64,000 nucleotides of DNA, taken from the NCBI GenBank assembly GCA_004375895.1, contig SOJW01000069.1, forward strand, positions 2,114 to 66,113, read 5' to 3'. Origin of the DNA: Candidatus Stahliibacteriota bacterium. Its GTDB lineage: Bacteria > Hydrothermota > Tepidihabitantia > B3-TA06. Shown one piece after another: positions 1-64,000 of this stretch; within the stretch, counting starts at the first letter, position 1; each line of letters starts with the position of its first letter. A program made the translations under genes and the position numbers. The notes under the pieces are model-generated. The model was not told the DNA's origin, searched no databases, and saw only the letters and a program-made list of their open reading frames with translations.

Positions 1-591
1 AAACGTAACGCAACATACGAGTTAGAACGCAGAACCACACAAGCACGAGCAGAACTTACCCTACAGATCGAAAACGAGGAGAGAGCCATAAGCGAAGTCC
101 AACGTATCAAAGAAATCCTACAGCTCGCGGAGACCCTAACCGATAAGCCAGCACCTACCTGGGACGATACACAGATCAAAGTACCCTTTAACGGCGAGGT
201 CATACCTTGGGGCACATTCTATAAGGACCGATATATGCTGATACGGCTTTACGTCTACAAAAACGGCAAACCCAAGAACAAATATACGCTTGCCGCTTAT
301 GGCGTCACCCTTTTCCCAGCTAGTTCTTGGCAAGGAGACAACCCGTTGATTCTAGCGCCCGACGACTACGTAAAGCTTCACGCATCAGAGACAGGACTTA
401 GATTTAATGTGGCAACCATCGTAAAGGATGCACCGACGCTAGCAGACTTGGGAATATACTACAACAAGCGTAAGGACAAGATTCTTAAGGACTTTCTGCA
501 AAAGCACAAGGAGTTGATAGAAGAGATCGAACAGATCATGGAGGGAATACACCTTGGAAGACTTGAAACCATTTACACTCGTTGCGTGTGA
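1..591 (+). CDS. Hypothetical protein, 5'-partial (phage/mobile-element-like)
   Basis: Frame 1 is open from position 1 into the listed 235..591 ORF; no recognisable family motif. Confidence 0.7.
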   Translation, partial: KRNATYELERRTTQARAELTLQIENEERAISEVQRIKEILQLAETLTDKPAPTWDDTQIKVPFNGEVIPWGTFYKDRYMLIRLYVYKNGKPKNKYTLAAYGVTLFPASSWQGDNPLILAPDDYVKLHASETGLRFNVATIVKDAPTLADLGIYYNKRKDKILKDFLQKHKELIEEIEQIMEGIHLGRLETIYTRCV

Positions 592-600
592 AGACTAAAG

Positions 601-875
601 CCCCCGGCCTAGGGAAGTTGACATGATGAATAGGCTGCCGCACGGCGTAGCACACTATCGGACGGGTATCAATCCCGCTGTGTGCGAGGAGTCAGGCCGT
701 ATCGAAACCCGACGACGCCGACGTGACGCTTTTGCGGTCGGTAGCTCGGACAACGAGCGAAAAACGAGGGAAAGCTTGACAGTCAAGGGTGCATCGAGGT
801 CTATTCATCGTTCGCATAAGGTTAAACCGATGGACGGGGCAAATCTGCAAACTTGCCGGGGACTCCCCCGGTATA
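601..875 (+). ncRNA. Candidate structured non-coding RNA or ssDNA structure
   Basis: Stems 650-655/680-685, 718-722/737-741, 744-748/754-758, 775-780/782-787, 804-810/828-834, 838-842/853-857, 856-861/866-871; the overlapping 89-aa ORF is unconvincing. Confidence 0.35.
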
Positions 876-893
876 AAATAAAAGGAGGTTGAC

Positions 894-1058
894 ATGAGCA
901 ACCAGGAACGGCAACGCATAATAAAAGACTTCACTTGGCCGGACTGGGTGGAGTTGACAGAAAAGGTATACGGATGTTGTACCCGACGACACTTTCCGTA
1001 TACGAAAAAACAAAAACAACAACTCCTAACCAAAGCCCACAAGCTGGGGTTTGTATAA
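894..1058 (+). CDS. Small hypothetical protein (54 aa, MSNQERQRIIKDF...)
   Basis: Strong SD AAAGGAGG before ATG 894; TAA at 1056-1058 adjoins the next SD; below the ORF-track cutoff. Confidence 0.7.
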   Translation: MSNQERQRIIKDFTWPDWVELTEKVYGCCTRRHFPYTKKQKQQLLTKAHKLGFV

Positions 1059-1070
1059 AAGGAGGTTGAC

Positions 1071-2039
1071 ATGAACCAGATTAAACTTCTTGGGCTTGAC
1101 TCTAGCTGTCGAGACACTATTGATAGGGCAGGACTACGGGTAAGCAAGGCAAGACCGGAGCTTTTCTGGATTCCTATCCTTTGGTATGGAGTTCCCAAGC
1201 TGGCCGCCTACTATAGCCTTAACGAGATGCTTGAGGAAATATCCGTCGGTGAAATCAAGCTCCTGAATACTCGTACCCAAGTCTACTATTGCGATGGAGA
1301 AAAGTACGATCTCCCCAGAGTACCCCACACCTCTAACCTTACTAAAGAATGCTGTGTTTGCAAGCGACCTCTACCCTGGCGGACGGAAAGCCACTATCCT
1401 GCGGAAACTAAGAAATGCCGGTGGATACGCCATAGACAAGACAACACTACTGAGACCATCCGATTCTACGGCGATGAGAACGTTGTTATGTGCCCGGATT
1501 GCCGAGCACTGGGGTTGACTGGGCTGTTCGTTTGGCCGGATGGTGTCGAGTTCCCTGCGGCATGGTACGTCGAGCGGATGACACCGCATCCAAATGACAC
1601 TCAACTTGCCGAAATCTATAGGCTTATGCTTCGCATTCACGCGCTGTCGAAGTCACCACGCATCACCCTTGACCATGCCCGGGAAGCGGTAAGCTATCTG
1701 TACTACCGACCTGCACCTACGCGGAGACGAAGCTTGTTCGGGACCGAAGAGGAGAACGGTTCGGGATACTGGATAACAGTAGACCAGGTTTGGTGTATGC
1801 TTGCGTCAAGCCTTGCATCCGCATCATCAACGTTGGAATCAAACGCGATCAGGTACGCACGATTCCTGGAGATTATGAGCGCACACTTCAAGGCTAAGGA
1901 GTGGAAGAAAGTATGCAAGTTAGAGATACCAGCAACCCATGCCTGGTATCATACCTGGAACGTAGTCAAACCAAAGGAGGTTGACAAATTGAGGAACTAT
2001 CGGTTGACAAACCGAGAAGCGGTCAGCCATCAGCCCTAA
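1071..2039 (+). CDS. Hypothetical protein with Zn-ribbon-like CxxC pairs
   Basis: 322-aa ORF with SD; CCVCK and CPDC. Confidence 0.75.
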   Translation: MNQIKLLGLDSSCRDTIDRAGLRVSKARPELFWIPILWYGVPKLAAYYSLNEMLEEISVGEIKLLNTRTQVYYCDGEKYDLPRVPHTSNLTKECCVCKRPLPWRTESHYPAETKKCRWIRHRQDNTTETIRFYGDENVVMCPDCRALGLTGLFVWPDGVEFPAAWYVERMTPHPNDTQLAEIYRLMLRIHALSKSPRITLDHAREAVSYLYYRPAPTRRRSLFGTEEENGSGYWITVDQVWCMLASSLASASSTLESNAIRYARFLEIMSAHFKAKEWKKVCKLEIPATHAWYHTWNVVKPKEVDKLRNYRLTNREAVSHQP

Positions 2040-2055
2040 AATAAAGGAGGTTGAC

Positions 2056-2328
2056 ATGGCGTGCTATAAAAAACTTACCTTCGTTTGCCAACGATGCGGC
2101 AAGGAGTTTGAGGCAGAAACACCGAAGATAATACATACGCTTCCCAAGTTCTGCCCGTCCTGCCTAACCGCCGCAGGCGAACAAGCTTTGCAAAAAATAC
2201 GCAAACTCATCAAGGAACTTCAGATAATTTACGTTTGGTGGATTGATCCGGCTACGCCTAAAGACCTCACCTGCAAAGTGTCCATAACTATCAACGGATT
2301 CTACGGACAGAACAATAAGGAGACTTGA
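2056..2328 (+). CDS. Small Zn-ribbon protein
   Basis: CQRC...CPSC; SD AAAGGAGG. Confidence 0.75.
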   Translation: MACYKKLTFVCQRCGKEFEAETPKIIHTLPKFCPSCLTAAGEQALQKIRKLIKELQIIYVWWIDPATPKDLTCKVSITINGFYGQNNKET

Positions 2329-2329
2329 C

Positions 2330-3172
2330 ATGAAAGACTCTATCCGAATCCCCATCATTGAGCGGTTCCTTGACGTGCTACATGCTCAGCAGGCATCGCC
2401 CCGTACCCTGGAAGCCTATCGCTATGATCTTGAGCTTTTCTGCAAGTTCCTGGGTTCGTATGAGGATAAACCGATGGACGCGGCTCGAGATGAAATCAGG
2501 GCGTTCATAGCCTGGGAGTCAAAAAGACATCATCCTAATACCGTACGCAGGCGGCTTGCAACTATCAAAAGTTTCTACAGGTACTTGATGACTGAAGGGC
2601 TTATCTCTCAAAATCCTGCACGTTCTGTAATCGCGCCTCGGCATCGTCAATCCTTGCCCCGGTTCCTTACTGAAAGAGAAGTCGAGCAGATCTTCAATAA
2701 CCACTTTCAATGTTTCAGAGATCGTATCATCCTTGAACTTCTCTACTGTGAAGGATTACGTATCTCTGAACTCGCCAGGTTGAACATGGAGGATATTGAT
2801 TTCGAGAGGAAAACCATTCGCGTCAATGGCAAAGGAAACAAACAACGGATCGCCTTTCTTGGTGATAGATTAGCGACCTTGCTTAAAGCCTATGTAGACA
2901 AAGCTGCATCCGGGCCACTGGTTCGATCTTCACGGACCGGAAAACGGCTCAGTGTGCGTTACTTGCGGATGATCGTTCAGCACTACGCGAAGACCAATCC
3001 TCATGTCTTCCGTCATAGCTTCGCAACCCACATGCTGGATCGTGGAGCAAACCTGCGTGCGGTGCAGGAACTACTAGGACATGCCTCGCTCTCCACCACG
3101 CAGATTTATACCCACCTCACCACCCGGCGTATCAAAGAATCCTACCGAAAAGCCCACCCTAGAGCAACTTGA
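2330..3172 (+). CDS. XerC/XerD-family tyrosine recombinase/integrase
   Basis: N-terminal SAM-like domain; GLRISEL, GKGNKQR, HVFRHSFATH, LLGH, TQIYTH (R-K-H-R-H-Y set complete). Confidence 0.95.
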   Translation: MKDSIRIPIIERFLDVLHAQQASPRTLEAYRYDLELFCKFLGSYEDKPMDAARDEIRAFIAWESKRHHPNTVRRRLATIKSFYRYLMTEGLISQNPARSVIAPRHRQSLPRFLTEREVEQIFNNHFQCFRDRIILELLYCEGLRISELARLNMEDIDFERKTIRVNGKGNKQRIAFLGDRLATLLKAYVDKAASGPLVRSSRTGKRLSVRYLRMIVQHYAKTNPHVFRHSFATHMLDRGANLRAVQELLGHASLSTTQIYTHLTTRRIKESYRKAHPRAT

Positions 3173-3196
3173 CATGGATAGAATTTTGACTACAAT
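3169..3196 (+). promoter_or_regulatory. Sigma70-type promoter
   Basis: TTGACA-N16-TACAAT overlapping the recombinase stop codon. Confidence 0.6.
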
Positions 3197-3306
3197 CTAT
3201 GTAAACGTAACCCCCCAAGGCGAAGGAGGAAAACATGACAAGAAAGCTCACAGCCAACCGCTCACAGCCGTCAGCCGATAGCGGTGAGCCGTCAGCCTGA
3301 ACAGAC

Positions 3307-3870
3307 ATGCTTTGGGGCCAAGGACGAAAGATAATCACGAATTCAAGAATCGCAATAGGGTTAGATAATATGCTCAGGAATTATCGTAACCTGAAAACTA
3401 ACCCATCGCTACGGATGCAGAATTTCCACAAGATCTCCTGGGCACTTTTCGGAGAAGCAATTATCCGAATCGGATACGAATATCTACAAACATACAACAA
3501 AGAAAAAGGATTGGCAGCCACAGTTGAGCACATTGTATCCTGCGGCCTCAATCCTCGATGGGCAAATCTTCCTCGAACTCGATTTCGCCATGTTCCGCTC
3601 AATATCTATCTGCATGTGACGTTTAGAGAAAAACTTCAACACTACCATCAACACATCAAAGAGATCATGAAAAAAAACGAGATCAAACCAGTGTCTTGGG
3701 CGTATTTTCTACAAGCGTTGCTGGATATAGGGTTATGGCAAGTGGAAAGTATGCCAACCAAAGACGCCACACACTTGATTCTTATGACAGTTGCTCAATT
3801 TGAAACAGAAGCTATTGCTGAAATCAAGACGAAATTAGAAGCCGCGTTCAAGGATAGCGCAAGTTCATAA
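3307..3870 (+). CDS. Hypothetical protein
   Basis: 187-aa ORF; an in-frame SD-led ATG at 3235 is separated from it by TGA at 3298-3300. Confidence 0.65.
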   Translation: MLWGQGRKIITNSRIAIGLDNMLRNYRNLKTNPSLRMQNFHKISWALFGEAIIRIGYEYLQTYNKEKGLAATVEHIVSCGLNPRWANLPRTRFRHVPLNIYLHVTFREKLQHYHQHIKEIMKKNEIKPVSWAYFLQALLDIGLWQVESMPTKDATHLILMTVAQFETEAIAEIKTKLEAAFKDSASS

Positions 3871-3980
3871 CTTACCCCACTGGGGCTTTCTCCTTGCCCC
3901 TCTCTGCGAATAGAAACCCCAAACCAACTCAATGTAGAAAGTGTGCTGCTGCACGATACTTCCAAGTAGTAATCTTGCTT

Positions 3981-4109
3981 TCAATTCCACTGTGGTGCGA
4001 TCTTTCACCCCACGAGTTCACTTCGTGACCTCGCGGGGACCCCGTCGGGTTCCCTGCACGGCTGCGTTAGCAGACGTGTAGGGTTAACTCAATTCCACTA
4101 TGGTGCGAT
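3981..4109 (+). CRISPR. Degenerate two-repeat CRISPR-like relic; no cas genes in window
   Basis: TCAATTCCACTGTGGTGCGAT (3981-4001) and TCAATTCCACTATGGTGCGAT (4089-4109), 20/21 identical, resemble TTTCAATTCC-type repeats. Confidence 0.4.
4006..4044 (-). repeat. REP-like palindrome, CGGGGTCCCCGC...CGAAG...GTGGGGTG family
   Basis: Hairpin; related copies at 29161-29199 and 54601-54664. Confidence 0.7.
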
Positions 4110-4135
4110 GGAGGGAGTCACAAGGGAGTTCTCAT

Positions 4136-4340
4136 CTAGAGAGGATTCTTGGGAATCAGGTTTTCCATAAACGTTTGCCCTGCTTCCTCTAAATTGCTGT
4201 CTAAAGAAAAGGTCAGGTTTCGTACCCTAATTTCTCCTATTCTTTCATCCAACGGGGTCTCCAATAGGGTTGGGTATATCAAGATCGCCTCCTTGCAGCT
4301 CTTGGCCTCAGCGTAGGTCCCCACCTGAGAGACATCAGCT
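4136..4340 (-). pseudogene. mcrC: McrC-like restriction subunit, C-terminal fragment
   Basis: ADVSQVGTYA...AILIYP matches the McrC C-terminal DxxQxxxYA...LxYP pattern; 5' part absent. Confidence 0.65.
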
Positions 4341-4358
4341 TCCTCAGGAGAAGAGGGA

Positions 4359-4640
4359 GTGGCCATCCTCTCGTATCTCTTTGAGAAAGGCCGGATCGGA
4401 GTCAGGCCTTCGGAGTATGCGCTTCTGCGGCAGTTCCGCTCCTGGCGCAGGGATCAGGCGGGCCATATCGTCAAGAAAGACGACCACTTCCCTGACGCAC
4501 TCATCGCCGGAGCACAGAAGCTGAAGCAGGTTGGGGTCGGAACCGGCAGTAAGACCGTGGGATATGTGCTCTGCAAGCGCCGGGTATTCTCGACCGCCGC
4601 CCGCATAGGCCGAAGGATCAGAGAGGCGCTCTTGAGGTAA
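4359..4640 (+). pseudogene. Phage terminase large subunit, C-terminal fragment
   Basis: RSWRRD..GHIVKKDDHFPDAL resembles the end of the TerL RNase H-like nuclease domain. Confidence 0.6.
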
Positions 4641-4662
4641 AATCAAAAAGGGAAAGGAGAAG

Positions 4663-5229
4663 GGATGCCAGCAGGCTGTCATTGAGTCCATCAATAAAGC
4701 CGCGTCTGAAATAGACGTCGCCATATACATCTTCACAAATCCCGACATAGCCGAAGCCTTGGTAGCCGCCAAGGTTCGAGGCGTCAAGATCCGGGTGCTC
4801 CTGGACGGCGATAACGTCGATATGAACTACTCAAAAGCGGAATCCCTGGTTGACAACGGGATCCCTGTTCGGCACGAGACTGGCGCAGGCCTGATGCACA
4901 ATAAATTCGCCGTCGTCGACGACTCGATCACCCTCACGGGATCCTTCAACTGGACCCGTGCCGCCGAGAGTGCGAACGATGAGAACCTCTTGAAGATAGT
5001 CTCCCCGGAGCTGGCAGCGCAGTATGCAGAAGAGTTTTCCGAGTTATGGGGGATAGCTGCGGTGTTCGTGCCAGCGCCTTCGCCCCAGCAGGAAACCGTC
5101 TACGTCACCCGCACGGGCTCCAAGTATCATAGGGCAGGCTGCAGTTGTCTTCGATCCAGCTGTATTCCTATATCCAAGTCTGAGGCTATCCGGCGGGGGT
5201 ATACCCCTTGTTCGAGATGCAATCCGTAG
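4663..5229 (+). pseudogene. 5'-truncated PLD-family (Nuc/Zucchini-like) nuclease with C-terminal Cys-rich metal-binding domain
   Basis: MHNKFAVVD...TGSFNW HKD motif; VYVTRTGSKYH...CSRC tail; the frame extends upstream of 4759 (EIDVAIYIFT) without a start codon. Confidence 0.75.
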
Positions 5230-5376
5230 ATGCAGGACGTCCCCTTTTGGGTATGGTATTCTCTGGCGCGCAGGTTCCCAAAACGGCGCACCTTGCAGCA
5301 GCTCCGGCTCGCGTCTGCAGAAAAGGGGCACAGTGCAGCGCGGTGGAGAGGGTTGGGGGTAAGACGTAAACCTTGA
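5230..5376 (+). pseudogene. N-terminal stub paralogous to ORF 8531-9181
   Basis: MQDVPFWVWYSLARR vs MNLPFWAWYALARH. Confidence 0.6.
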
Positions 5377-5406
5377 CATTTAGCCCTAGATCCTTTATGA
5401 TAGTCA

Positions 5407-6336
5407 GTGATTGCAGGGCTTGTTATGGATGGCTTGAGTTGGGCGTATTACGAAACTCGCTTCGAGCGTGACTTCTACAGAAAAATGGGAACCGAATTCC
5501 AAGCTTTCTTCTGTGAAATTATGAAAAGGGGGCATCCTGGTGACTTCACATTTCCTGCTCCTTGGGGGACAGAAGGGGATCTAAAAAACGATGGTTTTTT
5601 AAAGTCCGAACGGACGCTTTTCCAGGCCTATGCCCCTGAGAGGATGGAAGAAAAAAAGACTGTTGATAAAATAGAAAAGGATTTCAATGGAGCTTTGAAA
5701 CATTGGAAGGGACGCTTCGATAAGTGGGTATTTGTACATAACCGCCGTTCCGGCCTACCACCTAAAGCAGTGTCTAAAATTATTGAGTTAAATGAAGCTC
5801 AGCCTGATATAGAAGTCTGCGAGTGGGGATGCCCAGAAGTTCACCAAAGATTGAGTAAGTTAAGCCCTCCCGATCTATTATCGCTTTTCGGAGAAGTACC
5901 TTCCCGAAGAACTAGTCGTCGAGTGAGTTTCAACAAATTGAGAAAGATTATATCGTCTCTCTCGCGGCAGAAGCCTTCGCCGGATCAAGACCTAAGCCCT
6001 CCATCGTCAGAAAAGCTGGATGCAAATGGGCTGTCTGATAAAGTACGGGTTTTGCTTAAAGCAGGTATGAGCTTGAGTGCCCAAGTAGGGCGACTGTTCA
6101 AGCAACACTATGATCCTAATTTGGGGGATGAGATAGCCCAAGCCTTCAAGGAGGAATACAAAAGACTCCGGAAAACTGAAGACGATCCCGATCAAATCTT
6201 CCAAGGTCTCCAAGAGTTTGTAGGTGGCTTAGCGCGGGGGGAGCCAGAATATGAAGTGACAGTATTAGCAATTTTAGCTTATTTCTTCGAACAGTGCGAC
6301 ATCTTTGAGAATCCACCAACGGAAGGCACGTCATGA
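5407..6336 (+). CDS. lmuA: Lamassu/ABC-3C effector (LmuA-like): PD-(D/E)xK-type nuclease plus C-terminal domain
   Basis: GDLKNDG...FQAYAP nuclease-like motif; C-terminal YFFEQCDIFE; first gene of a three-gene ATGA-coupled operon. Confidence 0.8.
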   Translation: MIAGLVMDGLSWAYYETRFERDFYRKMGTEFQAFFCEIMKRGHPGDFTFPAPWGTEGDLKNDGFLKSERTLFQAYAPERMEEKKTVDKIEKDFNGALKHWKGRFDKWVFVHNRRSGLPPKAVSKIIELNEAQPDIEVCEWGCPEVHQRLSKLSPPDLLSLFGEVPSRRTSRRVSFNKLRKIISSLSRQKPSPDQDLSPPSSEKLDANGLSDKVRVLLKAGMSLSAQVGRLFKQHYDPNLGDEIAQAFKEEYKRLRKTEDDPDQIFQGLQEFVGGLARGEPEYEVTVLAILAYFFEQCDIFENPPTEGTS

Positions 6337-6578
6337 TCCTTCCTACCAAGCGGTTAGGCCAAGATCGGGCTTTGTTATACGTTGGAGCAGAAATACTAAA
6401 ACTACTCGATCACCCGAAAACTATTTCCCGAGTTTGGGACGAATTAAAAAAAACACGCTCTGAGAAATCAGAAAATCCTTCCTTGACCTATGATTGGTTT
6501 GTTCTAGCTCTGGATTTGCTTTATACCGTTGGATGTATAGAATTCGAGACCGGAAGACTAAGGAAGAGGACTCAATGA
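6333..6578 (+). CDS. lmuC: Lamassu/ABC-3C middle component (LmuC-like)
   Basis: 81 aa; MILPTK...FVLALDLLY pattern; ATGA overlaps at both ends. Confidence 0.8.
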   Translation: MILPTKRLGQDRALLYVGAEILKLLDHPKTISRVWDELKKTRSEKSENPSLTYDWFVLALDLLYTVGCIEFETGRLRKRTQ

Positions 6579-8320
6579 TCCATCGTATCTTCAGTAAAGA
6601 CCTAGAGAGCTTTAAGGAAGTAACCTTTCACGAAGGCCTCAACATCCTCGTAGCAACCAAAACAAAGGAAGAAGATCCCCGTAAGACGCGTAACAGATCG
6701 GGTAAGACAAGCCTTATAGAGATTATGCATTTTCTCTTAGGTGGGAAGTGCGGCACTGATTCAATTTTCCGTTTAGATGATCTAATCTCGTACACTTTCG
6801 GGATGGAATTTGACTTAGGTGATTCCGTAGTTACTGTGCAAAGATCGGGAAGTAACCCTAATGAGTTGATTGTGAGGGGCGGCATCCAAGATTGGCCAAT
6901 TTCGCCGTACACCAAAGATGATTCTAATGAACGATTCATTTCAAATACCGATTGGAGGGTTGTGCTAGGACACTTTTTGTTTGATTTATCTGGGAGTGCA
7001 AGCGAAGAGAAAACGGGGAAATTTGGACCTTCCTTCCGATCATTAATATCATATTTTATTAGAAACGAAAATGCTGGAGGCTTCCTAACAGCCGAGAAGC
7101 AATCAAAAAATCAGCAGCTTGGGGACGTTCAAGTTAACCTATCCTATCTATTGGATCTTGACTGGACGATCTCACAGGAATTACAGTTTGTTCGTGAACG
7201 TGAAAAAGAAATAGCTGTCCTCCGTAGAGAGTTGAGCAAAGGTACTTTTGGCCCAGTCGTTGGGACTGCTGCGCAATTACAGACCGCTTTAGCATTGGCA
7301 GAAGAAAAAACCAGTGCTATGAAAAAAAGGGGCAAAGAATTCCGGGTTCGCAAGGATTATCACGAACTAGAGAAAGAGGCTTCGGAGTTAACTCAACAAC
7401 TTGCGGATTTAGCCGATGGCAATACAATTGATTACGAGCTGATTTCTGAGTTGGAGCGTTCCTTGAAAAGTGAGGAATCACCATCTCTTGAGAATCTGGA
7501 GCGTCTCTATATGGAAGTAGGCGTAGAACTTCCTGATACAGCGGTGCGCCGGTTCGAAGATGTTCGCAAGTTTCACGAAGCTGTTATTGAAAACCGCAAA
7601 AGTTATCTCGTTCAAGAAATCGAAGCCGCGAGAAGACGAATTGCCAATCGTGAAAGGAGAACACACCGACTTGATGTAAGACGGGCTCAAATCATGACTA
7701 TCTTGAAGTCTTCTGGGGCTCTGGAAAGTTACACTAATCTGAGATCTGAATTAACCAGACTGGAAGCGGAAACCGAGTCCCTACGTAACCAGTTATTAAT
7801 AGCAGAGAGGTTAGAGGGGGAAAAGACCGAACTGGAAATGGAACGTGCCCAGCTTCTTACTAGACTCAGACAGAATCATCAAGAACAACGTGTCATAGTG
7901 AATAAAGCGATTCAGACCTTTGAAGGAATATCTCAACGTCTCTATGAAAAACCGGGAAGTTTAACTATCGAAAGGACACTGAATGGTCCTATCTTCGATT
8001 TCATAATCCAAGGAAAAAGAAGCAAGGGTATCAGACACATGTTGATTTTCTGCTTCGATCTAATGCTTGTTCGATTGTGTAAAAGATGCCCTGGTTTTCT
8101 GGTCCATGATAGTCATCTTTTCGATAGTGTAGATTCCGACCAAACTGAGACAGCGTTCCAAATAGCTGACGAAGCGACTAAAAAGTTCGGGTTCCAATAT
8201 ATCTTTACTTTGAATTCGCATAAGCTCCCTAAAAGAATTGAGCTCAGCCATGCGATTCTGCCGGTCTCAATAACTGACGCCACTGAAGATGGAGGGCTTT
8301 TCGGTTTTCGCTTTGGATAG
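6575..8320 (+). CDS. lmuB: Lamassu/ABC-3C SMC-like ATPase (LmuB, DUF2326-like)
   Basis: Walker A RNRSGKTS, long coiled coil, SKG signature, FLVHDSHLFDSVD; start reassigned to ATG 6575. Confidence 0.88.
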   Translation: MIHRIFSKDLESFKEVTFHEGLNILVATKTKEEDPRKTRNRSGKTSLIEIMHFLLGGKCGTDSIFRLDDLISYTFGMEFDLGDSVVTVQRSGSNPNELIVRGGIQDWPISPYTKDDSNERFISNTDWRVVLGHFLFDLSGSASEEKTGKFGPSFRSLISYFIRNENAGGFLTAEKQSKNQQLGDVQVNLSYLLDLDWTISQELQFVREREKEIAVLRRELSKGTFGPVVGTAAQLQTALALAEEKTSAMKKRGKEFRVRKDYHELEKEASELTQQLADLADGNTIDYELISELERSLKSEESPSLENLERLYMEVGVELPDTAVRRFEDVRKFHEAVIENRKSYLVQEIEAARRRIANRERRTHRLDVRRAQIMTILKSSGALESYTNLRSELTRLEAETESLRNQLLIAERLEGEKTELEMERAQLLTRLRQNHQEQRVIVNKAIQTFEGISQRLYEKPGSLTIERTLNGPIFDFIIQGKRSKGIRHMLIFCFDLMLVRLCKRCPGFLVHDSHLFDSVDSDQTETAFQIADEATKKFGFQYIFTLNSHKLPKRIELSHAILPVSITDATEDGGLFGFRFG

Positions 8321-8324
8321 CCTC

Positions 8325-8400
8325 CCCTAATCTTGCCCTAAACCTTACCCCCACTTCCTGTGCCAAAATTGCACCACTTTTACACCAATCTCTTGATTTT
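8325..8400 (+). repeat. Element-end repeat (GCCCTAA/TGCACCA arm-type sites), copy A
   Basis: Homologous to 41454-41510 and 50504-50584. Confidence 0.75.
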
Positions 8401-8530
8401 ATATGCACACTCACACTCACTTGTTAAGGTAAACTGTAAGCTCTCCACGATAAACACTAAACAATGGTAAAGTTCGTCATCGCCTCTCCCCAAAAGTTGA
8501 CAAACCGGGGAATCTGGGGATGATAGAAAC

Positions 8531-9181
8531 ATGAACCTTCCTTTTTGGGCTTGGTATGCCTTAGCGCGGCATATTTATGAAGGTAAATTAGCCCGGACTA
8601 CATGCAGAGGGGCACCTGACCAGTCAAAGCCGCCTTACCGATTCGGTGAACGCATAACCTTGCCTCAAACCTACTGGGACGGCGGGGTGTGGGCGATGCC
8701 GCCTGACCTGGTATCTGCCGATGACCCTGGGAGTACACGATCACGCCTTTATGTCTACCTCCAGGATCGTAGCTATGGTCGTTGTAAGCCTCTCTTTGTG
8801 TCTCGCCACTGGTTCCCTCGCGGCACAGGACTGAAGTGGCGCTATGAGGCTCTGCGAGGCCGCTACGGGCTATCCCCGGACGACGCCCGGCTTGTGATCT
8901 CCATAGAGGACGACAAGGACTACTCTGAGAACGCCTTAAAGGTCGCCAAGCACCGCGAGCGGCAGATGTTAGAAAAGATCCTCTCTCGCCCGCCTGGGTT
9001 ATGCCAAGGGATGCGCTTTGAGGAGTATAAAGCGCTTAGAGAGCTGTTCCCCCAGGCCCAGACGATCCGGATTCCCCGCACCTTGAACTCTATCTGGCCC
9101 CCTGAGCTTGTAATCTTTTTTGAGGAACGAAACCTGCTCGGCAAGACCTTTTCGTTCCCTCAGCGCCCGCCTTCCAGATAG
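8531..9181 (+). CDS. Hypothetical protein
   Basis: 216-aa ORF behind a TTGACA promoter with no SD; stub paralogue at 5230. Confidence 0.75.
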   Translation: MNLPFWAWYALARHIYEGKLARTTCRGAPDQSKPPYRFGERITLPQTYWDGGVWAMPPDLVSADDPGSTRSRLYVYLQDRSYGRCKPLFVSRHWFPRGTGLKWRYEALRGRYGLSPDDARLVISIEDDKDYSENALKVAKHRERQMLEKILSRPPGLCQGMRFEEYKALRELFPQAQTIRIPRTLNSIWPPELVIFFEERNLLGKTFSFPQRPPSR

Positions 9182-9262
9182 CTTTCCCTGTAACCTTTTT
9201 GAGAGCAAACCAAGCCTCCTTGGCGGCTTTCCTCATGTAACCTTTTCGCCTTGACAACGCCC

Positions 9263-9688
9263 TCAAATTGCATAGTGCTCGTGCGGAACTGGTTTCCGTT
9301 TTGCATAGTCGCCGACAAAGTTCTTAAGACGTGTGTGGGAAGGTCTCTCCCCGTAAAGCAGATCAAACATCGCATTGCAGAACGAGGGCCTATCCAACTC
9401 CGGTTGATACAGAATCCCCAGGTCCCCTTTCATGGGAACACTGCGCCACAAGAGATTGTTGTCCTTGCCGATAGTATCCAGGCGTTCTATGAACTCATCG
9501 AACTTCTTCTCATCTATCAGTCTCTTTAGTTCCTTCTTGCTCAGGAGTTCCTTGGCTTTCTCAATGGTGGCTTTCTTGTAGCTGACTTCATCTTCCATGA
9601 ACTCAAGGTCGGAGAACCCTTTCCACTTCGGATACCATTTGTGCAGGAGCTCAACCAGCTCCTTGACCTTTTGTTTACTCAAATCCAT
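9263..9688 (-). pseudogene. Probable McrB-like protein, N-terminal fragment (AAA domain missing)
   Basis: SD GAGGAGGAG; FxxDEVSYK...NNLLW...DLLYG recalls N-termini of McrB-family GTPases; co-oriented with the mcrC tail at 4136. Confidence 0.5.
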
Positions 9689-9712
9689 GCTAACTCCTCC
9701 TCGGTGTAATTT

Positions 9713-12700
9713 CTAAATACGCTCCTCTACACAAACGTCCAAATCGCCTGCGGCGTAAGCGTTCATGTAGGCGATGATTAAATCCCTGGTGCGGTAGCGA
9801 CCGTACCGCTTTTCGTCTTCCCGTTTGACGATTGGGAAGGTTTCAAGTATCTCGCGGGCCTCACCGGTGTCCAACCCATACAGGATGAAGTACAGCGCAT
9901 CGAGCTGACAGCGCAGGTGGAAGCGGCGTTCCTCGTCCCACTTAAAGGGCGGCCTGGCCTTGCTCTTTTTATCCACATATCCCATGTCCCGTGCGAACCC
10001 GGCAAGGTCGTGGGCGGTGTAGCAAAGCTCAAGCACCTTGGGAGAGATGATGTCAATCAGCTTCTTACCGTGAAACTCTTCCTCGTACTTTTCAGGAGGT
10101 AGCACGGGCAACTGCTTGACGATAAAGAAGTTGAGATGAGTACCCATCATCTTATTTCTTGTAGCGTAATCAAAAGCGAAAGAACATAGGTTAGAAAGCA
10201 AGGGAGAAATTTCTTTGGCTGAGCGTTCTGTGAATATAAGCGGTAATTGGTTTCCAACTGCTGACCGAGGGAATATGGTCGCAACAAAGGTTCTTTCATT
10301 TGTTGCATTAGTAATATCTCGAAATCCAAGGAACCAATTTCTTCCTGTTTTGGCAAACTTCTTTAGCTCTAAATCGGATACCCAAAATCTCGGAGTGGGA
10401 GAGTATTCAGGTTTAAATTTCTCGGCTGACTCAACTTGATCAGATACTTGTCTGCCGATGGTTTTGGTTTCCTCTTGTTCCAGTTCTGCAAACCTGTGGT
10501 CAAAATGCCAAATCATCTTGCCTTCGTACAACGGAAGGTACTCCACGTCAGCTTTCTTGTATATGTTTCCCTCAACAAGGTAGAATTTGTCCTTCTCAAG
10601 CTCTGAAGCGGTGCGGAAAAGGTGTGAGTCGTTGGTCATGTCGAACATCCGCAGGAAAGAGATCCCCCAGGGGTTCTTTTCCTTCTTGCCGCTTTTGTCT
10701 ATAAGAATGGGCGCGTGCTCGTAAATCTTGCGTGTAAGCTCGTGGTCGCGCCTGCGCCGGAAGATCGGACAGGTGCGGGTGTTGGGATTGAAGAGCGCAA
10801 AGTCCTGGGGCTTAAGCTCAATCAACCTCTCGTCACTACCCGCAACAAGCTTCTCAAACTCTTCTTTATGGAGGAAGAACGCGGCGCTAATCTCATCTAA
10901 CTTGACCCCTGCGCCGCCGAAAAGAATCATGCTGAACTTGAAGCTACTATGACTATCTTCAAAAAACTTCTTCTTGTTTTCGAAATCAAGGAGAACTGCC
11001 AGTCTGTGATTATCTACAAGCTGTTGGAAGAAGTAACGAGTGGTGTTATCGGTAGCTATGCCGCTTGGGGTAAGGAATCCTACTCTTCCAATTTGCTTTA
11101 TGAGCTTTTCCGCCCGTTCCGTAAATACAGCATAGAAGTTGGTGTCCCCCCGCCCCATCAGTGGGTAGAATTCACTTCTATGAAGGTATTGAAGCACGCG
11201 GTCAGCATCATCTTTTGCCTCCAGGTATTCTTGCCACAATTCCGGGTTTTCTTCCTCCAACATCTTTATCATCTCTTTACGGTCAGCAGCCCTCGTTGCG
11301 AGCGCTATCTTGGATGAGCGTCCGGTAAAGAACTGCACCTCTTCCAGTCGAATCCGCTCCCAGGGTGGGTTACCTATCACAGCATCGAAGCCTGGGTCTT
11401 TCAGCCTCTTGGCGTCTTCATCAAAGTACGCTTCCGGGAACTCTAACTCCCAGTGGAAGAACCGGTGCTTTTCGTAGAGCCTTTGAACTTTCTTGAACCA
11501 ATCCTTTGCCCTCAACTTCTCAAACTCCTTATCCCGCTTCTCCTTGTCCTTTATTTGAAGATTAACGTGTGCCGACTCGTAATCCTCCCGGTCTATGTCA
11601 ATAAACCAATCGGCCATCCAAATGTCGGCAACTTCCCTGAATGGCCTGATGAGGTCTCGCGCTTCCTTGAGTAGATTTTCCTTGTGTTTAACATCATGTG
11701 CGGTACGTGAAGGAGTTCTCTCAATAAGAGTGTAGAGGCCTATAGCGTCTTTGATGAAGGGCATCAGGGGAGCTGAGAACAGTGCGGCTGTTGTGCCCGT
11801 TGGCGTCTTCTTCTCATGGCGCAATTTCTGAAGTGAATCGATGGTCGTTCCCAGGAGCGAGTCGCCCCAGCGCAGATGATGGTCAAGGAAGGAAAGAGCA
11901 TGGTCTTTTGCCACGGTCTCAATCCACAGCGAGACCTTTGCAAGCTCCACCGCAAGTTCGTTCTTGTCCACGCCAAAGATACAGTTCTCGACGATGCGGC
12001 GCTTGGCTATGCGATAGTCGTTGTCCTCTTCTTCCACTTCCTCTCCCGTAGAGAATTCGGTAAGCCGCTTGGCAAGATACTTGGTTGCGCTGACCAGGAA
12101 GTGCCCCGAACCCATGGCCGGGTCGAGCACACGCAGGGAAAGAATCTTTCGGGGAAGAAGCTCGTCCAGTTGCTTTTGAATCTTGAGAACCTCGCCTTCC
12201 ATGCCTTTTTGAGATCTACGCTTTTCAAGCAGTTTTTCCAGTTTCTCGCATTCCGGTTCAATCTCCTTCGCGCACCGTTCGATAATAGAGTCCAGGGTGT
12301 GTTCTACAATATAGTCTACAAGAATACTCGGTGTATAGTAAGAGCCGGAGGTTTTGCGTTCTCCTCGGTCGGTAACGGGATAGTACTCACCCTTCTTTAC
12401 CTGCTCCTTCAACCTCACCTTCTTTAGACCACGTGCCTCATTTACTGGTAGCCACCGTTCTTTACCATCCACAACAGCAGGTACAATATCATCCTCGGCA
12501 ACTTCCAGACGGTTCTCCAGAAGCCCCTCATAGATGCCGCCTAGCTTGTCGATGTCCAGGTAACCGTAGTCGATGAAGTGAAGAACCAGAAGGTTTTTCT
12601 TCTTGGGAGCACGGGAAAGCAGGTCAATGACCTCAGCCAGGTAGCGGTCTGTAATAGTCCAGTCTTCTTTAAAGTAACCGGGGTCGAAAAGCCTACCGTT

Positions 12701-13849
12701 GTACGCAGGAACCTCAAATTCTTCCTTGGGGATGTTGAAGTGTTCGCTACCGTTATCCACGAGACGGAACAATTTCTTGAGCTTCGCCAAAAGCTCTGAG
12801 CCGATGGTGTCGAACCTGGAGTAATTGCGTTTGGATAGGTCGTCTCCTGCCTTCTCCTCTATAAGATGACGCAGACCCCATAGGCTGTAGTCTTCGTCAT
12901 AACGTTTGTTGCCTCGTGGCAGGAGACGCTCTTGAGCCTTGTACGGCTTGGATTCGGCGAAGAGAATGAAGAGCAGGCGGTAGATGAGTATAAAGGACTT
13001 CTTTCGGATTAACTCCTTGTCTCGCTCTCTGTTGAGGATATTTGGGTTTGATTTAACAAACCCCTCAGCCAGGATACGCAGCGCCTTGTATGCGTTCTCC
13101 TTGAGGTCTTCGCTGACCACCAGTTCGTAATCAACTGATTCGTTGAGCACTTTCTGGAGGAAGTCAGGGAACGCTTGCCTGCGGAAGAACAGGTAGAAGT
13201 ACTTGAAGGCGTCAAGTTGGGAGATGAGTTTGTAGTCGAGGCTTTGCTGACCTGATGGGTCAAGGATACGCACCAGGTCAACCTCGTACCACTTCTCCAG
13301 ACCTTTGCTCTGCTCACGTTCATAGATTCGCCATAGACGGCCATTGGTCAGGACGCCCCACTGGATGCCGGTGCGCAGGAGATAATCCGTAACCTGTAGC
13401 GATGGGTTATTAGGGTCATCGGGAAGTTTGCGGTCCAGTGGACGTTCCCAGCGTTTAGCTTCGAGGATTCCGATTGAGTCCTTGAACACTTCCGGGCTTT
13501 TGATATGTTTATAGGCTTCTCTTTTTGCGGCATCGGTGGGATAGAGGCCATAGTCAGGCACCCATCTTTTCTTGGGACTTCTTTTAGTGGGGCGCAGGAC
13601 GTAGTGAGGATTTATGATGTCAAGGATAGGTTCGATGAACTCCTTTTCAATGGCATCTTCAGATACATCGGGGCTTAGAATGTCTTTCTTGTCTTGGTAC
13701 AGCTTCTGAATACGTTCAAAGGCGTCCTTGGCTTCTTCCTCAATCTCGGCCCATACGTCCAATTCGGGTAGAATGTCGTTCAGGTAGTGGTCTGCGAAGA
13801 GACCGTGGTTCGAGTGCGCGTATTGAATCTTCACGCCGTCCTGTAGCAT
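9713..13849 (-). CDS. Fused type IIG (Eco57I-like) restriction endonuclease-methyltransferase
   Basis: PDY...ILEAK nuclease, SGSYYTP, DPAMGSGHFL (motif I), GNPPW (motif IV), C-terminal TRD; start set at the ATG 6 nt after TTGACA-N16-TATGCT. Confidence 0.93.
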   Translation of the reverse strand: MLQDGVKIQYAHSNHGLFADHYLNDILPELDVWAEIEEEAKDAFERIQKLYQDKKDILSPDVSEDAIEKEFIEPILDIINPHYVLRPTKRSPKKRWVPDYGLYPTDAAKREAYKHIKSPEVFKDSIGILEAKRWERPLDRKLPDDPNNPSLQVTDYLLRTGIQWGVLTNGRLWRIYEREQSKGLEKWYEVDLVRILDPSGQQSLDYKLISQLDAFKYFYLFFRRQAFPDFLQKVLNESVDYELVVSEDLKENAYKALRILAEGFVKSNPNILNRERDKELIRKKSFILIYRLLFILFAESKPYKAQERLLPRGNKRYDEDYSLWGLRHLIEEKAGDDLSKRNYSRFDTIGSELLAKLKKLFRLVDNGSEHFNIPKEEFEVPAYNGRLFDPGYFKEDWTITDRYLAEVIDLLSRAPKKKNLLVLHFIDYGYLDIDKLGGIYEGLLENRLEVAEDDIVPAVVDGKERWLPVNEARGLKKVRLKEQVKKGEYYPVTDRGERKTSGSYYTPSILVDYIVEHTLDSIIERCAKEIEPECEKLEKLLEKRRSQKGMEGEVLKIQKQLDELLPRKILSLRVLDPAMGSGHFLVSATKYLAKRLTEFSTGEEVEEEDNDYRIAKRRIVENCIFGVDKNELAVELAKVSLWIETVAKDHALSFLDHHLRWGDSLLGTTIDSLQKLRHEKKTPTGTTAALFSAPLMPFIKDAIGLYTLIERTPSRTAHDVKHKENLLKEARDLIRPFREVADIWMADWFIDIDREDYESAHVNLQIKDKEKRDKEFEKLRAKDWFKKVQRLYEKHRFFHWELEFPEAYFDEDAKRLKDPGFDAVIGNPPWERIRLEEVQFFTGRSSKIALATRAADRKEMIKMLEEENPELWQEYLEAKDDADRVLQYLHRSEFYPLMGRGDTNFYAVFTERAEKLIKQIGRVGFLTPSGIATDNTTRYFFQQLVDNHRLAVLLDFENKKKFFEDSHSSFKFSMILFGGAGVKLDEISAAFFLHKEEFEKLVAGSDERLIELKPQDFALFNPNTRTCPIFRRRRDHELTRKIYEHAPILIDKSGKKEKNPWGISFLRMFDMTNDSHLFRTASELEKDKFYLVEGNIYKKADVEYLPLYEGKMIWHFDHRFAELEQEETKTIGRQVSDQVESAEKFKPEYSPTPRFWVSDLELKKFAKTGRNWFLGFRDITNATNERTFVATIFPRSAVGNQLPLIFTERSAKEISPLLSNLCSFAFDYATRNKMMGTHLNFFIVKQLPVLPPEKYEEEFHGKKLIDIISPKVLELCYTAHDLAGFARDMGYVDKKSKARPPFKWDEERRFHLRCQLDALYFILYGLDTGEAREILETFPIVKREDEKRYGRYRTRDLIIAYMNAYAAGDLDVCVEERI

Positions 13850-13962
13850 AAAGTGAGCATACAAAAAAATATAAAGATGTCAATGAAGCAAGCTTTACTT
13901 GACAAGTCCTGCCTCCAAGCTATAGTCAAGTGGCCCTTGGCGGCAGATCAGGAGGAGAAACT

Positions 13963-14724
13963 ATGCGAGAACAAGTAATCGAAGCGGCCAAAGAGGTCTT
14001 TCAGACGCTTGGCCCGGGATACCTTGAAGCAGTTTATCAGAACGCTCTGGCTCACGAGCTTAGGCTGAGGGATATTCTTCACCAGCGAGAATACAACACA
14101 CAACTTCTATATAAGAGACATGAACTAGGGATTATCAGAGTTGACCTGGTTGTTGGTGGTGATCTGATTGTGGAGTTGAAAGCGGTGAAGAAGGTTACAG
14201 AAAGCCACAAGCAACAGGTTCGTGCCTATCTGGTCTCGACCGGATTTACCAAGGGGATTCTGGTTAACTTCCCGCCAGAAGGGGAGGAAGTGGAGGTGTT
14301 CGACGAAACCCGTGACGATTCAGTTCTTGTGGAACCGATCTGTAGCTTCAAGGGGAAGGCCATAGAGAAGATCGCCAAGGCCGCTGAGGAGGTTGCCAAT
14401 AATCTTGGTGCGGAGTTTTTCTATCAGCCGAAACAGAAATCAGACTACTACCTTAAGGCTCTCAAAACCGAGTTTAGGCTATGTGACCTCCCCTACGAGG
14501 AGAGAACCTTTGAGCTGCTCTACAAGGACTTCGTAGTCAACGAGGACACCGTGCTTATCGTGGACAAGCGTTATCTGCTGGATGTTATCTCTAAAGATGA
14601 GATAGACGAGGATACCATTGCCGAGTATCGCTGGAGATGGAGGCCAACCGGCTTGAGGCAGGGAGTTCTCATAAATATACGTCCGGATACGGCGCTGGTG
14701 GAGATAGAACGGTTCAAGGTGTGA
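13963..14724 (+). CDS. GxxExxY (PD-(D/E)xK) protein with tandem duplicated domain
   Basis: GPGYLEAVY, IVELKA, GILVNF; a degenerate second copy ends GVLINI; SD GGAGGAG. Confidence 0.88.
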   Translation: MREQVIEAAKEVFQTLGPGYLEAVYQNALAHELRLRDILHQREYNTQLLYKRHELGIIRVDLVVGGDLIVELKAVKKVTESHKQQVRAYLVSTGFTKGILVNFPPEGEEVEVFDETRDDSVLVEPICSFKGKAIEKIAKAAEEVANNLGAEFFYQPKQKSDYYLKALKTEFRLCDLPYEERTFELLYKDFVVNEDTVLIVDKRYLLDVISKDEIDEDTIAEYRWRWRPTGLRQGVLINIRPDTALVEIERFKV

Positions 14725-14912
14725 AGCCCCTTCAGGGGTGATTCTCTTGACAGGGGAAAGAAACAGGCTATTATAAGAAACAAAAAGGAGTTTACAATGC
14801 GAAAAAAAGAAAAATACCGGTGAAAGATGGGGCTAAAGACAAACTCGTCAGATTTTTCAGGGTGATCTCTTGGCTAGACAAGAAAGGGGGGGGTTGTGAG
14901 AAAAGAGTCTAA

Positions 14913-15005
14913 TACCAACCCCCACGACCTCTTGACGAGATCGAGGCTGACATAAAAAAGGTGGAGACAGAAATCATGGAGATGTTAAAGGAGGTGACAG
15001 AATGA
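14913..15005 (+). pseudogene. hsdM: Type I R-M HsdM C-terminal stub
   Basis: YQPPRPLDEIEADIKKVETEIMEMLKEVTE*, typical HsdM tail; ATGA overlap with the next gene. Confidence 0.75.
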
Positions 15006-16874
15006 GACCTATCAGAGATGCAGATGATAGAACCGTCGGTTACATACTAAAGGAAAGAAAGTATGGTGTAGATGAATACCAAAGAGAATATGACTGGGAC
15101 TCAAAGAACATCCAAGAGCTAATTGATGATCTTTATTCTAAGTTCTTGTCCAATTACGATGAGAATCATGAAAGAGAAGAGGTTGAAAAGTATGATGGAT
15201 ACTTCCTTGGTTCTATAATCTTAAGTCGTCGAGAAGGAGTAAGGAAGAGATTTCATAATCGACGGTCAACAGCGTTTAACCTCACTTACCTTACTTCTTA
15301 TATACCTCCACCACTTACAAAAACAATCAGCAATTGAGAGCCCAATCAATCTAGAACCATTCATTTTATCAACAAAGTTTAGTAGACAATCATTCAATAT
15401 GGATATCCCTGAGCGTAGAAAATGTTTAGAGTCTTTACTGAACGTCGGTTCTTATGAGATATCCCAGGAAGACGATCAATCCGTTCGGAATCTTGTCGAT
15501 CGTTATGCTGATGTCGAACAGAATTTCCCCGAAGAACTGAAAGGGACTGCCTTACCATATTTTATCGATTGGCTACTTGAAAAGGTAATTCTGGTTGAGA
15601 TTATGGCTGAATCCGATGATGATGCTTACACAATCTTCGAAAGTATGAACGACCGAGGCAAACAATTAAGTCCTACTGATATGCTGAAGGGGTATTTAAT
15701 AAGTCAAATAGATGTCTCAGAACGTTCGCGGGTTAACGAAGTATGGAAAAAGAAGATCCTCTCGTTGATAAAACTCGGCAAGGAAGAAGAATCCGACTTC
15801 ATTAAACACTGGCTGCGTGCGAAATACGCCCGTGGAATAAGAAAGAAAGAAAAAGGTGCTCCAAAAGAAGATTTCGATATTATCGGCACTACTTTTCATA
15901 GTTGGGTTAAGGGTAACAGGGAATCTATTGGTCTGAATAGACCCACGGATTTCTATGATTTCGCACATACCTTATTTTCCCACTTCGCCGATGAGTATTT
16001 ACGAATTCGTAAAGCAGCGCAGGCATTTGATGATGAGTTGGGTGTTGTTTTCTATAATGCTGACAATAACTTCACTTTACAGTATCCAGTGTTGCTTGCT
16101 CCAATCCGACAGAAGGACGATCTCGAAACTCGAAATCGCAAGATTCGACTCGTTGCCACGTATTTAGATATCATGATAGCCCGTCGAGCAATCAACTACC
16201 AAACTCTGAATTACTCCTCTATGGCTTACAATATGTTTCTTCTCATCAAGGCTATTCGAGATTGCTCACTTTTGGATCTTCACAATGTGCTCAAACAAAA
16301 ATTATTTGAACTTGATTCAGATTTCAGTGGCACAAAAGACGGCAAAAGACATGGATTCAAGGAATTCGAATTAAACCAATGGAGTAAACGTTACATAAAA
16401 CACATACTTGCCAGGATAACGTCTTTCATAGAAACGCAGTGCGGAGAACCCAACCGTTTTCCTGAATATGTTGACAAGGAAAGAAAAGACCCCTTTGAAA
16501 TAGAACATGTCTGGTCAGATCATTTTGAAGAACACAGGGATGAAATTAATACACTAGAAGATTTTAGACGTATCAGAAACAGAGTCGGTGGGCTTCTTCT
16601 TTTACCCAAAAGTTTTAACGCCAGTTTTAACGATTCAACCTATGAGGAGAAGTATGAGCCATATTTTGGGCGGAATCTTTTAGCGAAAACTCTGAATCAC
16701 AAGTGTTATGATATGAATCCTAAATTCAATAGATTCAAGGAGGAAAGCGGTCTCAAATTTAGATTTCATAAGGAGTTCAAGAAGGCTGACCTCTTGGAAA
16801 GACAAAAGCTATATAAAGCCCTCTGTGAGCAGATCTGGGATCCCGCCCGTCTAGATCGGGAGGCAAACGCATAA
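15002..16874 (+). pseudogene. gmrSD: GmrSD-like type IV restriction enzyme (DUF262 + DUF1524), frameshifted
   Basis: YQREYDW and YFLGSII in one frame; IIDGQQRLTSL, FESMNDRG and EIEHVW in the next; shift at about 15243-15260. Confidence 0.85.
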
Positions 16875-16879
16875 TCGAG

Positions 16880-16948
16880 ATGATCGCTAAACAGACAAAA
16901 TCCCGCTGGAAGCCCTACCCGGCATACAAACCCTCAGACATCCCATAG
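16880..16948 (+). pseudogene. hsdS: Type I R-M HsdS N-terminal stub
   Basis: MIAKQTKSRWKPYPAYKPS* matches the KPYPxYKxS start of HsdS proteins. Confidence 0.65.
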
Positions 16949-16957
16949 CTGAAAACC

Positions 16958-17197
16958 TTGAATACTCGAAGTGGCCCTGATGGCTTTGATCAAGAAAGTG
17001 GACAGGCGCTTCGTTACATGGGATGGGTGATGAAACACATGGCCAAACCTGAAGAAGAAGTTAAAGGTCTTGTTATTGCCCATGAAGCCGATAAGAAACT
17101 GCTGTATGCTTTGGTTGCGATTCCAAACGTATATCTGAAGCTCTATGATGTAAGTTTTTGTTTAAGGAAGTCCCCAGGTCTTAAAGCGGAAGATTGA
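16958..17197 (+). pseudogene. NucS-like PD-(D/E)xK endonuclease C-terminal fragment
   Basis: GQALRYMGWV...VKGLVIA; catalytic N-terminal part missing. Confidence 0.65.
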
Positions 17198-17261
17198 GAA
17201 GGCTAAACAGAGAGTAATTATTCATCTGAACAAAAAGCTGCTCCTTTAAGGAGGTGAATGA

Positions 17262-18407
17262 ATGAGTAACAGAAACCTGAAGCGCTGTTTGCGTATCAGA
17301 AACCATATTAGAGACGAGGAACCGCATGGCTACCGCGAGATTGATGTCTCTGACTGGGAGCCGGGAGGGAATTTTATTGGACTCTCAACCGGCGAGGATT
17401 TCCCTGAAGGGGAGGAGTGGTTTTTGTATTATCCCTGGCAAGGCGAGACGAAAATAGATCATCGCTTTGAGAACGGACGGCTTTGGGTAAACGGTCGCGT
17501 CGTGGGCATAGACCTCCGCGAGGTAGGGCTGGACGACCTTGAAGACAAAACGACTATAGTCACAGTTAAGGCTCTCCCAACGCAATTAACCCAGGTGCAA
17601 AAACTACCTAATGTGCTTGTGCTTGAGATAGTCGAAGGAGAAGGAGATCTATCCCCGTTAGCCAAGTTGACTACCCTTACAAAGTTAACGATGTGGCCGA
17701 GAATAAATGATACCCACCTTGCTTATGTGGAGCGGCTGATCAACCTGAGAGAATTGCACGTTTACTCCGACAGAATCACGGAGGCAGGACTGATCTATGT
17801 GAAGGGACTAAAAAAACTCAGGCATCTGGACTTGTTGCCGCTCGGAAACGGAAATGGTTGGCTGACCGATGCGGGACTGGGTTACCTCTCGAATCTCGTT
17901 AATCTGAGAGAGCTCAGTTTGTTTTGGGAAAAGATTACCGACAAAGGATTAAGCCACATCGAAGGAATGACCGAGCTCACCCAGTTAACCCTGGATGGCA
18001 ACAACATTATGGATGATGGACTTAAGTATCTCAGAAACCTATCTAAGCTAGAGCATCTCTCCTTGGACTCCACCAGGATTACCAATGATGGCCTTAAACA
18101 CCTAAGCCATCTTACGAATTTGAAGGAGCTGTCCCTTATGGCTACGGCTATATCTGACGCGGGTCTTAAACACATCGAGGGGTTGCAGTCTCTTGAAAAG
18201 CTGGTTCTCATCGACACTCAGATTACCGATGCCGGGTTGAAGGAACTGGAGGGGTTGTCTAACCTGAAACTCGTTAACTTGAGCGAGACAAAAGTCACAA
18301 AAAAAGGAGTTGAGAGGTTCAAGAAGATACTGCCTAACTGTGTAGTTATGGAGAATGTGAGGAAGATTCGTTCGTCTAAATCTCGGTACACGTCCGGGAG
18401 CGGGTAG
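17262..18407 (+). CDS. Leucine-rich repeat protein
   Basis: About nine 24-aa LxxLxL..ITDxGLxxL repeats; SD AAGGAGG. Confidence 0.92.
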   Translation: MSNRNLKRCLRIRNHIRDEEPHGYREIDVSDWEPGGNFIGLSTGEDFPEGEEWFLYYPWQGETKIDHRFENGRLWVNGRVVGIDLREVGLDDLEDKTTIVTVKALPTQLTQVQKLPNVLVLEIVEGEGDLSPLAKLTTLTKLTMWPRINDTHLAYVERLINLRELHVYSDRITEAGLIYVKGLKKLRHLDLLPLGNGNGWLTDAGLGYLSNLVNLRELSLFWEKITDKGLSHIEGMTELTQLTLDGNNIMDDGLKYLRNLSKLEHLSLDSTRITNDGLKHLSHLTNLKELSLMATAISDAGLKHIEGLQSLEKLVLIDTQITDAGLKELEGLSNLKLVNLSETKVTKKGVERFKKILPNCVVMENVRKIRSSKSRYTSGSG

Positions 18408-18716
18408 AGTAAATAGTGTTTACATTATACCATAATGTAATGAAACTGGACACTATGGGGTAAGCATTCCGAGTCTTTGTCGCGTAAGATTTTTCAGAGG
18501 GATACGTTCAGGTAAACAAAACTTTACCCCAGTGCGTCTTAATAGTATGATGAAGTTAGAGAGATTAAAGGCTCTAGCGTGTAAACGCGTTTCAACCTGC
18601 TATACTCGCGGCGCCGCAGGTAGATTAAACACCACCATACGAGCGTACGTGACTATAGGACTATCTTTATAAACCTATCTCTGGTGAGGAAGCAAGGTAG
18701 TAGAAAGGAGGCCGTC

Positions 18717-20132
18717 ATGGCTTCAAGAATATCCCGCGAAAAGAAAAGGGGACCTTGGGTAAGGTACTTGATGTTGCTTGCATTACTTCTGATCCCGAGC
18801 TTTCTCCTTTCCGCATCTTCCTCGAACAACTTTTTCAAAAAGGCCGAACGCTACACTGTCCGTGTCTATTCAAGCACCATCGTGGCGCTTGAGGGTGCCG
18901 AGCGGGGCTCTTCGGAAGGCTCCGGATTCGTGGTACACATCGATCGCAGGGAAGGGGTTGCCTACGTGGCCACAAACAAGCACGTTATAGACGAGGGTAT
19001 CAGCTCCATCCAGGTAAGCTTCAAGGACGGCGAACGCTTCCCGGCTACCCCTATCTATATAGATCCGGTCTATGACTTCGGGATGATCAAGTTCGAGCTG
19101 AATGAGTCAGGGGTCCCGGCTAACGCAGTCTCTGCCGAGCTGGGGCGCTCCAGAACAGTCGAGGTAGGCCATCCGGTGGGGACCTTCGGCAACCCGATGT
19201 CCCTTGAGTACTGCGCCACCGAAGGGATTATCTCAAGCGTCACCAACAGCCCCTGGGGCTACGACGGAGCGTTCCTGCAGACCGATGCGGCTATCAATCC
19301 CGGCAACTCAGGCGGGCCGCTTATCTCGCTTCGAAACGGCAAGGTGATCGGCATAAACACAGCCGTCAGTGACGAAAGCGAAGGCATCGGCTGGAGCCTG
19401 GCCGTAGATCAACTTAAGCCTGTCATCGAACAGGTGATCGCGGGCGAACTCCCCTATGCAGGCCGCATGGGCTGGCTGGGAGTCAACCTTGAGGAGATAA
19501 ACCTTGACCGGGCCAGGGAAGACTTTGGCGCGCAATATGGTTTTAACCATCCTCGTAAGGCGCTCCTGGTGATCGACGTATTCCCCAAGACTCCGGCTGC
19601 GAGAAGCGGGCTCCAACCAGGCGACGTGATCTATTTAATCAACTGGATGATGCCGCAGGACTACGCGGACTATCTTGCCATGATGAGGGATGTAGCCGGG
19701 CAGAACTGCGAGATGCTTCTCTATCGGTTGGGCCAAGAGATCGAATTGGAAGTCGAGGTAGAAGATCGTGGCGAGCTTCGCCCCAAGGAGTATGTAGCTT
19801 TTGCCGGGATGACCATTCAGCCTACTTCTCCCACCGTTTACGAAAGCTACTATTCCATGTTCTCGCTGGAGTGCGTCTTTATAAGTGATGTGCTTGAAGG
19901 AAGCTCTGCCGAGGCATGGGGCATGTACAGCGGCTACCCTATTCGCGGAGCCATAGTCAATCTCAACTATCATCAGATCAAGTCTCTGGACGATTTCTGG
20001 AACGCAGTTAAGGACGTTGCACCGGGCCAACCGGTGGAGTTCTTCGTTGGCAGCCCGGACAACGGCTGGATAATCAAGGTTGTCTACTACTACCCCAGCG
20101 AGGCCCCCTTGCGAGAAAGGGTAGAGCACTAA
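18717..20132 (+). CDS. HtrA/DegP-family serine protease with PDZ domains
   Basis: Signal/TM segment; TNKHV, DFG, TDAAINPGNSGGP; WLGV PDZ. Confidence 0.92.
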   Translation: MASRISREKKRGPWVRYLMLLALLLIPSFLLSASSSNNFFKKAERYTVRVYSSTIVALEGAERGSSEGSGFVVHIDRREGVAYVATNKHVIDEGISSIQVSFKDGERFPATPIYIDPVYDFGMIKFELNESGVPANAVSAELGRSRTVEVGHPVGTFGNPMSLEYCATEGIISSVTNSPWGYDGAFLQTDAAINPGNSGGPLISLRNGKVIGINTAVSDESEGIGWSLAVDQLKPVIEQVIAGELPYAGRMGWLGVNLEEINLDRAREDFGAQYGFNHPRKALLVIDVFPKTPAARSGLQPGDVIYLINWMMPQDYADYLAMMRDVAGQNCEMLLYRLGQEIELEVEVEDRGELRPKEYVAFAGMTIQPTSPTVYESYYSMFSLECVFISDVLEGSSAEAWGMYSGYPIRGAIVNLNYHQIKSLDDFWNAVKDVAPGQPVEFFVGSPDNGWIIKVVYYYPSEAPLRERVEH

Positions 20133-20361
20133 TGGATGTCATCATCCTTCTATTCCCGGCAATCTCGAGACGAGTGAGACATACGAAAGTTTGATTCTAC
20201 GAATATCTTCAACAAAGCCAGTTTACATTAAGATGGCATAACGAGGCCGCCTTTGATTCTTGTGACCAAGCGAAGGGCGACTTTCGGGTAATTTTTTTAC
20301 GCATTAAGTTTATTTTGTTTCGGGCTTGACAACCTCTTGACAATCCGTATATTCTTCCTTA

Positions 20362-21153
20362 ATGGGCGGAAACGAAAAAAACAGGATGCGTGTCTCCCGG
20401 GTGACTAAAGACGTAATCCCCCCGATACTGGTGTGCATTGCCGTGCTCGGCCTGTGGGAGCTTATCGTGCGTGTAGCCCACGTGCCCAACTACCTCCTGC
20501 CCGCACCTTCGCAGATCTTTGCCGAGATCGTCAAGACCATCCTGCCGCTGTTAAAGGATACGGCGGTCACCATGCTGGAGTCGGTGCTTGGCTTCATAGT
20601 CGGCTCCGGGCTGGCCGTCGGGGTGTCGGTGATATTCACTCATTCCAAACTCATGGAGCGCTCGTTCTACCCCTACGCGATCGCACTCAAAACCATCCCC
20701 ATCATCGCCATCGCGCCCTTGCTGATCCTGTGGTTCGGCAACGGTATCCCGGCCAAGGTGGTGATGGCGGCGCTCATCTGTTTCTTCCCGGTGATCGTGA
20801 ACACCACCAAGGGCCTGCAGTCGGTCTCGCCCGCCGCACTCGACCTGTTCGGCTCTCTCTCCGCCTCCCGCTGGCAGGTGCTTTGGAAACTGCGCTTCCC
20901 CATGGCACTACCCTACATCTTCTCGGCGTTAAAAATCTCCGCCACCCTGGCCGTAATCGGCGCCATCGTCGGGGAGATGGCAGGGGCAAACATAGGTTTG
21001 GGATATACGATCTTGATCGCATCCTATTATATTGATACAAACATGCTCTTTGCTGCTATTGTCCTTGCTTCCCTAGTTGGGGTAGCATTCTTTGGTCTTG
21101 TAGCATTAATTGAAAAACGTGCCTTGTACTGGCATGACGCGACTCTCGCATGA
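20362..21153 (+). CDS. NitT/TauT-family ABC transporter permease
   Basis: LPAPS, PIIAIAPL, ALPYIFSALK, GAIVGE; multiple TM segments. Confidence 0.93.
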   Translation: MGGNEKNRMRVSRVTKDVIPPILVCIAVLGLWELIVRVAHVPNYLLPAPSQIFAEIVKTILPLLKDTAVTMLESVLGFIVGSGLAVGVSVIFTHSKLMERSFYPYAIALKTIPIIAIAPLLILWFGNGIPAKVVMAALICFFPVIVNTTKGLQSVSPAALDLFGSLSASRWQVLWKLRFPMALPYIFSALKISATLAVIGAIVGEMAGANIGLGYTILIASYYIDTNMLFAAIVLASLVGVAFFGLVALIEKRALYWHDATLA

Positions 21154-21209
21154 CATTAAGCGAACGTCGCGTGACGTAACTGTCGAAATGACAGTAAGGA
21201 GGAGTTAAC

Positions 21210-22193
21210 ATGAAACGTAGAGCTTTGAAAGCCTTAATCGCCGCAGCTCTTGTTGTGGCTTTGCTCCCCACCTTGAACTGCAAAAAAGAACCGGATAAGA
21301 TTTCGGTGCGGCTGAAGTGGACATACGCTGCGGGATTCGCTGGTGATTTGGTTGCCCTCAGAAAAGGAATCTTCGAGAAAAACGGTTTAGAAGTCGAGGT
21401 ACATGAAGGAGGATTCAATCTGTCTCCTATCAAACTTGTGGCTTCTGGAGCGGATGATATTGGACTTGCAGGTGCCGACCAAGTTCTTCTCGCCCGAGCT
21501 GAAGGGCTTCCCCTCGTAGCTATCGCTATTCTATTCCAAACCACTCCGGTAGGTTTTGTTGCCAGAAAAGATTCTGGGATTGAAACACCGCAGGATTTTA
21601 TTGGGCGTAAAGTAGCGATTAGACCAGGGACAGATGCTATGCCGATTTACGAAGCCATGCTGAAAAAACAAGGTATCGATCGTTCTAAGATAGATGAGAT
21701 ACCGGCCCAGTATTCAATGGTGCCCTTTCTAGAAGGTAAAGTAGAGGTATGGCCTACTTACCTGATATATGAACCTGCCCAGTTGGAAAAGATGGGAATC
21801 GAATACAACGTAATCGACCCTAAGGATTACGGTGTTGATACTTATGGAACCTGCTTTTTCACAACCGAGAAGATGATAAAAGAGCATCCCGATGTAGTTG
21901 AGCGCTATCTGAAATCCGTTTTGGAAGGCTATCGCTGGGCACTTGAAAACAAGGATGAAGCTACTCAGATAATTCTATCTTTTAGCGATAAGCTGGATTC
22001 CGCCCAAGAGCGCTACATGTTTGGTAAGATGGATCCCTTTGTATACGGCGAAACGGAAGAACAGATTGGTTGGATGGATAGAGAAAAATGGGAAGCTACA
22101 CAACAAGTTTATCTTGACGTTGGCATGCTAGAGAAGCCTGTTGACCTAGATTCTCTCTACACGACGCAGTTTCTTGAGAAAATCTACAAGTAG
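21210..22193 (+). CDS. NMT1/THI5-like ABC substrate-binding lipoprotein
   Basis: Lipobox-like LNC; RLKW, GIFEKNGLEV, SGIETPQDFIGRKVA. Confidence 0.9.
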   Translation: MKRRALKALIAAALVVALLPTLNCKKEPDKISVRLKWTYAAGFAGDLVALRKGIFEKNGLEVEVHEGGFNLSPIKLVASGADDIGLAGADQVLLARAEGLPLVAIAILFQTTPVGFVARKDSGIETPQDFIGRKVAIRPGTDAMPIYEAMLKKQGIDRSKIDEIPAQYSMVPFLEGKVEVWPTYLIYEPAQLEKMGIEYNVIDPKDYGVDTYGTCFFTTEKMIKEHPDVVERYLKSVLEGYRWALENKDEATQIILSFSDKLDSAQERYMFGKMDPFVYGETEEQIGWMDREKWEATQQVYLDVGMLEKPVDLDSLYTTQFLEKIYK

Positions 22194-22256
22194 GGATAAG
22201 CACGAATGGAGCGCTGACATAGTAGGTTTTTAAACAGATAGGAGAATAGCGATAGT

Positions 22257-23696
22257 ATGAGTGAAGAATTCCCTTTAGCGGTTTCTAAGGCAGATATCTA
22301 TTACGCTTATCCTTTCGTATTGGACTTTCAGCTCCTTAAACATTTTAAAGAAGGGGAGTCCCATTTAAAGTCATGGATAGCCGGGGAAGGGATAGAGAAA
22401 TTTAAAGACTTGAGAGAAGTCTTCCCATTAATGAGCGGGTTGCCTGAAACGAGATTAGGTTTCCCCCCCATTCTGCCCTATCGGGCATTGATCGAAGAAT
22501 TCGGACATTTTAATAAACCTGAAGACCCGAAGAGTGATACAGAAGCTCTATTGACCGTTATGACAAAAGAAGGAGAGGACATTGTTGAAGTTGATAAGAA
22601 TATCCGTGCGAGTAAGACTTTTGTCGTCAAAGAATGTGGGAATGGAGCGTTAACTTATAAACTAACGGTCGAAAGGGAATCGGATTCGCAAAGCGCGATC
22701 GAACTTCTAAATCCAATAATACGATTAGTCCCTAAAGGGGGGAAGCCGGAATTCCGTAAGGAAGAGTCCCTTTTGAGTGGTGGAATCTTCGGCGGCGAAA
22801 GACGTGCTCTGTTTGGACACGTGAGAAGCGAACTCCTCCGCTTGGAGTTTCTTCTGGAGAAATGTTTTGGTAGGGAGAATCCAGAGGGGGAGACTCATGG
22901 AAAAGAACATGTATGGGAAGACCGCGAGGTTCTCTGCATCGAGGACTCTAAAGGAAAGTTGCCATGGGGACTCGATAGACCGTTTGTCCAGCCCTTTGCT
23001 CTCATAGTTCTTTACCTAAAAGGAAAGAAATACAATTATGACTCCGTCCGTAAATTACTAGCTTATCTTAGTGAAGGCAAGGGAAATAACAGGGAAGATC
23101 GTGAGGAGATAGAAGCAATAGCAAAGGCACTCCTGGCAATTGTTTATAGGTTCTGGGAACTCAGCAACTATAGGATGACACCCCTGCAGGGGACACACTT
23201 ACTTAACATGAAGCGTATTCTCACCATCAACGATTACATGACATGCTTTTTCTACCATACAGCTGTTCTAGCTGTGATAGACGATTCTGGGAGGGACGAA
23301 AATGCCGTTAAAGGTAAAAATTTCGTGGAGAAATGCTTCACACCCGTAATCTTGAATTCCGTAGAGAACGCCGTTTCAAGGGCACACTTCGCTTACATAC
23401 TCGATGGACTTCTCGATAAACAGATAAAAGAATTGAGCACTGCGTCTTTCGACCAACTGTCCTTATATTCCCAAAAACTTGCCAAAGCTAAATCCCAAAC
23501 AGCCATGTTCCTGCAGAACATTGGCCAATATATAAAAGGTGGAAACTTAGGATCGGAAATTTTGACTATGCTTGATGATGTTCTAAGAATTGAGGCATTG
23601 GAAAAGAAGTTGCTTGAGAAGATTAGATTGGCGACCGATTCTTTGTTTGACTATACTAGATATAGATTTTCTGAACTCTACGAAGATAAAGACTGA
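22257..23696 (+). CDS. Hypothetical protein (479 aa)
   Basis: Long ORF with SD; YYAYPF near the N-terminus and a helical C-terminal region. Confidence 0.8.
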   Translation: MSEEFPLAVSKADIYYAYPFVLDFQLLKHFKEGESHLKSWIAGEGIEKFKDLREVFPLMSGLPETRLGFPPILPYRALIEEFGHFNKPEDPKSDTEALLTVMTKEGEDIVEVDKNIRASKTFVVKECGNGALTYKLTVERESDSQSAIELLNPIIRLVPKGGKPEFRKEESLLSGGIFGGERRALFGHVRSELLRLEFLLEKCFGRENPEGETHGKEHVWEDREVLCIEDSKGKLPWGLDRPFVQPFALIVLYLKGKKYNYDSVRKLLAYLSEGKGNNREDREEIEAIAKALLAIVYRFWELSNYRMTPLQGTHLLNMKRILTINDYMTCFFYHTAVLAVIDDSGRDENAVKGKNFVEKCFTPVILNSVENAVSRAHFAYILDGLLDKQIKELSTASFDQLSLYSQKLAKAKSQTAMFLQNIGQYIKGGNLGSEILTMLDDVLRIEALEKKLLEKIRLATDSLFDYTRYRFSELYEDKD

Positions 23697-23699
23697 ACG

Positions 23700-24239
23700 G
23701 TGGCAAAAAGCAGGCAACCAAAATCTCTCGCTTCCATCATGAAACGAAGAAGAAATTCTTACCTACGTACCATAGGAGGGATTGTAGCTTCTTCTGGCCT
23801 GGCGAATCAAGAGGACCCTACAATGGACCAGAAGGCTCGAAGAATCGCATATATTCTTCAACAGGAGGAAGAAAAAGTCACAGCTGATCCATCTCTTGAG
23901 TCTATTGAAGAACAAGCACTAGATTCTTTTAAGTACAAATTGATGTTTCGCCCTCAAAAGAATCCCTATTCTGTTATTAAACCAATAGAAATTTTTTTTG
24001 AAATAACAAATATCTTGCCAAAGCTTTTTAAAGCTTTTAGGCTTATAGGCAACAAAATGTCCGATGCGAAGAAGCTTATAGAAAAAATCGCCAGCGTCAA
24101 ACTCTGTTACAGATCCTCTGGGAATGTTTGGGGGATAGTAGAACCTTGCGATTGGGATGCATGGCAAGCTTTTGATAAACTCGAAATATATCTGGATAAT
24201 ATTATAAATAGATTGAAAGAAGAGAAGAAAAAAAAGTAG
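23700..24239 (+). CDS. Hypothetical protein (179 aa)
   Basis: Starts 3 nt after the previous stop. Confidence 0.7.
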   Translation: MAKSRQPKSLASIMKRRRNSYLRTIGGIVASSGLANQEDPTMDQKARRIAYILQQEEEKVTADPSLESIEEQALDSFKYKLMFRPQKNPYSVIKPIEIFFEITNILPKLFKAFRLIGNKMSDAKKLIEKIASVKLCYRSSGNVWGIVEPCDWDAWQAFDKLEIYLDNIINRLKEEKKKK

Positions 24240-24248
24240 AGGTGCCAA

Positions 24249-24590
24249 GTGAGGATCGTTGAGTTCTTGCCTCTCCTGCCTTTGGTTCTTATAGGTATAG
24301 GGGTAATTTTATTCAGAATATTTTGCGAACCTGATGCAGATGGTAGATATGCCTTCCGCAGAGGAATACCACTCTCTTTCACCCCCGCTCTCTATTATGG
24401 GTTGGCTCTTGGTATCCGAGCAGTAGATAAAACCTACCCTATGTTTACACTTTTCGTAAAAGTAATTTTGTTACAGTATCCTATAAATGACTCCACTCAT
24501 CTGGTCGCTTGTATACTTATGCTGATTTCTTGGGTTATGCTTCCTTTAATTACGGCTTTCCTTGTAACTTTAATTAACCGAGTGCTTTAA
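24249..24590 (+). CDS. Small membrane protein
   Basis: SD GAGGTG; three hydrophobic segments. Confidence 0.65.
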   Translation: MRIVEFLPLLPLVLIGIGVILFRIFCEPDADGRYAFRRGIPLSFTPALYYGLALGIRAVDKTYPMFTLFVKVILLQYPINDSTHLVACILMLISWVMLPLITAFLVTLINRVL

Positions 24591-24625
24591 AGGGAACACC
24601 CCAGAAGACACTTTATCGATTTAGC

Positions 24626-25405
24626 CTATGTTGATGGGGGCAGGTCCGATTGAAGTTGCTTTCTCAGCTTCTCCACCCGTTCTAAGAACCCCTTTTGTAC
24701 GCTCGTTTCCCCACTTCGTGGCCGTTTGATAGGAACCGAAACCTCATCTTTAACATTGGCAGGAAGATCTGACAGCACTACCACCCTGTCCGCCAATAGC
24801 ACAGCTTCAGGGATGGAGTGGGTGACTATTACGATGGTTACACCGGTCTCGTGCCACACGCGCAAAAGCTCAAAGTTCATGCGGTCGCGGGTAATCTCGT
24901 CAAGGTCGCCGAACGGCTCGTCCATGAGCAAAACGTCAGGGTTAAAGGTCAGCGCCCTTGCAATGGCCACGCGGGACTGCATCCCGCCGGAGAGCTCGTG
25001 AGGCAGCGCCTTCTCGAATCCGGTAAGTCCAACAAGATCGATAAGCTCCTTGGTGCGGTTTTTGACCGAATCATCCTTGAACACCTCGCCGGGAAGCTGA
25101 ACGTTGGCTTGAACACTACGCCAGGGCAAAAGGGTGGGGTCCTGGAACACGAACCCGAACTTACGCTTCACACGCGCTTCGACCGCGGTGAGGTGGTCAA
25201 TGTGAATAGTGCCCTCGGATGGTTCCAGCAGTCCGCCGATGAGCTTGAGCAGGGTGGTCTTGCCGCAGCCGGACGGGCCGATGAGGGCAACCAGTTCCCC
25301 TTTTTTGATAGTGAGATTGACGTCGCGCAGCGCCTCGACAGGATTGCCTGTAGTGTAGGTTTTGCCCACATGCTGGACGCGGATGATAGGCTGTTTGACG
25401 AACAC
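24626..25405 (-). CDS. NitT/TauT-family ABC transporter ATP-binding protein
   Basis: [31 protein letters not shown]. Confidence 0.95.
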
Positions 25406-25518
25406 GTCAAGAGTATCCTTAAAAAAGACTTAAAGTCAAGCAGAGCGGGTATAGTCGAGTTGACATCCAATTAAAACGAAATATTATAAGACAGAGTCTT
25501 ACTAAGTAGGAGGTAGAA

Positions 25519-26265
25519 GTGAGTGTTGAAATTATTGTGGCTCTCATAACGGTGGGGGTCACTGGGATATGTGCAATAGGAGGGTATCTCTTTGCCTACT
25601 TTCACAAGCTTCATTTAGCGCAGAGAGAAGATAGGCTAAGATTTATAGCAAGACAAATAGACGAGTTCTATGGCCCTTTGTATGTAATATTAACGTCAAT
25701 AAAGAAGACATTCAACTTGCTAATATCCAAAGCCAAAGAAGACGCTGGGTATAAGGTCGAAGAGGAACCTTCCTCACATGAAATGTCTGAAGCCCTTAGG
25801 CAGAAAATGATTGATCGATTTGTCAAAGAACATCGTCCTAAAAGTGCGGATGAGATTTCAGAGTGGAGACTATGGGTTGAAACAATATCCATGCCTTGGA
25901 GAAGGAAAGTCAAGGATATCCTTCTAAGCAAAGCTCATCTTTTAATAGATGAGGAACTCCCTGAGTGTATCGTAGACTATGTATCATATGTGGGTGAGTG
26001 GGAAGGGATACTTAAAAGATGGGAAATGGGAGATTTTTCCCAAGTACGCTCAGTCTTGTTTAAATACCCGACGGAGTTGCAGAAATACGCTGAAGAGTGC
26101 TATAGGGATTTAAAGAAGAAACAACTTGAACTGCTGGGTGAAAAGGGGATTAGGCCCACTGGGAAAAAGAAAACTTCCGCGTCGGCCTGCGCTGGTGCTA
26201 CTACTTCTCCGGAGAGTTTTAGGCAGGGCTGTTCTATAGGGATGAGACATGCAAGGTTACAGTAG
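25519..26265 (+). CDS. Hypothetical protein with N-terminal TM anchor
   Basis: SD AGGAGG; hydrophobic N-terminus; QIDEFYGPL. Confidence 0.75.
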   Translation: MSVEIIVALITVGVTGICAIGGYLFAYFHKLHLAQREDRLRFIARQIDEFYGPLYVILTSIKKTFNLLISKAKEDAGYKVEEEPSSHEMSEALRQKMIDRFVKEHRPKSADEISEWRLWVETISMPWRRKVKDILLSKAHLLIDEELPECIVDYVSYVGEWEGILKRWEMGDFSQVRSVLFKYPTELQKYAEECYRDLKKKQLELLGEKGIRPTGKKKTSASACAGATTSPESFRQGCSIGMRHARLQ

Positions 26266-26751
26266 CCTTTTGAGAAACGGATTCATAACTTAAGGTGTCC
26301 GGCTGCCAGGTACTCTGTCTTTGAACTTAGATATAAGCGACGGGTTAAGACAAGAGGGAGCATCGGATTGACAGACCGTTATTCTCATTGGCGGACTGCA
26401 TCATTTTTTAGAGATGGATTTACTGGCGAGGTTGATTGGATGAACGAGTATCTTCCCGTAAAGAAATTGCTTCCAATTTCGTTGCGAGTTTTGAGTCCGG
26501 TGGGGAGAGGGACTGAGGGTGCACTTTTGATGCTTGAGGTTAGTTCCGTTCTCTTACACTTTGGTTTCGTTCATCTTCCACAGATCCGCGAGGTGGCAGA
26601 TTTCTTGAGACGTAAGTAGCGTATTTTTCCCCACTGTCCCTTGGCGCATAGGCTCAAACCTCTTGACAAACCCAGAAATAGAACTATAGTTTTAATATGG
26701 AAAAACTATGAAGGATTGATATCGTAAAAATCAAAACAGAAGGAGGCAAAG

Positions 26752-28770
26752 ATGAGAAAAGTTCTTGGTGTAACAGCAATGTGTTTGGTTATAAGTTTAA
26801 CGCAGGCTGCGACCTATACCGTTACCAATACAAAGGATTCCGGCCCCGGCTCATTGCGATGGGCGATAGGCGAGGCGAATGTTGGCTTAGACGATACGAT
26901 CGAGTTCGACATCCCGACCTCTGATCCGGGCTATGATGACTCACTGGGTGTGTGGCGGATCTGGCCCGATTCTTCACTACCGACACTCACTGATTCGGGG
27001 ACCTATATCAATGGTTGGACACAAACCACCAATCAGGGCGATCTCAATCCCTACGGTCCGGAGATTATCATCTGCGGGGACTCCTTGAACTTGGAGGAGA
27101 CACCGGACTCAATTAATGGATTAAGTATCGTATCCTCCTACTGTAAAATCACCTGCCTGACGGTGTGTGGTTTTCCCAAAGATGGAATCCTGATCAATGA
27201 GGATCTCGTACCGCCGGACTCAGCGCCAGCCACTCGCAATGTTGTCCTTGGCTGCTATATCGGCACCGGTCCTCTGGGTGAAATAGCCCACCCCAACGGT
27301 GGTGGAGTTAATATCTTCGGTGGCTGGACTAATGTCATCGGTGGGCCAGACAGCACTCAACGTAACCTTATTTCCGGTAACAACGGCGCAGGCATCCGTA
27401 TCGATGGCGATTCTAATATAGTAATCAACAACTACATCGGCTGTAATCGACAAGGCTCTGGCAGTTTGGGGAATGACTACCATGGAATAAACATTTTCCA
27501 TAGTGCTACACCTGGTCAAGGTTCATATTACGGACGTTCAATTGCCAACAAAATCGGCGGTTGTAGTGCTGACTCCGGCAATGTCATTGTTGCTAATGAG
27601 GGAATAGGGATAGTTGTTTATGGGCTGGGCGCACCGGACAATCGTGTTATGGGCAACTGGATTGGAACCAATCCTGATTTTGATCCAGGTTTAGGTAACA
27701 AAGGCAAAGCGGGAATACACCTGCATTGGATTGAAGGTAATTACGTGGGAGATACTGTTCCCGGCGCAGGCAATGTAATAGTCAGCAACTCTGGAGCAGG
27801 AATCTTGCTTTGGAAGACGGGGAACAATGTCATTCGAGGCAACTGGATAGGCACTGACCCGGACACTAGTCTTCTTCTAGGCAACGGAGAGGACGGCATC
27901 CGTATTGATTATGCAACTTGGGATACACCGTGTGATTCGAATCGCATTGAACGAAACTCCATCTGGTACAACGGTAGGGATGGGGTTCGCATCGAAAGTA
28001 AGGACTCGAGTGGTTTCATCTTCCATAATACCATCGGACCAAGCAATTTTATCTGGAACAACGACAGCAACGGGGTTTTGATTAAAGGTTACTCACATGA
28101 GGATTCGGCCACTTGCGGCAACACGATCACGAAGAATTCGATAACGAACAATGGCCTGAAAGGCATCGAGTTGGATAGCATGGGGAATTGGGAGATCGAA
28201 GCACCAGAGATTGAGACGGTCTCTTGGTCTCCGAATGATTCGATGATGGTAGAAGGAACAGCCCTTCCATTTGCACGAGTCGAGGTTTTTACCGATCCAG
28301 CCGAGGAAGGGAAATGGCCACACTGCTTCACCACAGCGGATGAGGATGGTGATTGGATATTCGTAACCGATTCCCTTATCGGAACCTACGTTACCGCAAC
28401 AACCACCGACACCTTCGGCAATACCTCTGAGTTTTCGGATACATTCCCAAATCCCAGACCTGGGATTGAAGAAGAACCGCCGATTGTTGCTGATCGGGAA
28501 GGCTTCCTGCAAATCCATCCCAACCCCTCCCAGCATGGTGCAGTGATCTTCTACGAACTTCCCAAGGCCGGGAAAATCTCGCTTGCGATCTACGACGCCT
28601 CGGGACGGCTTGTCCGTCTCCTGGTCAACGGGATCGAAACAGCCGGTCGCCACAGGATCAATTGGTCTGGTAAGGATGAAACCGGCCGAGAGGTCACGCC
28701 AGGAGTCTACTTCTGCCGATTGGAGACCGATGGGCAAAGCGTTATCCGAAAACTGATCCTCATCGAGTAA
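26752..28770 (+). CDS. Secreted right-handed beta-helix protein with FlgD/T9SS-type C-terminal domain
   Basis: Signal peptide; TVTNTKDSGPGSLRWAI; GNxIG repeats; IHPNP...IYDASGRLV...GVYFCRL. Confidence 0.9.
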   Translation: MRKVLGVTAMCLVISLTQAATYTVTNTKDSGPGSLRWAIGEANVGLDDTIEFDIPTSDPGYDDSLGVWRIWPDSSLPTLTDSGTYINGWTQTTNQGDLNPYGPEIIICGDSLNLEETPDSINGLSIVSSYCKITCLTVCGFPKDGILINEDLVPPDSAPATRNVVLGCYIGTGPLGEIAHPNGGGVNIFGGWTNVIGGPDSTQRNLISGNNGAGIRIDGDSNIVINNYIGCNRQGSGSLGNDYHGINIFHSATPGQGSYYGRSIANKIGGCSADSGNVIVANEGIGIVVYGLGAPDNRVMGNWIGTNPDFDPGLGNKGKAGIHLHWIEGNYVGDTVPGAGNVIVSNSGAGILLWKTGNNVIRGNWIGTDPDTSLLLGNGEDGIRIDYATWDTPCDSNRIERNSIWYNGRDGVRIESKDSSGFIFHNTIGPSNFIWNNDSNGVLIKGYSHEDSATCGNTITKNSITNNGLKGIELDSMGNWEIEAPEIETVSWSPNDSMMVEGTALPFARVEVFTDPAEEGKWPHCFTTADEDGDWIFVTDSLIGTYVTATTTDTFGNTSEFSDTFPNPRPGIEEEPPIVADREGFLQIHPNPSQHGAVIFYELPKAGKISLAIYDASGRLVRLLVNGIETAGRHRINWSGKDETGREVTPGVYFCRLETDGQSVIRKLILIE

Positions 28771-28829
28771 CCCTTACCTGAACCTTCAGGAACAAAGAGG
28801 GGAGCTCACCCCACCTGGCCATCTTTTCC

Positions 28830-29042
28830 TCAACCTGCTTTGCGTTGTACTCCTCCGCCCCGGAAGGGGAACGCAGGTACTCTTCTAAATACCACTAAAT
28901 ACCACTGAAGTGTTTTATGGTTTTCTGCATTGAGGGAATCGATGAAAGGAATAAAGTGGGGACAGGTGTAAGTTTCATTCCCCCGTTGCCAAGATACCTG
29001 TATTTGATCGTTACCAAGATCGTTGATACGTAGTAAGTTCAT
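28830..29042 (-). pseudogene. Probable N-terminal fragment of a CHAT/TPR-type protein
   Basis: IQVSWQRG...IPF.D.L...LQWYL resembles N-termini of CHAT-TPR proteins; truncated. Confidence 0.4.
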
Positions 29043-29160
29043 ACGCTTCTCTACCGATCTATATCCAAATGGATATTTGAGGAATTCATCCTAGTTTAAG
29101 TTCCCTTACTCGTGCCAGATTCTGTGCCGTCCCCTACCTCAGCACTAGCGCCTTTCTTTT

Positions 29161-29199
29161 TACCCCACACGGCTGCTTCGCACCCGTGCGGGGACCCCG
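29161..29199 (-). repeat. REP-like palindrome, CGGGGTCCCCGC family
   Basis: Hairpin with GCGAAGC-type loop; related to 4006-4044. Confidence 0.7.
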
Positions 29200-29200
29200 G

Positions 29201-29572
29201 CTAGCGAAGTAAAACAGCTTTCCTTGTGATCGTTAAGTCAGCGCTTTCCAACCTTACGAAGTAGACACCTGAGGTGAGGGCGGAATTGAAGTCAACCTTG
29301 CCCGAACCTCTCACATTCATACGCTCGATGCGGCGACATGCCGCGTCGTAGAGGGTGAGGGTGCCGATCTCGCCCTGGGGCAGAGTGTAAGAAACGCAGA
29401 GCGGAGTGCTAATAGAGCTAACGGTGAAGATTAAATCATCAGTCCCTGGTTCCTCTTCAACAGCGTTAGTCCATATCTCCTGGGACAGTTCGTCATCGGC
29501 ATCAGACTCATCAGGGGTCATTACGGTTCGGATGGTTAAGGTTGAGTTTGATGGGAATACGTCTGACTTCAC
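29201..29572 (-). pseudogene. Orphan T9SS-type C-terminal domain fragment
   Basis: LYDAACRRI...SGVYFVRL...RKAVLLR; no N-terminal part. Confidence 0.7.
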
Positions 29573-29594
29573 AAAGGGGCAAGACTGCTGGCTA

Positions 29595-29727
29595 GCGGCT
29601 TCTGGAACTGCGCGCCCTGCGGCAGCCCCGCCTCGCGCCTGTAGGTTAGAGCCACATTCCTACACGCAACTGCGGGATAATGGTCAGTAGCCGTAAGCTT
29701 GACAAGCTCTTTACCCAAGGGTATAGT
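29595..29727 (+). promoter_or_regulatory. Conserved GC-rich element plus TTGACA-N17-TATAGT promoter, copy 1
   Basis: 23-nt core identical to 35316-35338, with the same spacing to the -35 box. Confidence 0.7.
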
Positions 29728-29755
29728 TCGCTATGCCGGACGGAGAGATTGAGCA

Positions 29756-30208
29756 ATGATAACCTCAGAGAACGAACGGTCATTCCAAATCAAACTTATC
29801 GGTTGGTTTAATAAGATACTTAGCCCTGCCAAGCATGTAGCTAACGAGGCGGATGGTGAGATAGGCGTCAGGGTGGGTGAGCGGACTAAATTCCCTGATG
29901 TGATTCTATGGTCGAATAAAGCCCAGGAGATAGCCGTAGCCACGATAGAGCTTAAGGATACCAACACCCCCGTAGACGACCCTGAGTTTCTCAATAACGG
30001 CATATCTAAAGCGAAGTCACTCCAGGCAGAATACTTCGTAACCTGGAATGTCCGTCAAACAATTCTCTGGGACATCTCTGGTGAAAAGCCTCAGCCTTTA
30101 CAAGTTTACCTTCCTCTTCGAACGGTTCGCAGAAAAGTAAGCAATGCAGAGAACTTGCTTGTTATTAAGGAATCGCAAGAATATCAGCGTAACTGGTATT
30201 TTTATTAA
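29756..30208 (+). pseudogene. Truncated restriction endonuclease domain (N-terminus of a type I/IIG-like R-M protein)
   Basis: FPDVILW...IELK...KA...YFVTWN; ends after 150 aa. Confidence 0.65.
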
Positions 30209-30326
30209 CCGTCTCTTCAAAAAGTCGCCAAGTGCTTTCTGGGAATTGTCCAGGTGGGGAATGCCGGGATAAATGCTGATATGGGAATGAGGGAGAGGAT
30301 AACACTCCCTTGGATTTTGAATGCCT

Positions 30327-33300
30327 CTAACGGAGTAGAACCACCTTTTCGGTGCGGATTATCGTCTCATTATCCCCTTCGTGCACGGCCCGGACGAAGT
30401 AAACTCCTGAGGCCCAGTTCTTGCAGTCGATAGGCGTTTCTATTTCCACGCCTTGCGCATTCGCCTCGACTTTAAATCTGGCGAGGCGCCGACCGGTTAC
30501 GTCGTACGCAACAAGCTCGCACTCATCCGTGGTGAAGACGCTGAACTGGCTCCCCTTCAGGATGTGGCGTGAGATGGCCATTGTGAACCTGGGAGAAGAT
30601 TCAGACTCTGTGATTCCGGGTGGTAGCGATTCCATGTTCCCGCCGAAACCGTCTGGCCTGCGGTAGAAAATTGCCCACTTTGGGCCAGTGAACGGGCCGT
30701 ACACGTGCCCGTGCTGGTACAAACATGCTGGCCCCTGGTCTGTGTGGGTTACGTGGCAGAAGTAGCTTTGTTCGTCGCCGTAGGCGCTGTCAACCCTGAA
30801 TATGTCCAAATCGGGCAACTTGACACCGAAGATATGCCTGTTATTCCCCGTTCCATTTGTCCATGTTATCATACTATCCGCGATCTGGGGGTAACGGTTC
30901 TCGCCAGAGGCCTGACCACTCACCGCTATAACGATACCCCACGCGTTATAGGCAGAGCTGCGAGGCTTGGCGTTTACGTAAACCGAATCGTTCGCGTTGA
31001 AGACAACGCGGATTGAGTCCCCTTCAATGTCTATAAACGGAACAAGAGGCTCATCAGACACAGCGCTGATACTATTGGGAAAGCGATAGGCAGGCTGCCA
31101 GCCATACATGTTTTTCTCTCGATAGTAGCAAGCGGCGGTGCCGTCCTTCACGGCCCCATAGGCTATGGATACCTTTCCGTATTGCGGGTCCAACTCGATA
31201 GACGCTCCGATGGTGTCATGGGAAGTGCCCTGGTCCAGATCGCCGTCAACCAACTCTTCGGTAAGGTCGTCAGGATCGTCCTTCGGGAAATACGCGTAAT
31301 AGAGCTTGTCCTGGTTCTCTGAGAGGCCGCGGGTTATGTAAGCGAGGTGAACCATAGGTTCGAAAAAGGAATCAGGAATCGGCGGCATTCCGCCTCCGCC
31401 GCCGGTCGCGACACCAGGCAGACCTTTAGGTATAGGTATCTCGTAGCCGCCCTCGCCGTTGTAAGAAAACGCAAAATCAATGGCCACCGGGCCGGGGTCT
31501 CCGGTAAGATCAAGAATGGCAGCAGAATCAAGCGCGTAATACCAATCAGAACTGTTGCCGTGGTAATTGTATACCACTACGGAATCATCGAACCACACTG
31601 CAGCCGCTCTGTCATTATCGTCAAGGGCAATCGCAGGCCACTTACCGTGACCGAGCAGGTCGGCGGTGTACCACACCTTTGAAGGGTCGTAGCTCTGAGT
31701 ATAGTAAACGTAGCCCTTGGATGGGTAGATGAAGTGGAAGGTGTCGGTGGTGTCGCAGAGGAACTTGCGCTGGGTGGTTCTATCCATCGCCATCTCATGG
31801 TTCGTCCATATCCGGCTACGCCGGATGCAAAGAAACATATCGCCATCCGGCGAAAGGATGTCGTAGCGTATGCCCTCTATGCTTATGTGCGTGGCTATGT
31901 TCTGCCGGTAGCCCGTTTCCGTGACCTCGCCCCATCCGCTTCCTGAAGGATAGGTGCAGTTGAACTTTCCCCACAAGCTGTCATCAAGTGTATTGTAAGC
32001 ATCCGAGCATGGATTGGTAAGTGAATGAAAATTCCACTTGTAGCTGGACTTCCAGAAATCGTTGGCGTGGCTGGTTGAAGCATTGACTACGGTATCGTTC
32101 CAGCCGAACCAACCATCGCCTGGGCACCAACGGTCTATGCGATCCCAGCCAGCTTCGGTTCCCCACGGTGAGAGTGAATCGGCATCGCCGTTGAGATTCA
32201 GAAGTCCTTCAGCACACTCCAGGTCAACCTTTCGCGCCAACTCCGAGGTCACACCAAAACCACTCCTTACGTGCCATATCATCACGCCCTTTGCGTTAGT
32301 GTCCGACTGAAAAGGTTCCCTGTTGATTTCGGCAGGGAAGCTAAGCCCGTAGTCATCTTCCCAGTGGATTTTCTGCTGGTGGTTGGTGATAAGAAAATAT
32401 TCACTATCGCTTACGGGAACTTTATAGACCATAGGGTCAACACCAGGGTTGCCTATGTTGAAATCAACGAGGCGGACGTTCTGGGAGTTCGTATCTATCT
32501 CAATGGGTGTTATCCACCCCAAAGAAATACGCTCCCAAGGCGAGTACAAATGCGCGTGCCTGGTGTAGTAGCCCAACTGCATCACTGAATACTTGCCCTG
32601 ACCTGCCGAATAGGCATAGGGATTGACTTTTCCCTGGCTATCCTTACCAGCCTCGTAATAGTCGTGAAGCTCCAGATCGTGCCCCAACTCGTGCGCCATC
32701 AAATGCATTGCACTTCCATAAAGGAGCTGCTTATCAGGGTTACCAGCAAAGGTATAATGGCTGTTTGTGGAACCGAGATGTACACAACGACAGACACTAA
32801 CATCGTCGTTCGTGGAGATTGTATAGTCCGGTCCCGAAATGCCGTAATTGGCTTCGTTTGGATAGGGCGGCGATCCCAAAGGAACGTGGGGATGGATATA
32901 GAATACAAAGTCAACGTAGCCGTCTCCGCCGTGTGGCCATATGTCGTAATCGGAAAAATCCACGTAGGGATCAACTGCACTGATAACGTCCTGCACAAGC
33001 ATTTTTAACCCGTCTGTAACCTGATAATGGGAGAGGCTCTCAGGAGCGATTATGTAGCGATGATTCATGCCTGGGTTGACCGCTCCGGTAACCTCAAGCT
33101 GTTCCCACGAACCTTTGTAAAGGAAATTTGTGATAGACCACTTATAGTTGGAGTCGGTAAGCGCCGCGTTAATGCTAGGCGCGATCAACGAATCGTAGAA
33201 CGTGGGATAGATTGTATCGAGGTCTGCGAAGGAATCCTGACAGATACTGTCATCGGGGAACGCAATAACAAACACCAGCGCTTTGAATGTGCCTGTCTTA

Positions 33301-33434
33301 GGCACTCCGACCGGGTATGAGAGTGTGGAGTCGTAATCCTCCGGTTCGTTCCACCAGTAAAAACCCTGGTTGGTTGCTTGAAGCGTTGCCGCACATGCAA
33401 GCAGCGCAGCGAGCGCAAAGGTTTTGCCTTGCAT
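30327..33434 (-). CDS. Secreted M6-family (immune inhibitor A-like) metalloprotease with T9SS-type C-terminal domain
   Basis: Signal peptide; VDFSDYD..GDGYVD, HELGHDLELHDYY, YSVM, EYFLITN, GVMIWHV; SGVYFVR tail. Confidence 0.88.
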   Translation of the reverse strand: MQGKTFALAALLACAATLQATNQGFYWWNEPEDYDSTLSYPVGVPKTGTFKALVFVIAFPDDSICQDSFADLDTIYPTFYDSLIAPSINAALTDSNYKWSITNFLYKGSWEQLEVTGAVNPGMNHRYIIAPESLSHYQVTDGLKMLVQDVISAVDPYVDFSDYDIWPHGGDGYVDFVFYIHPHVPLGSPPYPNEANYGISGPDYTISTNDDVSVCRCVHLGSTNSHYTFAGNPDKQLLYGSAMHLMAHELGHDLELHDYYEAGKDSQGKVNPYAYSAGQGKYSVMQLGYYTRHAHLYSPWERISLGWITPIEIDTNSQNVRLVDFNIGNPGVDPMVYKVPVSDSEYFLITNHQQKIHWEDDYGLSFPAEINREPFQSDTNAKGVMIWHVRSGFGVTSELARKVDLECAEGLLNLNGDADSLSPWGTEAGWDRIDRWCPGDGWFGWNDTVVNASTSHANDFWKSSYKWNFHSLTNPCSDAYNTLDDSLWGKFNCTYPSGSGWGEVTETGYRQNIATHISIEGIRYDILSPDGDMFLCIRRSRIWTNHEMAMDRTTQRKFLCDTTDTFHFIYPSKGYVYYTQSYDPSKVWYTADLLGHGKWPAIALDDNDRAAAVWFDDSVVVYNYHGNSSDWYYALDSAAILDLTGDPGPVAIDFAFSYNGEGGYEIPIPKGLPGVATGGGGGMPPIPDSFFEPMVHLAYITRGLSENQDKLYYAYFPKDDPDDLTEELVDGDLDQGTSHDTIGASIELDPQYGKVSIAYGAVKDGTAACYYREKNMYGWQPAYRFPNSISAVSDEPLVPFIDIEGDSIRVVFNANDSVYVNAKPRSSAYNAWGIVIAVSGQASGENRYPQIADSMITWTNGTGNNRHIFGVKLPDLDIFRVDSAYGDEQSYFCHVTHTDQGPACLYQHGHVYGPFTGPKWAIFYRRPDGFGGNMESLPPGITESESSPRFTMAISRHILKGSQFSVFTTDECELVAYDVTGRRLARFKVEANAQGVEIETPIDCKNWASGVYFVRAVHEGDNETIIRTEKVVLLR

Positions 33435-33541
33435 AATTCCCTCCTTATTAAGGGTTGTTTTTGAAGCTGCGGAATAATACGTCATTTTGGGATGTTTGTC
33501 AAGTCCTTGACAAATGAATGGAAACGGTCATAATTGAAACT

Positions 33542-34879
33542 ATGAAGCGTTGGGTTATTCTCTTCCTGCTGGCGGGGGTTTTCCATTCAGCCTACGCTTG
33601 GAGAAAAACTTACTCGTTAGGATTTGATGGAACCATGTACTCGGTCAGGGAGACTTCGGATGGCAGTTACGTTGTAGCGGGCACGGTTACCGCTGATACA
33701 GTTCCGGGTAATTACGAGCTTCTATTGTTAAAGGCGGATTCAGTTGGAGATACGATCTGGACAAGAAAATACGGCGGAGCAGGCAACGATGAGGGGCGAT
33801 GCATTAGGCAGGTGTCTGATAGCGGATACATAATCGTTGGGTCAGTTGATGGGGTGGAGTACAGTCCGGGCAAGTTGTGGTTATTGAAGACGGATGCGAA
33901 AGGGGACACGGTCTGGACTAAGAGGTATGGATACATGTTTGGTGAGGACGAAGGTTATTGGGTTGAGGAGACTTCGGACGGGGGATATATAATAACGGGC
34001 ACCTGCAACCCTACAGGAGGGATGAACAACAGACTTTGGTTACTTAAGACGGATGCCGAAGGTGATACGGTTTGGACCCACAAGTATACTATATGTTCCC
34101 ACGGTTTTTGCGTACGGGGAACAAAAGATAGTGGTTACATACTAGCTTCTCCACTGGGCTTAATTAAAACAGATTCTATGGGTGACACCTTATGGACATA
34201 CCGATTTGTGGCGCAGGAATCTTCTGTTTGTTTGGCTTCAGATGGCGGTTATGTTTTTACAGCCACGACATGGGGCAGTTTTGGCAGGCGTGACATCTTT
34301 TTTATAAAGACTGATACGGACGGCGATTCAATTTGGGGCCATAGTTGGGGGGGAGTAGATGAGGATTACAGTTATGAAGTACAGCAGACCAATGATGGCG
34401 GCTACATAATAGTTGGTGATACACGTTCTTTTGGGGAAGCGAGGGTTAATGTTTGGCTCTTAAAGACAGATGTCAATGGTGATACCACATGGACACGCAT
34501 CTTAGGCGCGGGTTATGGCCGGAGCGTTCAACAAACTACGGATGGAGGTTATATAATCTGCGGGGGCTTGACATTAATCAAGACCGACTCGTTGGGCTAC
34601 GCCGGGGTTGGGGAGCAACCTTCACCCGTAACACACCAGCCGGACTGGCAGGTTATCTCTCCCATCGGGCAGGAAGTGGTGTTGAGGTATCACGACAAAC
34701 CTGGGGGTTTTCACGCAAAAATCTACGATATATCGGGCAAAAAGTGTGACGAGTGCCACTCAAACCTGACGAGCGGAACACTGGAATGGGGCGAGGGGAT
34801 GTCGCGAGGAGTCTACTTCATCCAAGAGATTAAGAGAGGTAGCGGGGAGAAGGTCTCGCGAGTGATTCTTCTGCATTAG
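33542..34879 (+). CDS. Secreted beta-propeller-type repeat protein with T9SS-like tail
   Basis: Signal peptide; repeated LLKTDxxGDTxWT and DGGYII; start set 7 nt after TTGACA-N16-CATAAT. Confidence 0.88.
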   Translation: MKRWVILFLLAGVFHSAYAWRKTYSLGFDGTMYSVRETSDGSYVVAGTVTADTVPGNYELLLLKADSVGDTIWTRKYGGAGNDEGRCIRQVSDSGYIIVGSVDGVEYSPGKLWLLKTDAKGDTVWTKRYGYMFGEDEGYWVEETSDGGYIITGTCNPTGGMNNRLWLLKTDAEGDTVWTHKYTICSHGFCVRGTKDSGYILASPLGLIKTDSMGDTLWTYRFVAQESSVCLASDGGYVFTATTWGSFGRRDIFFIKTDTDGDSIWGHSWGGVDEDYSYEVQQTNDGGYIIVGDTRSFGEARVNVWLLKTDVNGDTTWTRILGAGYGRSVQQTTDGGYIICGGLTLIKTDSLGYAGVGEQPSPVTHQPDWQVISPIGQEVVLRYHDKPGGFHAKIYDISGKKCDECHSNLTSGTLEWGEGMSRGVYFIQEIKRGSGEKVSRVILLH

Positions 34880-35289
34880 GGGAAATACTGCCCGACGCTT
34901 AAACGAGTTGTATGAGACTTCCCGGTTTCACCTATCTAGGAGGGTTCCCAGACCAATTAAAGCCTCCCCTCATAGATTATGTTAACTGAATGGCGAGCTA
35001 CCGAAGATAAAGAAGGGGGCGCGCTAGCAGTAGCCTTTCGTCAAAAGCCCCTCCGTTGTCGGTGTTTTTCCTCAAGCCATATCCGCCCGCTGCACCTCAC
35101 CGCTCCGGTTTCGCTGTGCTTCACTGCGCTCACGGTGCCAACCCCACCCGACCACCCTATTGTAGCAGGCAGCTTCGCCGTGGGCTGTCCTCGGTCGCGC
35201 AGAAAGCCTTGCCCACAAGAGATCGAAGCCAGGGTGTTGCCTTTTAGTTAAGAGACCAAGGTTGGCAAAACGTCCTGAAGATGCGGGCT

Positions 35290-35424
35290 GCGGCTAACGA
35301 AACTGCGCGTCTAGGGCGGCAGCCCCGCCTCGCGCCTGCAGGTCGGTGCCTCATTCCAGCGCAGCACTGCGGTTTTCGGGTCTCAGCTCAGAGGGTTGAC
35401 AAGGCAATACTGAGTGCGTATAGT
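35290..35424 (+). promoter_or_regulatory. Conserved GC-rich element plus TTGACA-N17-TATAGT promoter, copy 2
   Basis: Homologous to 29595-29727. Confidence 0.7.
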
Positions 35425-35464
35425 GTGATTACGGTGTAGAATTGCGAACGGCAGTTCGAAGGAG

Positions 35465-37579
35465 ATGTCGCGAATGAACTTAAAATCTCTTGACTTAAAA
35501 AAGGCTTACTCCTCGGACTTTGACAACTCATTACGTGATTTTTATATACCCGCACTAGAAGCATCGATTGAGTACAACCGGCTTGCAGGATTTTTCTCAT
35601 CCACAAGTTTAGCGATCGCTGCAAGAGGAGTTCTAGGTTTAATTAGGAATGGTGGCACGATGAGACTGATAGCTTCTCCCCAATTGAGCAAAAGGGATCT
35701 TGAGATTATCTTGGATTCTGAAGAGAGAAGAGAAGAATACATAAGTAAAAGAATGCTGGAAGATCTGGCGAGATTAGAAGATGAATTTGTCAAAGATCAC
35801 GTTTTTGCTCTTGGCTGGATGGTTGCCAACAGAAAGCTTGAGATTCGGATCGCTGTGCCATACGATGAGGAGGGAAAACTTTTAAGCTATGAAGAGGTTC
35901 AACAGCGAGGGGTTTTTCATCAAAAAGTGGGTATCCTGAAAGACTCTGAGGGGAATCTGATAACCTTCAGTGGGTCCGTTAATGAGACTGCCAAGGCTTG
36001 GCTAGACAACATTGAAGAGTTTAAGGTTTTTCGGGATTGGGAACCTTCAGAGGAAGATTATGTGGGAGCTGATGTTTCAAAGTTCAACAAGTTTTGGAAT
36101 GATCAATCTCCAAGGGTCAGAATCATGGATGTTCCTAAGGCAGTCGAAAGGAAGCTAATAGAAATCGCTCCAGCGAATGTTGACAAAATCGACTTAGAGA
36201 GATGGTGCAAAACGCAAAAGAGGAAGCCACAGCTTTTTCAACACCAACAAGCTGCTATCGAAGCTTGGTTAAAGAACGGGATGAGGGGACTTTTCGAAAT
36301 GGCAACCGGCACGGGGAAAACCTTCGCAGCTTTAGGTTGCTTGGATAAAGCATCTAAAACAACCCAGAAGCTCATAGTGGTTATAGCTTGCCCCTATCAC
36401 CATTTAATTGAGCAATGGATAAAGGAAATCGAAAAATTCGGTGTTGAAACTGATAAATTAATCGTTGCGGATGCTACCAATCAATATTGGAGGAACGAGT
36501 TGGCCGATTCGCTGATGGATATTTCATTGGGACATAAAACAAAAGTTATGGCGATGACGACGCACCGCACATTCTCCTCACCGGCTTTCAGAAAGATAAT
36601 CCAAAGTAATAAACAGGATTCCACTGCTCTCTTAATCGCCGACGAGGTTCACGGTATAGGGGCTGAGAAAAGCCAAGAGGGACTCATTGATGAATATGAT
36701 CTAAGATTAGGTTTGAGTGCCACGCCTAGAAGATGGTTCGATAGTCCAGGTACAGAGTTGATATATGATTATTTCGGGGGAGTTGTTTATGAATTTGGAT
36801 TGAAGAAAGCCATCAACACTCTAAACCCGGATACAGATCAAGCCTACCTTACTCCTTATCGATATAGATCAAGATTTGTCTCTTTGACTGAGGAAGAGTT
36901 AGAGGAATACCATGAAAAGACGAGACGAATTGTAATGAATCTCAATAAAACCGAAACTGAAGAACAAGCAAAGGCAATTCTGGATATTTTAATGTTTCAA
37001 AGAGCAAATATTGTCAAGAATGCTCTGGGAAAGTATCAGGTTCTTGAGGAAATCCTCGATGAGTTAAGGGAATCTATAAGATGGACATTAATCTATTGCA
37101 GCCCCGAACAGATCGATGAAGTAATGGAGATAGTCAATCGCCGTGGCATTGCCGCACATCGTTTTACAATGGAGGAAGGAACTTCTCCCGAAAAGAAATA
37201 TGGATGGATCTCAGAGAGAGAGCATCTTCTGGAGGAATTTGCGGAAGGCAAGTACAAGATTCTGGTTGCTATGAAATGTTTGGATGAAGGTGTGGATGTT
37301 CCACCCGCAAGGATCGCTATCTTGATGGCAAGTAGTGGGAACCCTAGGGAGTACATCCAACGTATCGGAAGAGTCATAAGAAGATACCCTGGCAAAAGTG
37401 AAGCTCTCATATACGATGTTGTCACTTCTCCTTCTTTAAGTAACCTTCCATCGGAATTAAAGGAGATGGAGAAAAAGATCTTCGAGAAGGAATTAAAAAG
37501 GTATGAGGAGATAGCGAAGATCGCTCTCAACAGAGCTGAGGCATTAACCCTTATATGTGACATAAAGGAAAAACTGTAG
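35465..37579 (+). CDS. PLD-nuclease/SF2 DExH helicase fusion (PbeA-like)
   Basis: FHQKVGI...FSGSVN, MATGTGKT, DEVH, GLSATP, LDEGVDVP, QRIGRVIR. Confidence 0.9.
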   Translation: MSRMNLKSLDLKKAYSSDFDNSLRDFYIPALEASIEYNRLAGFFSSTSLAIAARGVLGLIRNGGTMRLIASPQLSKRDLEIILDSEERREEYISKRMLEDLARLEDEFVKDHVFALGWMVANRKLEIRIAVPYDEEGKLLSYEEVQQRGVFHQKVGILKDSEGNLITFSGSVNETAKAWLDNIEEFKVFRDWEPSEEDYVGADVSKFNKFWNDQSPRVRIMDVPKAVERKLIEIAPANVDKIDLERWCKTQKRKPQLFQHQQAAIEAWLKNGMRGLFEMATGTGKTFAALGCLDKASKTTQKLIVVIACPYHHLIEQWIKEIEKFGVETDKLIVADATNQYWRNELADSLMDISLGHKTKVMAMTTHRTFSSPAFRKIIQSNKQDSTALLIADEVHGIGAEKSQEGLIDEYDLRLGLSATPRRWFDSPGTELIYDYFGGVVYEFGLKKAINTLNPDTDQAYLTPYRYRSRFVSLTEEELEEYHEKTRRIVMNLNKTETEEQAKAILDILMFQRANIVKNALGKYQVLEEILDELRESIRWTLIYCSPEQIDEVMEIVNRRGIAAHRFTMEEGTSPEKKYGWISEREHLLEEFAEGKYKILVAMKCLDEGVDVPPARIAILMASSGNPREYIQRIGRVIRRYPGKSEALIYDVVTSPSLSNLPSELKEMEKKIFEKELKRYEEIAKIALNRAEALTLICDIKEKL

Positions 37580-37590
37580 GGAGATGTAAA

Positions 37591-37797
37591 ATGAGTAACG
37601 GCAAGATTAAAGTGCTCAATCCACGGATTATAGAAATCATAAAACAGAACTGTGGAAAGGATAAAGTAATAAGCAAATTCTTGATAGATTTACTCTACGA
37701 AGAATTCGAACACTCAGGACAGTGGTGGTGGGCAGAGACTTACAAGGATAGGATAAAAACATATTCGGCAAGATGGAGTAGTCCCAATGAGGATTGA
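37591..37797 (+). CDS. Small protein (PbeB-like position)
   Basis: SD GGAG; 68 aa; overlaps the next gene. Confidence 0.75.
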   Translation: MSNGKIKVLNPRIIEIIKQNCGKDKVISKFLIDLLYEEFEHSGQWWWAETYKDRIKTYSARWSSPNED

Positions 37798-39760
37798 GAG
37801 GATACTACTCAAAAATTATCGTCAATTCAAAGATATGGAGATTCCGTTCACCAAGAAAACCGACAATGATCTACACATAATTATAGGGAAAAATGGGGCA
37901 GGGAAAACAAACATCTTGAATGCCATCAATTGGTGTTTGTATAATAAAGAGCCTCACTTGTCGAAAAGCTCGAAGCGATTGCCCCTTTTGAACCTTATGA
38001 CAATACAAGAAACTAGCCAAGTAGGCAGCCACAAAGTTATCGTAGAGGTATGGACAAGAACTGAAAGTGGCAGCCGCATTAAGTTCAAAAGACTCGCTCG
38101 TTATCGGGTACACGAAGAGGGCGGCGAACCTATGCTTCAGGATACGAACTTTGAGGTGGAAATCAGCGGTGGGAAAGAGGGTACAGATTTCCAGAAAAAT
38201 GAAAAAGCCAAGCCTTATGTTGAGCGCTTTGTACCTGAAGGAATCAGAGAGTTCTACTTTTTCGATGGAGACAGACTTGATGTATACTTTAAGGAGGTTA
38301 CTGAACAGAGAATACAGCACGAAATCTTCAAAATATCCCAGATCGACTTGCTAGATATAGTTTCAAGGGGAATAGAAAAAACCCTAAAGGATATCAGAAA
38401 TGAAGCCGGGAAAATGAATCCGGTCATAGACAAGAAACGAGAAGAGTTGGAGGAAAAGGAAGACAGGCTTGCGGAAGCGGAGCAAAAAATAGAAACCTGT
38501 GAGAAAGAGATTTCTAGAGCAAATGTTAAAGTCAAAGAATTAGGAGAGAAACTTGAAGAATTACCTGACGTAGAGGTGCTACAAAACAGAAGAGAAGAAC
38601 TTAAAAAACGTAAAGAAAAAAAGAAGAATTTAAGAGCTACGAAGCTACAGGAAAAGAAAGATCTCTTGCTAGAGTATAGCAAGATTATAAGGCTGTGGCC
38701 AGCAATAAAAACCACTTTAGAAGTTATTGACGAAGAAAGAAAAAAGAAAACAATCCCGCCGCGTATAGCTAAAGAGGTTCTGGAGGAAATACTCCAGAAC
38801 AATACTTGCACTATTTGTGGGAACACTTTAGATGCGGCAGCCAAAAATCATGTAAGGGACTTGCTTAAGAAAATTAAAGTCAGATCTGATGTGGCTTACG
38901 AACTTACAAAAATGGAAACCCCTTTACGCGAATCCAAGGACGAATTGAAAGGTTTCGAGGAGAAATTAATTAAGGTGACACATGAACTTGTAGGGTACGA
39001 AGAAGACCTTGATGCGATAGAGAGAGAAATCAACAAGATAGATAAGCAGATGAGTGGCTTCGACGATGTTTCAAAAATAAAAATAAGAGGATGGAGCGAA
39101 GACCTTAGGAAATTTGAAGCTTTAGAAAACGAAGAACGGGAGAAGCTAGGTAGTTTGAAAGCTGAGAAGAAGAGACTCCTCTCTGAAGTCAATCAACTAA
39201 AAGGAGATCTTGATACAGAACTGCGTAAGGAAACCAAAGCTGTAAAGTTAAAGAAGCAAATAGATTTCTGTGCAAGGGCTTTAGAAATAGCGAATAAGAC
39301 GAAAACCATGGTAATGACAGGAACAAGAGACAGAGTAGAGGAAGCGACAAAGAAGTTGTTCTTTAGACTATTATGGAAAAAAGAGACCTACGGGGATGTC
39401 AAGATACACGAGAATTATGAGCTAGAGGTAATCCATTCAATGGGCTACTCATGTTTAGGGTCATTGGGTGCAGGAGAAAGACAATTACTGGCTATTTCCT
39501 TTACCTTAGCATTGCATCAAGTTTCCGGTTTCGATTCGGCAATTCTAATAGATACCCCCGTAGCGAGGCTCTCTGATGAACATCGAGAGAACTTCGGTAA
39601 GATCTTTTCTGAAGTTAGCACTGACAAGCAGACGATATTGCTATTTACCCCTGACGAGTACTCAGAGGACATAAGCAAGCACCTAGATGTAAAGGCTAGC
39701 ACAAGATATCTCCTTAAATTATCTGAAGACGAGAAAGAAACCCAACTGGTGGTGCTGTAA
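37787..39760 (+). CDS. SMC/Rad50-like ABC ATPase (DndD/PbeC-like)
   Basis: GKNGAGKT, FFDGD, coiled coil with CTICG hook, LGAGE, ILIDTPVARLS. Confidence 0.9.
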   Translation: MRIERILLKNYRQFKDMEIPFTKKTDNDLHIIIGKNGAGKTNILNAINWCLYNKEPHLSKSSKRLPLLNLMTIQETSQVGSHKVIVEVWTRTESGSRIKFKRLARYRVHEEGGEPMLQDTNFEVEISGGKEGTDFQKNEKAKPYVERFVPEGIREFYFFDGDRLDVYFKEVTEQRIQHEIFKISQIDLLDIVSRGIEKTLKDIRNEAGKMNPVIDKKREELEEKEDRLAEAEQKIETCEKEISRANVKVKELGEKLEELPDVEVLQNRREELKKRKEKKKNLRATKLQEKKDLLLEYSKIIRLWPAIKTTLEVIDEERKKKTIPPRIAKEVLEEILQNNTCTICGNTLDAAAKNHVRDLLKKIKVRSDVAYELTKMETPLRESKDELKGFEEKLIKVTHELVGYEEDLDAIEREINKIDKQMSGFDDVSKIKIRGWSEDLRKFEALENEEREKLGSLKAEKKRLLSEVNQLKGDLDTELRKETKAVKLKKQIDFCARALEIANKTKTMVMTGTRDRVEEATKKLFFRLLWKKETYGDVKIHENYELEVIHSMGYSCLGSLGAGERQLLAISFTLALHQVSGFDSAILIDTPVARLSDEHRENFGKIFSEVSTDKQTILLFTPDEYSEDISKHLDVKASTRYLLKLSEDEKETQLVVL

Positions 39761-40200
39761 TGGCAAAAGGTCCTGATAGGCTCTATTACGTTATAGCTGA
39801 GGATGACAAAGCTCTGTACGAGAGATTAAATGAAGAGTTTCAAAAAAGAATGAGCAATAAGAATCAGTTTCTCTTAGCTATGGCTGTGGGATTCAAAGAA
39901 GGGAATTTTCGTTCTTTTGGGAAAAAGGTGAGTTTTGTTCGAACTGAGTATCTAAATGATGAAGACAAAGCTTTAATCAATTCCGTTGCGATAAAAGAAA
40001 CGGGAGGTGTAGAGGTGCTCTCGAAAACGGAAGAAGTGTTCAGAATAGCTGAAGGTTATGCTCACGGAGGAATCAGATTACTGAATACTCAGATCACTTC
40101 CAAACAGTTTGGTTCTTTCTTTAAGCAATTTGAGAAGGAGGTGGTTGAAATCTATAGGGGATTGGATTTAGATGATGAAAAAGAGAATCCTTCTAGTTGA
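39760..40200 (+). CDS. DndE/PbeD-like small protein
   Basis: FLLAMAVG...IAEGYAHGGIRLL pattern; TAATG coupling to the ATPase. Confidence 0.7.
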   Translation: MAKGPDRLYYVIAEDDKALYERLNEEFQKRMSNKNQFLLAMAVGFKEGNFRSFGKKVSFVRTEYLNDEDKALINSVAIKETGGVEVLSKTEEVFRIAEGYAHGGIRLLNTQITSKQFGSFFKQFEKEVVEIYRGLDLDDEKENPSS

Positions 40201-41428
40201 ACCTGATTTTCCGATCCCCGCTAAAAGCAAGAACCACAAGAACTTTCTCCCCATAGGGCTGTTGAAGATAGCGTCGTATTTGAGAGACAATAGGATCCAA
40301 GTACAACTTGTGAGGGGTGTACCTAAAGATTTGCAGAAGGCGTCTGAAATAAGAGAGTTTAAACCTAAAGAAATTTGGGTAACTTCGTTATTTACATATT
40401 GGGCAAGCTTCGTAAAGGAGTCTGTTCACTACTATAAAAAAATGTTCCCGCGAGCCAAGATTGTTGTTGGCGGAATCTATGCTTCTTTGTTTTCAAGGGA
40501 TGAGGTAAAAGAGTATACTGGATGTAACGAGGTGCACCAAGGAATAATCCCGGGGGCAGAAAAATACCCTCCGGCGTATGATCTTTTAGAAAACGCAAAT
40601 CCTCATCCAATTGATTACCAAATAATCCATGCCTCAAGGGGCTGCGAGAGGCATTGTACCTTCTGTGGGACATGGAAGATAGAACCGGAATTCATTCCTA
40701 AGGAGAGCATAAAGGACGAAATACACTTGGTGAAGCTGGTTTTTTACGACAACAACTTCCTGATGAATCCGTACATTGAGAACATATTGGGAGAGCTTAT
40801 GGATCTGAAACAAAAAAAAGAAATACTGTGGTGTGAGAGCCAATCTGGATTCGATGGAAGGATACTCCTTGAAAACCCTCACTTGGCAACGATGCTTAAG
40901 AAAGCAGGTTTTAGGTATCCTCGTATCGCGTGGGACGGAAGATACGACGAACACCCTCAAATAAAAAGTCAACTAGATGCGCTAAGAGAGGCGGGTTATC
41001 GTTCTAAGGACATCTATGTATTTATGCTTTATAATTGGCATGCACCCTTTGAGGAAATGGAAAAGAAACGATTGAAATGCTGGGATTGGAAAGTGCAAAT
41101 CGCGGATTGTAGGTTCAGACCTCTATCCCAATTATATGATAACTATAATCCGCGGGCAAAAGAAGGACAGCCGTCTAGCGATTATTATATTCACGAGGGA
41201 TGGACTGATGCGTTTGTAAGACAATTTCGAAGGAATGTGCGGGAACAAAACATTTGCGTTAGGCAAGAATTAGACTTTTATTCTTCTAGTTGTGAGCATA
41301 AAAAGTTGGATAGGGGAAGTGCAAGAGTAGTAAAAACTTTGAAAGGCAGACGGAGTAAAGAACGATTCCTGAAGGCTAGAGGTATAAGAGACTACTGGTT
41401 CCCAGGTGAAGTCAGATACCCCTTATGA
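40172..41428 (+). CDS. Cobalamin-binding-domain radical SAM enzyme
   Basis: PIGLLKIASYL and VGGIYASL (B12-like domain); SRGCERHCTFC (CxxxCxxC); YDNNFL. Confidence 0.9.
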   Translation: MMKKRILLVEPDFPIPAKSKNHKNFLPIGLLKIASYLRDNRIQVQLVRGVPKDLQKASEIREFKPKEIWVTSLFTYWASFVKESVHYYKKMFPRAKIVVGGIYASLFSRDEVKEYTGCNEVHQGIIPGAEKYPPAYDLLENANPHPIDYQIIHASRGCERHCTFCGTWKIEPEFIPKESIKDEIHLVKLVFYDNNFLMNPYIENILGELMDLKQKKEILWCESQSGFDGRILLENPHLATMLKKAGFRYPRIAWDGRYDEHPQIKSQLDALREAGYRSKDIYVFMLYNWHAPFEEMEKKRLKCWDWKVQIADCRFRPLSQLYDNYNPRAKEGQPSSDYYIHEGWTDAFVRQFRRNVREQNICVRQELDFYSSSCEHKKLDRGSARVVKTLKGRRSKERFLKARGIRDYWFPGEVRYPL

Positions 41429-41453
41429 TCTCCCTCTTTACAATTCGGCTATT

Positions 41454-41510
41454 CCCTTGCCCTAATCGTGCCCTAATTTTGCCCTAAAGCCTTGCACCAA
41501 AATTGCACCA
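41454..41510 (+). repeat. Element-end repeat, copy B
   Basis: 55/57 identical to 50504-50560. Confidence 0.85.
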
Positions 41511-41567
41511 AGGGTTTAACCCTGTGCTAACAAGTGTGCTAGTTTTAGCACACTTTTGGAGACTATG

Positions 41568-41680
41568 AAGACTCTGAAGAACATGGAGACAGTTCTTTAA
41601 GTCCCCTAATCCCGTCAGTTCTGGCTTATGTTGAGCTTTCTCAATTGCTTATCAGGATAGGGAATAGCGGTTTTGCAGAC
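41568..41680 (+). repeat. att-like end: GA(A)GAC arm repeats plus GGTTTTGCAGA core
   Basis: Diverged direct copy at 50316-50435. Confidence 0.65.
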
Positions 41681-41708
41681 CGCCGCCTTACCACTTGGCT
41701 ATGCCGCC
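41660..41708 (-). tRNA. tRNA-Cys(GCA), 5' 49 nt only (T-arm and 3' acceptor strand missing)
   Basis: GGCGGCATAGCCAAGTGGTAAGGCGGCGGTCTGCAAAACCGCTATTCCC; TTGACA-N16-TATAGT promoter upstream. Confidence 0.85.
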
Positions 41709-41886
41709 TTAAACATAACTATATTAAATTATAGAAGGTTGTCAAGGTTGAAGTATTACAGGGCGAGCGGTTTGTCTGACCGCCGTCCTTAGGTATAGAG
41801 GGTTACCTTAATACCAGCACTTTTGCACACTTGAAAGACCGATAAGCGATAATACACCGCGTTACGACCAATCCCTGCGCAACTGC

Positions 41887-43263
41887 CTAGGCCTTGAACT
41901 TGTCCGAAAGGGGATACACCCTTTGTTTGGCGTGATCCCTCTGGAACAGATTCAGCTGGAAGAAGTAGGCCGACATGAATAAGGTACGGGCTATCTGGGT
42001 GGCGAAGCCTTCCTCCCCGGAGTAGCTGGTGATGAACCGCCACCAGCGCTTCAGGATGTTTTTCCAGGAGTAGTACACCCGGTTCACCCGTTCAAAGGCT
42101 TTAAACACGTCGTCCGACCCCACCCCTTTGGGCATGTGCACCAGATGGTCGCCTTCGTAATGGGAAAGATCCTTGTCGAAGATGCGCCCCTCCGCATTCA
42201 CCTTGCGGTGGAAGGGTGTACCTTTTATGGGTATGGAGATGGAGAGCAGTATGGCGCTGGGATCGATCTCCTCCAGATGCTCTGGCAGGCTCTCGTAGTA
42301 CTCCGGGGTATCCTCGTCAAGCCCCAGCATCACCCCGGTGAAGGTCATGATCCTGCGTCTCTTGAGCTTTTCGAACAGCTCCTTGTACTCCTCCACCCGG
42401 TTCTGTTTCTTGTGAACGGACAGGAGGCTGGGCTCGTTAAGGGACTCCAGGCCCAAAAAAGCTAGCCCGGCACGCGCCTTGACCAAAAGGTTCACAAACT
42501 CGTCGTCGTGCAGACAGTCGAAGCTGAACTGGAACCCCACCCCCCACATCCTGAGTTTGGCGATCTCCCTCACAACTTCCTTGGCGTATTCTATATCACC
42601 GCCGAAGTTGTTGTCGTGAAGCATCGCCACCTTGCGTTTGAGGAAGGGGAGCTTGGATGTAGCCGTAAGGTCGCGGATCACGTCCCTCACCGGCCGCTTG
42701 CGGAACGGGGCGTTCTGGATGGTGAGCTGGCAGAAGCTGCACTTGTAGGGACACCCCCGGGTGGCCTCGGTCACCACGGGCACGGAAAAGTCCGGCTCAA
42801 TAAGGTCGTATCGCGGTGGCGGGATATTATCAAGGGGTGCCCCGAAGGGAGCTTCGTAAACCTTCTTCGACTTCCCTGCGACCAGATCCCTGACCACCTG
42901 GGGCCAGATACGTTCGGCCTCGCCCACCACTGTTACGTTCATGTAGGGGATTACTTCCCGGGGGAAGGTGGAAGGGTATCTGCCACCCGCCACCACGATC
43001 TTGCCCTTCTCTCTGAACCTTTTGGCAACCTCGATGGCATGCGGGGCGCAGAAATCCATGAAGCTTAAGGCGATGATGTCCGCGTCGGTATCGTAATCAA
43101 TAGGCCTTACCATCTCGTGACGCAAACTCACCTCCACCGCAGGAGGGGTGAGGCCTGCCACCAACGCACCTGACAACGGCGGTGCCGGGGATCGGGCATA
43201 GTAAGCCTGCTTTTCGCCCAGATTCTGGAAAAGCACAATTATTTCAACTTTGGGTTTAGCCAT
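41887..43263 (-). CDS. B12-binding-domain radical SAM protein
   Basis: VVAGGRYPS, GEAE, TRGCPYKCSFC, DNNF, GLESL. Confidence 0.92.
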   Translation of the reverse strand: MAKPKVEIIVLFQNLGEKQAYYARSPAPPLSGALVAGLTPPAVEVSLRHEMVRPIDYDTDADIIALSFMDFCAPHAIEVAKRFREKGKIVVAGGRYPSTFPREVIPYMNVTVVGEAERIWPQVVRDLVAGKSKKVYEAPFGAPLDNIPPPRYDLIEPDFSVPVVTEATRGCPYKCSFCQLTIQNAPFRKRPVRDVIRDLTATSKLPFLKRKVAMLHDNNFGGDIEYAKEVVREIAKLRMWGVGFQFSFDCLHDDEFVNLLVKARAGLAFLGLESLNEPSLLSVHKKQNRVEEYKELFEKLKRRRIMTFTGVMLGLDEDTPEYYESLPEHLEEIDPSAILLSISIPIKGTPFHRKVNAEGRIFDKDLSHYEGDHLVHMPKGVGSDDVFKAFERVNRVYYSWKNILKRWWRFITSYSGEEGFATQIARTLFMSAYFFQLNLFQRDHAKQRVYPLSDKFKA

Positions 43264-43272
43264 AAATGCCTC

Positions 43273-44076
43273 TCAGTCGCGCAACTTACGCGCAATCTTT
43301 CTCATTGTCATTTCGTTTAACCCTGGTAGGAGCCCCTTGAAGACTGCCAGGGCTTTGCCTTCCAGGGTCATAACCAGATCCCTTTTCCCTCTTTCAATTG
43401 CCTTGACGATGGCTGCCGCCACCTTGGGGGCGGGGCGGTAGGGATGTCGAGGCCGGTGTCCGCCCCCTACGTTCTTTTCCTTTTCAAACATCTCTGTCTG
43501 GACATAGCCGGGGCAGACAATCATCACCCGCACCCCGGTCTTTCGTATCGCCTGTTCTGCCCGCAGGCTCTGGCTTACCGCCATAAGGCCGGCCTTGCTG
43601 GAGCTGTAGGTAGCAAGGTAGGGTATGCCATGCAGACCGGCAACCGAAGAGATGTTGACGATCAAGCCCTTACCCTGCCTTTTCATAACGGGAAGCACCT
43701 CGTACATGCAGCGCAGCGCCCCGAAGAAGTTGACCTCGAATACGTCCTGGAAATCCTCGACGCTTACCCTTGCCGTTTCCCCATAGACCGCAGTACCCGC
43801 GTTATTTACCATAATGTCGGTCCCTCCCAGACGATCCACGCAGCTCTTGACGAGATTTGCTACATCTTTTTTAACCCTCACGTCGCATTTTACCACAAGA
43901 GGGGTTGGAGCTTGGGGGAACTCGGAGGTGATACGGGCAGCCACCTGACGTAACCTCTCCAGTCTCCGGGCCGCCAGTACCACCACCGCGCCTTTGCGGG
44001 CGAACTCTGCGGCAAGGGCCGCTCCCAGTCCTGACGACGCACCGGTTACCACTACCCGACTGCCTTCAATTCTCAT
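43273..44076 (-). CDS. SDR-family oxidoreductase
   Basis: TGASSGLG, NNAG, YSSSK. Confidence 0.95.
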   Translation of the reverse strand: MRIEGSRVVVTGASSGLGAALAAEFARKGAVVVLAARRLERLRQVAARITSEFPQAPTPLVVKCDVRVKKDVANLVKSCVDRLGGTDIMVNNAGTAVYGETARVSVEDFQDVFEVNFFGALRCMYEVLPVMKRQGKGLIVNISSVAGLHGIPYLATYSSSKAGLMAVSQSLRAEQAIRKTGVRVMIVCPGYVQTEMFEKEKNVGGGHRPRHPYRPAPKVAAAIVKAIERGKRDLVMTLEGKALAVFKGLLPGLNEMTMRKIARKLRD

Positions 44077-45853
44077 TCCGCTTCCCCGGTTTTTTGTAAA
44101 GGGAAAGGATGCGTTTGGCGTAGCGCTTGAGGATCATTTTTCGCCGGAGCTTAAGAGTGGGGGTAAGCAGCCCGTTCTCTATGGTGAACTTCTCCGGTAT
44201 CAGGGCGAACGCCCTGGCTTGTTCGTGATGCGCCAGCCCAACATTCACCTCTTCTATCTCATGCTCGATGAGTTCGGTGATCTTGCTTGACTCCAAAAGC
44301 GAGGGATAGTCATCAAAAGGAATGTTGTTGTCCCCGGCGTACTTCTCAACCGATTCCTGGTGGGGAACGAGGAGGGCTACCAGGTATTTCCTTTTCTCGC
44401 CGAAGATCATGGCCTGCTCGACGTATGGGCTATGGGTGATTTTTGCCTCGATGGGCGCGGGCGCGATATTCGCCCCGTATGAGGTGACGATTAGCTCCTT
44501 TATCCTGCCGGTTATGATGAGGTTGCCTTTCTTGTCGAACCTGCCCTGATCGCCGGTGTGGAACCAGCCGTCCTTGTCTATAACCTTGGCCGTCTCGGCG
44601 GGTTTGTTGAGATAGCCCTTCATCACGTTGGGGCCTTTGACCAGGATCTCGGAGTTCTTCCCGATCCTCACCTCGACCCCCTCAAGGGGTTTACCCACCG
44701 TGCCCAGCACGTTATCTTCAATCGTATTACAGCAAACCACGGGCGAGGTTTCGGTGAGACCGTAACCCTGCAGGATGTTGAATCCCAGGACATAGAACAC
44801 TTTTGCAATCTTCTTGTCCAGTGGTGCTCCCCCGGAGAAAACCATGCGCAGCTTCCCCCCGCCGATCTTGCGGAATTTTGACCCTACGACAGCATCGTAG
44901 AAAAGATGTCTTATCCACAGCCCCAGCGGTACTTTCTGGCTCCTGTACTTGAGATTGGCATAGGTATTGAGGTTCCTTATGGCGGAAGCCACCAGTATCT
45001 TTTGAAGGCCCGGGCCTTCCATTACCCTTTTGGTAACCTCATGATGGACTTTTTCCAGTACCCGGGGTACGGCAAGCATTATGGTGGGACGGATAGTGGC
45101 CACGTCCTGGGCAATAGTGGTCAGGTTTTCAGCAAAGGCGATACTGCCTCCCAGGAACAGCATGGAGTAACAACAGCAGGTACGCTCTAGCATGTGGCAT
45201 AGAGGTAGGTAGGAAACCACAACGTCGTGGGAATTTCCGTGCACCACTTCTATGGCGCTTGTGGTATTGGTGACGATATTGTTGTGGGTAAGGATTACTC
45301 CTTTAGGATTCCCGGTCGTGCCCGAGGTATAGACGATGGTTGCGACATCATCCTTATCTACGGTGATCGGGGTGTCAATGGTAGAGTCAGATTTTTTCTT
45401 CACATCCTCAAAGCGCAGGAACTTGCTCTTGCTTTCCGCCTGCGAATCGTCAAACACCACCACTGTCTTAAGGGAAGGGAGTCTGTTCCGGATGCCGTCA
45501 ATCAGGGACAGGAGCTCGGCGTTCTCCACAAACAGCAGCTTGATCATGGAGTCTTTGATTATGAACCTTACCACGGGAGCAGGCAATGTATGGTAAATGG
45601 GGACAACAACGCCGCCCAGCTTGAGGGCTGCCAGGTCGGCCATAAGCCACTCCGGCCGGTTGTAGGAGAATATACCGACGCGATCCCCCTTGCCTATCCC
45701 TAACTTGCGAAGCCCTGCAGCGACCGCATCTACTGAATCGTTCAACTCCCCGTAGGTTATCGGCGAATACTTGCCTTCTTTCTTGTACAGAAGGGCGGTT
45801 CTCTGCGAATGTTTCCTCGCTGCGTCCAGAAAAGATTGATAGATTGTTTCCAT
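44066..45853 (-). CDS. Long-chain fatty acid-CoA ligase
   Basis: YTSGTTGNPKG, GYGLTETS, GWFHTGD, TPTLKLRR. Confidence 0.95.
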   Translation of the reverse strand: METIYQSFLDAARKHSQRTALLYKKEGKYSPITYGELNDSVDAVAAGLRKLGIGKGDRVGIFSYNRPEWLMADLAALKLGGVVVPIYHTLPAPVVRFIIKDSMIKLLFVENAELLSLIDGIRNRLPSLKTVVVFDDSQAESKSKFLRFEDVKKKSDSTIDTPITVDKDDVATIVYTSGTTGNPKGVILTHNNIVTNTTSAIEVVHGNSHDVVVSYLPLCHMLERTCCCYSMLFLGGSIAFAENLTTIAQDVATIRPTIMLAVPRVLEKVHHEVTKRVMEGPGLQKILVASAIRNLNTYANLKYRSQKVPLGLWIRHLFYDAVVGSKFRKIGGGKLRMVFSGGAPLDKKIAKVFYVLGFNILQGYGLTETSPVVCCNTIEDNVLGTVGKPLEGVEVRIGKNSEILVKGPNVMKGYLNKPAETAKVIDKDGWFHTGDQGRFDKKGNLIITGRIKELIVTSYGANIAPAPIEAKITHSPYVEQAMIFGEKRKYLVALLVPHQESVEKYAGDNNIPFDDYPSLLESSKITELIEHEIEEVNVGLAHHEQARAFALIPEKFTIENGLLTPTLKLRRKMILKRYAKRILSLYKKPGKRNEN

Positions 45854-45854
45854 A

Positions 45855-46937
45855 CTACTCAAGCCTCCATTTTTCTCCTATGGCCCTGAACTGCTCGAGA
45901 TATTGTGCCATGTTGCCCTCCACGGCATAAAAAAGGTTACGCAGGGGGACCATATCTATGTCAACCCTGCGACCGGACGGGAACGCAAGAGTCAAGGTTG
46001 GAGAAGCCTTTACTATACCTAATCTGATCGGGGCAAAACCCTGGGAGGAAGCCGCATTGTTAAATGAGTTGAGTTTGGATTCCGGAACCGTAAACACCAG
46101 CTCGAACTCGCCATGAAGCCCGGCTGCCATTGCCCAGGCAGGTGTGTCGGTAGCCTTACACAGCTTCAATGCCCGGGGATCAATCATCTTCTCCCAGTCA
46201 CACTCGATCTCGAACCCCAGCCCGTTGATCCGCATCAACTGATCCAGGGCGCTAAACAGCCCGTCGCTTGTATCCATGCACGATGAGGCGTACTCACTTA
46301 TAGTTTGACCTTCCTTCAGGCGGGCGATTGGTCGATACAGCTTCTCCGGGAAAACCTCATCGGGAAGCCCGGCAAGCCTGGCCGCTGCCAGGGCGTTGCC
46401 CGAACCTGCCGGTCCGGTGATGAAGACGCTATCTCCTTCCTTGCATCCGGTGCGCATCATCACCCTGTCCTTATCCACCAGCCCGAAAGCGCAACCGGTA
46501 AGCGAGATGGTGGGGGTGGTGTTTACATCTCCGCCCAGGATGTGTATCCCCAGCTTCTGGCAGGCGTCCTGCATGCCCCGGGCTACTGCGTCGGTGAAAG
46601 TCTGGTCTCTGGTCGGCTCCAGTGAGGTGGATATAACCAGCCCCACAGGATCGGCTCCCACCGCGGCCAGGTCGCTTACGGTGGCCATCACCGTGACCCA
46701 GCCCATGGTGTAGGGGTCTCTATAAAAACCGAGGAGGATCTCTTCGGCTATGGTGTCTATAGTTATCGCCAGATAGCGATGCAGATCACCTGCTATCTCC
46801 ACCAGCTCCGCGTCCGTCTGGTGGGATCGGTTTACTTGATGCGGGGCACGGGCAAAATGCCTGGCCCAGGAGTCTATGATGGCGTTTTCGGCTATCTGTT
46901 GCATGTCTTGCTTTTCACGGGCGTCATTACTATTCAT
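45855..46937 (-). CDS. ThiL-like (PurM superfamily) kinase
   Basis: SDLAAVGA, GGDVN, MDTSDGL, GEFELVFT; ATGA-coupled to the upstream kinase. Confidence 0.85.
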   Translation of the reverse strand: MNSNDAREKQDMQQIAENAIIDSWARHFARAPHQVNRSHQTDAELVEIAGDLHRYLAITIDTIAEEILLGFYRDPYTMGWVTVMATVSDLAAVGADPVGLVISTSLEPTRDQTFTDAVARGMQDACQKLGIHILGGDVNTTPTISLTGCAFGLVDKDRVMMRTGCKEGDSVFITGPAGSGNALAAARLAGLPDEVFPEKLYRPIARLKEGQTISEYASSCMDTSDGLFSALDQLMRINGLGFEIECDWEKMIDPRALKLCKATDTPAWAMAAGLHGEFELVFTVPESKLNSFNNAASSQGFAPIRLGIVKASPTLTLAFPSGRRVDIDMVPLRNLFYAVEGNMAQYLEQFRAIGEKWRLE

Positions 46938-47890
46938 AGGCAACACCTCACAGCTTTAGGGATAACTTTGAAACGAGCATTTCTCGTCCGGACCACCTCA
47001 CCGTCCAACTCTAAGGCGAATGTCCGATTGCTCTCGACAGTGAGGTGGGTAGCGCTCCAACAGTTGGTTCTGGGACGTCCTTGGAACCTGGCTTTGGCTA
47101 GACCTGCAATCAACCCAACCCTTTCCAGCATGGAAGTTCCTCCACAGAGATTGATGCCTAACTCTCCGTCGTCTGGTTTGATGGGAGTATCGTAACAGAA
47201 GTGGCCTGCGAAATGGGGATTCTTGATGATTCCTAGATTGGTCACCGGAAGCTTCTTGGGTTCCCCATCGTCAATAGAGAGCTGACAGGGTATGTCGTGA
47301 TAGGTAAACATCGCTTTCAGGGCACAGGCTACGATGGCAGCCTCTACAGAGATCTTCCGCGCCACCTTGATGAATCCGGAGCGTTCGTTAAAAAGAGCAT
47401 TAGCCTCAGCCGTAATGCCTATGCTGGCGTTTATGATGCAGAATTGGGTGTTCTGCATCCCTTCGAGGTACTGGTAGGATATCTGTATTACATCACATAG
47501 GAAAGCGTTCTTTGCATCGATCCTTACGGGTATTCCATTGATAAATGTCTGGGGCCGGAACGGCTTATGGAAATCGTTGCTCGAACCAAGCCCCACTGCA
47601 CCGAGAGTTATCCGGTTGTGTGCCCCCCTTTCGGTCATCACCGCATTGAGCAGAAGATTAACCGTCCCGTCCCCGCCTGCCGCTATAAGTAAGTTATCTC
47701 CGTCTCTTATAGCTCTACTCACATACTCCGCAAACCTCTGGGGCGAATCCGGCACCTCGGTTTTGAATCTTCCTATCCGCCTGCCCAACTCATCCTTGAC
47801 CTGCTCCCATCGCTTGAGTCCGGTACCGTAACTGCAGAAAGGGTTCAAAAGCACCATTGTGCCCGGTCTTTTCCGCATTTGTCTACTCAT
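46934..47890 (-). CDS. Diacylglycerol/sphingosine kinase family protein
   Basis: LLNP, AAGGDGTV, GSSNDF, LDGE. Confidence 0.92.
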   Translation of the reverse strand: MSRQMRKRPGTMVLLNPFCSYGTGLKRWEQVKDELGRRIGRFKTEVPDSPQRFAEYVSRAIRDGDNLLIAAGGDGTVNLLLNAVMTERGAHNRITLGAVGLGSSNDFHKPFRPQTFINGIPVRIDAKNAFLCDVIQISYQYLEGMQNTQFCIINASIGITAEANALFNERSGFIKVARKISVEAAIVACALKAMFTYHDIPCQLSIDDGEPKKLPVTNLGIIKNPHFAGHFCYDTPIKPDDGELGINLCGGTSMLERVGLIAGLAKARFQGRPRTNCWSATHLTVESNRTFALELDGEVVRTRNARFKVIPKAVRCCL

Positions 47891-47902
47891 TCGTTGCCAT
47901 CT

Positions 47903-48904
47903 CTACACCTGGGTTTTTTCCGGCCTGAGCCTTAAGACCAGCTCAAAGGCTCCGTAGAATACCGCCATGCACACTATCCATATCCAGTGGGGTCGCAGGG
48001 TGAGGACTATGGCCAGACAATAGAGGATAAACGCCCGTACCACGTTGGCTATGGGGGCGTGGGACTTTGCTTCGTCCCGGGTGAGGTGGATCTTGATCTG
48101 GGCAAAGATGTTTATGCCCAGGGCTATCACGAATACCACTATCCCCAAAAGTCTCAACAGATCAAGCTCTTTGAATCCAATCAGACATATCACCCAGCCG
48201 GTCAGGACGGCGATTGCCGCCGCCACCACGTCGCTGTAGATCGCGCCCGCAACCCACCCGAACGTCACCTGGAAGGTACGGTAACCGGTCTTGCGGTCCG
48301 CGGAGATGTCCTTGAAGTACCCCATGACCACGAAGTTGGCGTAGCCCGCGAAGACGGCAAGAATCGCCAGGAAGAAGGCAAGGTTGTACGGATCGCGGAG
48401 GTTGAAAAAGGTCCGCAGCTTATATCCCCGGTCCACCAGCCTTCCCATGATGGGCAAGAGCGCCACGATCCAGGAGTTCCAGGGCGGACCGCCCCACCAG
48501 GTTCGCTTGAGCCAGGTGTAAGTCAGGAGCCCTGCCACCGCCGCAACCCCGAAAACCAGAATCCAGTAGTTGAGATAGCTCATGATGGCAACCCCTGTCC
48601 CCAACCCGACCAGACTGGTGATTAAGACCTGCTTCCTGGTAATCACACCTCTTACCAGTGGCCTGTAGGGCGAGGAGATCGCATCGGTGTCGGTCTGGAA
48701 GCAATCGGTGAGCGCTTGGCCCAGGCCGTAGGAAAAAAACATAGGAATGAATCCCAGCACCAATCTCCACACTGGCTGGGATGGTATAAACGCCAGACCG
48801 ACAAGAGCTGCCGCCCCGGAAACAAACAAGAGGTAGGGCCGCATAGTGATGAGATAGGAACGGAAAAACCCGACGCTGAAGAAACGGTAAGGGGTCCTGT
48901 TCAT
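47903..48904 (-). CDS. UbiA-family prenyltransferase
   Basis: TMRP, TDCFQTDTD...RPL..G, FKDISAD; about 8 TM segments. Confidence 0.88.
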   Translation of the reverse strand: MNRTPYRFFSVGFFRSYLITMRPYLLFVSGAAALVGLAFIPSQPVWRLVLGFIPMFFSYGLGQALTDCFQTDTDAISSPYRPLVRGVITRKQVLITSLVGLGTGVAIMSYLNYWILVFGVAAVAGLLTYTWLKRTWWGGPPWNSWIVALLPIMGRLVDRGYKLRTFFNLRDPYNLAFFLAILAVFAGYANFVVMGYFKDISADRKTGYRTFQVTFGWVAGAIYSDVVAAAIAVLTGWVICLIGFKELDLLRLLGIVVFVIALGINIFAQIKIHLTRDEAKSHAPIANVVRAFILYCLAIVLTLRPHWIWIVCMAVFYGAFELVLRLRPEKTQV

Positions 48905-48905
48905 C

Positions 48906-50090
48906 TCAGATTATCCTCAGTTTCTTGCCTACGAGCTTGAACTTGTCCAGGGCCGTCTGCAACTCATCGGTGGAAAGGGAAGCCATTATGCTCACCCGGA
49001 TAAGGGCAGACCCCTTCGGTACCGCGGGGTAAACCACAGGATTAATAAATACCCCTTCCTTCTCCAATCCGCCGGTCAGTTTGAACGCCTTCCGGTCGTT
49101 GCCGATGAGAACGGGAATAATAGGGGTTATGGTTTCCTCAACCTCAAATCCCAGATCCTTCAACCCCTGTTTCATGAACTCTGTGTTCTTGTGTAGCCGC
49201 TCCAGCAGTTCGGGCTCTTCCTCGATGACCTCGAGGCAGGCCATTACCGTAGCCGCTACCGAAGGTGGCGAACTGGCCGAGAAGATGAAGGGACGGGACT
49301 GGAGACGCAGGAACGAGACCACCTCGCTGCTCGCGCCGGTAAAGCCTCCGGCTGAGCTCAATGTTTTGCTGAAGGTCCCGCACACCAGGTCGATCGCACC
49401 TTCCATGTCAAAATGTTCGAGGATTCCCCGTCCAGTCGCGCCCAGTGCGCCCGTACCGTGGGCGTCATCCACCATGATCTTTGCCTTATACTTGTCGGCC
49501 AGGCTCTTGATCTCAGGCAGGTTAGCGACCGATCCTTTCATGCTGAACACCCCGTCTGTGACGATGAGCTTGTTGGCCGAGCGTTTGCACTCGGAGAGCA
49601 TCTCCTCCAGACTCTTCATGTCGTTATGCTTGTATACCTTCACCTGTGCCCTGGAGAGCCGGCAGCCCTCCACGATGCTGGCGTGATTGAACTCGTCGCT
49701 CAGGATAACGTCCCCTTCTTCGGTCAGGGCGGTGATGGTGCCCATCATGGTCATGAACCCTGTGCTGAACACCACCGCGTCTTCGGTTCCCTTAAACCGA
49801 GCAAGCTCCCGTTCAAGTTTGTTATGAAGGCTGGTTGTACCTGTAAGAATCCTCGAGCTGCAGGCACCGGTGCCGAATTTCTTCACGGCCTTGATTGCCG
49901 CTTCGATTACTTTGGGGTGATTGGCAAGCCCCAGATAGTTGTTGGAACCGAGCATGATCATCTTTTTGCCACCCATGGTAACGGTAGGGGTGGCCGGAGG
50001 GTCGATCTCCCGGAGGTAGAAAAACTGGTTTAACGACTTAACTACTTTTACTTGAGCATTAAACTTGCGACACTTGGCAAAGAGATCCAT
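48906..50090 (-). CDS. Alpha-oxoamine synthase, serine palmitoyltransferase-like
   Basis: GSNNYLGL, NHASI, DGVFSM, DDAHG, GTFSKT, RPFIFSAS. Confidence 0.88.
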   Translation of the reverse strand: MDLFAKCRKFNAQVKVVKSLNQFFYLREIDPPATPTVTMGGKKMIMLGSNNYLGLANHPKVIEAAIKAVKKFGTGACSSRILTGTTSLHNKLERELARFKGTEDAVVFSTGFMTMMGTITALTEEGDVILSDEFNHASIVEGCRLSRAQVKVYKHNDMKSLEEMLSECKRSANKLIVTDGVFSMKGSVANLPEIKSLADKYKAKIMVDDAHGTGALGATGRGILEHFDMEGAIDLVCGTFSKTLSSAGGFTGASSEVVSFLRLQSRPFIFSASSPPSVAATVMACLEVIEEEPELLERLHKNTEFMKQGLKDLGFEVEETITPIIPVLIGNDRKAFKLTGGLEKEGVFINPVVYPAVPKGSALIRVSIMASLSTDELQTALDKFKLVGKKLRII

Positions 50091-50247
50091 TCTTTCCTCC
50101 TGGCAACAGTGTTTTCAATAATTCTGGAGGCGGAGTGACCTTGTTTAACCAGGCAATTATTCGCGAAACGCCGTATGCGCTGGACAACCCTGTGAACAAA
50201 CCACCGGCAAGATATTTTCTCTGCAACAAACTCGTAATCGTTGACAT
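50059..50247 (-). CDS. Possible 62-aa leader or small protein
   Basis: SD AAGGAGG and ATG just downstream of a TTGACA/TATATT promoter; overlaps the spt-like start. Confidence 0.4.
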   Translation of the reverse strand: MSTITSLLQRKYLAGGLFTGLSSAYGVSRIIAWLNKVTPPPELLKTLLPGGKNGSLCQVSQV

Positions 50248-50315
50248 TGCCATCCTCCTTATATTGAAATATAGGGAAAATATTAAACTTGTCAAGGGAA
50301 ATTTTCACACACCCT

Positions 50316-50435
50316 TGAAGACTCTGAAGACTCCAGAGACTGGAGAGACAGTCCTTGGAATCTTCTATGATCACGGTTCCAGCTAAGTCGAGCGTTTCCG
50401 TTGCTTGTTAGGGAGGGAAGATAGGTTTTGCAGAT
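50316..50435 (+). repeat. att-like end, second copy
   Basis: GAAGAC/GAGAC x4 followed by GGTTTTGCAGA; aligns with 41568-41680. Confidence 0.65.
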
Positions 50436-50503
50436 CCTTGTGCCGATATCTCTCTCTGAGCCATATTAAAAAAGGAGTTCGCCCCGGAATTTAGGGAATA
50501 TAC

Positions 50504-50584
50504 CCCTTGCCCTAATCATGCCCTAATTTTGCCCTAAAGCCTTGCACCAGAATTGCACCACTTTTGCACCAATTCCTTGATTTT
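50504..50584 (+). repeat. Element-end repeat, copy C
   Basis: TGCCCTAA x3 and TGCACCA x3 at 11-nt period. Confidence 0.85.
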
Positions 50585-50728
50585 AGGCAGGTTATAGCTA
50601 CTAAATGCACCACTAAAGCAAACTCCTGCCCCAATTGCAAAAATACACCTATCCCTTAAGGTGTTAAAAACACGTCGCTTGTCGATATGTCAGGTTGGCT
50701 CAAATCCTGCCCAGAGTTATCCCGCGCC

Positions 50729-50771
50729 TTTCTAATCCGACGGTCGTGGGTTCGAGTCCCTCCAGGCGCGC
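50729..50771 (+). tRNA. tRNA-Arg(TCT) 3' fragment (att remnant)
   Basis: TTTCTAA TCCGA CGGTC GTGGG TTCGAGT CCCTC CAGGCGC G; no D-arm or 5' acceptor strand. Confidence 0.75.
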
Positions 50772-50869
50772 TTTAAGTCTGTGGCTCCAAAGGTCCCAGC
50801 GTTAACCCCTAAGATGGAAGCAACGGTTCACTTCTGCAGGCGATAATCAGCGCTAATCCTCAAGACGGG

Positions 50870-51256
50870 CTATATGTTGCAGGGCCTGGAAGCGACGGAA
50901 AACGCCTATCTCAGAACTCGATCTATGGCAACGACTCCCTGGGGATAGACCTCGCGCCTAAAGGTGTAACCCCTAACGACGGCAGTGATGGGAACGACGG
51001 GCCTAACGAGAACATGAACTTCCCGGTGCTCAACTCCGCCTCTACAACCCGTATCTACGGAAGACTCCCAGGTCTATCTCGCGAAACCGCCGTGATCGAA
51101 GCCTTTATTGCTGGTGTGGACCGCACTGAGGTTGAGGCTCCGACTACGGTGGAGGTAGAACCTATATCGGCTCGGGAACGGCAGGTAGCGATGGGAGATT
51201 TGCCGTCGTCACAGAACGTACGGAAATTGGAAACTACGTTACCGCCAAGCTGGTGA
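50870..51256 (+). pseudogene. Fragment of a beta-helix surface protein
   Basis: ISQNSIYGNDSLGIDL...NDG.D...GPN..MNFPVL; no intact start. Confidence 0.6.
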
Positions 51257-51429
51257 TCGTTCAGTATGGATAGATTGGCAGACTAAAAAATATAAAAGGC
51301 GGTCAAAAGACCGCCCTTTCTTTAATGCCCCTTTCGCCACTTGGCCGAAGGACCGCTCGCAATGACAAATAAAGCTCGGCTAAAGCCGGCCCCTACGATC
51401 TAAAAAGACCTTAAGTCACCGCTGAAGGG

Positions 51430-53052
51430 TTACTTCACAAGAAGCATCTTGGTAGTTTGTTTGAAACCGTCGGCTGTTGTCAACTCGCAGATGTAGATAC
51501 CGTTGCCGAGTTTTCTGCCCTGCTCGTCTCTTCCGTTCCAGGTTACGCTGTGGGTTCCCGGTTCGAGGGTTCCGTGAATCAGGGTAATAACCTTTTGTCC
51601 GACGGTGTTGTAGACGGAAACGTCCACCACGCTCTTGGTGGGGATACTGAAGGCTATATCTGTCTTCGAGCTGAAGGGATTGGGGTCGTTCTGAGCCAGG
51701 TAGAAGTTGGGGATGATCATGCCCTGCTGGTTGGGGCCGGGGACGACAGAAAGCCCTGGCACGATGTTGATGAACCGGCAAGCGTTGCCCTGCTGATCAA
51801 CCACCACCACGTGAAGGAACCAGTTGCATGTATCGGGAAGTGGGATGGGCATCGGCTGTGGATCAGGTCCGGGTCCACCGCCCACCGCGGTGTCAGGGCC
51901 GACGTGAGGTGTGTCTTCCTTGGGACAGATGATTAACATGTCGGTAAGAGTACCGGTAGGCCCTGCTCCGCTGAAGCCGCTTAAGCGGCCGGTGATTGGA
52001 TCCAGGTCTCCCCACTCTATCTCGCCTGTCCAGGGATCCATGAAATCCACCCTGATGGTGCCGTCGAAGTTGGGGGTGTTTACGATGGAGTTGAAGGTCA
52101 TCATGTGCCAGTTGTCGCTTCCCGGCCACTGCAGGCGAACCAGCACGTCCTGACACCTTTCCAGTTCGTTGCGGGCATCTTCCCAGTTGAACGGCTCGTC
52201 CCTCATCGTGTAGTTGTCGCCGTGATCTTTGAGCCATTTATCCAAGGCTTCCACGATGTCGTCCCACTGGGTTCCTCCAAGTAACGTGTCGGTGCCCGCC
52301 AGTTCGGCAAGGGAATCCACCAGATCATGAGCGCTCAGACCTCCGGCGACTTCTCCGTCTCCGGTGCCTTCGAAGTACTTCAGACACGCCGCCGCCGCCG
52401 TTGGCACGCAGTGCCAGGGGGAATGTGGCTGCTGAGATATGCCGGGGATTCCTTTCATGAAGGTATCCTGCTTGGGTTCAACGAATATGCTCACCGAATC
52501 GATGTCGTGGTAGAGATCGGTTACCATGACCCACAAGGTGTCGTTATGGATTGGCGTCCAGCTCACCACGGCGTCGCAGGGTGGAGTAGGATCGTAGTTG
52601 CGCTGCGTCTCTATGATCAGGGTATCTCCGCCCTGGATGATAGCCACGGCCTGGAACAGGATAACCATGTTCTGGGAGGGCACGATGTCGTGGGGGAAGA
52701 CGGTGGCCCAGCCGTCGCCTGCAGAAACTGCCGAGAGGTCCGTTGATGCGGAAGCCATAGGAGAGGACAGGGCTTCGTATCCATCACTATCGGTCCCGAA
52801 AAGGATCCAGGTCTGGCCCTGGTCTATGGAGTGGTAGAAATCCACCCTCTGGATCGTCTGTGCGCTATCAAGCACGTGGAGTCTGACCCTGCTTACGCGG
52901 CCCGCTCCTCCGATAAGGTTATGCCAGGGTTCGGCGAGAACCCAGTCCCCGACCGCGAGAACCGGCTCTCCGAACTGAGCCCACAGCGGCGCAGCAACCA
53001 ACATAATGATTGAGAGGACGAGCAGCAAGGTTCTTTTACGTTTTGGGAGCAT
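51430..53052 (-). CDS. Secreted protein with papain/C39-like peptidase domain and FlgD/T9SS-type tail
   Basis: Signal peptide; CVPTAAA...WHMMT...MDPW; QNDPNPF...GIYICEL. Confidence 0.8.
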   Translation of the reverse strand: MLPKRKRTLLLVLSIIMLVAAPLWAQFGEPVLAVGDWVLAEPWHNLIGGAGRVSRVRLHVLDSAQTIQRVDFYHSIDQGQTWILFGTDSDGYEALSSPMASASTDLSAVSAGDGWATVFPHDIVPSQNMVILFQAVAIIQGGDTLIIETQRNYDPTPPCDAVVSWTPIHNDTLWVMVTDLYHDIDSVSIFVEPKQDTFMKGIPGISQQPHSPWHCVPTAAAACLKYFEGTGDGEVAGGLSAHDLVDSLAELAGTDTLLGGTQWDDIVEALDKWLKDHGDNYTMRDEPFNWEDARNELERCQDVLVRLQWPGSDNWHMMTFNSIVNTPNFDGTIRVDFMDPWTGEIEWGDLDPITGRLSGFSGAGPTGTLTDMLIICPKEDTPHVGPDTAVGGGPGPDPQPMPIPLPDTCNWFLHVVVVDQQGNACRFINIVPGLSVVPGPNQQGMIIPNFYLAQNDPNPFSSKTDIAFSIPTKSVVDVSVYNTVGQKVITLIHGTLEPGTHSVTWNGRDEQGRKLGNGIYICELTTADGFKQTTKMLLVK

Positions 53053-53278
53053 CTTCTCCTCCTTGGTTTTTTTGGTTTATGAAACGGGCAGGCCTCGCTT
53101 ATCAGCGAGTCCTTACCATTGAATGCCTTAAATTAAACTTATGTCCAATAACCATGTACCTATATTAAATTGGAAGTATACCCAAAGGGAGTAGGTTGTC
53201 AAGTGGTTTTAAGGAAGGAAGAAGGGTGGTGGAAACGAGGGGGTAAGCTCAAGGGACAAGCGAGGGTTACAGGTTAAA

Positions 53279-53304
53279 GAGCCGACCGCAAGGTCGGCCC
53301 CTAC
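53279..53304 (-). repeat. GTAG-type REP palindrome
   Basis: GTAGGGGCCGACC..GGTCGGC; related copies near 51374-51396, 54731-54756, 55444-55469, 56126-56151. Confidence 0.75.
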
Positions 53305-53345
53305 CATTTCTTTTTGTGATCTTTCGTCCTCCGACGAAAGGAGCC

Positions 53346-53669
53346 CTAAGATTTTACCATCACCAGAAGCATCTTGAAGCGCGTAAGCGCCCGCAGGGCG
53401 TGGGGTTGTGAGGCGGGCATGAGGATCATCTCGCCGGCGGATAGGGTGTAGGGTTTGCCTGAGATGGTGATCTCGGCCTGACCGTCCAGTATATACACCA
53501 TGGCGTCGGAAGGTGCGGCATGTTCACTCAGGCCTTGGTCTTTGTCGAACGCAAACAGGGTGACCGTGCCCTGCTTCTTGTCAATGATGGTGCGGCTCAC
53601 CACCGCTCCATCCTGGTAGGAAAGCATCCAGGCGAGATTTGCAACCTCCCCAGCTTTGGTATCTTCCAT
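53346..53669 (-). CDS. Cupin domain protein
   Basis: VVSRTI, LFAFDKDQGLSEH, PHALRA. Confidence 0.9.
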   Translation of the reverse strand: MEDTKAGEVANLAWMLSYQDGAVVSRTIIDKKQGTVTLFAFDKDQGLSEHAAPSDAMVYILDGQAEITISGKPYTLSAGEMILMPASQPHALRALTRFKMLLVMVKS

Positions 53670-53773
53670 CTTTCTCTCCTCTTTCATTGTTCGGATATCC
53701 CTTAAGCTTAACCCTAATTTACCAAGACACAATCAAATTGCGATCTTTTGTCCTCCGACAAAAAGAGTATCCA

Positions 53774-54160
53774 TTAGATTGCCTCAAAGACTCGCTTCAG
53801 CTTATCCTCCACACCTTCCGCGATCTTCTTCAACTCGGGATTGTCTATCATACCCATGGCCACCGTAGGTTTGATCACCGAGACCACGCTCTTGCCTTCC
53901 CTCTCGTAAACGATCACGTTGCAGGGAAGCATGAGACCGATGTCTTCTTCTGCCAGAAGCGCCTTGTGGGCGTTGTGCGGGTTGCACGCGCCGAGTATCT
54001 GATAGCGCGGGAAATCCACACCCAGCTTCTTGGCAAGTGTGGCCTTTAAGTCTATCTCGGTAAGAACCCCGAATCCTTCTTTTTCGAGTTCGGCTGTGAC
54101 CTTCGCTAACGCGTCATCGAAGCCAAGGTCCAGCTCCTTCTTGAATCCGTAGCTAATCAT
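53774..54160 (-). CDS. DUF302 domain protein
   Basis: GFGVLTEID, ILGACNP, LPCNVIV. Confidence 0.92.
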   Translation of the reverse strand: MISYGFKKELDLGFDDALAKVTAELEKEGFGVLTEIDLKATLAKKLGVDFPRYQILGACNPHNAHKALLAEEDIGLMLPCNVIVYEREGKSVVSVIKPTVAMGMIDNPELKKIAEGVEDKLKRVFEAI

Positions 54161-54176
54161 CTCAAGCCTCCTCAAC

Positions 54177-54395
54177 TCATGCGAGGTCGCGCTTGCGTTC
54201 CTCAAACTCTTCCTTCGAGATCTCTCCTCGTGCGTAGCGTTTCTTCAGGATATCGAGTGCCGACTCCTGTCTGCCTCTTCCTGAAACCGTCTTGACCAGC
54301 CATACCACCAGCAAAACGATGCCCACGAGTAACGCTACCCAGAAGATTATGCCGAGAATCCACCAGCCTTCCATTCCATGCATTCCAAACCACAT
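54177..54395 (-). CDS. SHOCT-domain membrane protein
   Basis: TM segment followed by ALDILKKRYARGEISKEEF. Confidence 0.9.
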   Translation of the reverse strand: MWFGMHGMEGWWILGIIFWVALLVGIVLLVVWLVKTVSGRGRQESALDILKKRYARGEISKEEFEERKRDLA

Positions 54396-54530
54396 ACTGG
54401 CCTCCTTTAGGTGTTAATTATAGGGAAAAAATCCGACATGTCAAGTAGGAATTTGCAATCGCTTTGGTGCCACGTTTCGGGCGAAATTTGCCGCGAACTC
54501 GCCAGGTTTGAGTGCCACTCGTCACAATTA

Positions 54531-54664
54531 AGTGGGACAAAAGCTGGTCAAAAGGTGGTCAGAAGTTGGTCAAAAGCTACCCAAAAGGTGGACAAAACCC
54601 CGGGGTCCCTACGAAATTGCGAAGCACGCTTGCGATGACGGTTACGGAATAATTTTGTGGGGTG
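54531..54664 (+). repeat. 11-nt-period TGGTCA/TGGACA repeats followed by an interrupted CGGGGTCCC REP
   Basis: GGGACA, TGGTCA x3, TACCCA, TGGACA, then CGGGGTCCCTAC...GTGGGGTG. Confidence 0.65.
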
Positions 54665-54811
54665 AAAAAGTTGGACAATTTGGGGCTTTTTTGGGGGGGA
54701 TCGGGTGTTTTTCGGTTTTCAGGAAAGTTCACAGGGGCCGACCGCAAGATCGGCCACTTACACTTGACATAGGGCGTAAAAAAGAGTATAGTTGAAAGAA
54801 AAGGAGGGAAA

Positions 54812-55438
54812 ATGAATTTATCACAACAACAGAAAAAGATGTTAAAGAAGGGAGTGGAAAGGGCCAATGAGTTGTTCAAAAAGGGGCAATTCAAGGTTTT
54901 TAAAAACTGGCGGAATCATGAGAAAACACTTGATCAAATTAAAAAGGAGCACGGCTCTTTTAAAGATGCATGTGCGGATCTTAACAAATGGTATCGCACT
55001 CGCGTTAATTGTGATTTTTGGTCAGAGAGGTTAGAGGCTTTCATGAGAGAAAAAAAAGGACTTCCACAACAATCCTGGGTTAAAGAGGCAATTGAATATG
55101 CTGGCGAAAAGAACCGGAGGTCTTTTCTCTCAAAGTTCTTCCATTTCTTTGTCGCTCCAGAGGTGTTCCCAATATACGACAAGTTTGCAAAGGCAGCGGT
55201 TGTTAGAATTCTAAAGGAAAAAGTCAAAGACGCAATAAGTTACACCGATTTTTGCAGGAAGATTGACGAAATTTCTGAAGCATTAGGAAACAAGTACAGC
55301 TACAGGGAGCTCGACCACTTTTTTTGGATGGCCGGTTATTATTGGCCTCAGCTTTATGCCAAGGACTGGCAAGAAGTGTTTAATGACTCTGACTTCGCTG
55401 CCTTGAAGGAAATCTTAGATGAGTGGTTAAAACTATGA
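54812..55438 (+). CDS. Hypothetical protein, possible HhH/glycosylase-like fold
   Basis: SKFFHF..P..FPIYD and YRELDHFFW motifs; own promoter and SD. Confidence 0.65.
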   Translation: MNLSQQQKKMLKKGVERANELFKKGQFKVFKNWRNHEKTLDQIKKEHGSFKDACADLNKWYRTRVNCDFWSERLEAFMREKKGLPQQSWVKEAIEYAGEKNRRSFLSKFFHFFVAPEVFPIYDKFAKAAVVRILKEKVKDAISYTDFCRKIDEISEALGNKYSYRELDHFFWMAGYYWPQLYAKDWQEVFNDSDFAALKEILDEWLKL

Positions 55439-55443
55439 GGTTC

Positions 55444-55469
55444 GTAGGGGCCGACCTTTAGGTCGGCCC
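55444..55469 (+). repeat. GTAG-type REP palindrome
   Basis: GTAGGGGCCGACCTTTAGGTCGGCCC. Confidence 0.8.
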
Positions 55470-55497
55470 GGATAAGATAAAACCATAAGGAGGCGAA

Positions 55498-56166
55498 ATG
55501 CCTGACATCAACGCTGAAGAGCTACTAAGAAAAGCGTGGGTTGAGTTTTGTAACGATTACGATAAGAAGGTGCGAGAATATTCTAAGTCTGAGTTCGTGG
55601 GCAGTAGAAAGCAAGCTAAGACGGAGCACTGGATATTATGGAATGAATACGATTTAATGGTACAACTAGGCAGGTTCTTCTATGACCAATTAGCTAGGAA
55701 CTCACTTTCGGAGATTGAAATGCACACTAATAAAAAATTGGGATCTAGTTTTAACGGCTATGACTTTAAAAGTGAATTAAAGAAGTTAAAGTGGCAACTT
55801 GATGAACGTGAGGCACAACCAGATTTAATAATCGTTCAGGAAGATAGTCTGGGTCCATTTTTATTGTGTGCCGAGGCAAAGTGTTTTCACTGCTCAGAAC
55901 GTGGAACTGCAAAAGCCGCAATCGAAAAAGACATTGAAACCTTAGAGGCAATTAGAGACCTGGGAATAGCCGAAAGAGTAGTTTTCATACTGTTTGATGA
56001 CTATTATTGGATCCAGAATGAGGACATTGAGAGTGTGGCAGAGAACGCCTGCAAGGAACATAACATCATCCCAATTGATGCACAATTCGAAAGCAAAAGT
56101 CGAACGTTGGAAATGACCAATAATCGGGCCGGTCTAAAGACCGGCCCCTACGTTTTGACTCCTTGA
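55498..56166 (+). CDS. PD-(D/E)xK nuclease-like protein
   Basis: NEYDL, QPDLII, AEAK, KDIETL; SD AAGGAGG. Confidence 0.7.
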   Translation: MPDINAEELLRKAWVEFCNDYDKKVREYSKSEFVGSRKQAKTEHWILWNEYDLMVQLGRFFYDQLARNSLSEIEMHTNKKLGSSFNGYDFKSELKKLKWQLDEREAQPDLIIVQEDSLGPFLLCAEAKCFHCSERGTAKAAIEKDIETLEAIRDLGIAERVVFILFDDYYWIQNEDIESVAENACKEHNIIPIDAQFESKSRTLEMTNNRAGLKTGPYVLTP

Positions 56167-56190
56167 TACCCCATACCGTTCATACCTGAA

Positions 56191-56271
56191 GGCGCACAGC
56201 ATTCACCAGGGGTGTATTTTATCCGGGAAGCGGAGGGTTCTTCTACGCAAAAGGTGATATTGATTCATTGA
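56191..56271 (+). pseudogene. T9SS-like C-terminal tail stub
   Basis: SPGVYFIRE...QKVILIH* resembles the end of 33542-34879. Confidence 0.55.
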
Positions 56272-56620
56272 TCCCCCTTTAATTCCCCCTTAGTAAGGGG
56301 GACTGCTTTGCCCCCCTTCTGAAGGGGGGTGCCCGCAGGGCGGGGGGATTAAAGGAAGGTGGCCGCTTCGAAGAGCGGACGGAGGGATTTATTATACCTC
56401 CTCCTTGACGGGGCGAAGTGCCCCCGTCGGGTAAGGGGGAGGTGAATCACCCCCTCCCGTTGTGGAGGGGGTAGGGGGCGGGTAAAAAGTTTCACCTCCT
56501 CCCAGCCTCCCCCATCAAGGGGGAGGAAGGATATGTTGCGACCGCTTCAACCTTAAATCACCCCTCCCTTGACGGGACAGCGTGCCCCCGTCGGGCAGGC
56601 GAAAGGGGGACGCTGAAGGG
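56272..56620. repeat. Cluster of CCCCC..GGGGG palindromes (REP/BIME-like)
   Basis: CCCCCTTAGTAAGGGGG, CCCCCCTTCTGAAGGGGGG; duplicated CTTGACGGG...GTGCCCCCGTCGGG. Confidence 0.75.
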
Positions 56621-56752
56621 CAGGTGTTGACTAATATCCGATACGTGGTTATCATTACGGGATGGGTAAGGTACGCTTGATTTCAAGACTTATGGGACGT
56701 TATCCGAAGCGACTTGAGATGCGAGTCGTAAGGGACTGAGAGTGATGAGGTT

Positions 56753-58051
56753 ATGAACGCGGTCGTAGCCCTGGTTGGGCGTCCAAATGTTGGGAAGTCC
56801 ACCCTGTTCAATCGTCTGGTGGGGCACAGGGAGGCGATTACGCTGAAGACCCCGGGGATAACAAGGGACAGGCTGTACGGAACCGTGCACTGGCTCTCCA
56901 AGAGCTTTACGTTGATTGACACCGGCGGGTTTATCCCTGAGCCTGAGCAGCCGCTGGAGGTCCAGATGCGGCGTCAGGTCCAGCTCGCTATCAAGGACGC
57001 GGAACTGGTTCTTTTGGCGGTGGACGGCAAGGAAGGCCTGCACCCCTCGGATGAAGCACTGGCCCAGACCTTGCGCAAGCAGGCAAAACCCTACATCGTT
57101 GTGGTCAACAAGTCGGACGTGAAGACCGCTGAGTGGGAGCACCATAGCTTTCATGTGCTGGGCGGGGCAGAGCTTTTCCTCGTATCGGCAGAGCATGGTG
57201 TGGGGTTCGGGGACCTGCTTGAGGAGATCTGCGCTAGACTGACCTTTGGGGAGGAGGGCGAGCCCAGGCCTGAGGTTAAGCTTCTCATCGCGGGCAGGCC
57301 CAACTGTGGGAAATCAACACTCTTAAACGCTATCGTAGGCGAGGAGCGAGCGGTGGTGGATGAGGTGCCTGGAACTACCCGCGACCCTGTGGATACCTAC
57401 CTGGAGGTCTCCGGCCGCATCTGGCGGCTGGTAGATACCGCAGGTCTGCGCCGACGCACTCGCATCAAGGAGAACGTGGAGTACTACGCATCAACCAGGC
57501 TGCGCAGGGCCCTCGCCAGGGCACAGATCATACTTCTCTTGATCGATCTTACAGAAGGGGTTACGAGACAGGACAAAAGGCTGGCCGCAGAGGTCATCGG
57601 CCGCCGAAAGGGATTGATCTTCGTTCTGAACAAGATAGATCTCTTCGATTCCCAGGCGTTGCGCAACAGGATTGAGGGACTAAGCTATCAGCTTAGAGGC
57701 ATGGAGTCCTTCTTCCGTGTGCTTGTCTCAGGCAAGAAAAAGAAAGGGTTGGATGAACTTATCGGAACGGTCACAGCGCTTGTAGAGAAACGCAGCCAGC
57801 GCATCCCAAAGGAGCTTCTGGGTGAATTTGTCCAAAAGGTTACCCGCGAACGCCCGCCAGGACGAAGGACAAAGATATACCGCCTCATACAGAAGGAAGG
57901 CGCACCCCCGCTCTTCCTTGTTGAGACAAACAAACCTGACGAGCTTGAAGAGAACTACCTGCGGTTCTTGACCAACCGGCTGCGCGATACGTTTGACTTC
58001 ACAGGCACCAACCTCAAACTCCAACCCACGCAACGACCGAGGCGCAGATGA
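56753..58051 (+). CDS. der: Ribosome biogenesis GTPase Der
   Basis: Two G domains (GRPNVGKS, GRPNCGKS; DTGG, DTAG) and a KH-like tail. Confidence 0.97.
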   Translation: MNAVVALVGRPNVGKSTLFNRLVGHREAITLKTPGITRDRLYGTVHWLSKSFTLIDTGGFIPEPEQPLEVQMRRQVQLAIKDAELVLLAVDGKEGLHPSDEALAQTLRKQAKPYIVVVNKSDVKTAEWEHHSFHVLGGAELFLVSAEHGVGFGDLLEEICARLTFGEEGEPRPEVKLLIAGRPNCGKSTLLNAIVGEERAVVDEVPGTTRDPVDTYLEVSGRIWRLVDTAGLRRRTRIKENVEYYASTRLRRALARAQIILLLIDLTEGVTRQDKRLAAEVIGRRKGLIFVLNKIDLFDSQALRNRIEGLSYQLRGMESFFRVLVSGKKKKGLDELIGTVTALVEKRSQRIPKELLGEFVQKVTRERPPGRRTKIYRLIQKEGAPPLFLVETNKPDELEENYLRFLTNRLRDTFDFTGTNLKLQPTQRPRRR

Positions 58052-58665
58052 TCTCGCCTCTCTGGGACACGGTGATACTGGCAGCGGTCGGGTTCCTGTC
58101 AGGCTCCATACCCTTCGGTTATCTCGCTGCCTCTGCCAGGGGTGTGGACATCCGCAAGGTAGGCTCGGGCAACATAGGCGCGACCAATGCGATAAGGGCG
58201 CTGGGAACGGGCTGGGGTATAGGGGTAGGGCTGCTGGACGCGATCAAGGGAGCGGTGCCTGCCTACCTTGCTTTGCAGTTCTCACCCTTGCCTGGTATAG
58301 TAGGTGCGGCCGCTGTTTTAGGCCACATCTTCTCACCCTGGCTGCGGTTCAAGGGCGGCAAGGGTGTCGTAACCACTTTTGCCGTATTCCTTGTACTTAC
58401 CCCTTTCCCTGCGCTTACGGCAGTAGGGGTCTGGATACTTCTCTTTCTTACCACCGGCTACGTTTCGGTTGCTTCCGTACTCTCGCTCACCGCGCTGCCC
58501 GCACTTATCTTCCTCTTGGGAAGACTGAACCCTGAGATCTCGATAATCGCCGCTGCAGCCGGCTGCGCTCTTCTGGTGGCGTGGGCGCACCGTGGCAATA
58601 TGTTCCGGATTGCCGCAGGCAAAGAACCTAAAGCAAGATTGTGGAAAAAGCTGTGGAAAAGATGA
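58048..58665 (+). CDS. plsY: Glycerol-3-phosphate acyltransferase PlsY
   Basis: GSIPFG, GSGNIGATN, FKGGKGV, HRGN. Confidence 0.97.
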   Translation: MISPLWDTVILAAVGFLSGSIPFGYLAASARGVDIRKVGSGNIGATNAIRALGTGWGIGVGLLDAIKGAVPAYLALQFSPLPGIVGAAAVLGHIFSPWLRFKGGKGVVTTFAVFLVLTPFPALTAVGVWILLFLTTGYVSVASVLSLTALPALIFLLGRLNPEISIIAAAAGCALLVAWAHRGNMFRIAAGKEPKARLWKKLWKR

Positions 58666-59654
58666 GGGTAAGTTTCCTTGGTGCAGGTGCCTGGGGCTCG
58701 ACCATGGGGATCATGCTCTCACGTGAGGGGCACGATGTGAGGTTGTGGGAGATTGATGCCGCCCGGGTAAAGAAGCTGAAACACAAGCGCAGGCTTCCAG
58801 GTATTCTGCCTGGTGTAAGGATACCCAGCCAACTACACTATGCCTCGGATATAGAAGAGGCACTGGCTGGAGCCGATCTTCTGGCCCTTGCGGTGCCCTG
58901 CCAGGCGCTGAGGGCCACCCTGAGGAGGCTGCCCAGAGGATATGAACCGCCGAGGATGGTGGTGAGTCTCATAAAGGGACTGGAGCGCAGGACTGGCTTT
59001 CGTCCCAGCCAGGTCTGGGCCGGGTTTTTCCCTCGCCGTCCGGCGACTGTGCTTTCCGGTCCCTCGATCGCCATCGAGGTGCTTAATGGGCACCCAACCG
59101 CGTTGGTTGCAGCTGGGGACGACAGGGAGGGGGTGAAGAGCGTGCAGAAGGTTTTCTCCATAAACAACCTGCGGGTGTACCGCTCGGACGATGCTGTGGG
59201 CGTTGAGTTGGGCGGAGCCTTAAAGAACGTTATCGCCATCGCCTGCGGTATCGCCGAAGGGCTGGGGACCGGAACCAATACCCGTGCCGCGCTTCTTTCA
59301 AGAGGGTTGGCTGAGATCACAAGATTGGGTGAGAGGTTAGGTGCCAACCCAAGGACGTTCGCTGGTCTTGCAGGCTGGGGTGATCTTATCACAACCGTTT
59401 GGAACCCTGCCTCGCGCAACCACCGCGTAGGTCTGGGGCTTGCCAGAGGCAAGAAGCTTGAGGCGATACTTGCCGAGATCGGGATGGTCGCCGAAGGGGT
59501 TGAAACCTGCCGGATTGCCAATAAACTAGGCAAGATGCACGAAGTCCAGATGCCCATAACCGAGGCCACCTACCGCGTGCTGGTCAGGAACGCGGACCCG
59601 CGCAAGGAGATTACGCGTCTTCTTTCACGGTCTTTAAAGGAGGAGGTATGGTAG
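58662..59654 (+). CDS. gpsA: NAD(P)H-dependent glycerol-3-phosphate dehydrogenase
   Basis: GAGAWG, SGPS, GGALKNVIA, GDL..T, SRN. Confidence 0.97.
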   Translation: MRVSFLGAGAWGSTMGIMLSREGHDVRLWEIDAARVKKLKHKRRLPGILPGVRIPSQLHYASDIEEALAGADLLALAVPCQALRATLRRLPRGYEPPRMVVSLIKGLERRTGFRPSQVWAGFFPRRPATVLSGPSIAIEVLNGHPTALVAAGDDREGVKSVQKVFSINNLRVYRSDDAVGVELGGALKNVIAIACGIAEGLGTGTNTRAALLSRGLAEITRLGERLGANPRTFAGLAGWGDLITTVWNPASRNHRVGLGLARGKKLEAILAEIGMVAEGVETCRIANKLGKMHEVQMPITEATYRVLVRNADPRKEITRLLSRSLKEEVW

Positions 59655-59989
59655 AAGAGCAATTCTACACAATTACTCAGGTCTCGCGCATGACAGGGAT
59701 CAAGCCGCACGTGCTGCGATACTGGGAGAAGGAGTTTCGCTGGCTGCGGCCACGAAAGAACTCGGCAGGACGCCGCATATACTCCGAGCATGACATCGAA
59801 CTCATAAGGCTGATTGAGAGGCTCCTGCACAAGGAAGGCTACTCTATAGCGGGCGCGCGCAGGCGGGTAGGGAAGCTTCTTGCGCTTTCTAACCAACTTC
59901 AACTGCCGCTCTCCGAGGTTCAAACCAATCCCTTGGAAAGGTTCAAGCAGGAACTTAAAGAGCTCCTTAAGATGCTGGAGCGCAAGTGA
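59648..59989 (+). CDS. MerR-family transcriptional regulator
   Basis: YTITQVS...HVLRYWEKEF...GRRIY. Confidence 0.92.
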   Translation: MVEEQFYTITQVSRMTGIKPHVLRYWEKEFRWLRPRKNSAGRRIYSEHDIELIRLIERLLHKEGYSIAGARRRVGKLLALSNQLQLPLSEVQTNPLERFKQELKELLKMLERK

Positions 59990-60507
59990 CGCCTGCGGAA
60001 ACCTCGTGGGGACCTCTGCTGCCCTGGGTTATAGACGGCATCGCAGCGCTATTGATCCTCGGCTCGGGCATCTCGGGTCTCATCAAGGGGGCGATACGCA
60101 TCCTTGGAGCGATTGCAGGCGTTGTGGCCGCCATAATCCTGGGCTGGCGCTTCACACCCGCGCTTGCTGAACTCCTGATCCCCAGGATAGGATCGGTCTT
60201 CTTCGGCAAGGTGCTGGCCTTCCTTGCAATCTTTATCGCGGTGATGATAGTTGCCGCGCTCGTTGTCTTCCTCTTGAACAAGCTCTTTGACGCCATCCTT
60301 CTGGGCTGGGTCAACAAGCTTCTGGGTTTCGTGATAGGACTCGTTATCGGGACGTTCATCGTTTGCGTTATCATCTGGGTCTCGCTTCAGCTTTACCCTG
60401 AGCTTGCAGACCTCTACACCCATACCCGGCTGGTCAGGCTGTTAGCCGCTATCCTCCTTGTGTTCGCCCCGGGCGCAAGGAGCCCCCCTGTTCCTCCACC
60501 TGCCTGA
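59986..60507 (+). CDS. cvpA: CvpA (colicin V production) family membrane protein
   Basis: ID...G..KG, four TM segments, NKLLG. Confidence 0.85.
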   Translation: MTPAETSWGPLLPWVIDGIAALLILGSGISGLIKGAIRILGAIAGVVAAIILGWRFTPALAELLIPRIGSVFFGKVLAFLAIFIAVMIVAALVVFLLNKLFDAILLGWVNKLLGFVIGLVIGTFIVCVIIWVSLQLYPELADLYTHTRLVRLLAAILLVFAPGARSPPVPPPA

Positions 60508-60641
60508 TCCCTGCTTCGATTATCTCTATCCCGGTAGTCTGCCCCACAAAGGTCTCTATGCTGTCAGTAACTTGTTCGGTATCAACCGGTGCAAAGGTAG
60601 CCTGCGCTCCGCCCGATGGCGTAACCGTTATTGTATCAGAG

Positions 60642-61916
60642 TCAGCGCACGCGGATGAGCTTTCTTGTAGCCGTATGGTTCCCTGCCTGCATCCTGATGA
60701 AGTAGACGCCAGGGGCCACAGCTCGACCGAGATCATCTCGACCATCCCAGGTTATAGCATAATAACCCGAGGCCTTGATACCAGAGCTCAGGGTCTTCAC
60801 TGGCCTACCCGAGACATCGTAGACCTTCAGGTTGACCAGGCCTGAATGGGCAAGCGAATAGTAAATATCGGTGGAAAGCTTGAAGGGGTTTGGAGCAGGC
60901 TCCTTCAGGTCTAACTTGAAACCCAAAGCTGGTAATTCGTCGATCCAGACGGTGCGATCGTATTTTATCGTCTGGAAGTCGTAGTCCGTCCCGTTGGAAG
61001 ACCAGCCCGTGACATAGAGATAGCCTTGCTCATCTACCGCCACACCGGTGGCATGATCGTCATTGCCTGAGTCGTAGGTCTTATCCCAGATGAGATTGCC
61101 ATCCTTGTCATAGCATATCGTCAGGAGACTAAAGGACGGCCCCCATCCTGTGACATAGACGAAGTTATCGTCAACCGCCACACCGAAGGCCAACTCGCTG
61201 AAGGCTCTCGAGCCGTAGACCTTGTTCCAAATGAGATCGCCATTCTTATCATAGCATATTGTCAGAAAATCCTTTTCCCCGCCGTTCCAAGATCTGCCTG
61301 TGACATAGACGAATCTATCGTCTACCGCCACACCCTGGGCCACATCCCTGATGCCTGAGTCATAGACCGTATTCCAGATGAGATTGCCATCCTTGTCGTA
61401 ACATATTGTCAGGTAGTCCTCATCCGTCCCGTTGAAATACCATCCCGTGACATAGACGAATTCACCATCTACTGCCACACCGTTGGCCCGATCGTCATTG
61501 CCTGAGTCGTAGACCTTGTTCCAGATGAGATCGCCATATCTCTTATCATAGCGTATCGTCAGGAAGTCGTAGCCCGACCAGATGGAAGAATAGCCCGTGA
61601 CATAAATGGATTCATCATCTACCGTCACACCTCTGGCCTGTTCACTTCCGGCGGATGTGCCGTAGGTCTTGTTCCAGATGCGATTGCCATCCTTATCATA
61701 GCATATCGTCAGGAAGTCCCAGTCCTCTTCGTTTTCGTTGAAAAAGGAGCCCGTGACATAGACGAAGTTATCATCTACCGCCACACCGTTGGCCATATCC
61801 TGGGCGCCTGAGTCGTAGACCTTGTTCCAGATGATAGCCGGACCGTCATAGGTATTGGCCCATATCAAGCCAAAAGCAAGAGCCAACCCGCACAACGCCT
61901 TCAATAAACCTTTCAT
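60642..61916 (-). CDS. Secreted SBBP-type beta-propeller repeat protein with FlgD/T9SS-type tail
   Basis: Six WNKVYDSG..GVAVD..YVTG..DFLTICYD repeats; APNPF...PGVYFIR. Confidence 0.9.
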   Translation of the reverse strand: MKGLLKALCGLALAFGLIWANTYDGPAIIWNKVYDSGAQDMANGVAVDDNFVYVTGSFFNENEEDWDFLTICYDKDGNRIWNKTYGTSAGSEQARGVTVDDESIYVTGYSSIWSGYDFLTIRYDKRYGDLIWNKVYDSGNDDRANGVAVDGEFVYVTGWYFNGTDEDYLTICYDKDGNLIWNTVYDSGIRDVAQGVAVDDRFVYVTGRSWNGGEKDFLTICYDKNGDLIWNKVYGSRAFSELAFGVAVDDNFVYVTGWGPSFSLLTICYDKDGNLIWDKTYDSGNDDHATGVAVDEQGYLYVTGWSSNGTDYDFQTIKYDRTVWIDELPALGFKLDLKEPAPNPFKLSTDIYYSLAHSGLVNLKVYDVSGRPVKTLSSGIKASGYYAITWDGRDDLGRAVAPGVYFIRMQAGNHTATRKLIRVR

Positions 61917-62142
61917 GTCATCCTCCTTTGCCCTTACGGGCTTTTCGTTCTACAAGATAATTTCTGATCCATTCCAAAAAGCTCTCCGAGGGTTTCATGT
62001 CATCCTCCTTAGTATGCTCCCTTCCGCTCACTCCAGCTTAGGGCTGAATACGTAGCTCCACGTCAAGTCAAGAGAATCATTACCTTTACCGCGCCGGTCC
62101 ATGGATTAAGTCGCAGATATCAACAAAAAGGCTCCGCCTGGC

Positions 62143-62724
62143 CTATCTCCTGAACAGACAGGAACGTTTGTGTTTCTGAGCCTGCGGTTGGACGATATCT
62201 GCCGAGACGACCGCGCCGGTGCTAAGGTTAACGAGGATTACCCCTCCCTTTGGCCTAAGTTCAAGGGACACCAGGCTCCCGGCATCTGCAAGACAGCGGT
62301 AGGGCTTGCCGCCGAACCCAAGCCTTTTAAGGATCTCATCCACACTGTAGTTGATTTGATCCTTATCCGCGTAGCGCAAACCAGTAATTAGATCCATCGA
62401 GCGAATCCCGGCGTCCAGCCTGGTGAACACGAACCGCAGGGAAGAGTAGGCAACAAGGGTGTCTCCTTTTCTCGCAATCGAGTCGCAGTGCAGAATCTCT
62501 TGCAGTGCGGCAGGGTTCCCTCTCCCCAGCCAGCGTTCCTGGATTACGCCCTCGACGAGGGCTAAAAGGCCCTCCTCTTCAAACTCAAGGCGCAGCCTTC
62601 GTTCATAGGTTGTGCTGTCTGCCCCCTTCGGCATGGGAATAAACCACACCTCGCGCCGCACCACCTCAAGATAAGGGTACTCATATGGAACGGTCTGGGC
62701 GATTAGAAGGAGAAGAAGTTCCAC
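62143..62724 (-). CDS. Hypothetical protein
   Basis: 193-aa ORF starting 5 nt after TTGACA-N17-TAGGAT. Confidence 0.7.
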   Translation of the reverse strand: MELLLLLIAQTVPYEYPYLEVVRREVWFIPMPKGADSTTYERRLRLEFEEEGLLALVEGVIQERWLGRGNPAALQEILHCDSIARKGDTLVAYSSLRFVFTRLDAGIRSMDLITGLRYADKDQINYSVDEILKRLGFGGKPYRCLADAGSLVSLELRPKGGVILVNLSTGAVVSADIVQPQAQKHKRSCLFRR

Positions 62725-63044
62725 GATTTATCCTACCCCTGCATTCCGGATTGTCAAGTACCATCCAGGAGTCGTGCCGGCTATAAGACCCCCAGGCAAA
62801 TGGGTAAACACAGATGTTTTTCGTATATAAGGCTAAATAAAATGTTAGTATATGTAATTACGAAATAGGGGCTTGACAAACGAAAAATCTGATGTAAACT
62901 TTACATCTAAACAAAGGCCTAGTCTGTAGGCCCAAGGGAGCGATGGGCTAAAAAGAAGTGCCAGGAAGCGCGTACTTGTAGCGAGGCACTTCTGTAAGTG
63001 TATGTTTGAAGGGAATAAACAAGCTAAACTCAGGAGGAATTATA

Positions 63045-64000
63045 ATGCGCAAAAAGCTTCCATTGGGTGCCCTGGTGGTGTTTGCGGTCCTTACCTCATC
63101 CCTTAATGCCCAACCAGCCAGCCTGCTCTCAGAAGGGTTCGAAGGACCCTTCCCCCCGGGTGGTTGGAGTACTTCCACCTCCATCGGTCAGAACCAGTGG
63201 TTCCGCAACGACTACTGGGGCCGTCCCAACTATACCCCGGGCGGTGACGGTTACTGTGCAGACAACGACGACGACGGTGCAGGCCCTGGCGCTGCCCGAG
63301 TAGGCAACAATATCCTGCAGTCGTCAATGTTTGATGCGAGTGGTTACAACATCATATGGCTCGCCTACGACGTGGACTGGTATCCAGTGGGTGAATATAT
63401 GATGGGCCAGGTGCAGGTCTACAACGGTTCGAGCTGGATTATGGTGATGGGCCACCCCCAGAGCCGCAAGACAACACGAGACAGCATCAACATCAGCACC
63501 CACGTAGCCGGAGTGACGAACGCCCGGGTGCGGTTCCTCTACAGCGAGTTCTCCGGCAATGTAAAATCGAACTGGTATGAGGTTGACGACGTGAACGTCT
63601 GGGGCTCAGACCCTCCCGAACCGCTTGACCTGGTGATGATTGAGATCATCCGTCCCAAATTCTGGGAAAAGGGTGGAATCCCCTTCCAACCGTCTTGCCG
63701 GATTTACAACAACCTCGACACTGCTGCCCATGGCACAGTAAGCTGCGAGATCACGAACCTTACAACTATGCAAGTCGTTTACCAGGACGCGCATACCTCT
63801 TATTCCCTTAATCCTGGTTACACCGTAGTGGGGTTCGCGGCCTTCACCCCTCTCAGGAATAATTACTACAACGCTCTCTTCGTGGTTGAGCACCCTGACG
63901 ACGTAGATCCAACCAATAACACCATGCAGAGAAACTTCTCCACTCACGAAACTGAATATGACGTAACACCCTATGAAATGCTCTTTCCGGAAACCCCTGA
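63045..64000 (+). CDS. Secreted protein, 3'-partial (MRKKLPLGALVV...LSEGFEG.FPP.GW)
   Basis: SD AGGAGG; signal peptide; frame open to the window end, so absent from the ORF track. Confidence 0.85.
   Translation, partial: MRKKLPLGALVVFAVLTSSLNAQPASLLSEGFEGPFPPGGWSTSTSIGQNQWFRNDYWGRPNYTPGGDGYCADNDDDGAGPGAARVGNNILQSSMFDASGYNIIWLAYDVDWYPVGEYMMGQVQVYNGSSWIMVMGHPQSRKTTRDSINISTHVAGVTNARVRFLYSEFSGNVKSNWYEVDDVNVWGSDPPEPLDLVMIEIIRPKFWEKGGIPFQPSCRIYNNLDTAAHGTVSCEITNLTTMQVVYQDAHTSYSLNPGYTVVGFAAFTPLRNNYYNALFVVEHPDDVDPTNNTMQRNFSTHETEYDVTPYEMLFPETP

Follow-up and report, generated by a model that had tools for sequence, protein, structure and literature searches.

A B12-domain radical SAM enzyme as the fifth gene of a Pbe-kind defence operon: a candidate portable module for marking self DNA

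Background

How does a restriction-like operon in which no modification gene is recognised distinguish the DNA of its own cell from that of an invader? The question is raised by five genes in a 64,000-nt stretch of contig SOJW01000069.1 from a Candidatus Stahliibacteriota bacterium, here called the window. Four of them are the pbe genes, in the same order as in the haloarchaeal DndCDEA-PbeABCD system described in Xiong 2019 (PMC6459918). Unlike that system, the cassette in the window has no dnd sulfur genes, and a B12-domain radical SAM enzyme (rSAM) is translationally coupled to pbeD. According to the same paper, 320 of 553 PbeAC are found without dndCD and 165 of 553 without any modification gene nearby; the passages considered here do not mention a radical SAM partner. 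The first-pass annotation of the window had offered two roles for the enzyme, self-marking of DNA, by a presumed radical methylation at phosphorus or at an unactivated carbon, and synthesis of an antiviral nucleotide, and the comparative evidence presented below favours the former over the latter.

Results

Layout and surroundings of the operon

All five genes are located on the forward strand. They are predicted to encode a nuclease-helicase with an HKD/PLD-like domain fused to an SF2 helicase (pbeA, 35465-37579; 704 aa), a small protein of 68 aa whose C-terminal half is Trp-rich (pbeB, 37591-37797), an ABC ATPase of CxC type from the DndD clade, which has a coiled coil and a CTIC hook (pbeC, 37787-39760; 657 aa), a DndE-like protein (pbeD, 39760-40200; 146 aa) and the radical SAM enzyme with its B12-binding domain (P0001, 40172-41428; 418 aa). 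From pbeA to the rSAM gene, the junctions are an 11-nt gap followed by overlaps of 11, 1 and 29 nt. The first-pass annotation had described five co-directional and tightly coupled genes, the last starting within the fourth, and the overlapping or nearly abutting ORFs have exactly the coordinates it gave. It had also reported a cassette without DndA, DndC or methyltransferase, and no match to these families was obtained for any of the five genes in Pfam, PADLOC or NCBIfam. The GC content of the cassette is 0.40-0.43, compared with 0.49-0.57 in the flanks.

About 40 nt before pbeA, a promoter-like site (TTGACA-17 nt-TATAGT; 35396-35424, forward strand) agrees with the consensus in 11 of 12 positions. 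The promoter claimed for the operon is a near-consensus match, and the region shows no enrichment of sites of this kind (16, vs 10.7 +/- 3.6 in shuffles). On the other side, the repeat noted earlier, a putative element end, is present as a 57-nt stretch of short sub-repeats (TGCCCTAA, TTGCACCA; 41454-41510, forward strand) that starts 26 nt after the rSAM stop codon. A second copy with 96% identity lies at 50504-50560, and 100 shuffles gave no match. On the reverse strand, a tRNA-Cys fragment comprising the 5' part only (41659-41708; Rfam tRNA 24.8 bits, gathering score 29) shares 95% identity with a section of the intact tRNA-Cys of contig C7; ARAGORN detected no tRNA in the window. Downstream, at a distance of 460 nt, a cluster that looks biosynthetic contains a second, unrelated B12-domain radical SAM gene.

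Evidence for the four Pbe proteins

PbeA matched the PADLOC family PDLC02707 (E 1.5e-235) and the Pfam domains ResIII, DEAD and Helicase_C, while the scores for the PLD domain (PLDc_2, 18.2 bits, cut-off 27) and for TIGR04095 (422.9 bits, cut-off 600) stayed under their cut-offs. The motifs HQKVGILKD, GTGKT and DEVH occur at residues 152, 282 and 393, and H-x-K-[VI]-G is present in every listed variant among 35 full-length relatives. The PLD-SF2 helicase proposed for the first gene is upheld by these data, and by homology PbeA is shown to be the predicted HKD nuclease and SF2 translocase of the operon. For PbeB no family was matched in Pfam, PADLOC or PHROGs; relatives with 32-53% identity were detected by tblastn in the corresponding place of many loci, which by homology makes it a putatively fast-evolving, variable small protein between PbeA and PbeC.

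PbeC matched PDLC02712 (E 3.5e-180), whereas its score against DndD (TIGR03185, 134 bits) was under the cut-off of 245.85. It has a Walker A motif at residue 34 and CTIC at 341, and the hook apex is CxC or CxxC in all listed variants of 47 full-length relatives. PbeC thus belongs to the ABC ATPases with a coiled coil and a predicted CxC/CxxC zinc hook. The earlier description as an SMC/DndD-like Zn-hook protein was right about the ATPase and the CTIC hook, but "SMC-like" is better replaced by CxC-type ABC ATPase of the DndD clade, in the terms of the main text of PMC10853773.

For PbeD, the only model matched was TIGR04062 (dnd_assoc_4; 27.7 bits, cut-off 74.25), and DndE was not among the matches of a profile search against the PDB. 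When its AF2 model (pLDDT 81.5) was compared with solved structures by Foldseek, DndE chains (4lrv, 7x4e, 5wtu) made up 9 of the first 11 listed rows, with weak matches (prob 0.77-0.97, TMt 0.53-0.66, TMq 0.41-0.50, E about 0.2-0.4). The fourth gene is a putative DndE-like gene, DndE being weakly the nearest solved fold. The naming of the first four genes as pbeABCD is sound for pbeA and pbeC (PADLOC) and for pbeB (position and size), and weaker for pbeD. By homology, PbeC and, as a putative DndE, PbeD are the predicted ATPase-DndE core of the operon.

The same core of HKD-SF2 protein, small protein, CxC ABC ATPase and cognate DndE (in the window a putative one) characterizes the CxC ABC ATPase-DndE conflict systems, which according to the main text of PMC10853773 occur independently of Dnd, sometimes together with C5 or N4 cytosine methylases or MTaX1. 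Where those variants have methylases, the window has the rSAM gene; the main text of that paper uses the term "radical SAM" twice, both times for DndC. Altogether, the cassette is best explained as a Pbe-kind defence operon, alias CxC ABC ATPase-DndE system, which is complete and was acquired horizontally. The operon type is already known, and new would be its fifth gene, an uncharacterised B12-domain radical SAM enzyme, and with it a possible new DNA mark.

The B12-domain radical SAM protein

The N-terminal part of the rSAM protein matched the Pfam B12-binding domain (PF02310; 35.6 bits, cut-off 32.1), and Radical_SAM scored 26.5 bits, under the cut-off of 29.5. The cluster motif CxxxCxxC (CERHCTFC, residues 158-165) does not vary among 20 aligned relatives and is present in all 87 relatives of at least 350 aa. 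Invariant in the same alignment are C118, C313 and C362, the extra cysteines of what we call the ESQSGFD subfamily. For the AF2 model (pLDDT 87.6), the best solved folds according to Foldseek were CysS, TokK and OxsB (9n1b, E 9.1e-9; 7kdy, TMq 0.59; OxsB 5ul2, E 1.2e-6, TMq 0.48), at 11-15% sequence identity, and corrinoid-binding domains were matched as well; no meaningful match came from a profile search against the PDB. In the modelled protein as in these three enzymes, a B12-type Rossmann domain at the N-terminus precedes a barrel with the CxxxCxxC motif, but with 418 aa the protein is much shorter (624-731 aa in the others), and its context is defence, not antibiotic biosynthesis. As the first-pass annotation had suggested, the fifth gene product is thus a candidate cobalamin-dependent class B radical SAM enzyme, judged by sequence and fold model; to our knowledge, there is no sequence motif that decides cobalamin binding.

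Assignment to a named class B subfamily (BchE, PhpK, HpnR and others) was rejected, as the protein stayed under every NCBIfam cut-off, the best score being 31.6 for BchE (cut-off 481). No PADLOC family was matched at E <= 0.01 and no viperin was among the Foldseek matches listed, which argues against a viperin-type enzyme. Pfam recognised no SPASM, peptide-recognition or DNA-binding domain in the 418 aa. In one source, a homologue is labelled "2-hydroxyethylphosphonate methyltransferase".

Other DNA marks in cassette-bearing genomes

Phosphorothioation could be supplied by dndACDE genes elsewhere in the genome, a possibility that the first-pass annotation had held against a new chemistry. DndC (TIGR03183) had no match in the MAG of the host or in the five other cassette-carrying genomes, and membership in the phosphorothioate-dependent Dnd-Pbe systems was rejected on these grounds. 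The only DndD-like match in the host genome is pbeC itself. C5 methylases (PF00145) were detected in none of the six cassette genomes but in 9 of 14 control genomes. With a completeness of 89.9% for the MAG and no such figure for the other five genomes, absence of DndC and of C5 methylase is to be read here as "not found". Contigs C69, C18 and C51 of the host genome do encode N6/N4 methylases, and in the window a frame of 1388 aa includes a match to N6_Mtase; these enzymes could mark DNA in trans.

Conservation of the linkage and other operon contexts

Conservation of the linkage between rSAM and pbe genes in other genomes was the second point on which the earlier proposal had been made to depend, and the linkage was found to be conserved. 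The related loci are from the best 80 of 221 metagenome matches; of the 87 loci, 77 were informative and 10 had less than 450 nt upstream. Bacteria and archaea together, 61 of the 77 have pbeD/pbeC directly upstream of the rSAM gene and in the same orientation, a share in which Pbe contexts are probably over-represented because the best matches were used. After clustering at 90% rSAM identity (88 tree rows, the 87 loci plus the window), 49 of 72 clusters were Pbe-only. The gap to the upstream ORF is 50 nt or less in 58 of 79 loci, and no further gene of at least 100 aa recurs with the cassette. The searchable literature, a scope that leaves Krishnan 2020 and the supplements outside, has no description of the rSAM-Pbe linkage.

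This conserved synteny with overlapping starts bears on the idea that the enzyme is a passenger with an unrelated metabolic job, while the Pbe proteins use a methylase encoded elsewhere or need no mark at all. Such a role would fit the N6/N4 methylases of the genome, the unrelated B12-domain radical SAM gene in the cluster downstream and the phosphonate methyltransferase name given to a homologue. However, there is no recurrent metabolic neighbour, the GC content of the rSAM gene is low like that of the cassette and unlike that of the neighbouring cluster, and no NCBIfam cut-off was reached (PhpK family, 20.9 bits vs 600). We regard the passenger as highly improbable. Absence of the rSAM gene from all 40 examined relatives of the host, homologues at 60-70% identity in both bacteria and archaea and the low GC content of the cassette support a sporadic and apparently mobile distribution.

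In the remaining 16 of the 77 informative loci, members of the same rSAM clade (58-67% identical) terminate different restriction-like operons. Five are DISARM-like (DrmA-DrmB-(DrmC)-DrmE), with PADLOC matches for DrmA (E 1.8e-112), DrmB, DrmC and DrmE and the Pfam domain DrmE_C; DndB/DpdB-HEPN fusions were found in four, HerA-like proteins in four, SNF2 in two and GHKL in one. Class 2 DISARM consists of DrmE, DrmA, DrmB and DrmC with the C5 methylase DrmMII, and the methylase stands at the operon end. The five DISARM-like loci, which are distinct from the cassette of the window, have genes resembling DrmA, DrmB, DrmC and DrmE, but the terminal position is occupied by rSAM and no methylase was recognised, in locus L081 among them; the flank screen for methylases was a crude motif scan that missed the sole methylase found by Pfam, in L014. 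A quick tree of rSAM mixes Pbe and other contexts, and its well-supported branches force at least three changes of context for DISARM, at least four for DndB-HEPN and at least two for HerA. The rSAM of L081 is 90.7% identical to that of the Pbe locus L087.

Peptides or proteins are the substrates of many B12-dependent radical SAM enzymes (PoyC, Mmp10), and rSAM might accordingly mature PbeB or another subunit, or modify tRNA or rRNA. A conserved small protein with unassigned role, PbeB, and the extra invariant cysteines C118, C313 and C362 would suit a substrate of this kind. Against it, neither PbeB nor any other Pbe protein occurs in the DISARM-like, DndB-HEPN, HerA, SNF2 and GHKL contexts, and these contexts have no protein in common with each other; yet nearly identical enzymes serve different contexts, and neither a SPASM nor a peptide-recognition domain was detected. 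A protein or RNA substrate is therefore improbable.

A sister subfamily on viral contigs and fusions to methylases

A sister subfamily of rSAM is present on at least 504 viral contigs. Among its best 80 viral loci, 10 contain C5 methylase homologues and 14 a member of the cluster with a helicase-N6_N4 methylase representative. Two relatives are fused to methylase domains, P0268 (31% identity) to a full C5 DNA methylase (PF00145, E 5.3e-57) and P0274 (29% identity) to the C-terminal part of a C5 methylase; each is a single representative of a 50%-identity cluster and belongs to the sister subfamily, not to that of the window.

These data also bear on rSAM as an effector in its own right, a defence gene carried at the ends of other defence operons. 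Like viperin or OxsB, it would then produce an antiviral small molecule, for instance a nucleotide that terminates chains or has an altered ring. OxsB acts on deoxyadenosine phosphates on the way to oxetanocin A, and it is one of the best solved folds for the model. No DNA-binding domain was recognised, and free swapping among partners would fit a self-sufficient gene. A nucleotide synthase would, however, be an odd companion of DNA methylases on viral contigs, where the sister family is common, and the fusions to C5 methylase domains likewise speak against it. In most loci the start of rSAM overlaps or abuts the upstream gene, no phosphatase or kinase recurs as a partner, and all partner operons seem to be without a marker of self and non-self. 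Synthesis of an antiviral nucleotide thus appears unlikely.

Alternatively, rSAM might act on the DNA of the invader within restriction, by stripping or altering phage modifications or by damaging DNA through radical hydrogen abstraction. It was always found with nuclease or helicase modules, and radical SAM enzymes that act on DNA include spore photoproduct lyase and gp53 of phage M6 (PMC8989533). In the part of that source considered here, gp53 is a radical SAM isomerase of thymidine hypermodification, a DNA mark used against restriction. In contrast to the window enzyme, it is SPL-like with no B12 domain mentioned, phage-borne and active on an amino-acid adduct of 5-hmdU; no relation to the rSAM family was found. 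A non-specific DNA-damaging enzyme would require self-protection of its own, and protective marking is what the sister family of phages and the fusions to methylases point to. An action on invader DNA is accordingly unlikely.

Discussion

Judged by association, the reading we prefer is that rSAM is a portable DNA-modification module for self-marking, which replaces phosphorothioation or methylation; we give it a slightly better than even chance. The enzyme would chemically mark the DNA of its own host, possibly by radical or cobalamin-mediated C-methylation of a base or by another reaction of B12-dependent radical SAM enzymes, and the restriction-like partner would spare marked DNA and attack unmarked DNA of an invader. 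In the Pbe operon, rSAM would fill the role that in other Pbe systems belongs to the dndCDEA phosphorothioation genes or to cytosine methylases. It could be swapped between unrelated restriction modules because the interface would be a DNA mark and not a protein contact, although swapping as frequent as this would also suit an independent defence gene with an incidental place in defence islands. Self-marking is favoured over antiviral-nucleotide synthesis on three counts: DISARM-like and other restriction-like operons in which no methylase was recognised end with the rSAM clade, relatives form fusion proteins with C5 DNA methylase domains, and relatives adjoin methylase genes in phage contigs. 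The phages that carry the sister family probably use it for marking their own DNA.

In its widest form, to which we assign a chance just short of even, the proposal says that the B12-domain rSAM family writes a new, sequence-specific DNA mark, that it would be an interchangeable "M" subunit of Pbe, DISARM-like, DndB-HEPN, HerA, SNF2 and GHKL systems, and that the phage sister family counterfeits the mark. If true, this would be a third chemistry of self-marking, beside SAM-dependent polar methylation and phosphorothioation, and would account for the "solitary" Pbe systems without a known modification gene.

The cassette and its Pbe core

Five ORFs on the + strand, encoding proteins of 704, 68, 657, 146 and 418 aa, occupy window positions 35465-41428. 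Their junctions, an 11-nt gap followed by overlaps of 11, 1 and 29 nt, bear out the first-pass annotation, which had described a five-gene cassette in which the start of the radical SAM gene overlaps gene 4. The GC content of the segment is 0.40-0.43 vs. 0.49-0.57 in the flanks. A near-consensus sigma-70-like site (TTGACA-17-TATAGT, 11 of 12 consensus positions) is located at 35396-35424 on the + strand, in a region that shows no overall enrichment of promoter-like sites (16 vs. 10.7 ± 3.6 in shuffles); no terminator-like site was detected on the + strand after the last cassette gene.

The first four genes had been likened to pbeABCD, and for genes 1 and 3 this was substantiated by PADLOC matches to PbeA (E 1.5e-235) and PbeC (E 3.5e-180). 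In gene 1, Pfam recognised ResIII, DEAD and Helicase_C domains together with a PLD match below cut-off; the motif HQKVGILKD is found at residue 152, and H-x-K-[VI]-G was common to all listed variants of 35 full-length relatives. Gene 3 scored 134 bits against DndD (TIGR03185), under the cut-off of 245.85, and contains a Walker A motif as well as CTIC at residue 341, the listed hook variants of its 47 relatives being CxC or CxxC. The 68-aa gene 2 product has positional relatives in related loci and matched no family in Pfam, PADLOC or PHROGs. The DndE likeness of gene 4 turned out to be weak: it reached 27.7 bits against TIGR04062 (cut-off 74.25), a PDB profile search with 20 relatives gave no DndE by sequence, and the DndE chains that were the commonest top Foldseek matches of its AF2 model (pLDDT 81.5) were found at probabilities of 0.77-0.97, TMt of 0.53-0.66 and E values of about 0.2-0.4. 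[quoted passage not shown]

Flanks of the cassette

A 57-nt repeat starts 26 nt after the last stop and recurs at 50504-50560, so that the two copies bracket about 9 kb. The position of this repeat, previously taken as an element end, was confirmed; an element around the cassette was not definable. Since the right-flank gene is also missing in 5/5 same-genus genomes, an empty site yields no cassette boundary. The 5' part of a tRNA-Cys lies at 41659-41708 (- strand) and shares 95% identity with a portion of the intact gene, which is found on another contig (C7) of the source genome. A weak tmRNA 3'-end-like stretch (9.6 bits, E 0.16) is located at 50745-50762, about 190 nt after the second repeat copy. 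Together with the repeat copies, these look like integration scars.

On the other side, a 453-aa ORF at 33518-34879 (+ strand) with internal repeats of ~50 nt spaced by 120-318 nt and a 1052-aa ORF at 30327-33485 (- strand) belong to no Pfam or PADLOC family. An unrelated second B12-domain radical SAM protein (458 aa, 41887-43263, - strand), which scored 49.1 bits for Radical_SAM, is encoded at the head of a GC-rich cluster. The cluster reaches to about 46946 and also encodes an SDR, an AIR-synthase-related protein and an AMP-binding enzyme. This cluster is missing from 5/5 same-genus genomes and looks biosynthetic rather than defensive.

The B12-domain radical SAM protein

The fifth cassette gene encodes P0001, the radical SAM protein called rSAM below. 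Its B12-binding domain scored 35.6 bits (Pfam cut-off 32.1), and the Radical_SAM match, at 26.5 bits, was just below the cut-off of 29.5. No NCBIfam cut-off was reached by P0001, and PADLOC 2.0 contains no model for the rSAM partner. Across 20 aligned relatives the mean column identity was 65%; the CxxxCxxC motif (C158, C162, C165) was invariant, and so were C118, C313 and C362. A homologue of 797 aa (P0247) is split by an intein (Intein_splicing and a LAGLIDADG trace).

In fold, the AF2 model (pLDDT 87.6, pTM 0.85) came closest to radical SAM enzymes that depend on cobalamin, with E 9.1e-9 for CysS and TMq values reaching 0.59 for TokK; OxsB was a further close match. A sequence profile gave no meaningful match in PDB, and no direct sequence relation to solved rSAMs was found. 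CysS and TokK methylate unactivated carbons, and OxsB carries out a deoxynucleotide rearrangement. If the rSAM marks DNA, candidate chemistries of the mark would be a C-methylation of a base, by a radical or cobalamin route, or another B12-rSAM reaction. The match to OxsB would also suit an antiviral small-molecule synthase, a reading that we regard as unlikely, since the gene overlaps or abuts its upstream neighbour in most loci, relatives are fused to C5 methylase domains, and the sister subfamily is common on viral contigs beside DNA methylases.

Conserved linkage to pbe genes

A word-indexed search retrieved 2591 rSAM homologues at E <= 0.001, the best 120 of which are 60-70% identical to P0001. 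Named sources among these 120 comprise bacteria and archaea (Odinarchaeum, Thermoplasmata, Bathyarchaeia, Methanophagales, Atribacterales, Desulfobacteraceae, Koleobacter, Tissierellaceae). When 50%-identity cluster representatives were searched by HMM, 141 matched at E <= 1e-30; relaxing the threshold to 1e-10 raised this to 796, and to 0.001, to 2941. The rSAM gene was found in 0/40 relatives of the host genome, ranging from the same genus to the same class; with the spread over bacteria and archaea, such a distribution is that expected for a mobile gene. Matches to PbeA were restricted to 6/272 genomes of the host's phylum, 5 of them weak or partial.

We collected 87 related loci, 7 from genome contigs and, out of 221 in metagenome contigs, the best 80, and searched them with the window's proteins; L004 and L042 represent one contig. 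Ten loci with less than 450 nt upstream of the rSAM gene were uninformative. In 61 of the remaining 77, pbeD and/or pbeC is located immediately upstream of the rSAM gene on the same strand, and pbeA, often with pbeB, is also present where the contig permits; 16 loci have no pbe gene upstream. The rSAM-pbe linkage noted in the window is thus conserved in other genomes, with a Pbe share that is probably inflated because the loci kept were the most query-like ones. Near-copies occur among these loci: clustering at 90% rSAM identity reduced the 88 rows of the tree (the window plus 87 loci) to 72 clusters, namely 49 Pbe-only, 13 in other contexts, 2 mixed and 8 unknown. When all ORFs of at least 100 aa from 88 loci were clustered, no further gene recurred with the cassette. 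That the rSAM is a passenger gene is the reading to which we give least weight given this recurrent placement.

A GmrSD_N-type protein, from a family of type IV, modification-dependent restriction, is encoded immediately 3' of the rSAM gene in L070, L082 (8086-9504) and L084. In the viral contig L090, the rSAM gene and a pbeD-like gene are preceded at 5273-7589, where pbeC is expected, only by short ORFs in several frames; pbeC may be decayed or misassembled there.

Exchange between restriction-like modules

In the non-Pbe loci the rSAM, of a clade 58-67% identical to that of the window, is again encoded last in a co-directional operon. DrmA-like (PADLOC E 1.8e-112), DrmB-like, PLD DrmC-like and DrmE-like (Pfam DrmE_C) proteins precede it in L024, L081 and L083, and the same set without DrmC in L077, which is cut by the contig end, and L079. 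Other partners are a DndB/DpdB-like domain fused to HEPN (L010, L025, L057, L069), HerA-like ATPases with further ATPases or DUF7226 (L004, L048, L054, L055), an SNF2 helicase with a 337-aa protein (L088, L051), and a GHKL ATPase with two unknown proteins (L014). In 12/14 non-Pbe loci the rSAM gene overlaps the upstream gene by at most 4 nt or follows it within about 70 nt; over all loci the spacing was <=50 nt in 58/79, a count blurred by ORF pruning.

In a quick IQ-TREE phylogeny of the 88 rows (one row <350 aa was left out) these contexts were intermixed, and branches with SH-aLRT >=95 force at least 3 DISARM-like, 4 DndB-HEPN, 2 HerA and 10 Pbe changes. The rSAMs of the DISARM-like L081 and the Pbe-linked L087 are 90.7% identical. 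The mixed contexts and this high identity indicate that the rSAM has been exchanged between unrelated restriction-like modules over short times. The genes 3' of the rSAM gene in L081 are DprA/ShosA-like and HAD-containing, not methylases.

All partner modules are restriction-like, consisting of nucleases, helicases or translocases, and ATPases, and they seem to contain no recognisable marker of self and non-self. Such partners would be compatible with an rSAM that acts on invader DNA within restriction; since the phage-borne sister family and the methylase fusions described below speak for protective marking, we consider this role quite unlikely.

Methylase fusions and the viral sister subfamily

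Two relatives of the rSAM, found among the more distant cluster representatives, are fused to C5 cytosine DNA methylase sequences. P0268 (777 aa) contains a full methylase (PF00145, residues 25-345, E 5.3e-57) and an rSAM-relative part at 406-670, for which BLAST gave 31% identity to P0001 over 406-668, with the family signature motifs present. In P0274 (584 aa) the C-terminal part of PF00145 comes after an rSAM relative (29% identity). Both proteins are members of a sister subfamily in which FNQGLD stands in place of the motif ESQSGFD of the window's subfamily. The extra domains of two further fusion proteins, P0233 and P0270, had no Pfam or PDB match; the C-terminal extension of P0233 was likened to ParB_N proteins in the atlas (score 0.96), which serves as a lead only.

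The sister subfamily is common in viruses: 504/567 pattern matches in viral contigs encode such a relative, and phrog_9298 of PHROG matched P0001 at E 3.9e-23. In GenBank, Marinitoga camini virus 1 encodes a relative that aligns to 83% of the query at 32% identity, and an archaeal Caudoviricetes record has one four genes from a DNA methyltransferase. Of the best 80 loci from viruses, 10 contained C5 methylase homologues, 14 a cluster with a helicase-N6_N4 methylase as tested representative, 13 a DUF5131 cluster, 11 a cluster with the terminase large subunit as tested representative and 8 an SSB cluster. Phage neighbourhoods of this type are the usual site of protective DNA-modification genes. 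Scanning viral contigs with P0268 returned ordinary C5 methylases only, and with P0185 no matches. A protein of 174-484 aa lies beside the phage rSAM in 17/80 viral loci (L114, L116, L117, L133, L135, L179, L184 etc.), as an immediate neighbour in about 8; Pfam and PDB gave no match for this protein, which is unrelated to PbeD.

The last position in the modules, free swapping, methylase-fused relatives and a phage sister family are what is expected of a DNA-modifying 'M' module, and we favour this role for the rSAM with moderate confidence. The mark itself would then be the interface between the rSAM and its partner module. Proteins or RNA might serve as substrate instead; since the non-Pbe contexts lack the Pbe proteins and have no protein in common, and nearly identical rSAMs serve in different contexts, we judge this very unlikely.

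Search for another self-mark

Pbe systems were originally defined as readers of phosphorothioate (PT) DNA. DndC (TIGR03183) was found neither in the source MAG (89.9% complete, 75 contigs) nor in 5/5 other genomes with pbe and rSAM, and the sole DndD-like gene of the source genome is pbeC. PT supplied from elsewhere in the genome was therefore set aside, on a not-found result that is not proof of absence.

PF00145 was detected in 0/6 cassette genomes vs. 9/14 control genomes. A dependence of the rSAM on 5mC from a canonical C5 methylase is accordingly disfavoured for the window's subfamily, and the absence of C5 methylases from the six genomes argues that this subfamily needs no pre-made 5mC. 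A crude scan of 612 flanking ORFs with loose methylase motifs flagged 5 outside the four core clusters, none adjoining a cassette. Two observations count against the DNA-marking reading: N6/N4 methylases are encoded on three other contigs of the source genome, and an N6_Mtase match (PF02384, 27.5 bits) is located at about 11855-12136 (- strand) within a 1388-aa frame of the window. This frame may encode a type IIG or BREX-like methylase, which would add to the defence genes of the window. At 29756-30208 (+ strand), a 150-aa ORF resembles the N-terminus of a type IIG restriction-methylase (PADLOC E 1.9e-18; HSDR_N_2 below the Pfam cut-off) and probably represents either a fragment or a domain that stands alone.

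Relation to known systems and significance

The Pbe/CxC core is known and recognised by PADLOC; for its rSAM partner no description was found in the literature. Most PbeAC systems are without dnd genes, 165/553 lack any nearby modification gene, and pairing of Pbe with other modifications was raised as an open possibility (Xiong 2019, PMC6459918). The main text of PMC10853773 uses 'radical SAM' only for DndC, and PMC9723712 and PMC7641849 deal, as far as consulted, with other B12-rSAMs only. The first radical SAM enzyme reported to install a DNA modification is gp53 of phage M6 (PMC8989533). A link of a B12-rSAM to Pbe, DISARM or restriction was not found in a search that covered neither Krishnan 2020 nor the supplements of Xiong 2019 and PMC10853773, which may list such neighbours.

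For some of the Pbe systems that lack a nearby modification gene, the conserved fifth gene suggests an answer that can be put to the test, and the rSAM would supply a component still missing from PADLOC-type annotation. Should it mark DNA, no radical SAM or B12 enzyme before it would have served as the modification partner in a cellular system of the restriction-modification type, and a new DNA modification would likely be revealed. Its association with six kinds of restriction modules and the phage sister family point to the rSAM as a general player in the arms race, beyond one genome.

What the first reader, a model, noticed from the sequence alone, without database searches (positions are those of the whole stretch)
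41887..50090. Seven-gene operon for a putative novel sphingolipid-like lipid (SPT + UbiA + DAGK + ThiL-like + ACS + SDR + B12 radical SAM)
Seen: seven co-oriented genes with gaps of 12 nt or less, or overlaps. Known: acyl-CoA ligase, alpha-oxoamine synthase (GTFSK PLP lysine) and SDR are sufficient to make a sphinganine-type base; DAGK-family enzymes phosphorylate lipid alcohols; ThiL converts a monophosphate to a diphosphate; UbiA enzymes use diphosphate donors, and the DGGGP synthase branch forms ether bonds. Inference: DAGK then the ThiL paralogue could build a lipid diphosphate that UbiA couples to an acceptor, giving a prenyl- or ether-linked sphingoid lipid further tailored by the radical SAM. 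I know of no described pathway with this combination. No thi or bio genes are adjacent.
Basis: partly seen in the sequence, partly recalled or inferred. Interest (0 to 1): 0.85.

Follow-up and report, generated by a model that had tools for sequence, protein, structure and literature searches.

The report
Operon for an unknown sphingoid lipid
Seven tightly packed genes, conserved in many uncultured sediment bacteria, look like a pathway that builds a sphingolipid-type base and then activates and couples it with an enzyme trio that no described lipid pathway uses.

Summary
Seven co-oriented minus-strand genes (41887-50090) are separated by 1-12 nt or overlap by 8-13 nt. They encode an Spt-like alpha-oxoamine synthase (AOS), a UbiA transferase, a DAGK/YegS-type lipid kinase, a ThiL-like AIRS kinase, a long-chain acyl-CoA ligase, an SDR and a B12-type radical SAM enzyme, all with catalytic motifs intact.

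- The AOS groups away from Kbl and BioF.
- The genome has a better ThiL elsewhere.
- The cluster recurs in MAGs labelled Cloacimonadota, WOR-3, Eisenbacteria, Zixibacteria and others, and in many metagenome contigs.

New here:
- The invariant core is the trio UbiA + DAGK + ThiL-like, found together in 48 of 49 loci with enough flank.
- AOS, SDR, radical SAM and ligase are frequent but exchangeable, and other variants add a GNAT, a DUF3419 (betaine-lipid-synthase domain) protein, a MacB-type ABC exporter, Omp85 or a two-component system.
- The genome also holds a separate Spt-like+GNAT pair, a true Kbl and a cysteate-synthase+AOS pair, so this AOS is a fourth, dedicated paralogue.
- Its side-chain pocket loop differs from that of Spt, so serine use is unproven.

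Best reading: an envelope-lipid pathway in which two kinases turn a lipid alcohol into a diphosphate that UbiA then uses. The product is unknown, and my literature searches found no description of the pathway.

The parts
48906..50090 (-). Alpha-oxoamine synthase (394 aa), Spt-like, first gene of the operon
   Evidence: Pfam Aminotran_1_2 219.7 bits. The best NCBIfam match is Spt-CFB at 463 bits, below its 640 cut-off; Kbl scores 431 (cut-off 460) and BioF 416.5 (cut-off 426). The best PDB match is Sphingobacterium multivorum SPT 8guh/3a2b, 343.5 bits. PLP lysine in GTFSK at 238. The pocket loop is GTGACSSR, against GSR in Spt. Type-A clade in the tree.
47903..48904 (-). UbiA-superfamily membrane transferase (333 aa)
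   Evidence: Pfam UbiA 81.3 bits. Only weak DGGGPS-type NCBIfam hits: 62, 50 and 46 bits against cut-offs of 269-353. AF2 model pLDDT 82.6; the nearest solved folds are DGGGPS 7bpu/6m31 (TMq 0.60-0.61, 15% identity). Invariant TDxFQxDTD and KDIxADxxTxYxT motifs in 13 sequences.
46934..47890 (-). DAGK_cat/YegS-type lipid kinase (318 aa)
   Evidence: Pfam DAGK_cat 56.9 and YegS_C 30.4 bits. TIGR00147 scores 77.2, below its 118.65 cut-off. Weak PDB hits to YegS and DgkB at about 30 bits. GGDGT at 72. Overlaps the next gene by 13 nt.
45855..46946 (-). ThiL-like AIRS-superfamily ATP-dependent kinase (363 aa), a paralogue and not the genome's ThiL
   Evidence: TIGR01379 176.8 bits, below its 184.15 cut-off. 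The genome's C57 copy scores 247.9. AF2 pLDDT 90.5; the top PDB folds are ThiL structures (5cm7, E 7e-24). Columns D45, D64, S91-D92, G138-G139 and D225 are shared with the genome's ThiL.
44066..45862 (-). Long-chain acyl-CoA ligase (598 aa)
   Evidence: Pfam AMP-binding 303.7 and AMP-binding_C_3 49 bits. The best NCBIfam hits are FadD11-type 353.6 and long-chain-fatty-acid-CoA ligase 307.1, both below cut-off. SGTTGNPK at 180.
43273..44076 (-). Classical short-chain dehydrogenase/reductase (267 aa), candidate 3-keto reductase
   Evidence: Pfam adh_short 186.1 bits. TGASSGLG, NAG and YSSSK motifs. The nearest PDB hits are generic ketoacyl reductases.
41887..43263 (-). Radical SAM enzyme with N-terminal B12-binding-type domain (458 aa), last gene
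   Evidence: Pfam Radical_SAM 49.1 bits; B12-binding 24.1, below cut-off. CPYKCSFC at 171. No close solved relative (best E 3.9e-5). Atlas neighbours are B12-binding radical SAM clusters. 68-76% identical across loci, the most conserved protein of the set together with the AOS.
50268..50295 (-). Promoter-like sigma-70 consensus match upstream of the first gene (tentative)
   Evidence: TTGACA-16-TATATT, 11 of 12 matches. This is a consensus match only: 10 such sites were found in the region against 6.2 expected. The upstream gene ends with a terminator-like hairpin at 51319-51294.

Best explanation
The operon makes a modified long-chain-base (sphingoid-type) lipid of the cell envelope.

Inferred order of steps:
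1. The acyl-CoA ligase activates a free long-chain fatty acid.
2. The Spt-like AOS condenses the acyl-CoA with a small amino acid. Serine is the leading candidate but is unproven. The product is a 2-amino-3-keto lipid.
3. The SDR reduces the ketone to an amino alcohol.
4. The DAGK-type kinase phosphorylates a hydroxyl of this lipid alcohol, and the ThiL paralogue adds a second phosphate. ThiL's known reaction is monophosphate ester to diphosphate.
5. The UbiA enzyme uses the resulting lipid diphosphate and couples the lipid to a second partner with loss of diphosphate.
6. The radical SAM enzyme tailors the chain, most simply by C-methylation at an unactivated carbon under anoxic conditions.

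Shown: gene order, families, intact motifs, the paralogue status of the AOS and the ThiL-like gene, and conservation of the UbiA + DAGK + ThiL-like trio.

Inferred: every substrate, the order of steps, and the product.
For: - Tight packing and intact catalytic motifs in all seven genes.
- The trio is the invariant core. Of 49 metagenome loci with at least 2.1 kb upstream of the ThiL-like gene, 49 have UbiA, 48 have DAGK and 48 have both. DAGK and the ThiL-like gene overlap or abut in the window and in L015.
- The ThiL-like protein is nearest to ThiL by profile (176.8 bits), by sequence against PDB and by fold. It shares the invariant Asp columns with the genome's ThiL. It is not the housekeeping copy.
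- The AOS is of the lipid type. Its best PDB hit is a bacterial SPT with a gap-free 377-residue alignment, and the PLP and carboxylate contacts named in PMC10196870 (passages read) are kept. It lies away from Kbl and BioF in the tree.
- The genome already has a Kbl above cut-off, an Spt-like+GNAT pair and a cysteate-synthase+AOS pair. This AOS is therefore an extra, dedicated copy.
- The kinase pair also travels with an AOS where no UbiA of this family was found. L015 has AOS, DAGK and ThiL-like, and its genome G202 gave no match to the UbiA profile at E<=1e-10. This ties the kinases to the AOS product.
- Variant clusters add a GNAT N-acyltransferase, a DUF3419 protein, a MacB/FtsX ABC exporter and an Omp85-family protein. 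This fits an exported envelope lipid.
- From established knowledge (recalled): sphingosine and ceramide kinases belong to the DAGK_cat family.
Against: - All characterised UbiA-family enzymes that I recall use an allylic prenyl diphosphate or PRPP as electrophile. A saturated sphingoid 1-diphosphate is not an obvious donor.
- The first Asp-rich motif is unusual: TDxFQxDTD, where the canonical form is recalled as NDxxDxxxD.
- The trio also occurs without any AOS within about 9 kb: type C loci such as L071, L072, L061 and L085, and also L081 and L099. In all, 6 of 21 loci with wide flanks lack an AOS.
- The AOS is below every NCBIfam equivalog cut-off. Its pocket loop has Ser where Spt and the cysteate enzyme have Gly, as Kbl does (PMC13692747 passages). 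Serine use is therefore uncertain.
- A second AOS clade (type B) has yet another loop, GPP.
- The complete genome G185 has the trio with an AOS but no radical SAM orthologue (best 32% identity).
- No lipid chemistry and no expression data were available.
Confidence: 0.45

Rival explanations
1. The two kinases activate a different lipid alcohol, and the AOS product is the acceptor. DAGK and the ThiL-like enzyme would convert a (poly)prenol or other fatty alcohol to its diphosphate. This would be a non-homologous counterpart of plant and cyanobacterial phytol salvage. UbiA would then prenylate the AOS-derived amino alcohol on O or N, much as DGGGPS alkylates a lipid-phosphate hydroxyl.
For: - The trio is invariant, whereas the AOS is absent from 6 of 21 loci with wide flanks and from type C clusters.
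- The nearest solved folds and profile hits of the UbiA are O-prenyltransferases: DGGGPS and chlorophyll synthase.
- UbiA chemistry favours allylic donors (recalled).
- A two-kinase prenol salvage route feeding prenyl-diphosphate-dependent enzymes is established biochemistry, and its genes are known only in plants and cyanobacteria (PMC9782597, passages read).
Against: - The genome has two polyprenyl diphosphate synthases, so a biosynthetic operon would not need kinases to obtain prenyl diphosphates.
- No gene in the cluster would produce a free prenol.
- L015 keeps AOS + DAGK + ThiL-like, and no UbiA of this family was found in its genome.
- DAGK-family kinases in sphingolipid contexts act on the base or the ceramide (recalled).
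Confidence: 0.25
2. UbiA acts on the monophosphate. DAGK would make the long-chain-base 1-phosphate. UbiA would use cellular prenyl diphosphate to alkylate this GGGP-like acceptor, giving a two-tailed ether analogue of ceramide phosphate. The ThiL-like enzyme would then activate the head-group phosphate to a diphosphate for head-group attachment.
For: - A long-chain-base 1-phosphate resembles GGGP: a phosphate head, a neighbouring free OH or NH2, and one long tail (inference).
- The nearest fold is DGGGPS.
- The operon has no N-acyltransferase, so a second tail must come from somewhere.
- Prenyl diphosphate synthases are present.
Against: - DGGGPS equivalog scores are far below cut-off: 50 against 296 and 46 against 353.
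- The gene order DAGK then ThiL-like, with overlapping genes, suggests consecutive steps.
- No head-group transferase is encoded in the window's operon.
Confidence: 0.12
3. The product is a diffusible signal or an antibiotic-like specialised metabolite rather than a membrane constituent. It would be comparable to the alpha-hydroxyketone autoinducers made by the AOS CqsA and sensed by a neighbouring histidine kinase.
For: - The distribution is patchy. The ThiL-like orthologue is in 5 of 201 sampled genomes of the phylum (G000 included). It was found in 0 of 2 other genomes of the genus and 0 of 6 of the family.
- A histidine kinase plus OmpR-type regulator is adjacent in 25 related loci.
- ABC exporters occur in variant clusters.
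Against: - The CqsA-type model scores 217.8, against 463 for the Spt type.
- The two-component system is absent from the window and also sits beside clusters that lack an AOS.
- MacB-type and Omp85 partners fit envelope lipid trafficking at least as well.
- The ligase is of the long-chain type.
Confidence: 0.1
4. The genes are unrelated housekeeping genes (thiamine, biotin or threonine metabolism, quinone synthesis) that merely lie side by side.
For: Each family has housekeeping members. The ThiL, BioF and Kbl models all score close to their cut-offs.
Against: - A better ThiL, a true Kbl and two further UbiA genes lie elsewhere in the genome.
- No thi or bio neighbours.
- The same gene set and order recur in loci whose G+C runs from 0.39 to 0.68.
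Confidence: 0.02

Closest known systems
Bacterial sphingolipid pathway (Spt, ceramide synthase bCerS, reductase CerR; KDS reductase in Bacteroides)
   Same: - An Spt-like AOS with a conserved PLP site plus a keto-reductase candidate.
- An acyl-CoA-forming ligase.
- Ding et al. [quoted passage not shown] The loci described here could account for that if those Spt-like genes are of the operon type, which I did not check.
   Different: - The operon has no GNAT ceramide synthase and no NDUFA9-type CerR.
- The AOS is below the Spt cut-off and has a different pocket loop.
- The genome has a separate Spt-like+GNAT pair at C49.
- UbiA, the ThiL-like kinase and the B12 radical SAM have no counterpart in the known pathway.
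Phytol/prenol salvage: VTE5 (alcohol kinase), VTE6 (phosphate kinase) feeding UbiA-family prenyltransferases
   Same: The logic is the same: alcohol to monophosphate to diphosphate, then a UbiA-family transferase. The two-kinase pathway is from PMC9782597 (passages). The UbiA-family consumers are recalled.
   Different: - The kinases here are DAGK_cat and AIRS/ThiL-type, soluble and ATP-dependent by family. They are not the membrane kinases of the VTE5/VTE6 type (recalled).
- The context is an amino-lipid operon of non-photosynthetic anaerobe-type MAGs.
Archaeal DGGGP synthase and the FCB-group 'archaeal lipid' genes (Villanueva et al. 2020, PMC7852524)
   Same: - UbiA fold, with DGGGPS as the nearest solved structure.
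- Some sources auto-name the orthologues 'geranylgeranylglycerol-phosphate geranylgeranyltransferase'.
   Different: - 15% identity, and scores far below the DGGGPS cut-offs.
- No PcrB/GGGPS was found in this 89.9%-complete genome, whereas that paper's homologues are co-localized with GGGPS (passage).
- The partners here are an AOS and two kinases.
Thiamine-monophosphate kinase ThiL
   Same: Same fold, shared metal-ligand Asp columns, and a profile score close to the equivalog cut-off.
   Different: - It is below the cut-off and is a second copy.
- It has no thi context.
- It carries N- and C-terminal extensions relative to the genome's ThiL.
- It is always next to a lipid kinase and a UbiA gene.
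CqsA/CqsS-type alpha-hydroxyketone signalling
   Same: An AOS condensing an acyl-CoA with a small amino acid. A histidine kinase neighbours many related loci.
   Different: - The CqsA model scores much lower than the Spt, Kbl or BioF models.
- The sensor kinase is absent from the window.
- Five further enzymes have no role in that system.

Membership tests
Serine palmitoyltransferase (NCBIfam NF047600 and relatives) | Fold-type I AOS with a PLP lysine and conserved His/Asp/His PLP contacts | tested here: met
   GTFSK at 238. The His, Asp-x-x-His, Ser and Arg positions align without gaps to S. multivorum SPT 8guh. The residue roles come from PMC10196870 passages.
Serine palmitoyltransferase (NCBIfam NF047600 and relatives) | Score at or above the curated equivalog cut-off | tested here: not met
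   463 bits against 640 (CFB type), 369.5 against 500 and 285.3 against 670. The genome's C49 paralogue scores 547.5.
Serine palmitoyltransferase (NCBIfam NF047600 and relatives) | Amino-acid side-chain pocket loop as in Spt (G-S-R) | tested here: not met
   S-S-R in 26 of 27 type-A cluster AOS, G-P-P in the type-B clade, G-S-R in the C49 Spt-like protein, S-V-R in Kbl.
Serine palmitoyltransferase (NCBIfam NF047600 and relatives) | Groups with Spt-type enzymes rather than Kbl or BioF | tested here: met
   In the tree of 46 rows, the Kbl pair forms its own clade (99) and the root is on BioF. The type-A cluster AOS (27 rows, 99) sit with the own-genome Spt-like and cysteate-type paralogues (89, open fork). 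No experimentally proven Spt sequence was in the tree.
Serine palmitoyltransferase (NCBIfam NF047600 and relatives) | Condenses L-serine with palmitoyl-CoA | not testable with these tools
   Needs an enzyme assay.
Thiamine-phosphate kinase ThiL (TIGR01379) | Score at or above the equivalog cut-off | tested here: not met
   176.8 against 184.15. The C57 copy scores 247.9.
Thiamine-phosphate kinase ThiL (TIGR01379) | AIRS fold with conserved metal-binding aspartates | tested here: met
   AF2 pLDDT 90.5, with ThiL structures as top hits. D45, D64, D92 and D225 are invariant in the alignment with the genome's ThiL.
Thiamine-phosphate kinase ThiL (TIGR01379) | Serves thiamine synthesis (sole copy or thi context) | tested here: not met
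   There are four further AIRS-family matches in the genome. One is above the ThiL cut-off, and one lies between ThiE and ThiD. There are no thi genes beside the operon.
UbiA superfamily (PF01040) | Pfam score above the gathering cut-off and a multi-helix membrane fold | tested here: met
   81.3 against 34.2. The AF2 model has nine long helices and matches DGGGPS, AfUbiA and ApUbiA with TMq 0.57-0.68.
UbiA superfamily (PF01040) | Two Asp-rich diphosphate/Mg motifs | tested here: inconclusive
   The second motif, D199xxxD203, is invariant. The first reads T-D-x-F-Q-x-D-T-D, with Gln where the canonical middle Asp is recalled to be. The canonical form is from memory, not from a call.
DGGGP synthase (NF009521, NF009522) | Equivalog score, and a GGGP synthase partner in the genome | tested here: not met
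   50.1 against 296 and 46.3 against 353. No PcrB match in the 89.9%-complete genome.
YegS/DgkB-type lipid kinases (PF00781, TIGR00147) | DAGK catalytic domain with the GGDG motif | tested here: met
   DAGK_cat 56.9 against 23.6, YegS_C 30.4 against 27. GGDGT at 72. The TIGR00147 subfamily cut-off is not reached (77.2 against 118.65).
B12-binding (class B) radical SAM enzymes | CxxxCxxC cluster motif plus an N-terminal cobalamin-binding domain | tested here: inconclusive
   CPYKCSFC is present and Radical_SAM scores 49.1 against 29.5. B12-binding scores 24.1, below its 32.1 cut-off. The Atlas neighbours are B12-binding radical SAM clusters. No solved close relative.
Canonical bacterial ceramide cluster (Spt + bCerS + CerR) | A GNAT-type ceramide synthase or CerR next to the Spt gene | tested here: not met
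   None among the seven genes. A GNAT follows the other Spt-like gene at C49. A different GNAT occurs in variant clusters and gave no tblastn match (E<=1e-5) anywhere in this genome, the C49 GNAT included.

The most novel reading that the evidence does not exclude
A lipid kinase and a ThiL paralogue together convert a sphingoid-type amino alcohol into a lipid diphosphate. A UbiA enzyme then uses this non-isoprenoid diphosphate as an alkyl donor. The neighbouring amine, or an allylic position, could assist loss of diphosphate. The result would be a new class of ether- or amine-linked sphingoid lipids in abundant uncultured sediment bacteria. It would also be the first lipid-phosphate kinase of the AIRS superfamily, and the first UbiA enzyme with a sphingoid donor.
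Probability: 0.25. Interest if true: 0.9.

Novelty: new variant of a known kind. Interest (0 to 1): 0.72.

Why it matters
- **Orphan lipids.** The carriers are uncultured bacteria of anoxic sediments: MAGs labelled WOR-3, Cloacimonadota, Eisenbacteria, Zixibacteria and Aminicenantes. Their membrane lipids are essentially unknown, yet they may be the source of orphan lipids seen in environmental lipidomics. A conserved operon gives a concrete set of genes to express and a product to look for.
- **New enzymology.** If the trio works as proposed, it is a new way of making a lipid diphosphate, with kinases unrelated to the only known prenol-salvage kinases.
- **Reach of two families.** It would also widen the substrate range of both the ThiL and the UbiA families.
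- **Annotation caution.** Some sources auto-name orthologues of this UbiA as the archaeal-type DGGGP synthase. Its constant partners argue for another role. This matters for claims that FCB-group bacteria can make archaeal ether lipids.
- **Cloacimonadota Spt genes.** The loci may also account for the report that Spt-like genes of Cloacimonadota are not found next to ceramide synthase genes (PMC11334938), if those genes are of this operon's type.

Tried and rejected
- **RNA elements.** An Rfam gathering scan and a tRNA scan of the whole window found nothing. No riboswitch explains the 1.3-kb gap upstream.
- **Foreign island.** Rejected. The operon's G+C is 0.547 against 0.529 for the genome. 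The low-G+C stretch is the neighbouring defence island.
- **Second related cluster on contig C59.** Rejected. The AIRS and UbiA matches there belong to a thiamine/IspH context.
- **Zixibacteria locus L014 as a natural four-gene form.** Rejected. The piece is bounded by two 100-N runs.
- **TMP-binding residues of ThiL.** The passages found in PMC6416309 name no thiamine-contacting residues, so this comparison was dropped.
- **Accessory families of other cluster types.** GNAT, DUF3419, MacB permease, Omp85, COQ7-like, DUF4345 and two unknown families gave no tblastn match in this genome.
- **Expression.** No RNA holder was listed.
- **Literature.** Four searches found no description: Spt + UbiA + radical SAM + gene cluster (0 papers); four of five family names; UbiA + sphingolipid + bacterial + prenyltransferase + lipid kinase; ThiL + Spt (31 papers, and none of the 10 listed is relevant by title). 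Only the held library was searched. Supplements were closed, and those of PMC11334938 may list neighbours of the Spt-like genes.
- **The search of earlier findings.** Closed.
- **Duplicate records.** They are probably the same records and do not count as independent.

Full report
**1. The observation.**
One search lists seven minus-strand ORFs between 41887 and 50090. The junctions are a 1-nt gap, a 12-nt gap, a 13-nt overlap, an 8-nt overlap, an 11-nt overlap and a 9-nt gap.

Pfam and NCBIfam assign them in order:
- a fold-type I alpha-oxoamine synthase (AOS);
- a UbiA-superfamily membrane protein;
- a DAGK_cat/YegS lipid kinase;
- an AIRS-superfamily protein closest to ThiL;
- a long-chain acyl-CoA ligase;
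- a classical SDR;
- a radical SAM protein with an N-terminal B12-binding-type domain, whose domain score is below the Pfam cut-off.

All expected catalytic motifs are present. A terminator-like hairpin closes the upstream gene. A promoter-like match lies about 180 nt before the first start codon; this is only a consensus match. No Rfam family or tRNA lies in the window.

**2.
(a) BioF/Kbl.
- The AOS scores below every equivalog cut-off: Spt-CFB 463 against 640, Kbl 431 against 460, BioF 416.5 against 426.
- Its best solved relative is Sphingobacterium multivorum SPT, at 343.5 bits with a gap-free alignment of 377 residues.
- In a 46-row tree rooted on E. coli BioF, E. coli Kbl and the genome's own Kbl form a separate clade (99). 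The cluster AOS of the window's type (27 rows, 99) sit with the genome's Spt-like and cysteate-type paralogues (89, open fork).
- No experimentally proven Spt sequence was in the tree. The placement therefore means 'lipid-type AOS, not Kbl or BioF', not 'proven Spt'.

(b) Only ThiL. The genome (2.2 Mb, 75 contigs, 89.9% complete) has a ThiL at contig C57 scoring 247.9 bits, above the 184.15 cut-off. The operon copy scores 176.8. A further AIRS protein lies between ThiE and ThiD on C59.

(c) Conservation. A genome-collection scan with the ThiL-like protein returned 10 loci.
- Six hold all seven genes: L007, L008, L010, L011, L012 and L013. In L011 the radical SAM gene is cut by the contig end, and in L013 the AOS by the contig start.
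- L006 lacks only the ligase.
- L009 ends after the fourth gene.
- L014 is bounded by N runs.
- L015 is a distant variant.

The record titles name Cloacimonadota, WOR-3, Eisenbacteria, Zixibacteria, a 'Bacteroidales' MAG and a Deltaproteobacteria MAG. Locus G+C runs from 0.39 to 0.68 while protein identities stay at 45-76%. None of the three refuting outcomes occurred.

**3. The genomic background.**
The genome has four AOS paralogues:
- the operon copy;
- a copy at C49 that scores 547.5 bits on the Spt-CFB model and is followed by a 384-aa GNAT protein, the layout expected for Spt plus ceramide synthase;
- a true Kbl at C51 (591.5 bits, above cut-off);
- a copy at C69 next to a cysteate synthase (515.7 bits, above cut-off), the pair expected for sulfonolipid synthesis.

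The operon AOS is thus an additional, dedicated enzyme in an organism that already appears to make sphingolipid-type and sulfonolipid-type bases. The genome has three UbiA-family genes, two polyprenyl diphosphate synthases and no PcrB/GGGPS match. The operon's G+C (0.547) is close to the genome's (0.529).

**4. Distribution.**
- In a sample of 201 genomes of the same phylum, the ThiL-like orthologue (E<=1e-60) is in 5, including the window's genome. It was not found in the 2 other genomes of the genus or the 6 of the family.
- In the 4 other carriers the cluster genes lie in the same order. Two carry all seven genes (L107, L108), one lacks only the ligase (L106), and G185 carries the AOS, two other ORFs, then UbiA, DAGK and ThiL-like.
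- Two of those four loci are probably the same records as L006 and L008.
- The complete genome G185 has AOS, two ORFs of 363 and 345 aa, then UbiA, DAGK and ThiL-like. It has no radical SAM orthologue (best 32% identity).
- The UbiA protein has 2118 relatives at E<=1e-20 among the 8000 candidates scored. The best 120 are 59-99% identical and bear only generic or automatic names: 'hypothetical', 'UbiA family prenyltransferase', '4-hydroxybenzoate polyprenyltransferase', 'geranylgeranylglycerol-phosphate geranylgeranyltransferase'.
- The 8.2-kb stretch recurs in public runs, mostly labelled marine sediment, from several studies. No RNA run was listed.

**5. The invariant core.**
A metagenome scan with an alignment of ThiL-like proteins found 423 confirmed relatives. 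I mapped the seven proteins onto them.

Of 49 loci with at least 2.1 kb upstream of the ThiL-like gene, 49 have the UbiA gene, 48 the DAGK gene and 48 both. The exception, L029, has UbiA directly before ThiL-like.

Of 21 loci with wide flanks on both sides:

| Feature | Loci (of 21) |
|---|---|
| AOS | 15 |
| radical SAM orthologue | 11 |
| SDR | 9 |
| ligase | 3 |
| AOS or radical SAM | 19 |
| neither (L081, L099) | 2 |

The layouts fall into four types:
- **A:** AOS-UbiA-DAGK-ThiL-(ligase)-SDR-radical SAM, as in the window.
- **A':** AOS-UbiA-DAGK-ThiL, followed or interrupted by a MacB/FtsX permease, an ABC ATPase, a DUF3419 protein and a GNAT.
- **B:** SDR-UbiA-DAGK-ThiL-AOS-radical SAM.
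- **C:** DAGK-UbiA-ThiL-SDR-(141-aa unknown)-SDR-radical SAM-Omp85-(251-aa unknown)-COQ7-like, with no AOS within about 9 kb.

Other points:
- A histidine kinase plus OmpR-type regulator lies beside the cluster in 25 loci. The family was defined by BLAST clustering, and representatives were checked by Pfam.
- DUF3419 is the domain of betaine lipid synthase (PMC10685587, passage read).
- The distant variant L015 has a diiron desaturase-like protein, an AOS, a methyltransferase, a PEP-utilizing/PPDK-like enzyme, DAGK and ThiL-like. Its genome gave no match to the UbiA profile at E<=1e-10 (completeness not given).

The kinase pair is therefore the common denominator. It travels with UbiA, with an AOS, or with both.

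**6. The individual proteins.**
*UbiA.*
- Thirteen orthologues share an invariant second motif, KD-I-x-A-D-x-x-T-x-Y-x-T. They also share an unusual first motif, T-D-x-F-Q-x-D-T-D. The canonical NDxxDxxxD is recalled, not taken from a call.
- The AF2 model (pLDDT 82.6) matches M. jannaschii DGGGPS best (E 4.6e-6, TMq 0.60, 15% identity), followed by the archaeal UbiA homologues.

*ThiL-like.*
- The AF2 model (pLDDT 90.5) matches ThiL structures first (E about 1e-23), ahead of SelD, HypE and PurM.
- The aspartates shared by all aligned AIRS proteins are kept. The protein has N- and C-terminal extensions relative to the genome's ThiL.

*AOS.*
- The residues named for S. multivorum SPT in PMC10196870 (passages) map one-to-one onto the operon AOS.
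- The exception is the loop that lines the amino-acid side chain. Ala79-Gly80-Ser81 of SPT is Cys-Ser-Ser here, and Met271 is Ile.
- The same loop (Gly81-Ala82) contacts cysteate in the cysteate acyltransferase (PMC13692747, passages).
- Twenty-six of 27 type-A AOS have S-S-R. Type-B AOS have G-P-P.
- The amino-acid substrate is therefore open.

*Radical SAM.* It has no close solved relative. Its Atlas neighbours are unnamed B12-binding radical SAM clusters. At 68-76% identity it is the most conserved protein of the set together with the AOS.

**7. Most likely mechanism.**
I commit to the following, at about 45%.
1. Ligase, AOS and SDR make a long-chain amino alcohol.
2. The DAGK-type kinase phosphorylates it. 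From established knowledge (recalled), sphingosine and ceramide kinases belong to this family.
3. The ThiL paralogue converts the monophosphate ester to a diphosphate, which is ThiL's own chemistry.
4. UbiA consumes the diphosphate.
5. The radical SAM enzyme tailors the chain.

Steps shown: none biochemically. Supported by comparison: the functional unity of UbiA, DAGK and ThiL-like, the lipid-type nature of the AOS, and the paralogue status of both 'housekeeping-looking' genes.

The chief weakness is chemical. Known UbiA enzymes use allylic or ribosyl diphosphates.

The main rival, at about 25%, keeps the two-kinase logic. It makes the alcohol a prenol or other fatty alcohol and makes the AOS product the acceptor. 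This would parallel prenol salvage, a two-kinase route (PMC9782597, passages), with non-homologous enzymes. AOS-less clusters and UbiA enzymology favour it. The presence of de novo prenyl diphosphate synthases and the UbiA-less L015 variant count against it.

Lesser rivals are a DGGGPS-like alkylation of the base phosphate (about 12%), a signal or specialised metabolite (about 10%), and unrelated housekeeping genes (about 2%).

**8. Comparison with what is known, and novelty.**
The operon works like a bacterial sphingolipid pathway at its start and like prenol salvage plus a UbiA transferase in its core. It is not a member of either.
- It lacks bCerS and CerR.
- Its AOS fails the Spt cut-off and the pocket-loop test.
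- Its kinases are unrelated to VTE5 and VTE6 (recalled).
- Its UbiA fails the DGGGPS tests.

Four literature searches found no description of this gene combination. Ding et al. 2024 note only that Cloacimonadota Spt-like genes lack bCerS and CerR neighbours.

I rate it a new variant of a known kind: a lipid-base biosynthetic operon with a new activation and coupling module. There is a one-in-four chance that it defines a new lipid class and new enzymology.

The product, the substrates and even the amino acid remain inferred, and the seven-gene form is one of several layouts.

Noticed in passing
window 35465-41428: A low-G+C stretch (0.40-0.43 against 0.53 for the genome) directly downstream of the operon. 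It encodes PbeA (781.9 bits) and PbeC (598.5 bits) of the PADLOC Pbe defence family. These are followed by a 146-aa ORF and a 418-aa protein of the B12-binding/radical SAM type that has no PADLOC match. It looks like an acquired defence island.
   Followed up: partly
G000 contigs C49 (L016:5675-8010), C51 (L017:6883-8130), C69 (L018:7449-10028): Three further AOS paralogues: an Spt-like gene followed by a 384-aa GNAT, a true Kbl, and an AOS next to a cysteate synthase (a sulfonolipid-type pair). A 2.2-Mb genome with four AOS genes is unusual.
   Followed up: partly
L019:4094-5830 (G000 contig C59): A 578-aa ORF that joins a LytB/IspH domain (274.1 bits) to a C-terminal UbiA domain (52.7 bits). 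This is an apparent IspH-UbiA fusion.
   Followed up: no
L019:10482-13624 (G000 contig C59): An AIRS-family protein with only a weak ThiL score (73.5 bits) sits between ThiE and ThiD, with an IS200-like transposase gene in between. The high-scoring ThiL is on another contig.
   Followed up: no
window 30327-34879: Two large ORFs (1052 aa on the minus strand, 453 aa on the plus strand) with no Pfam or PADLOC match.
   Followed up: no
L015:275-9005: A distant variant cluster in a MAG labelled Deltaproteobacteria: diiron desaturase-like protein, AOS, SAM methyltransferase, a 752-aa PEP-utilizing/PPDK-like enzyme, DAGK and ThiL-like. It has no radical SAM orthologue and no UbiA of this family in the genome searched. 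An oxygen-dependent desaturase plus methyltransferase might stand in for the B12 radical SAM enzyme.
   Followed up: partly
L030:556-3162: Two tandem copies of the cluster-type AOS (66% and 68% identical to the window's). One has G-S-R and the other S-S-R in the pocket loop.
   Followed up: no
window 51430-53052: A 540-aa protein with an N-terminal hydrophobic segment and a C-terminal FlgD_ig domain (36.6 bits). It is followed by a strong terminator-like hairpin at 51319-51294.
   Followed up: no
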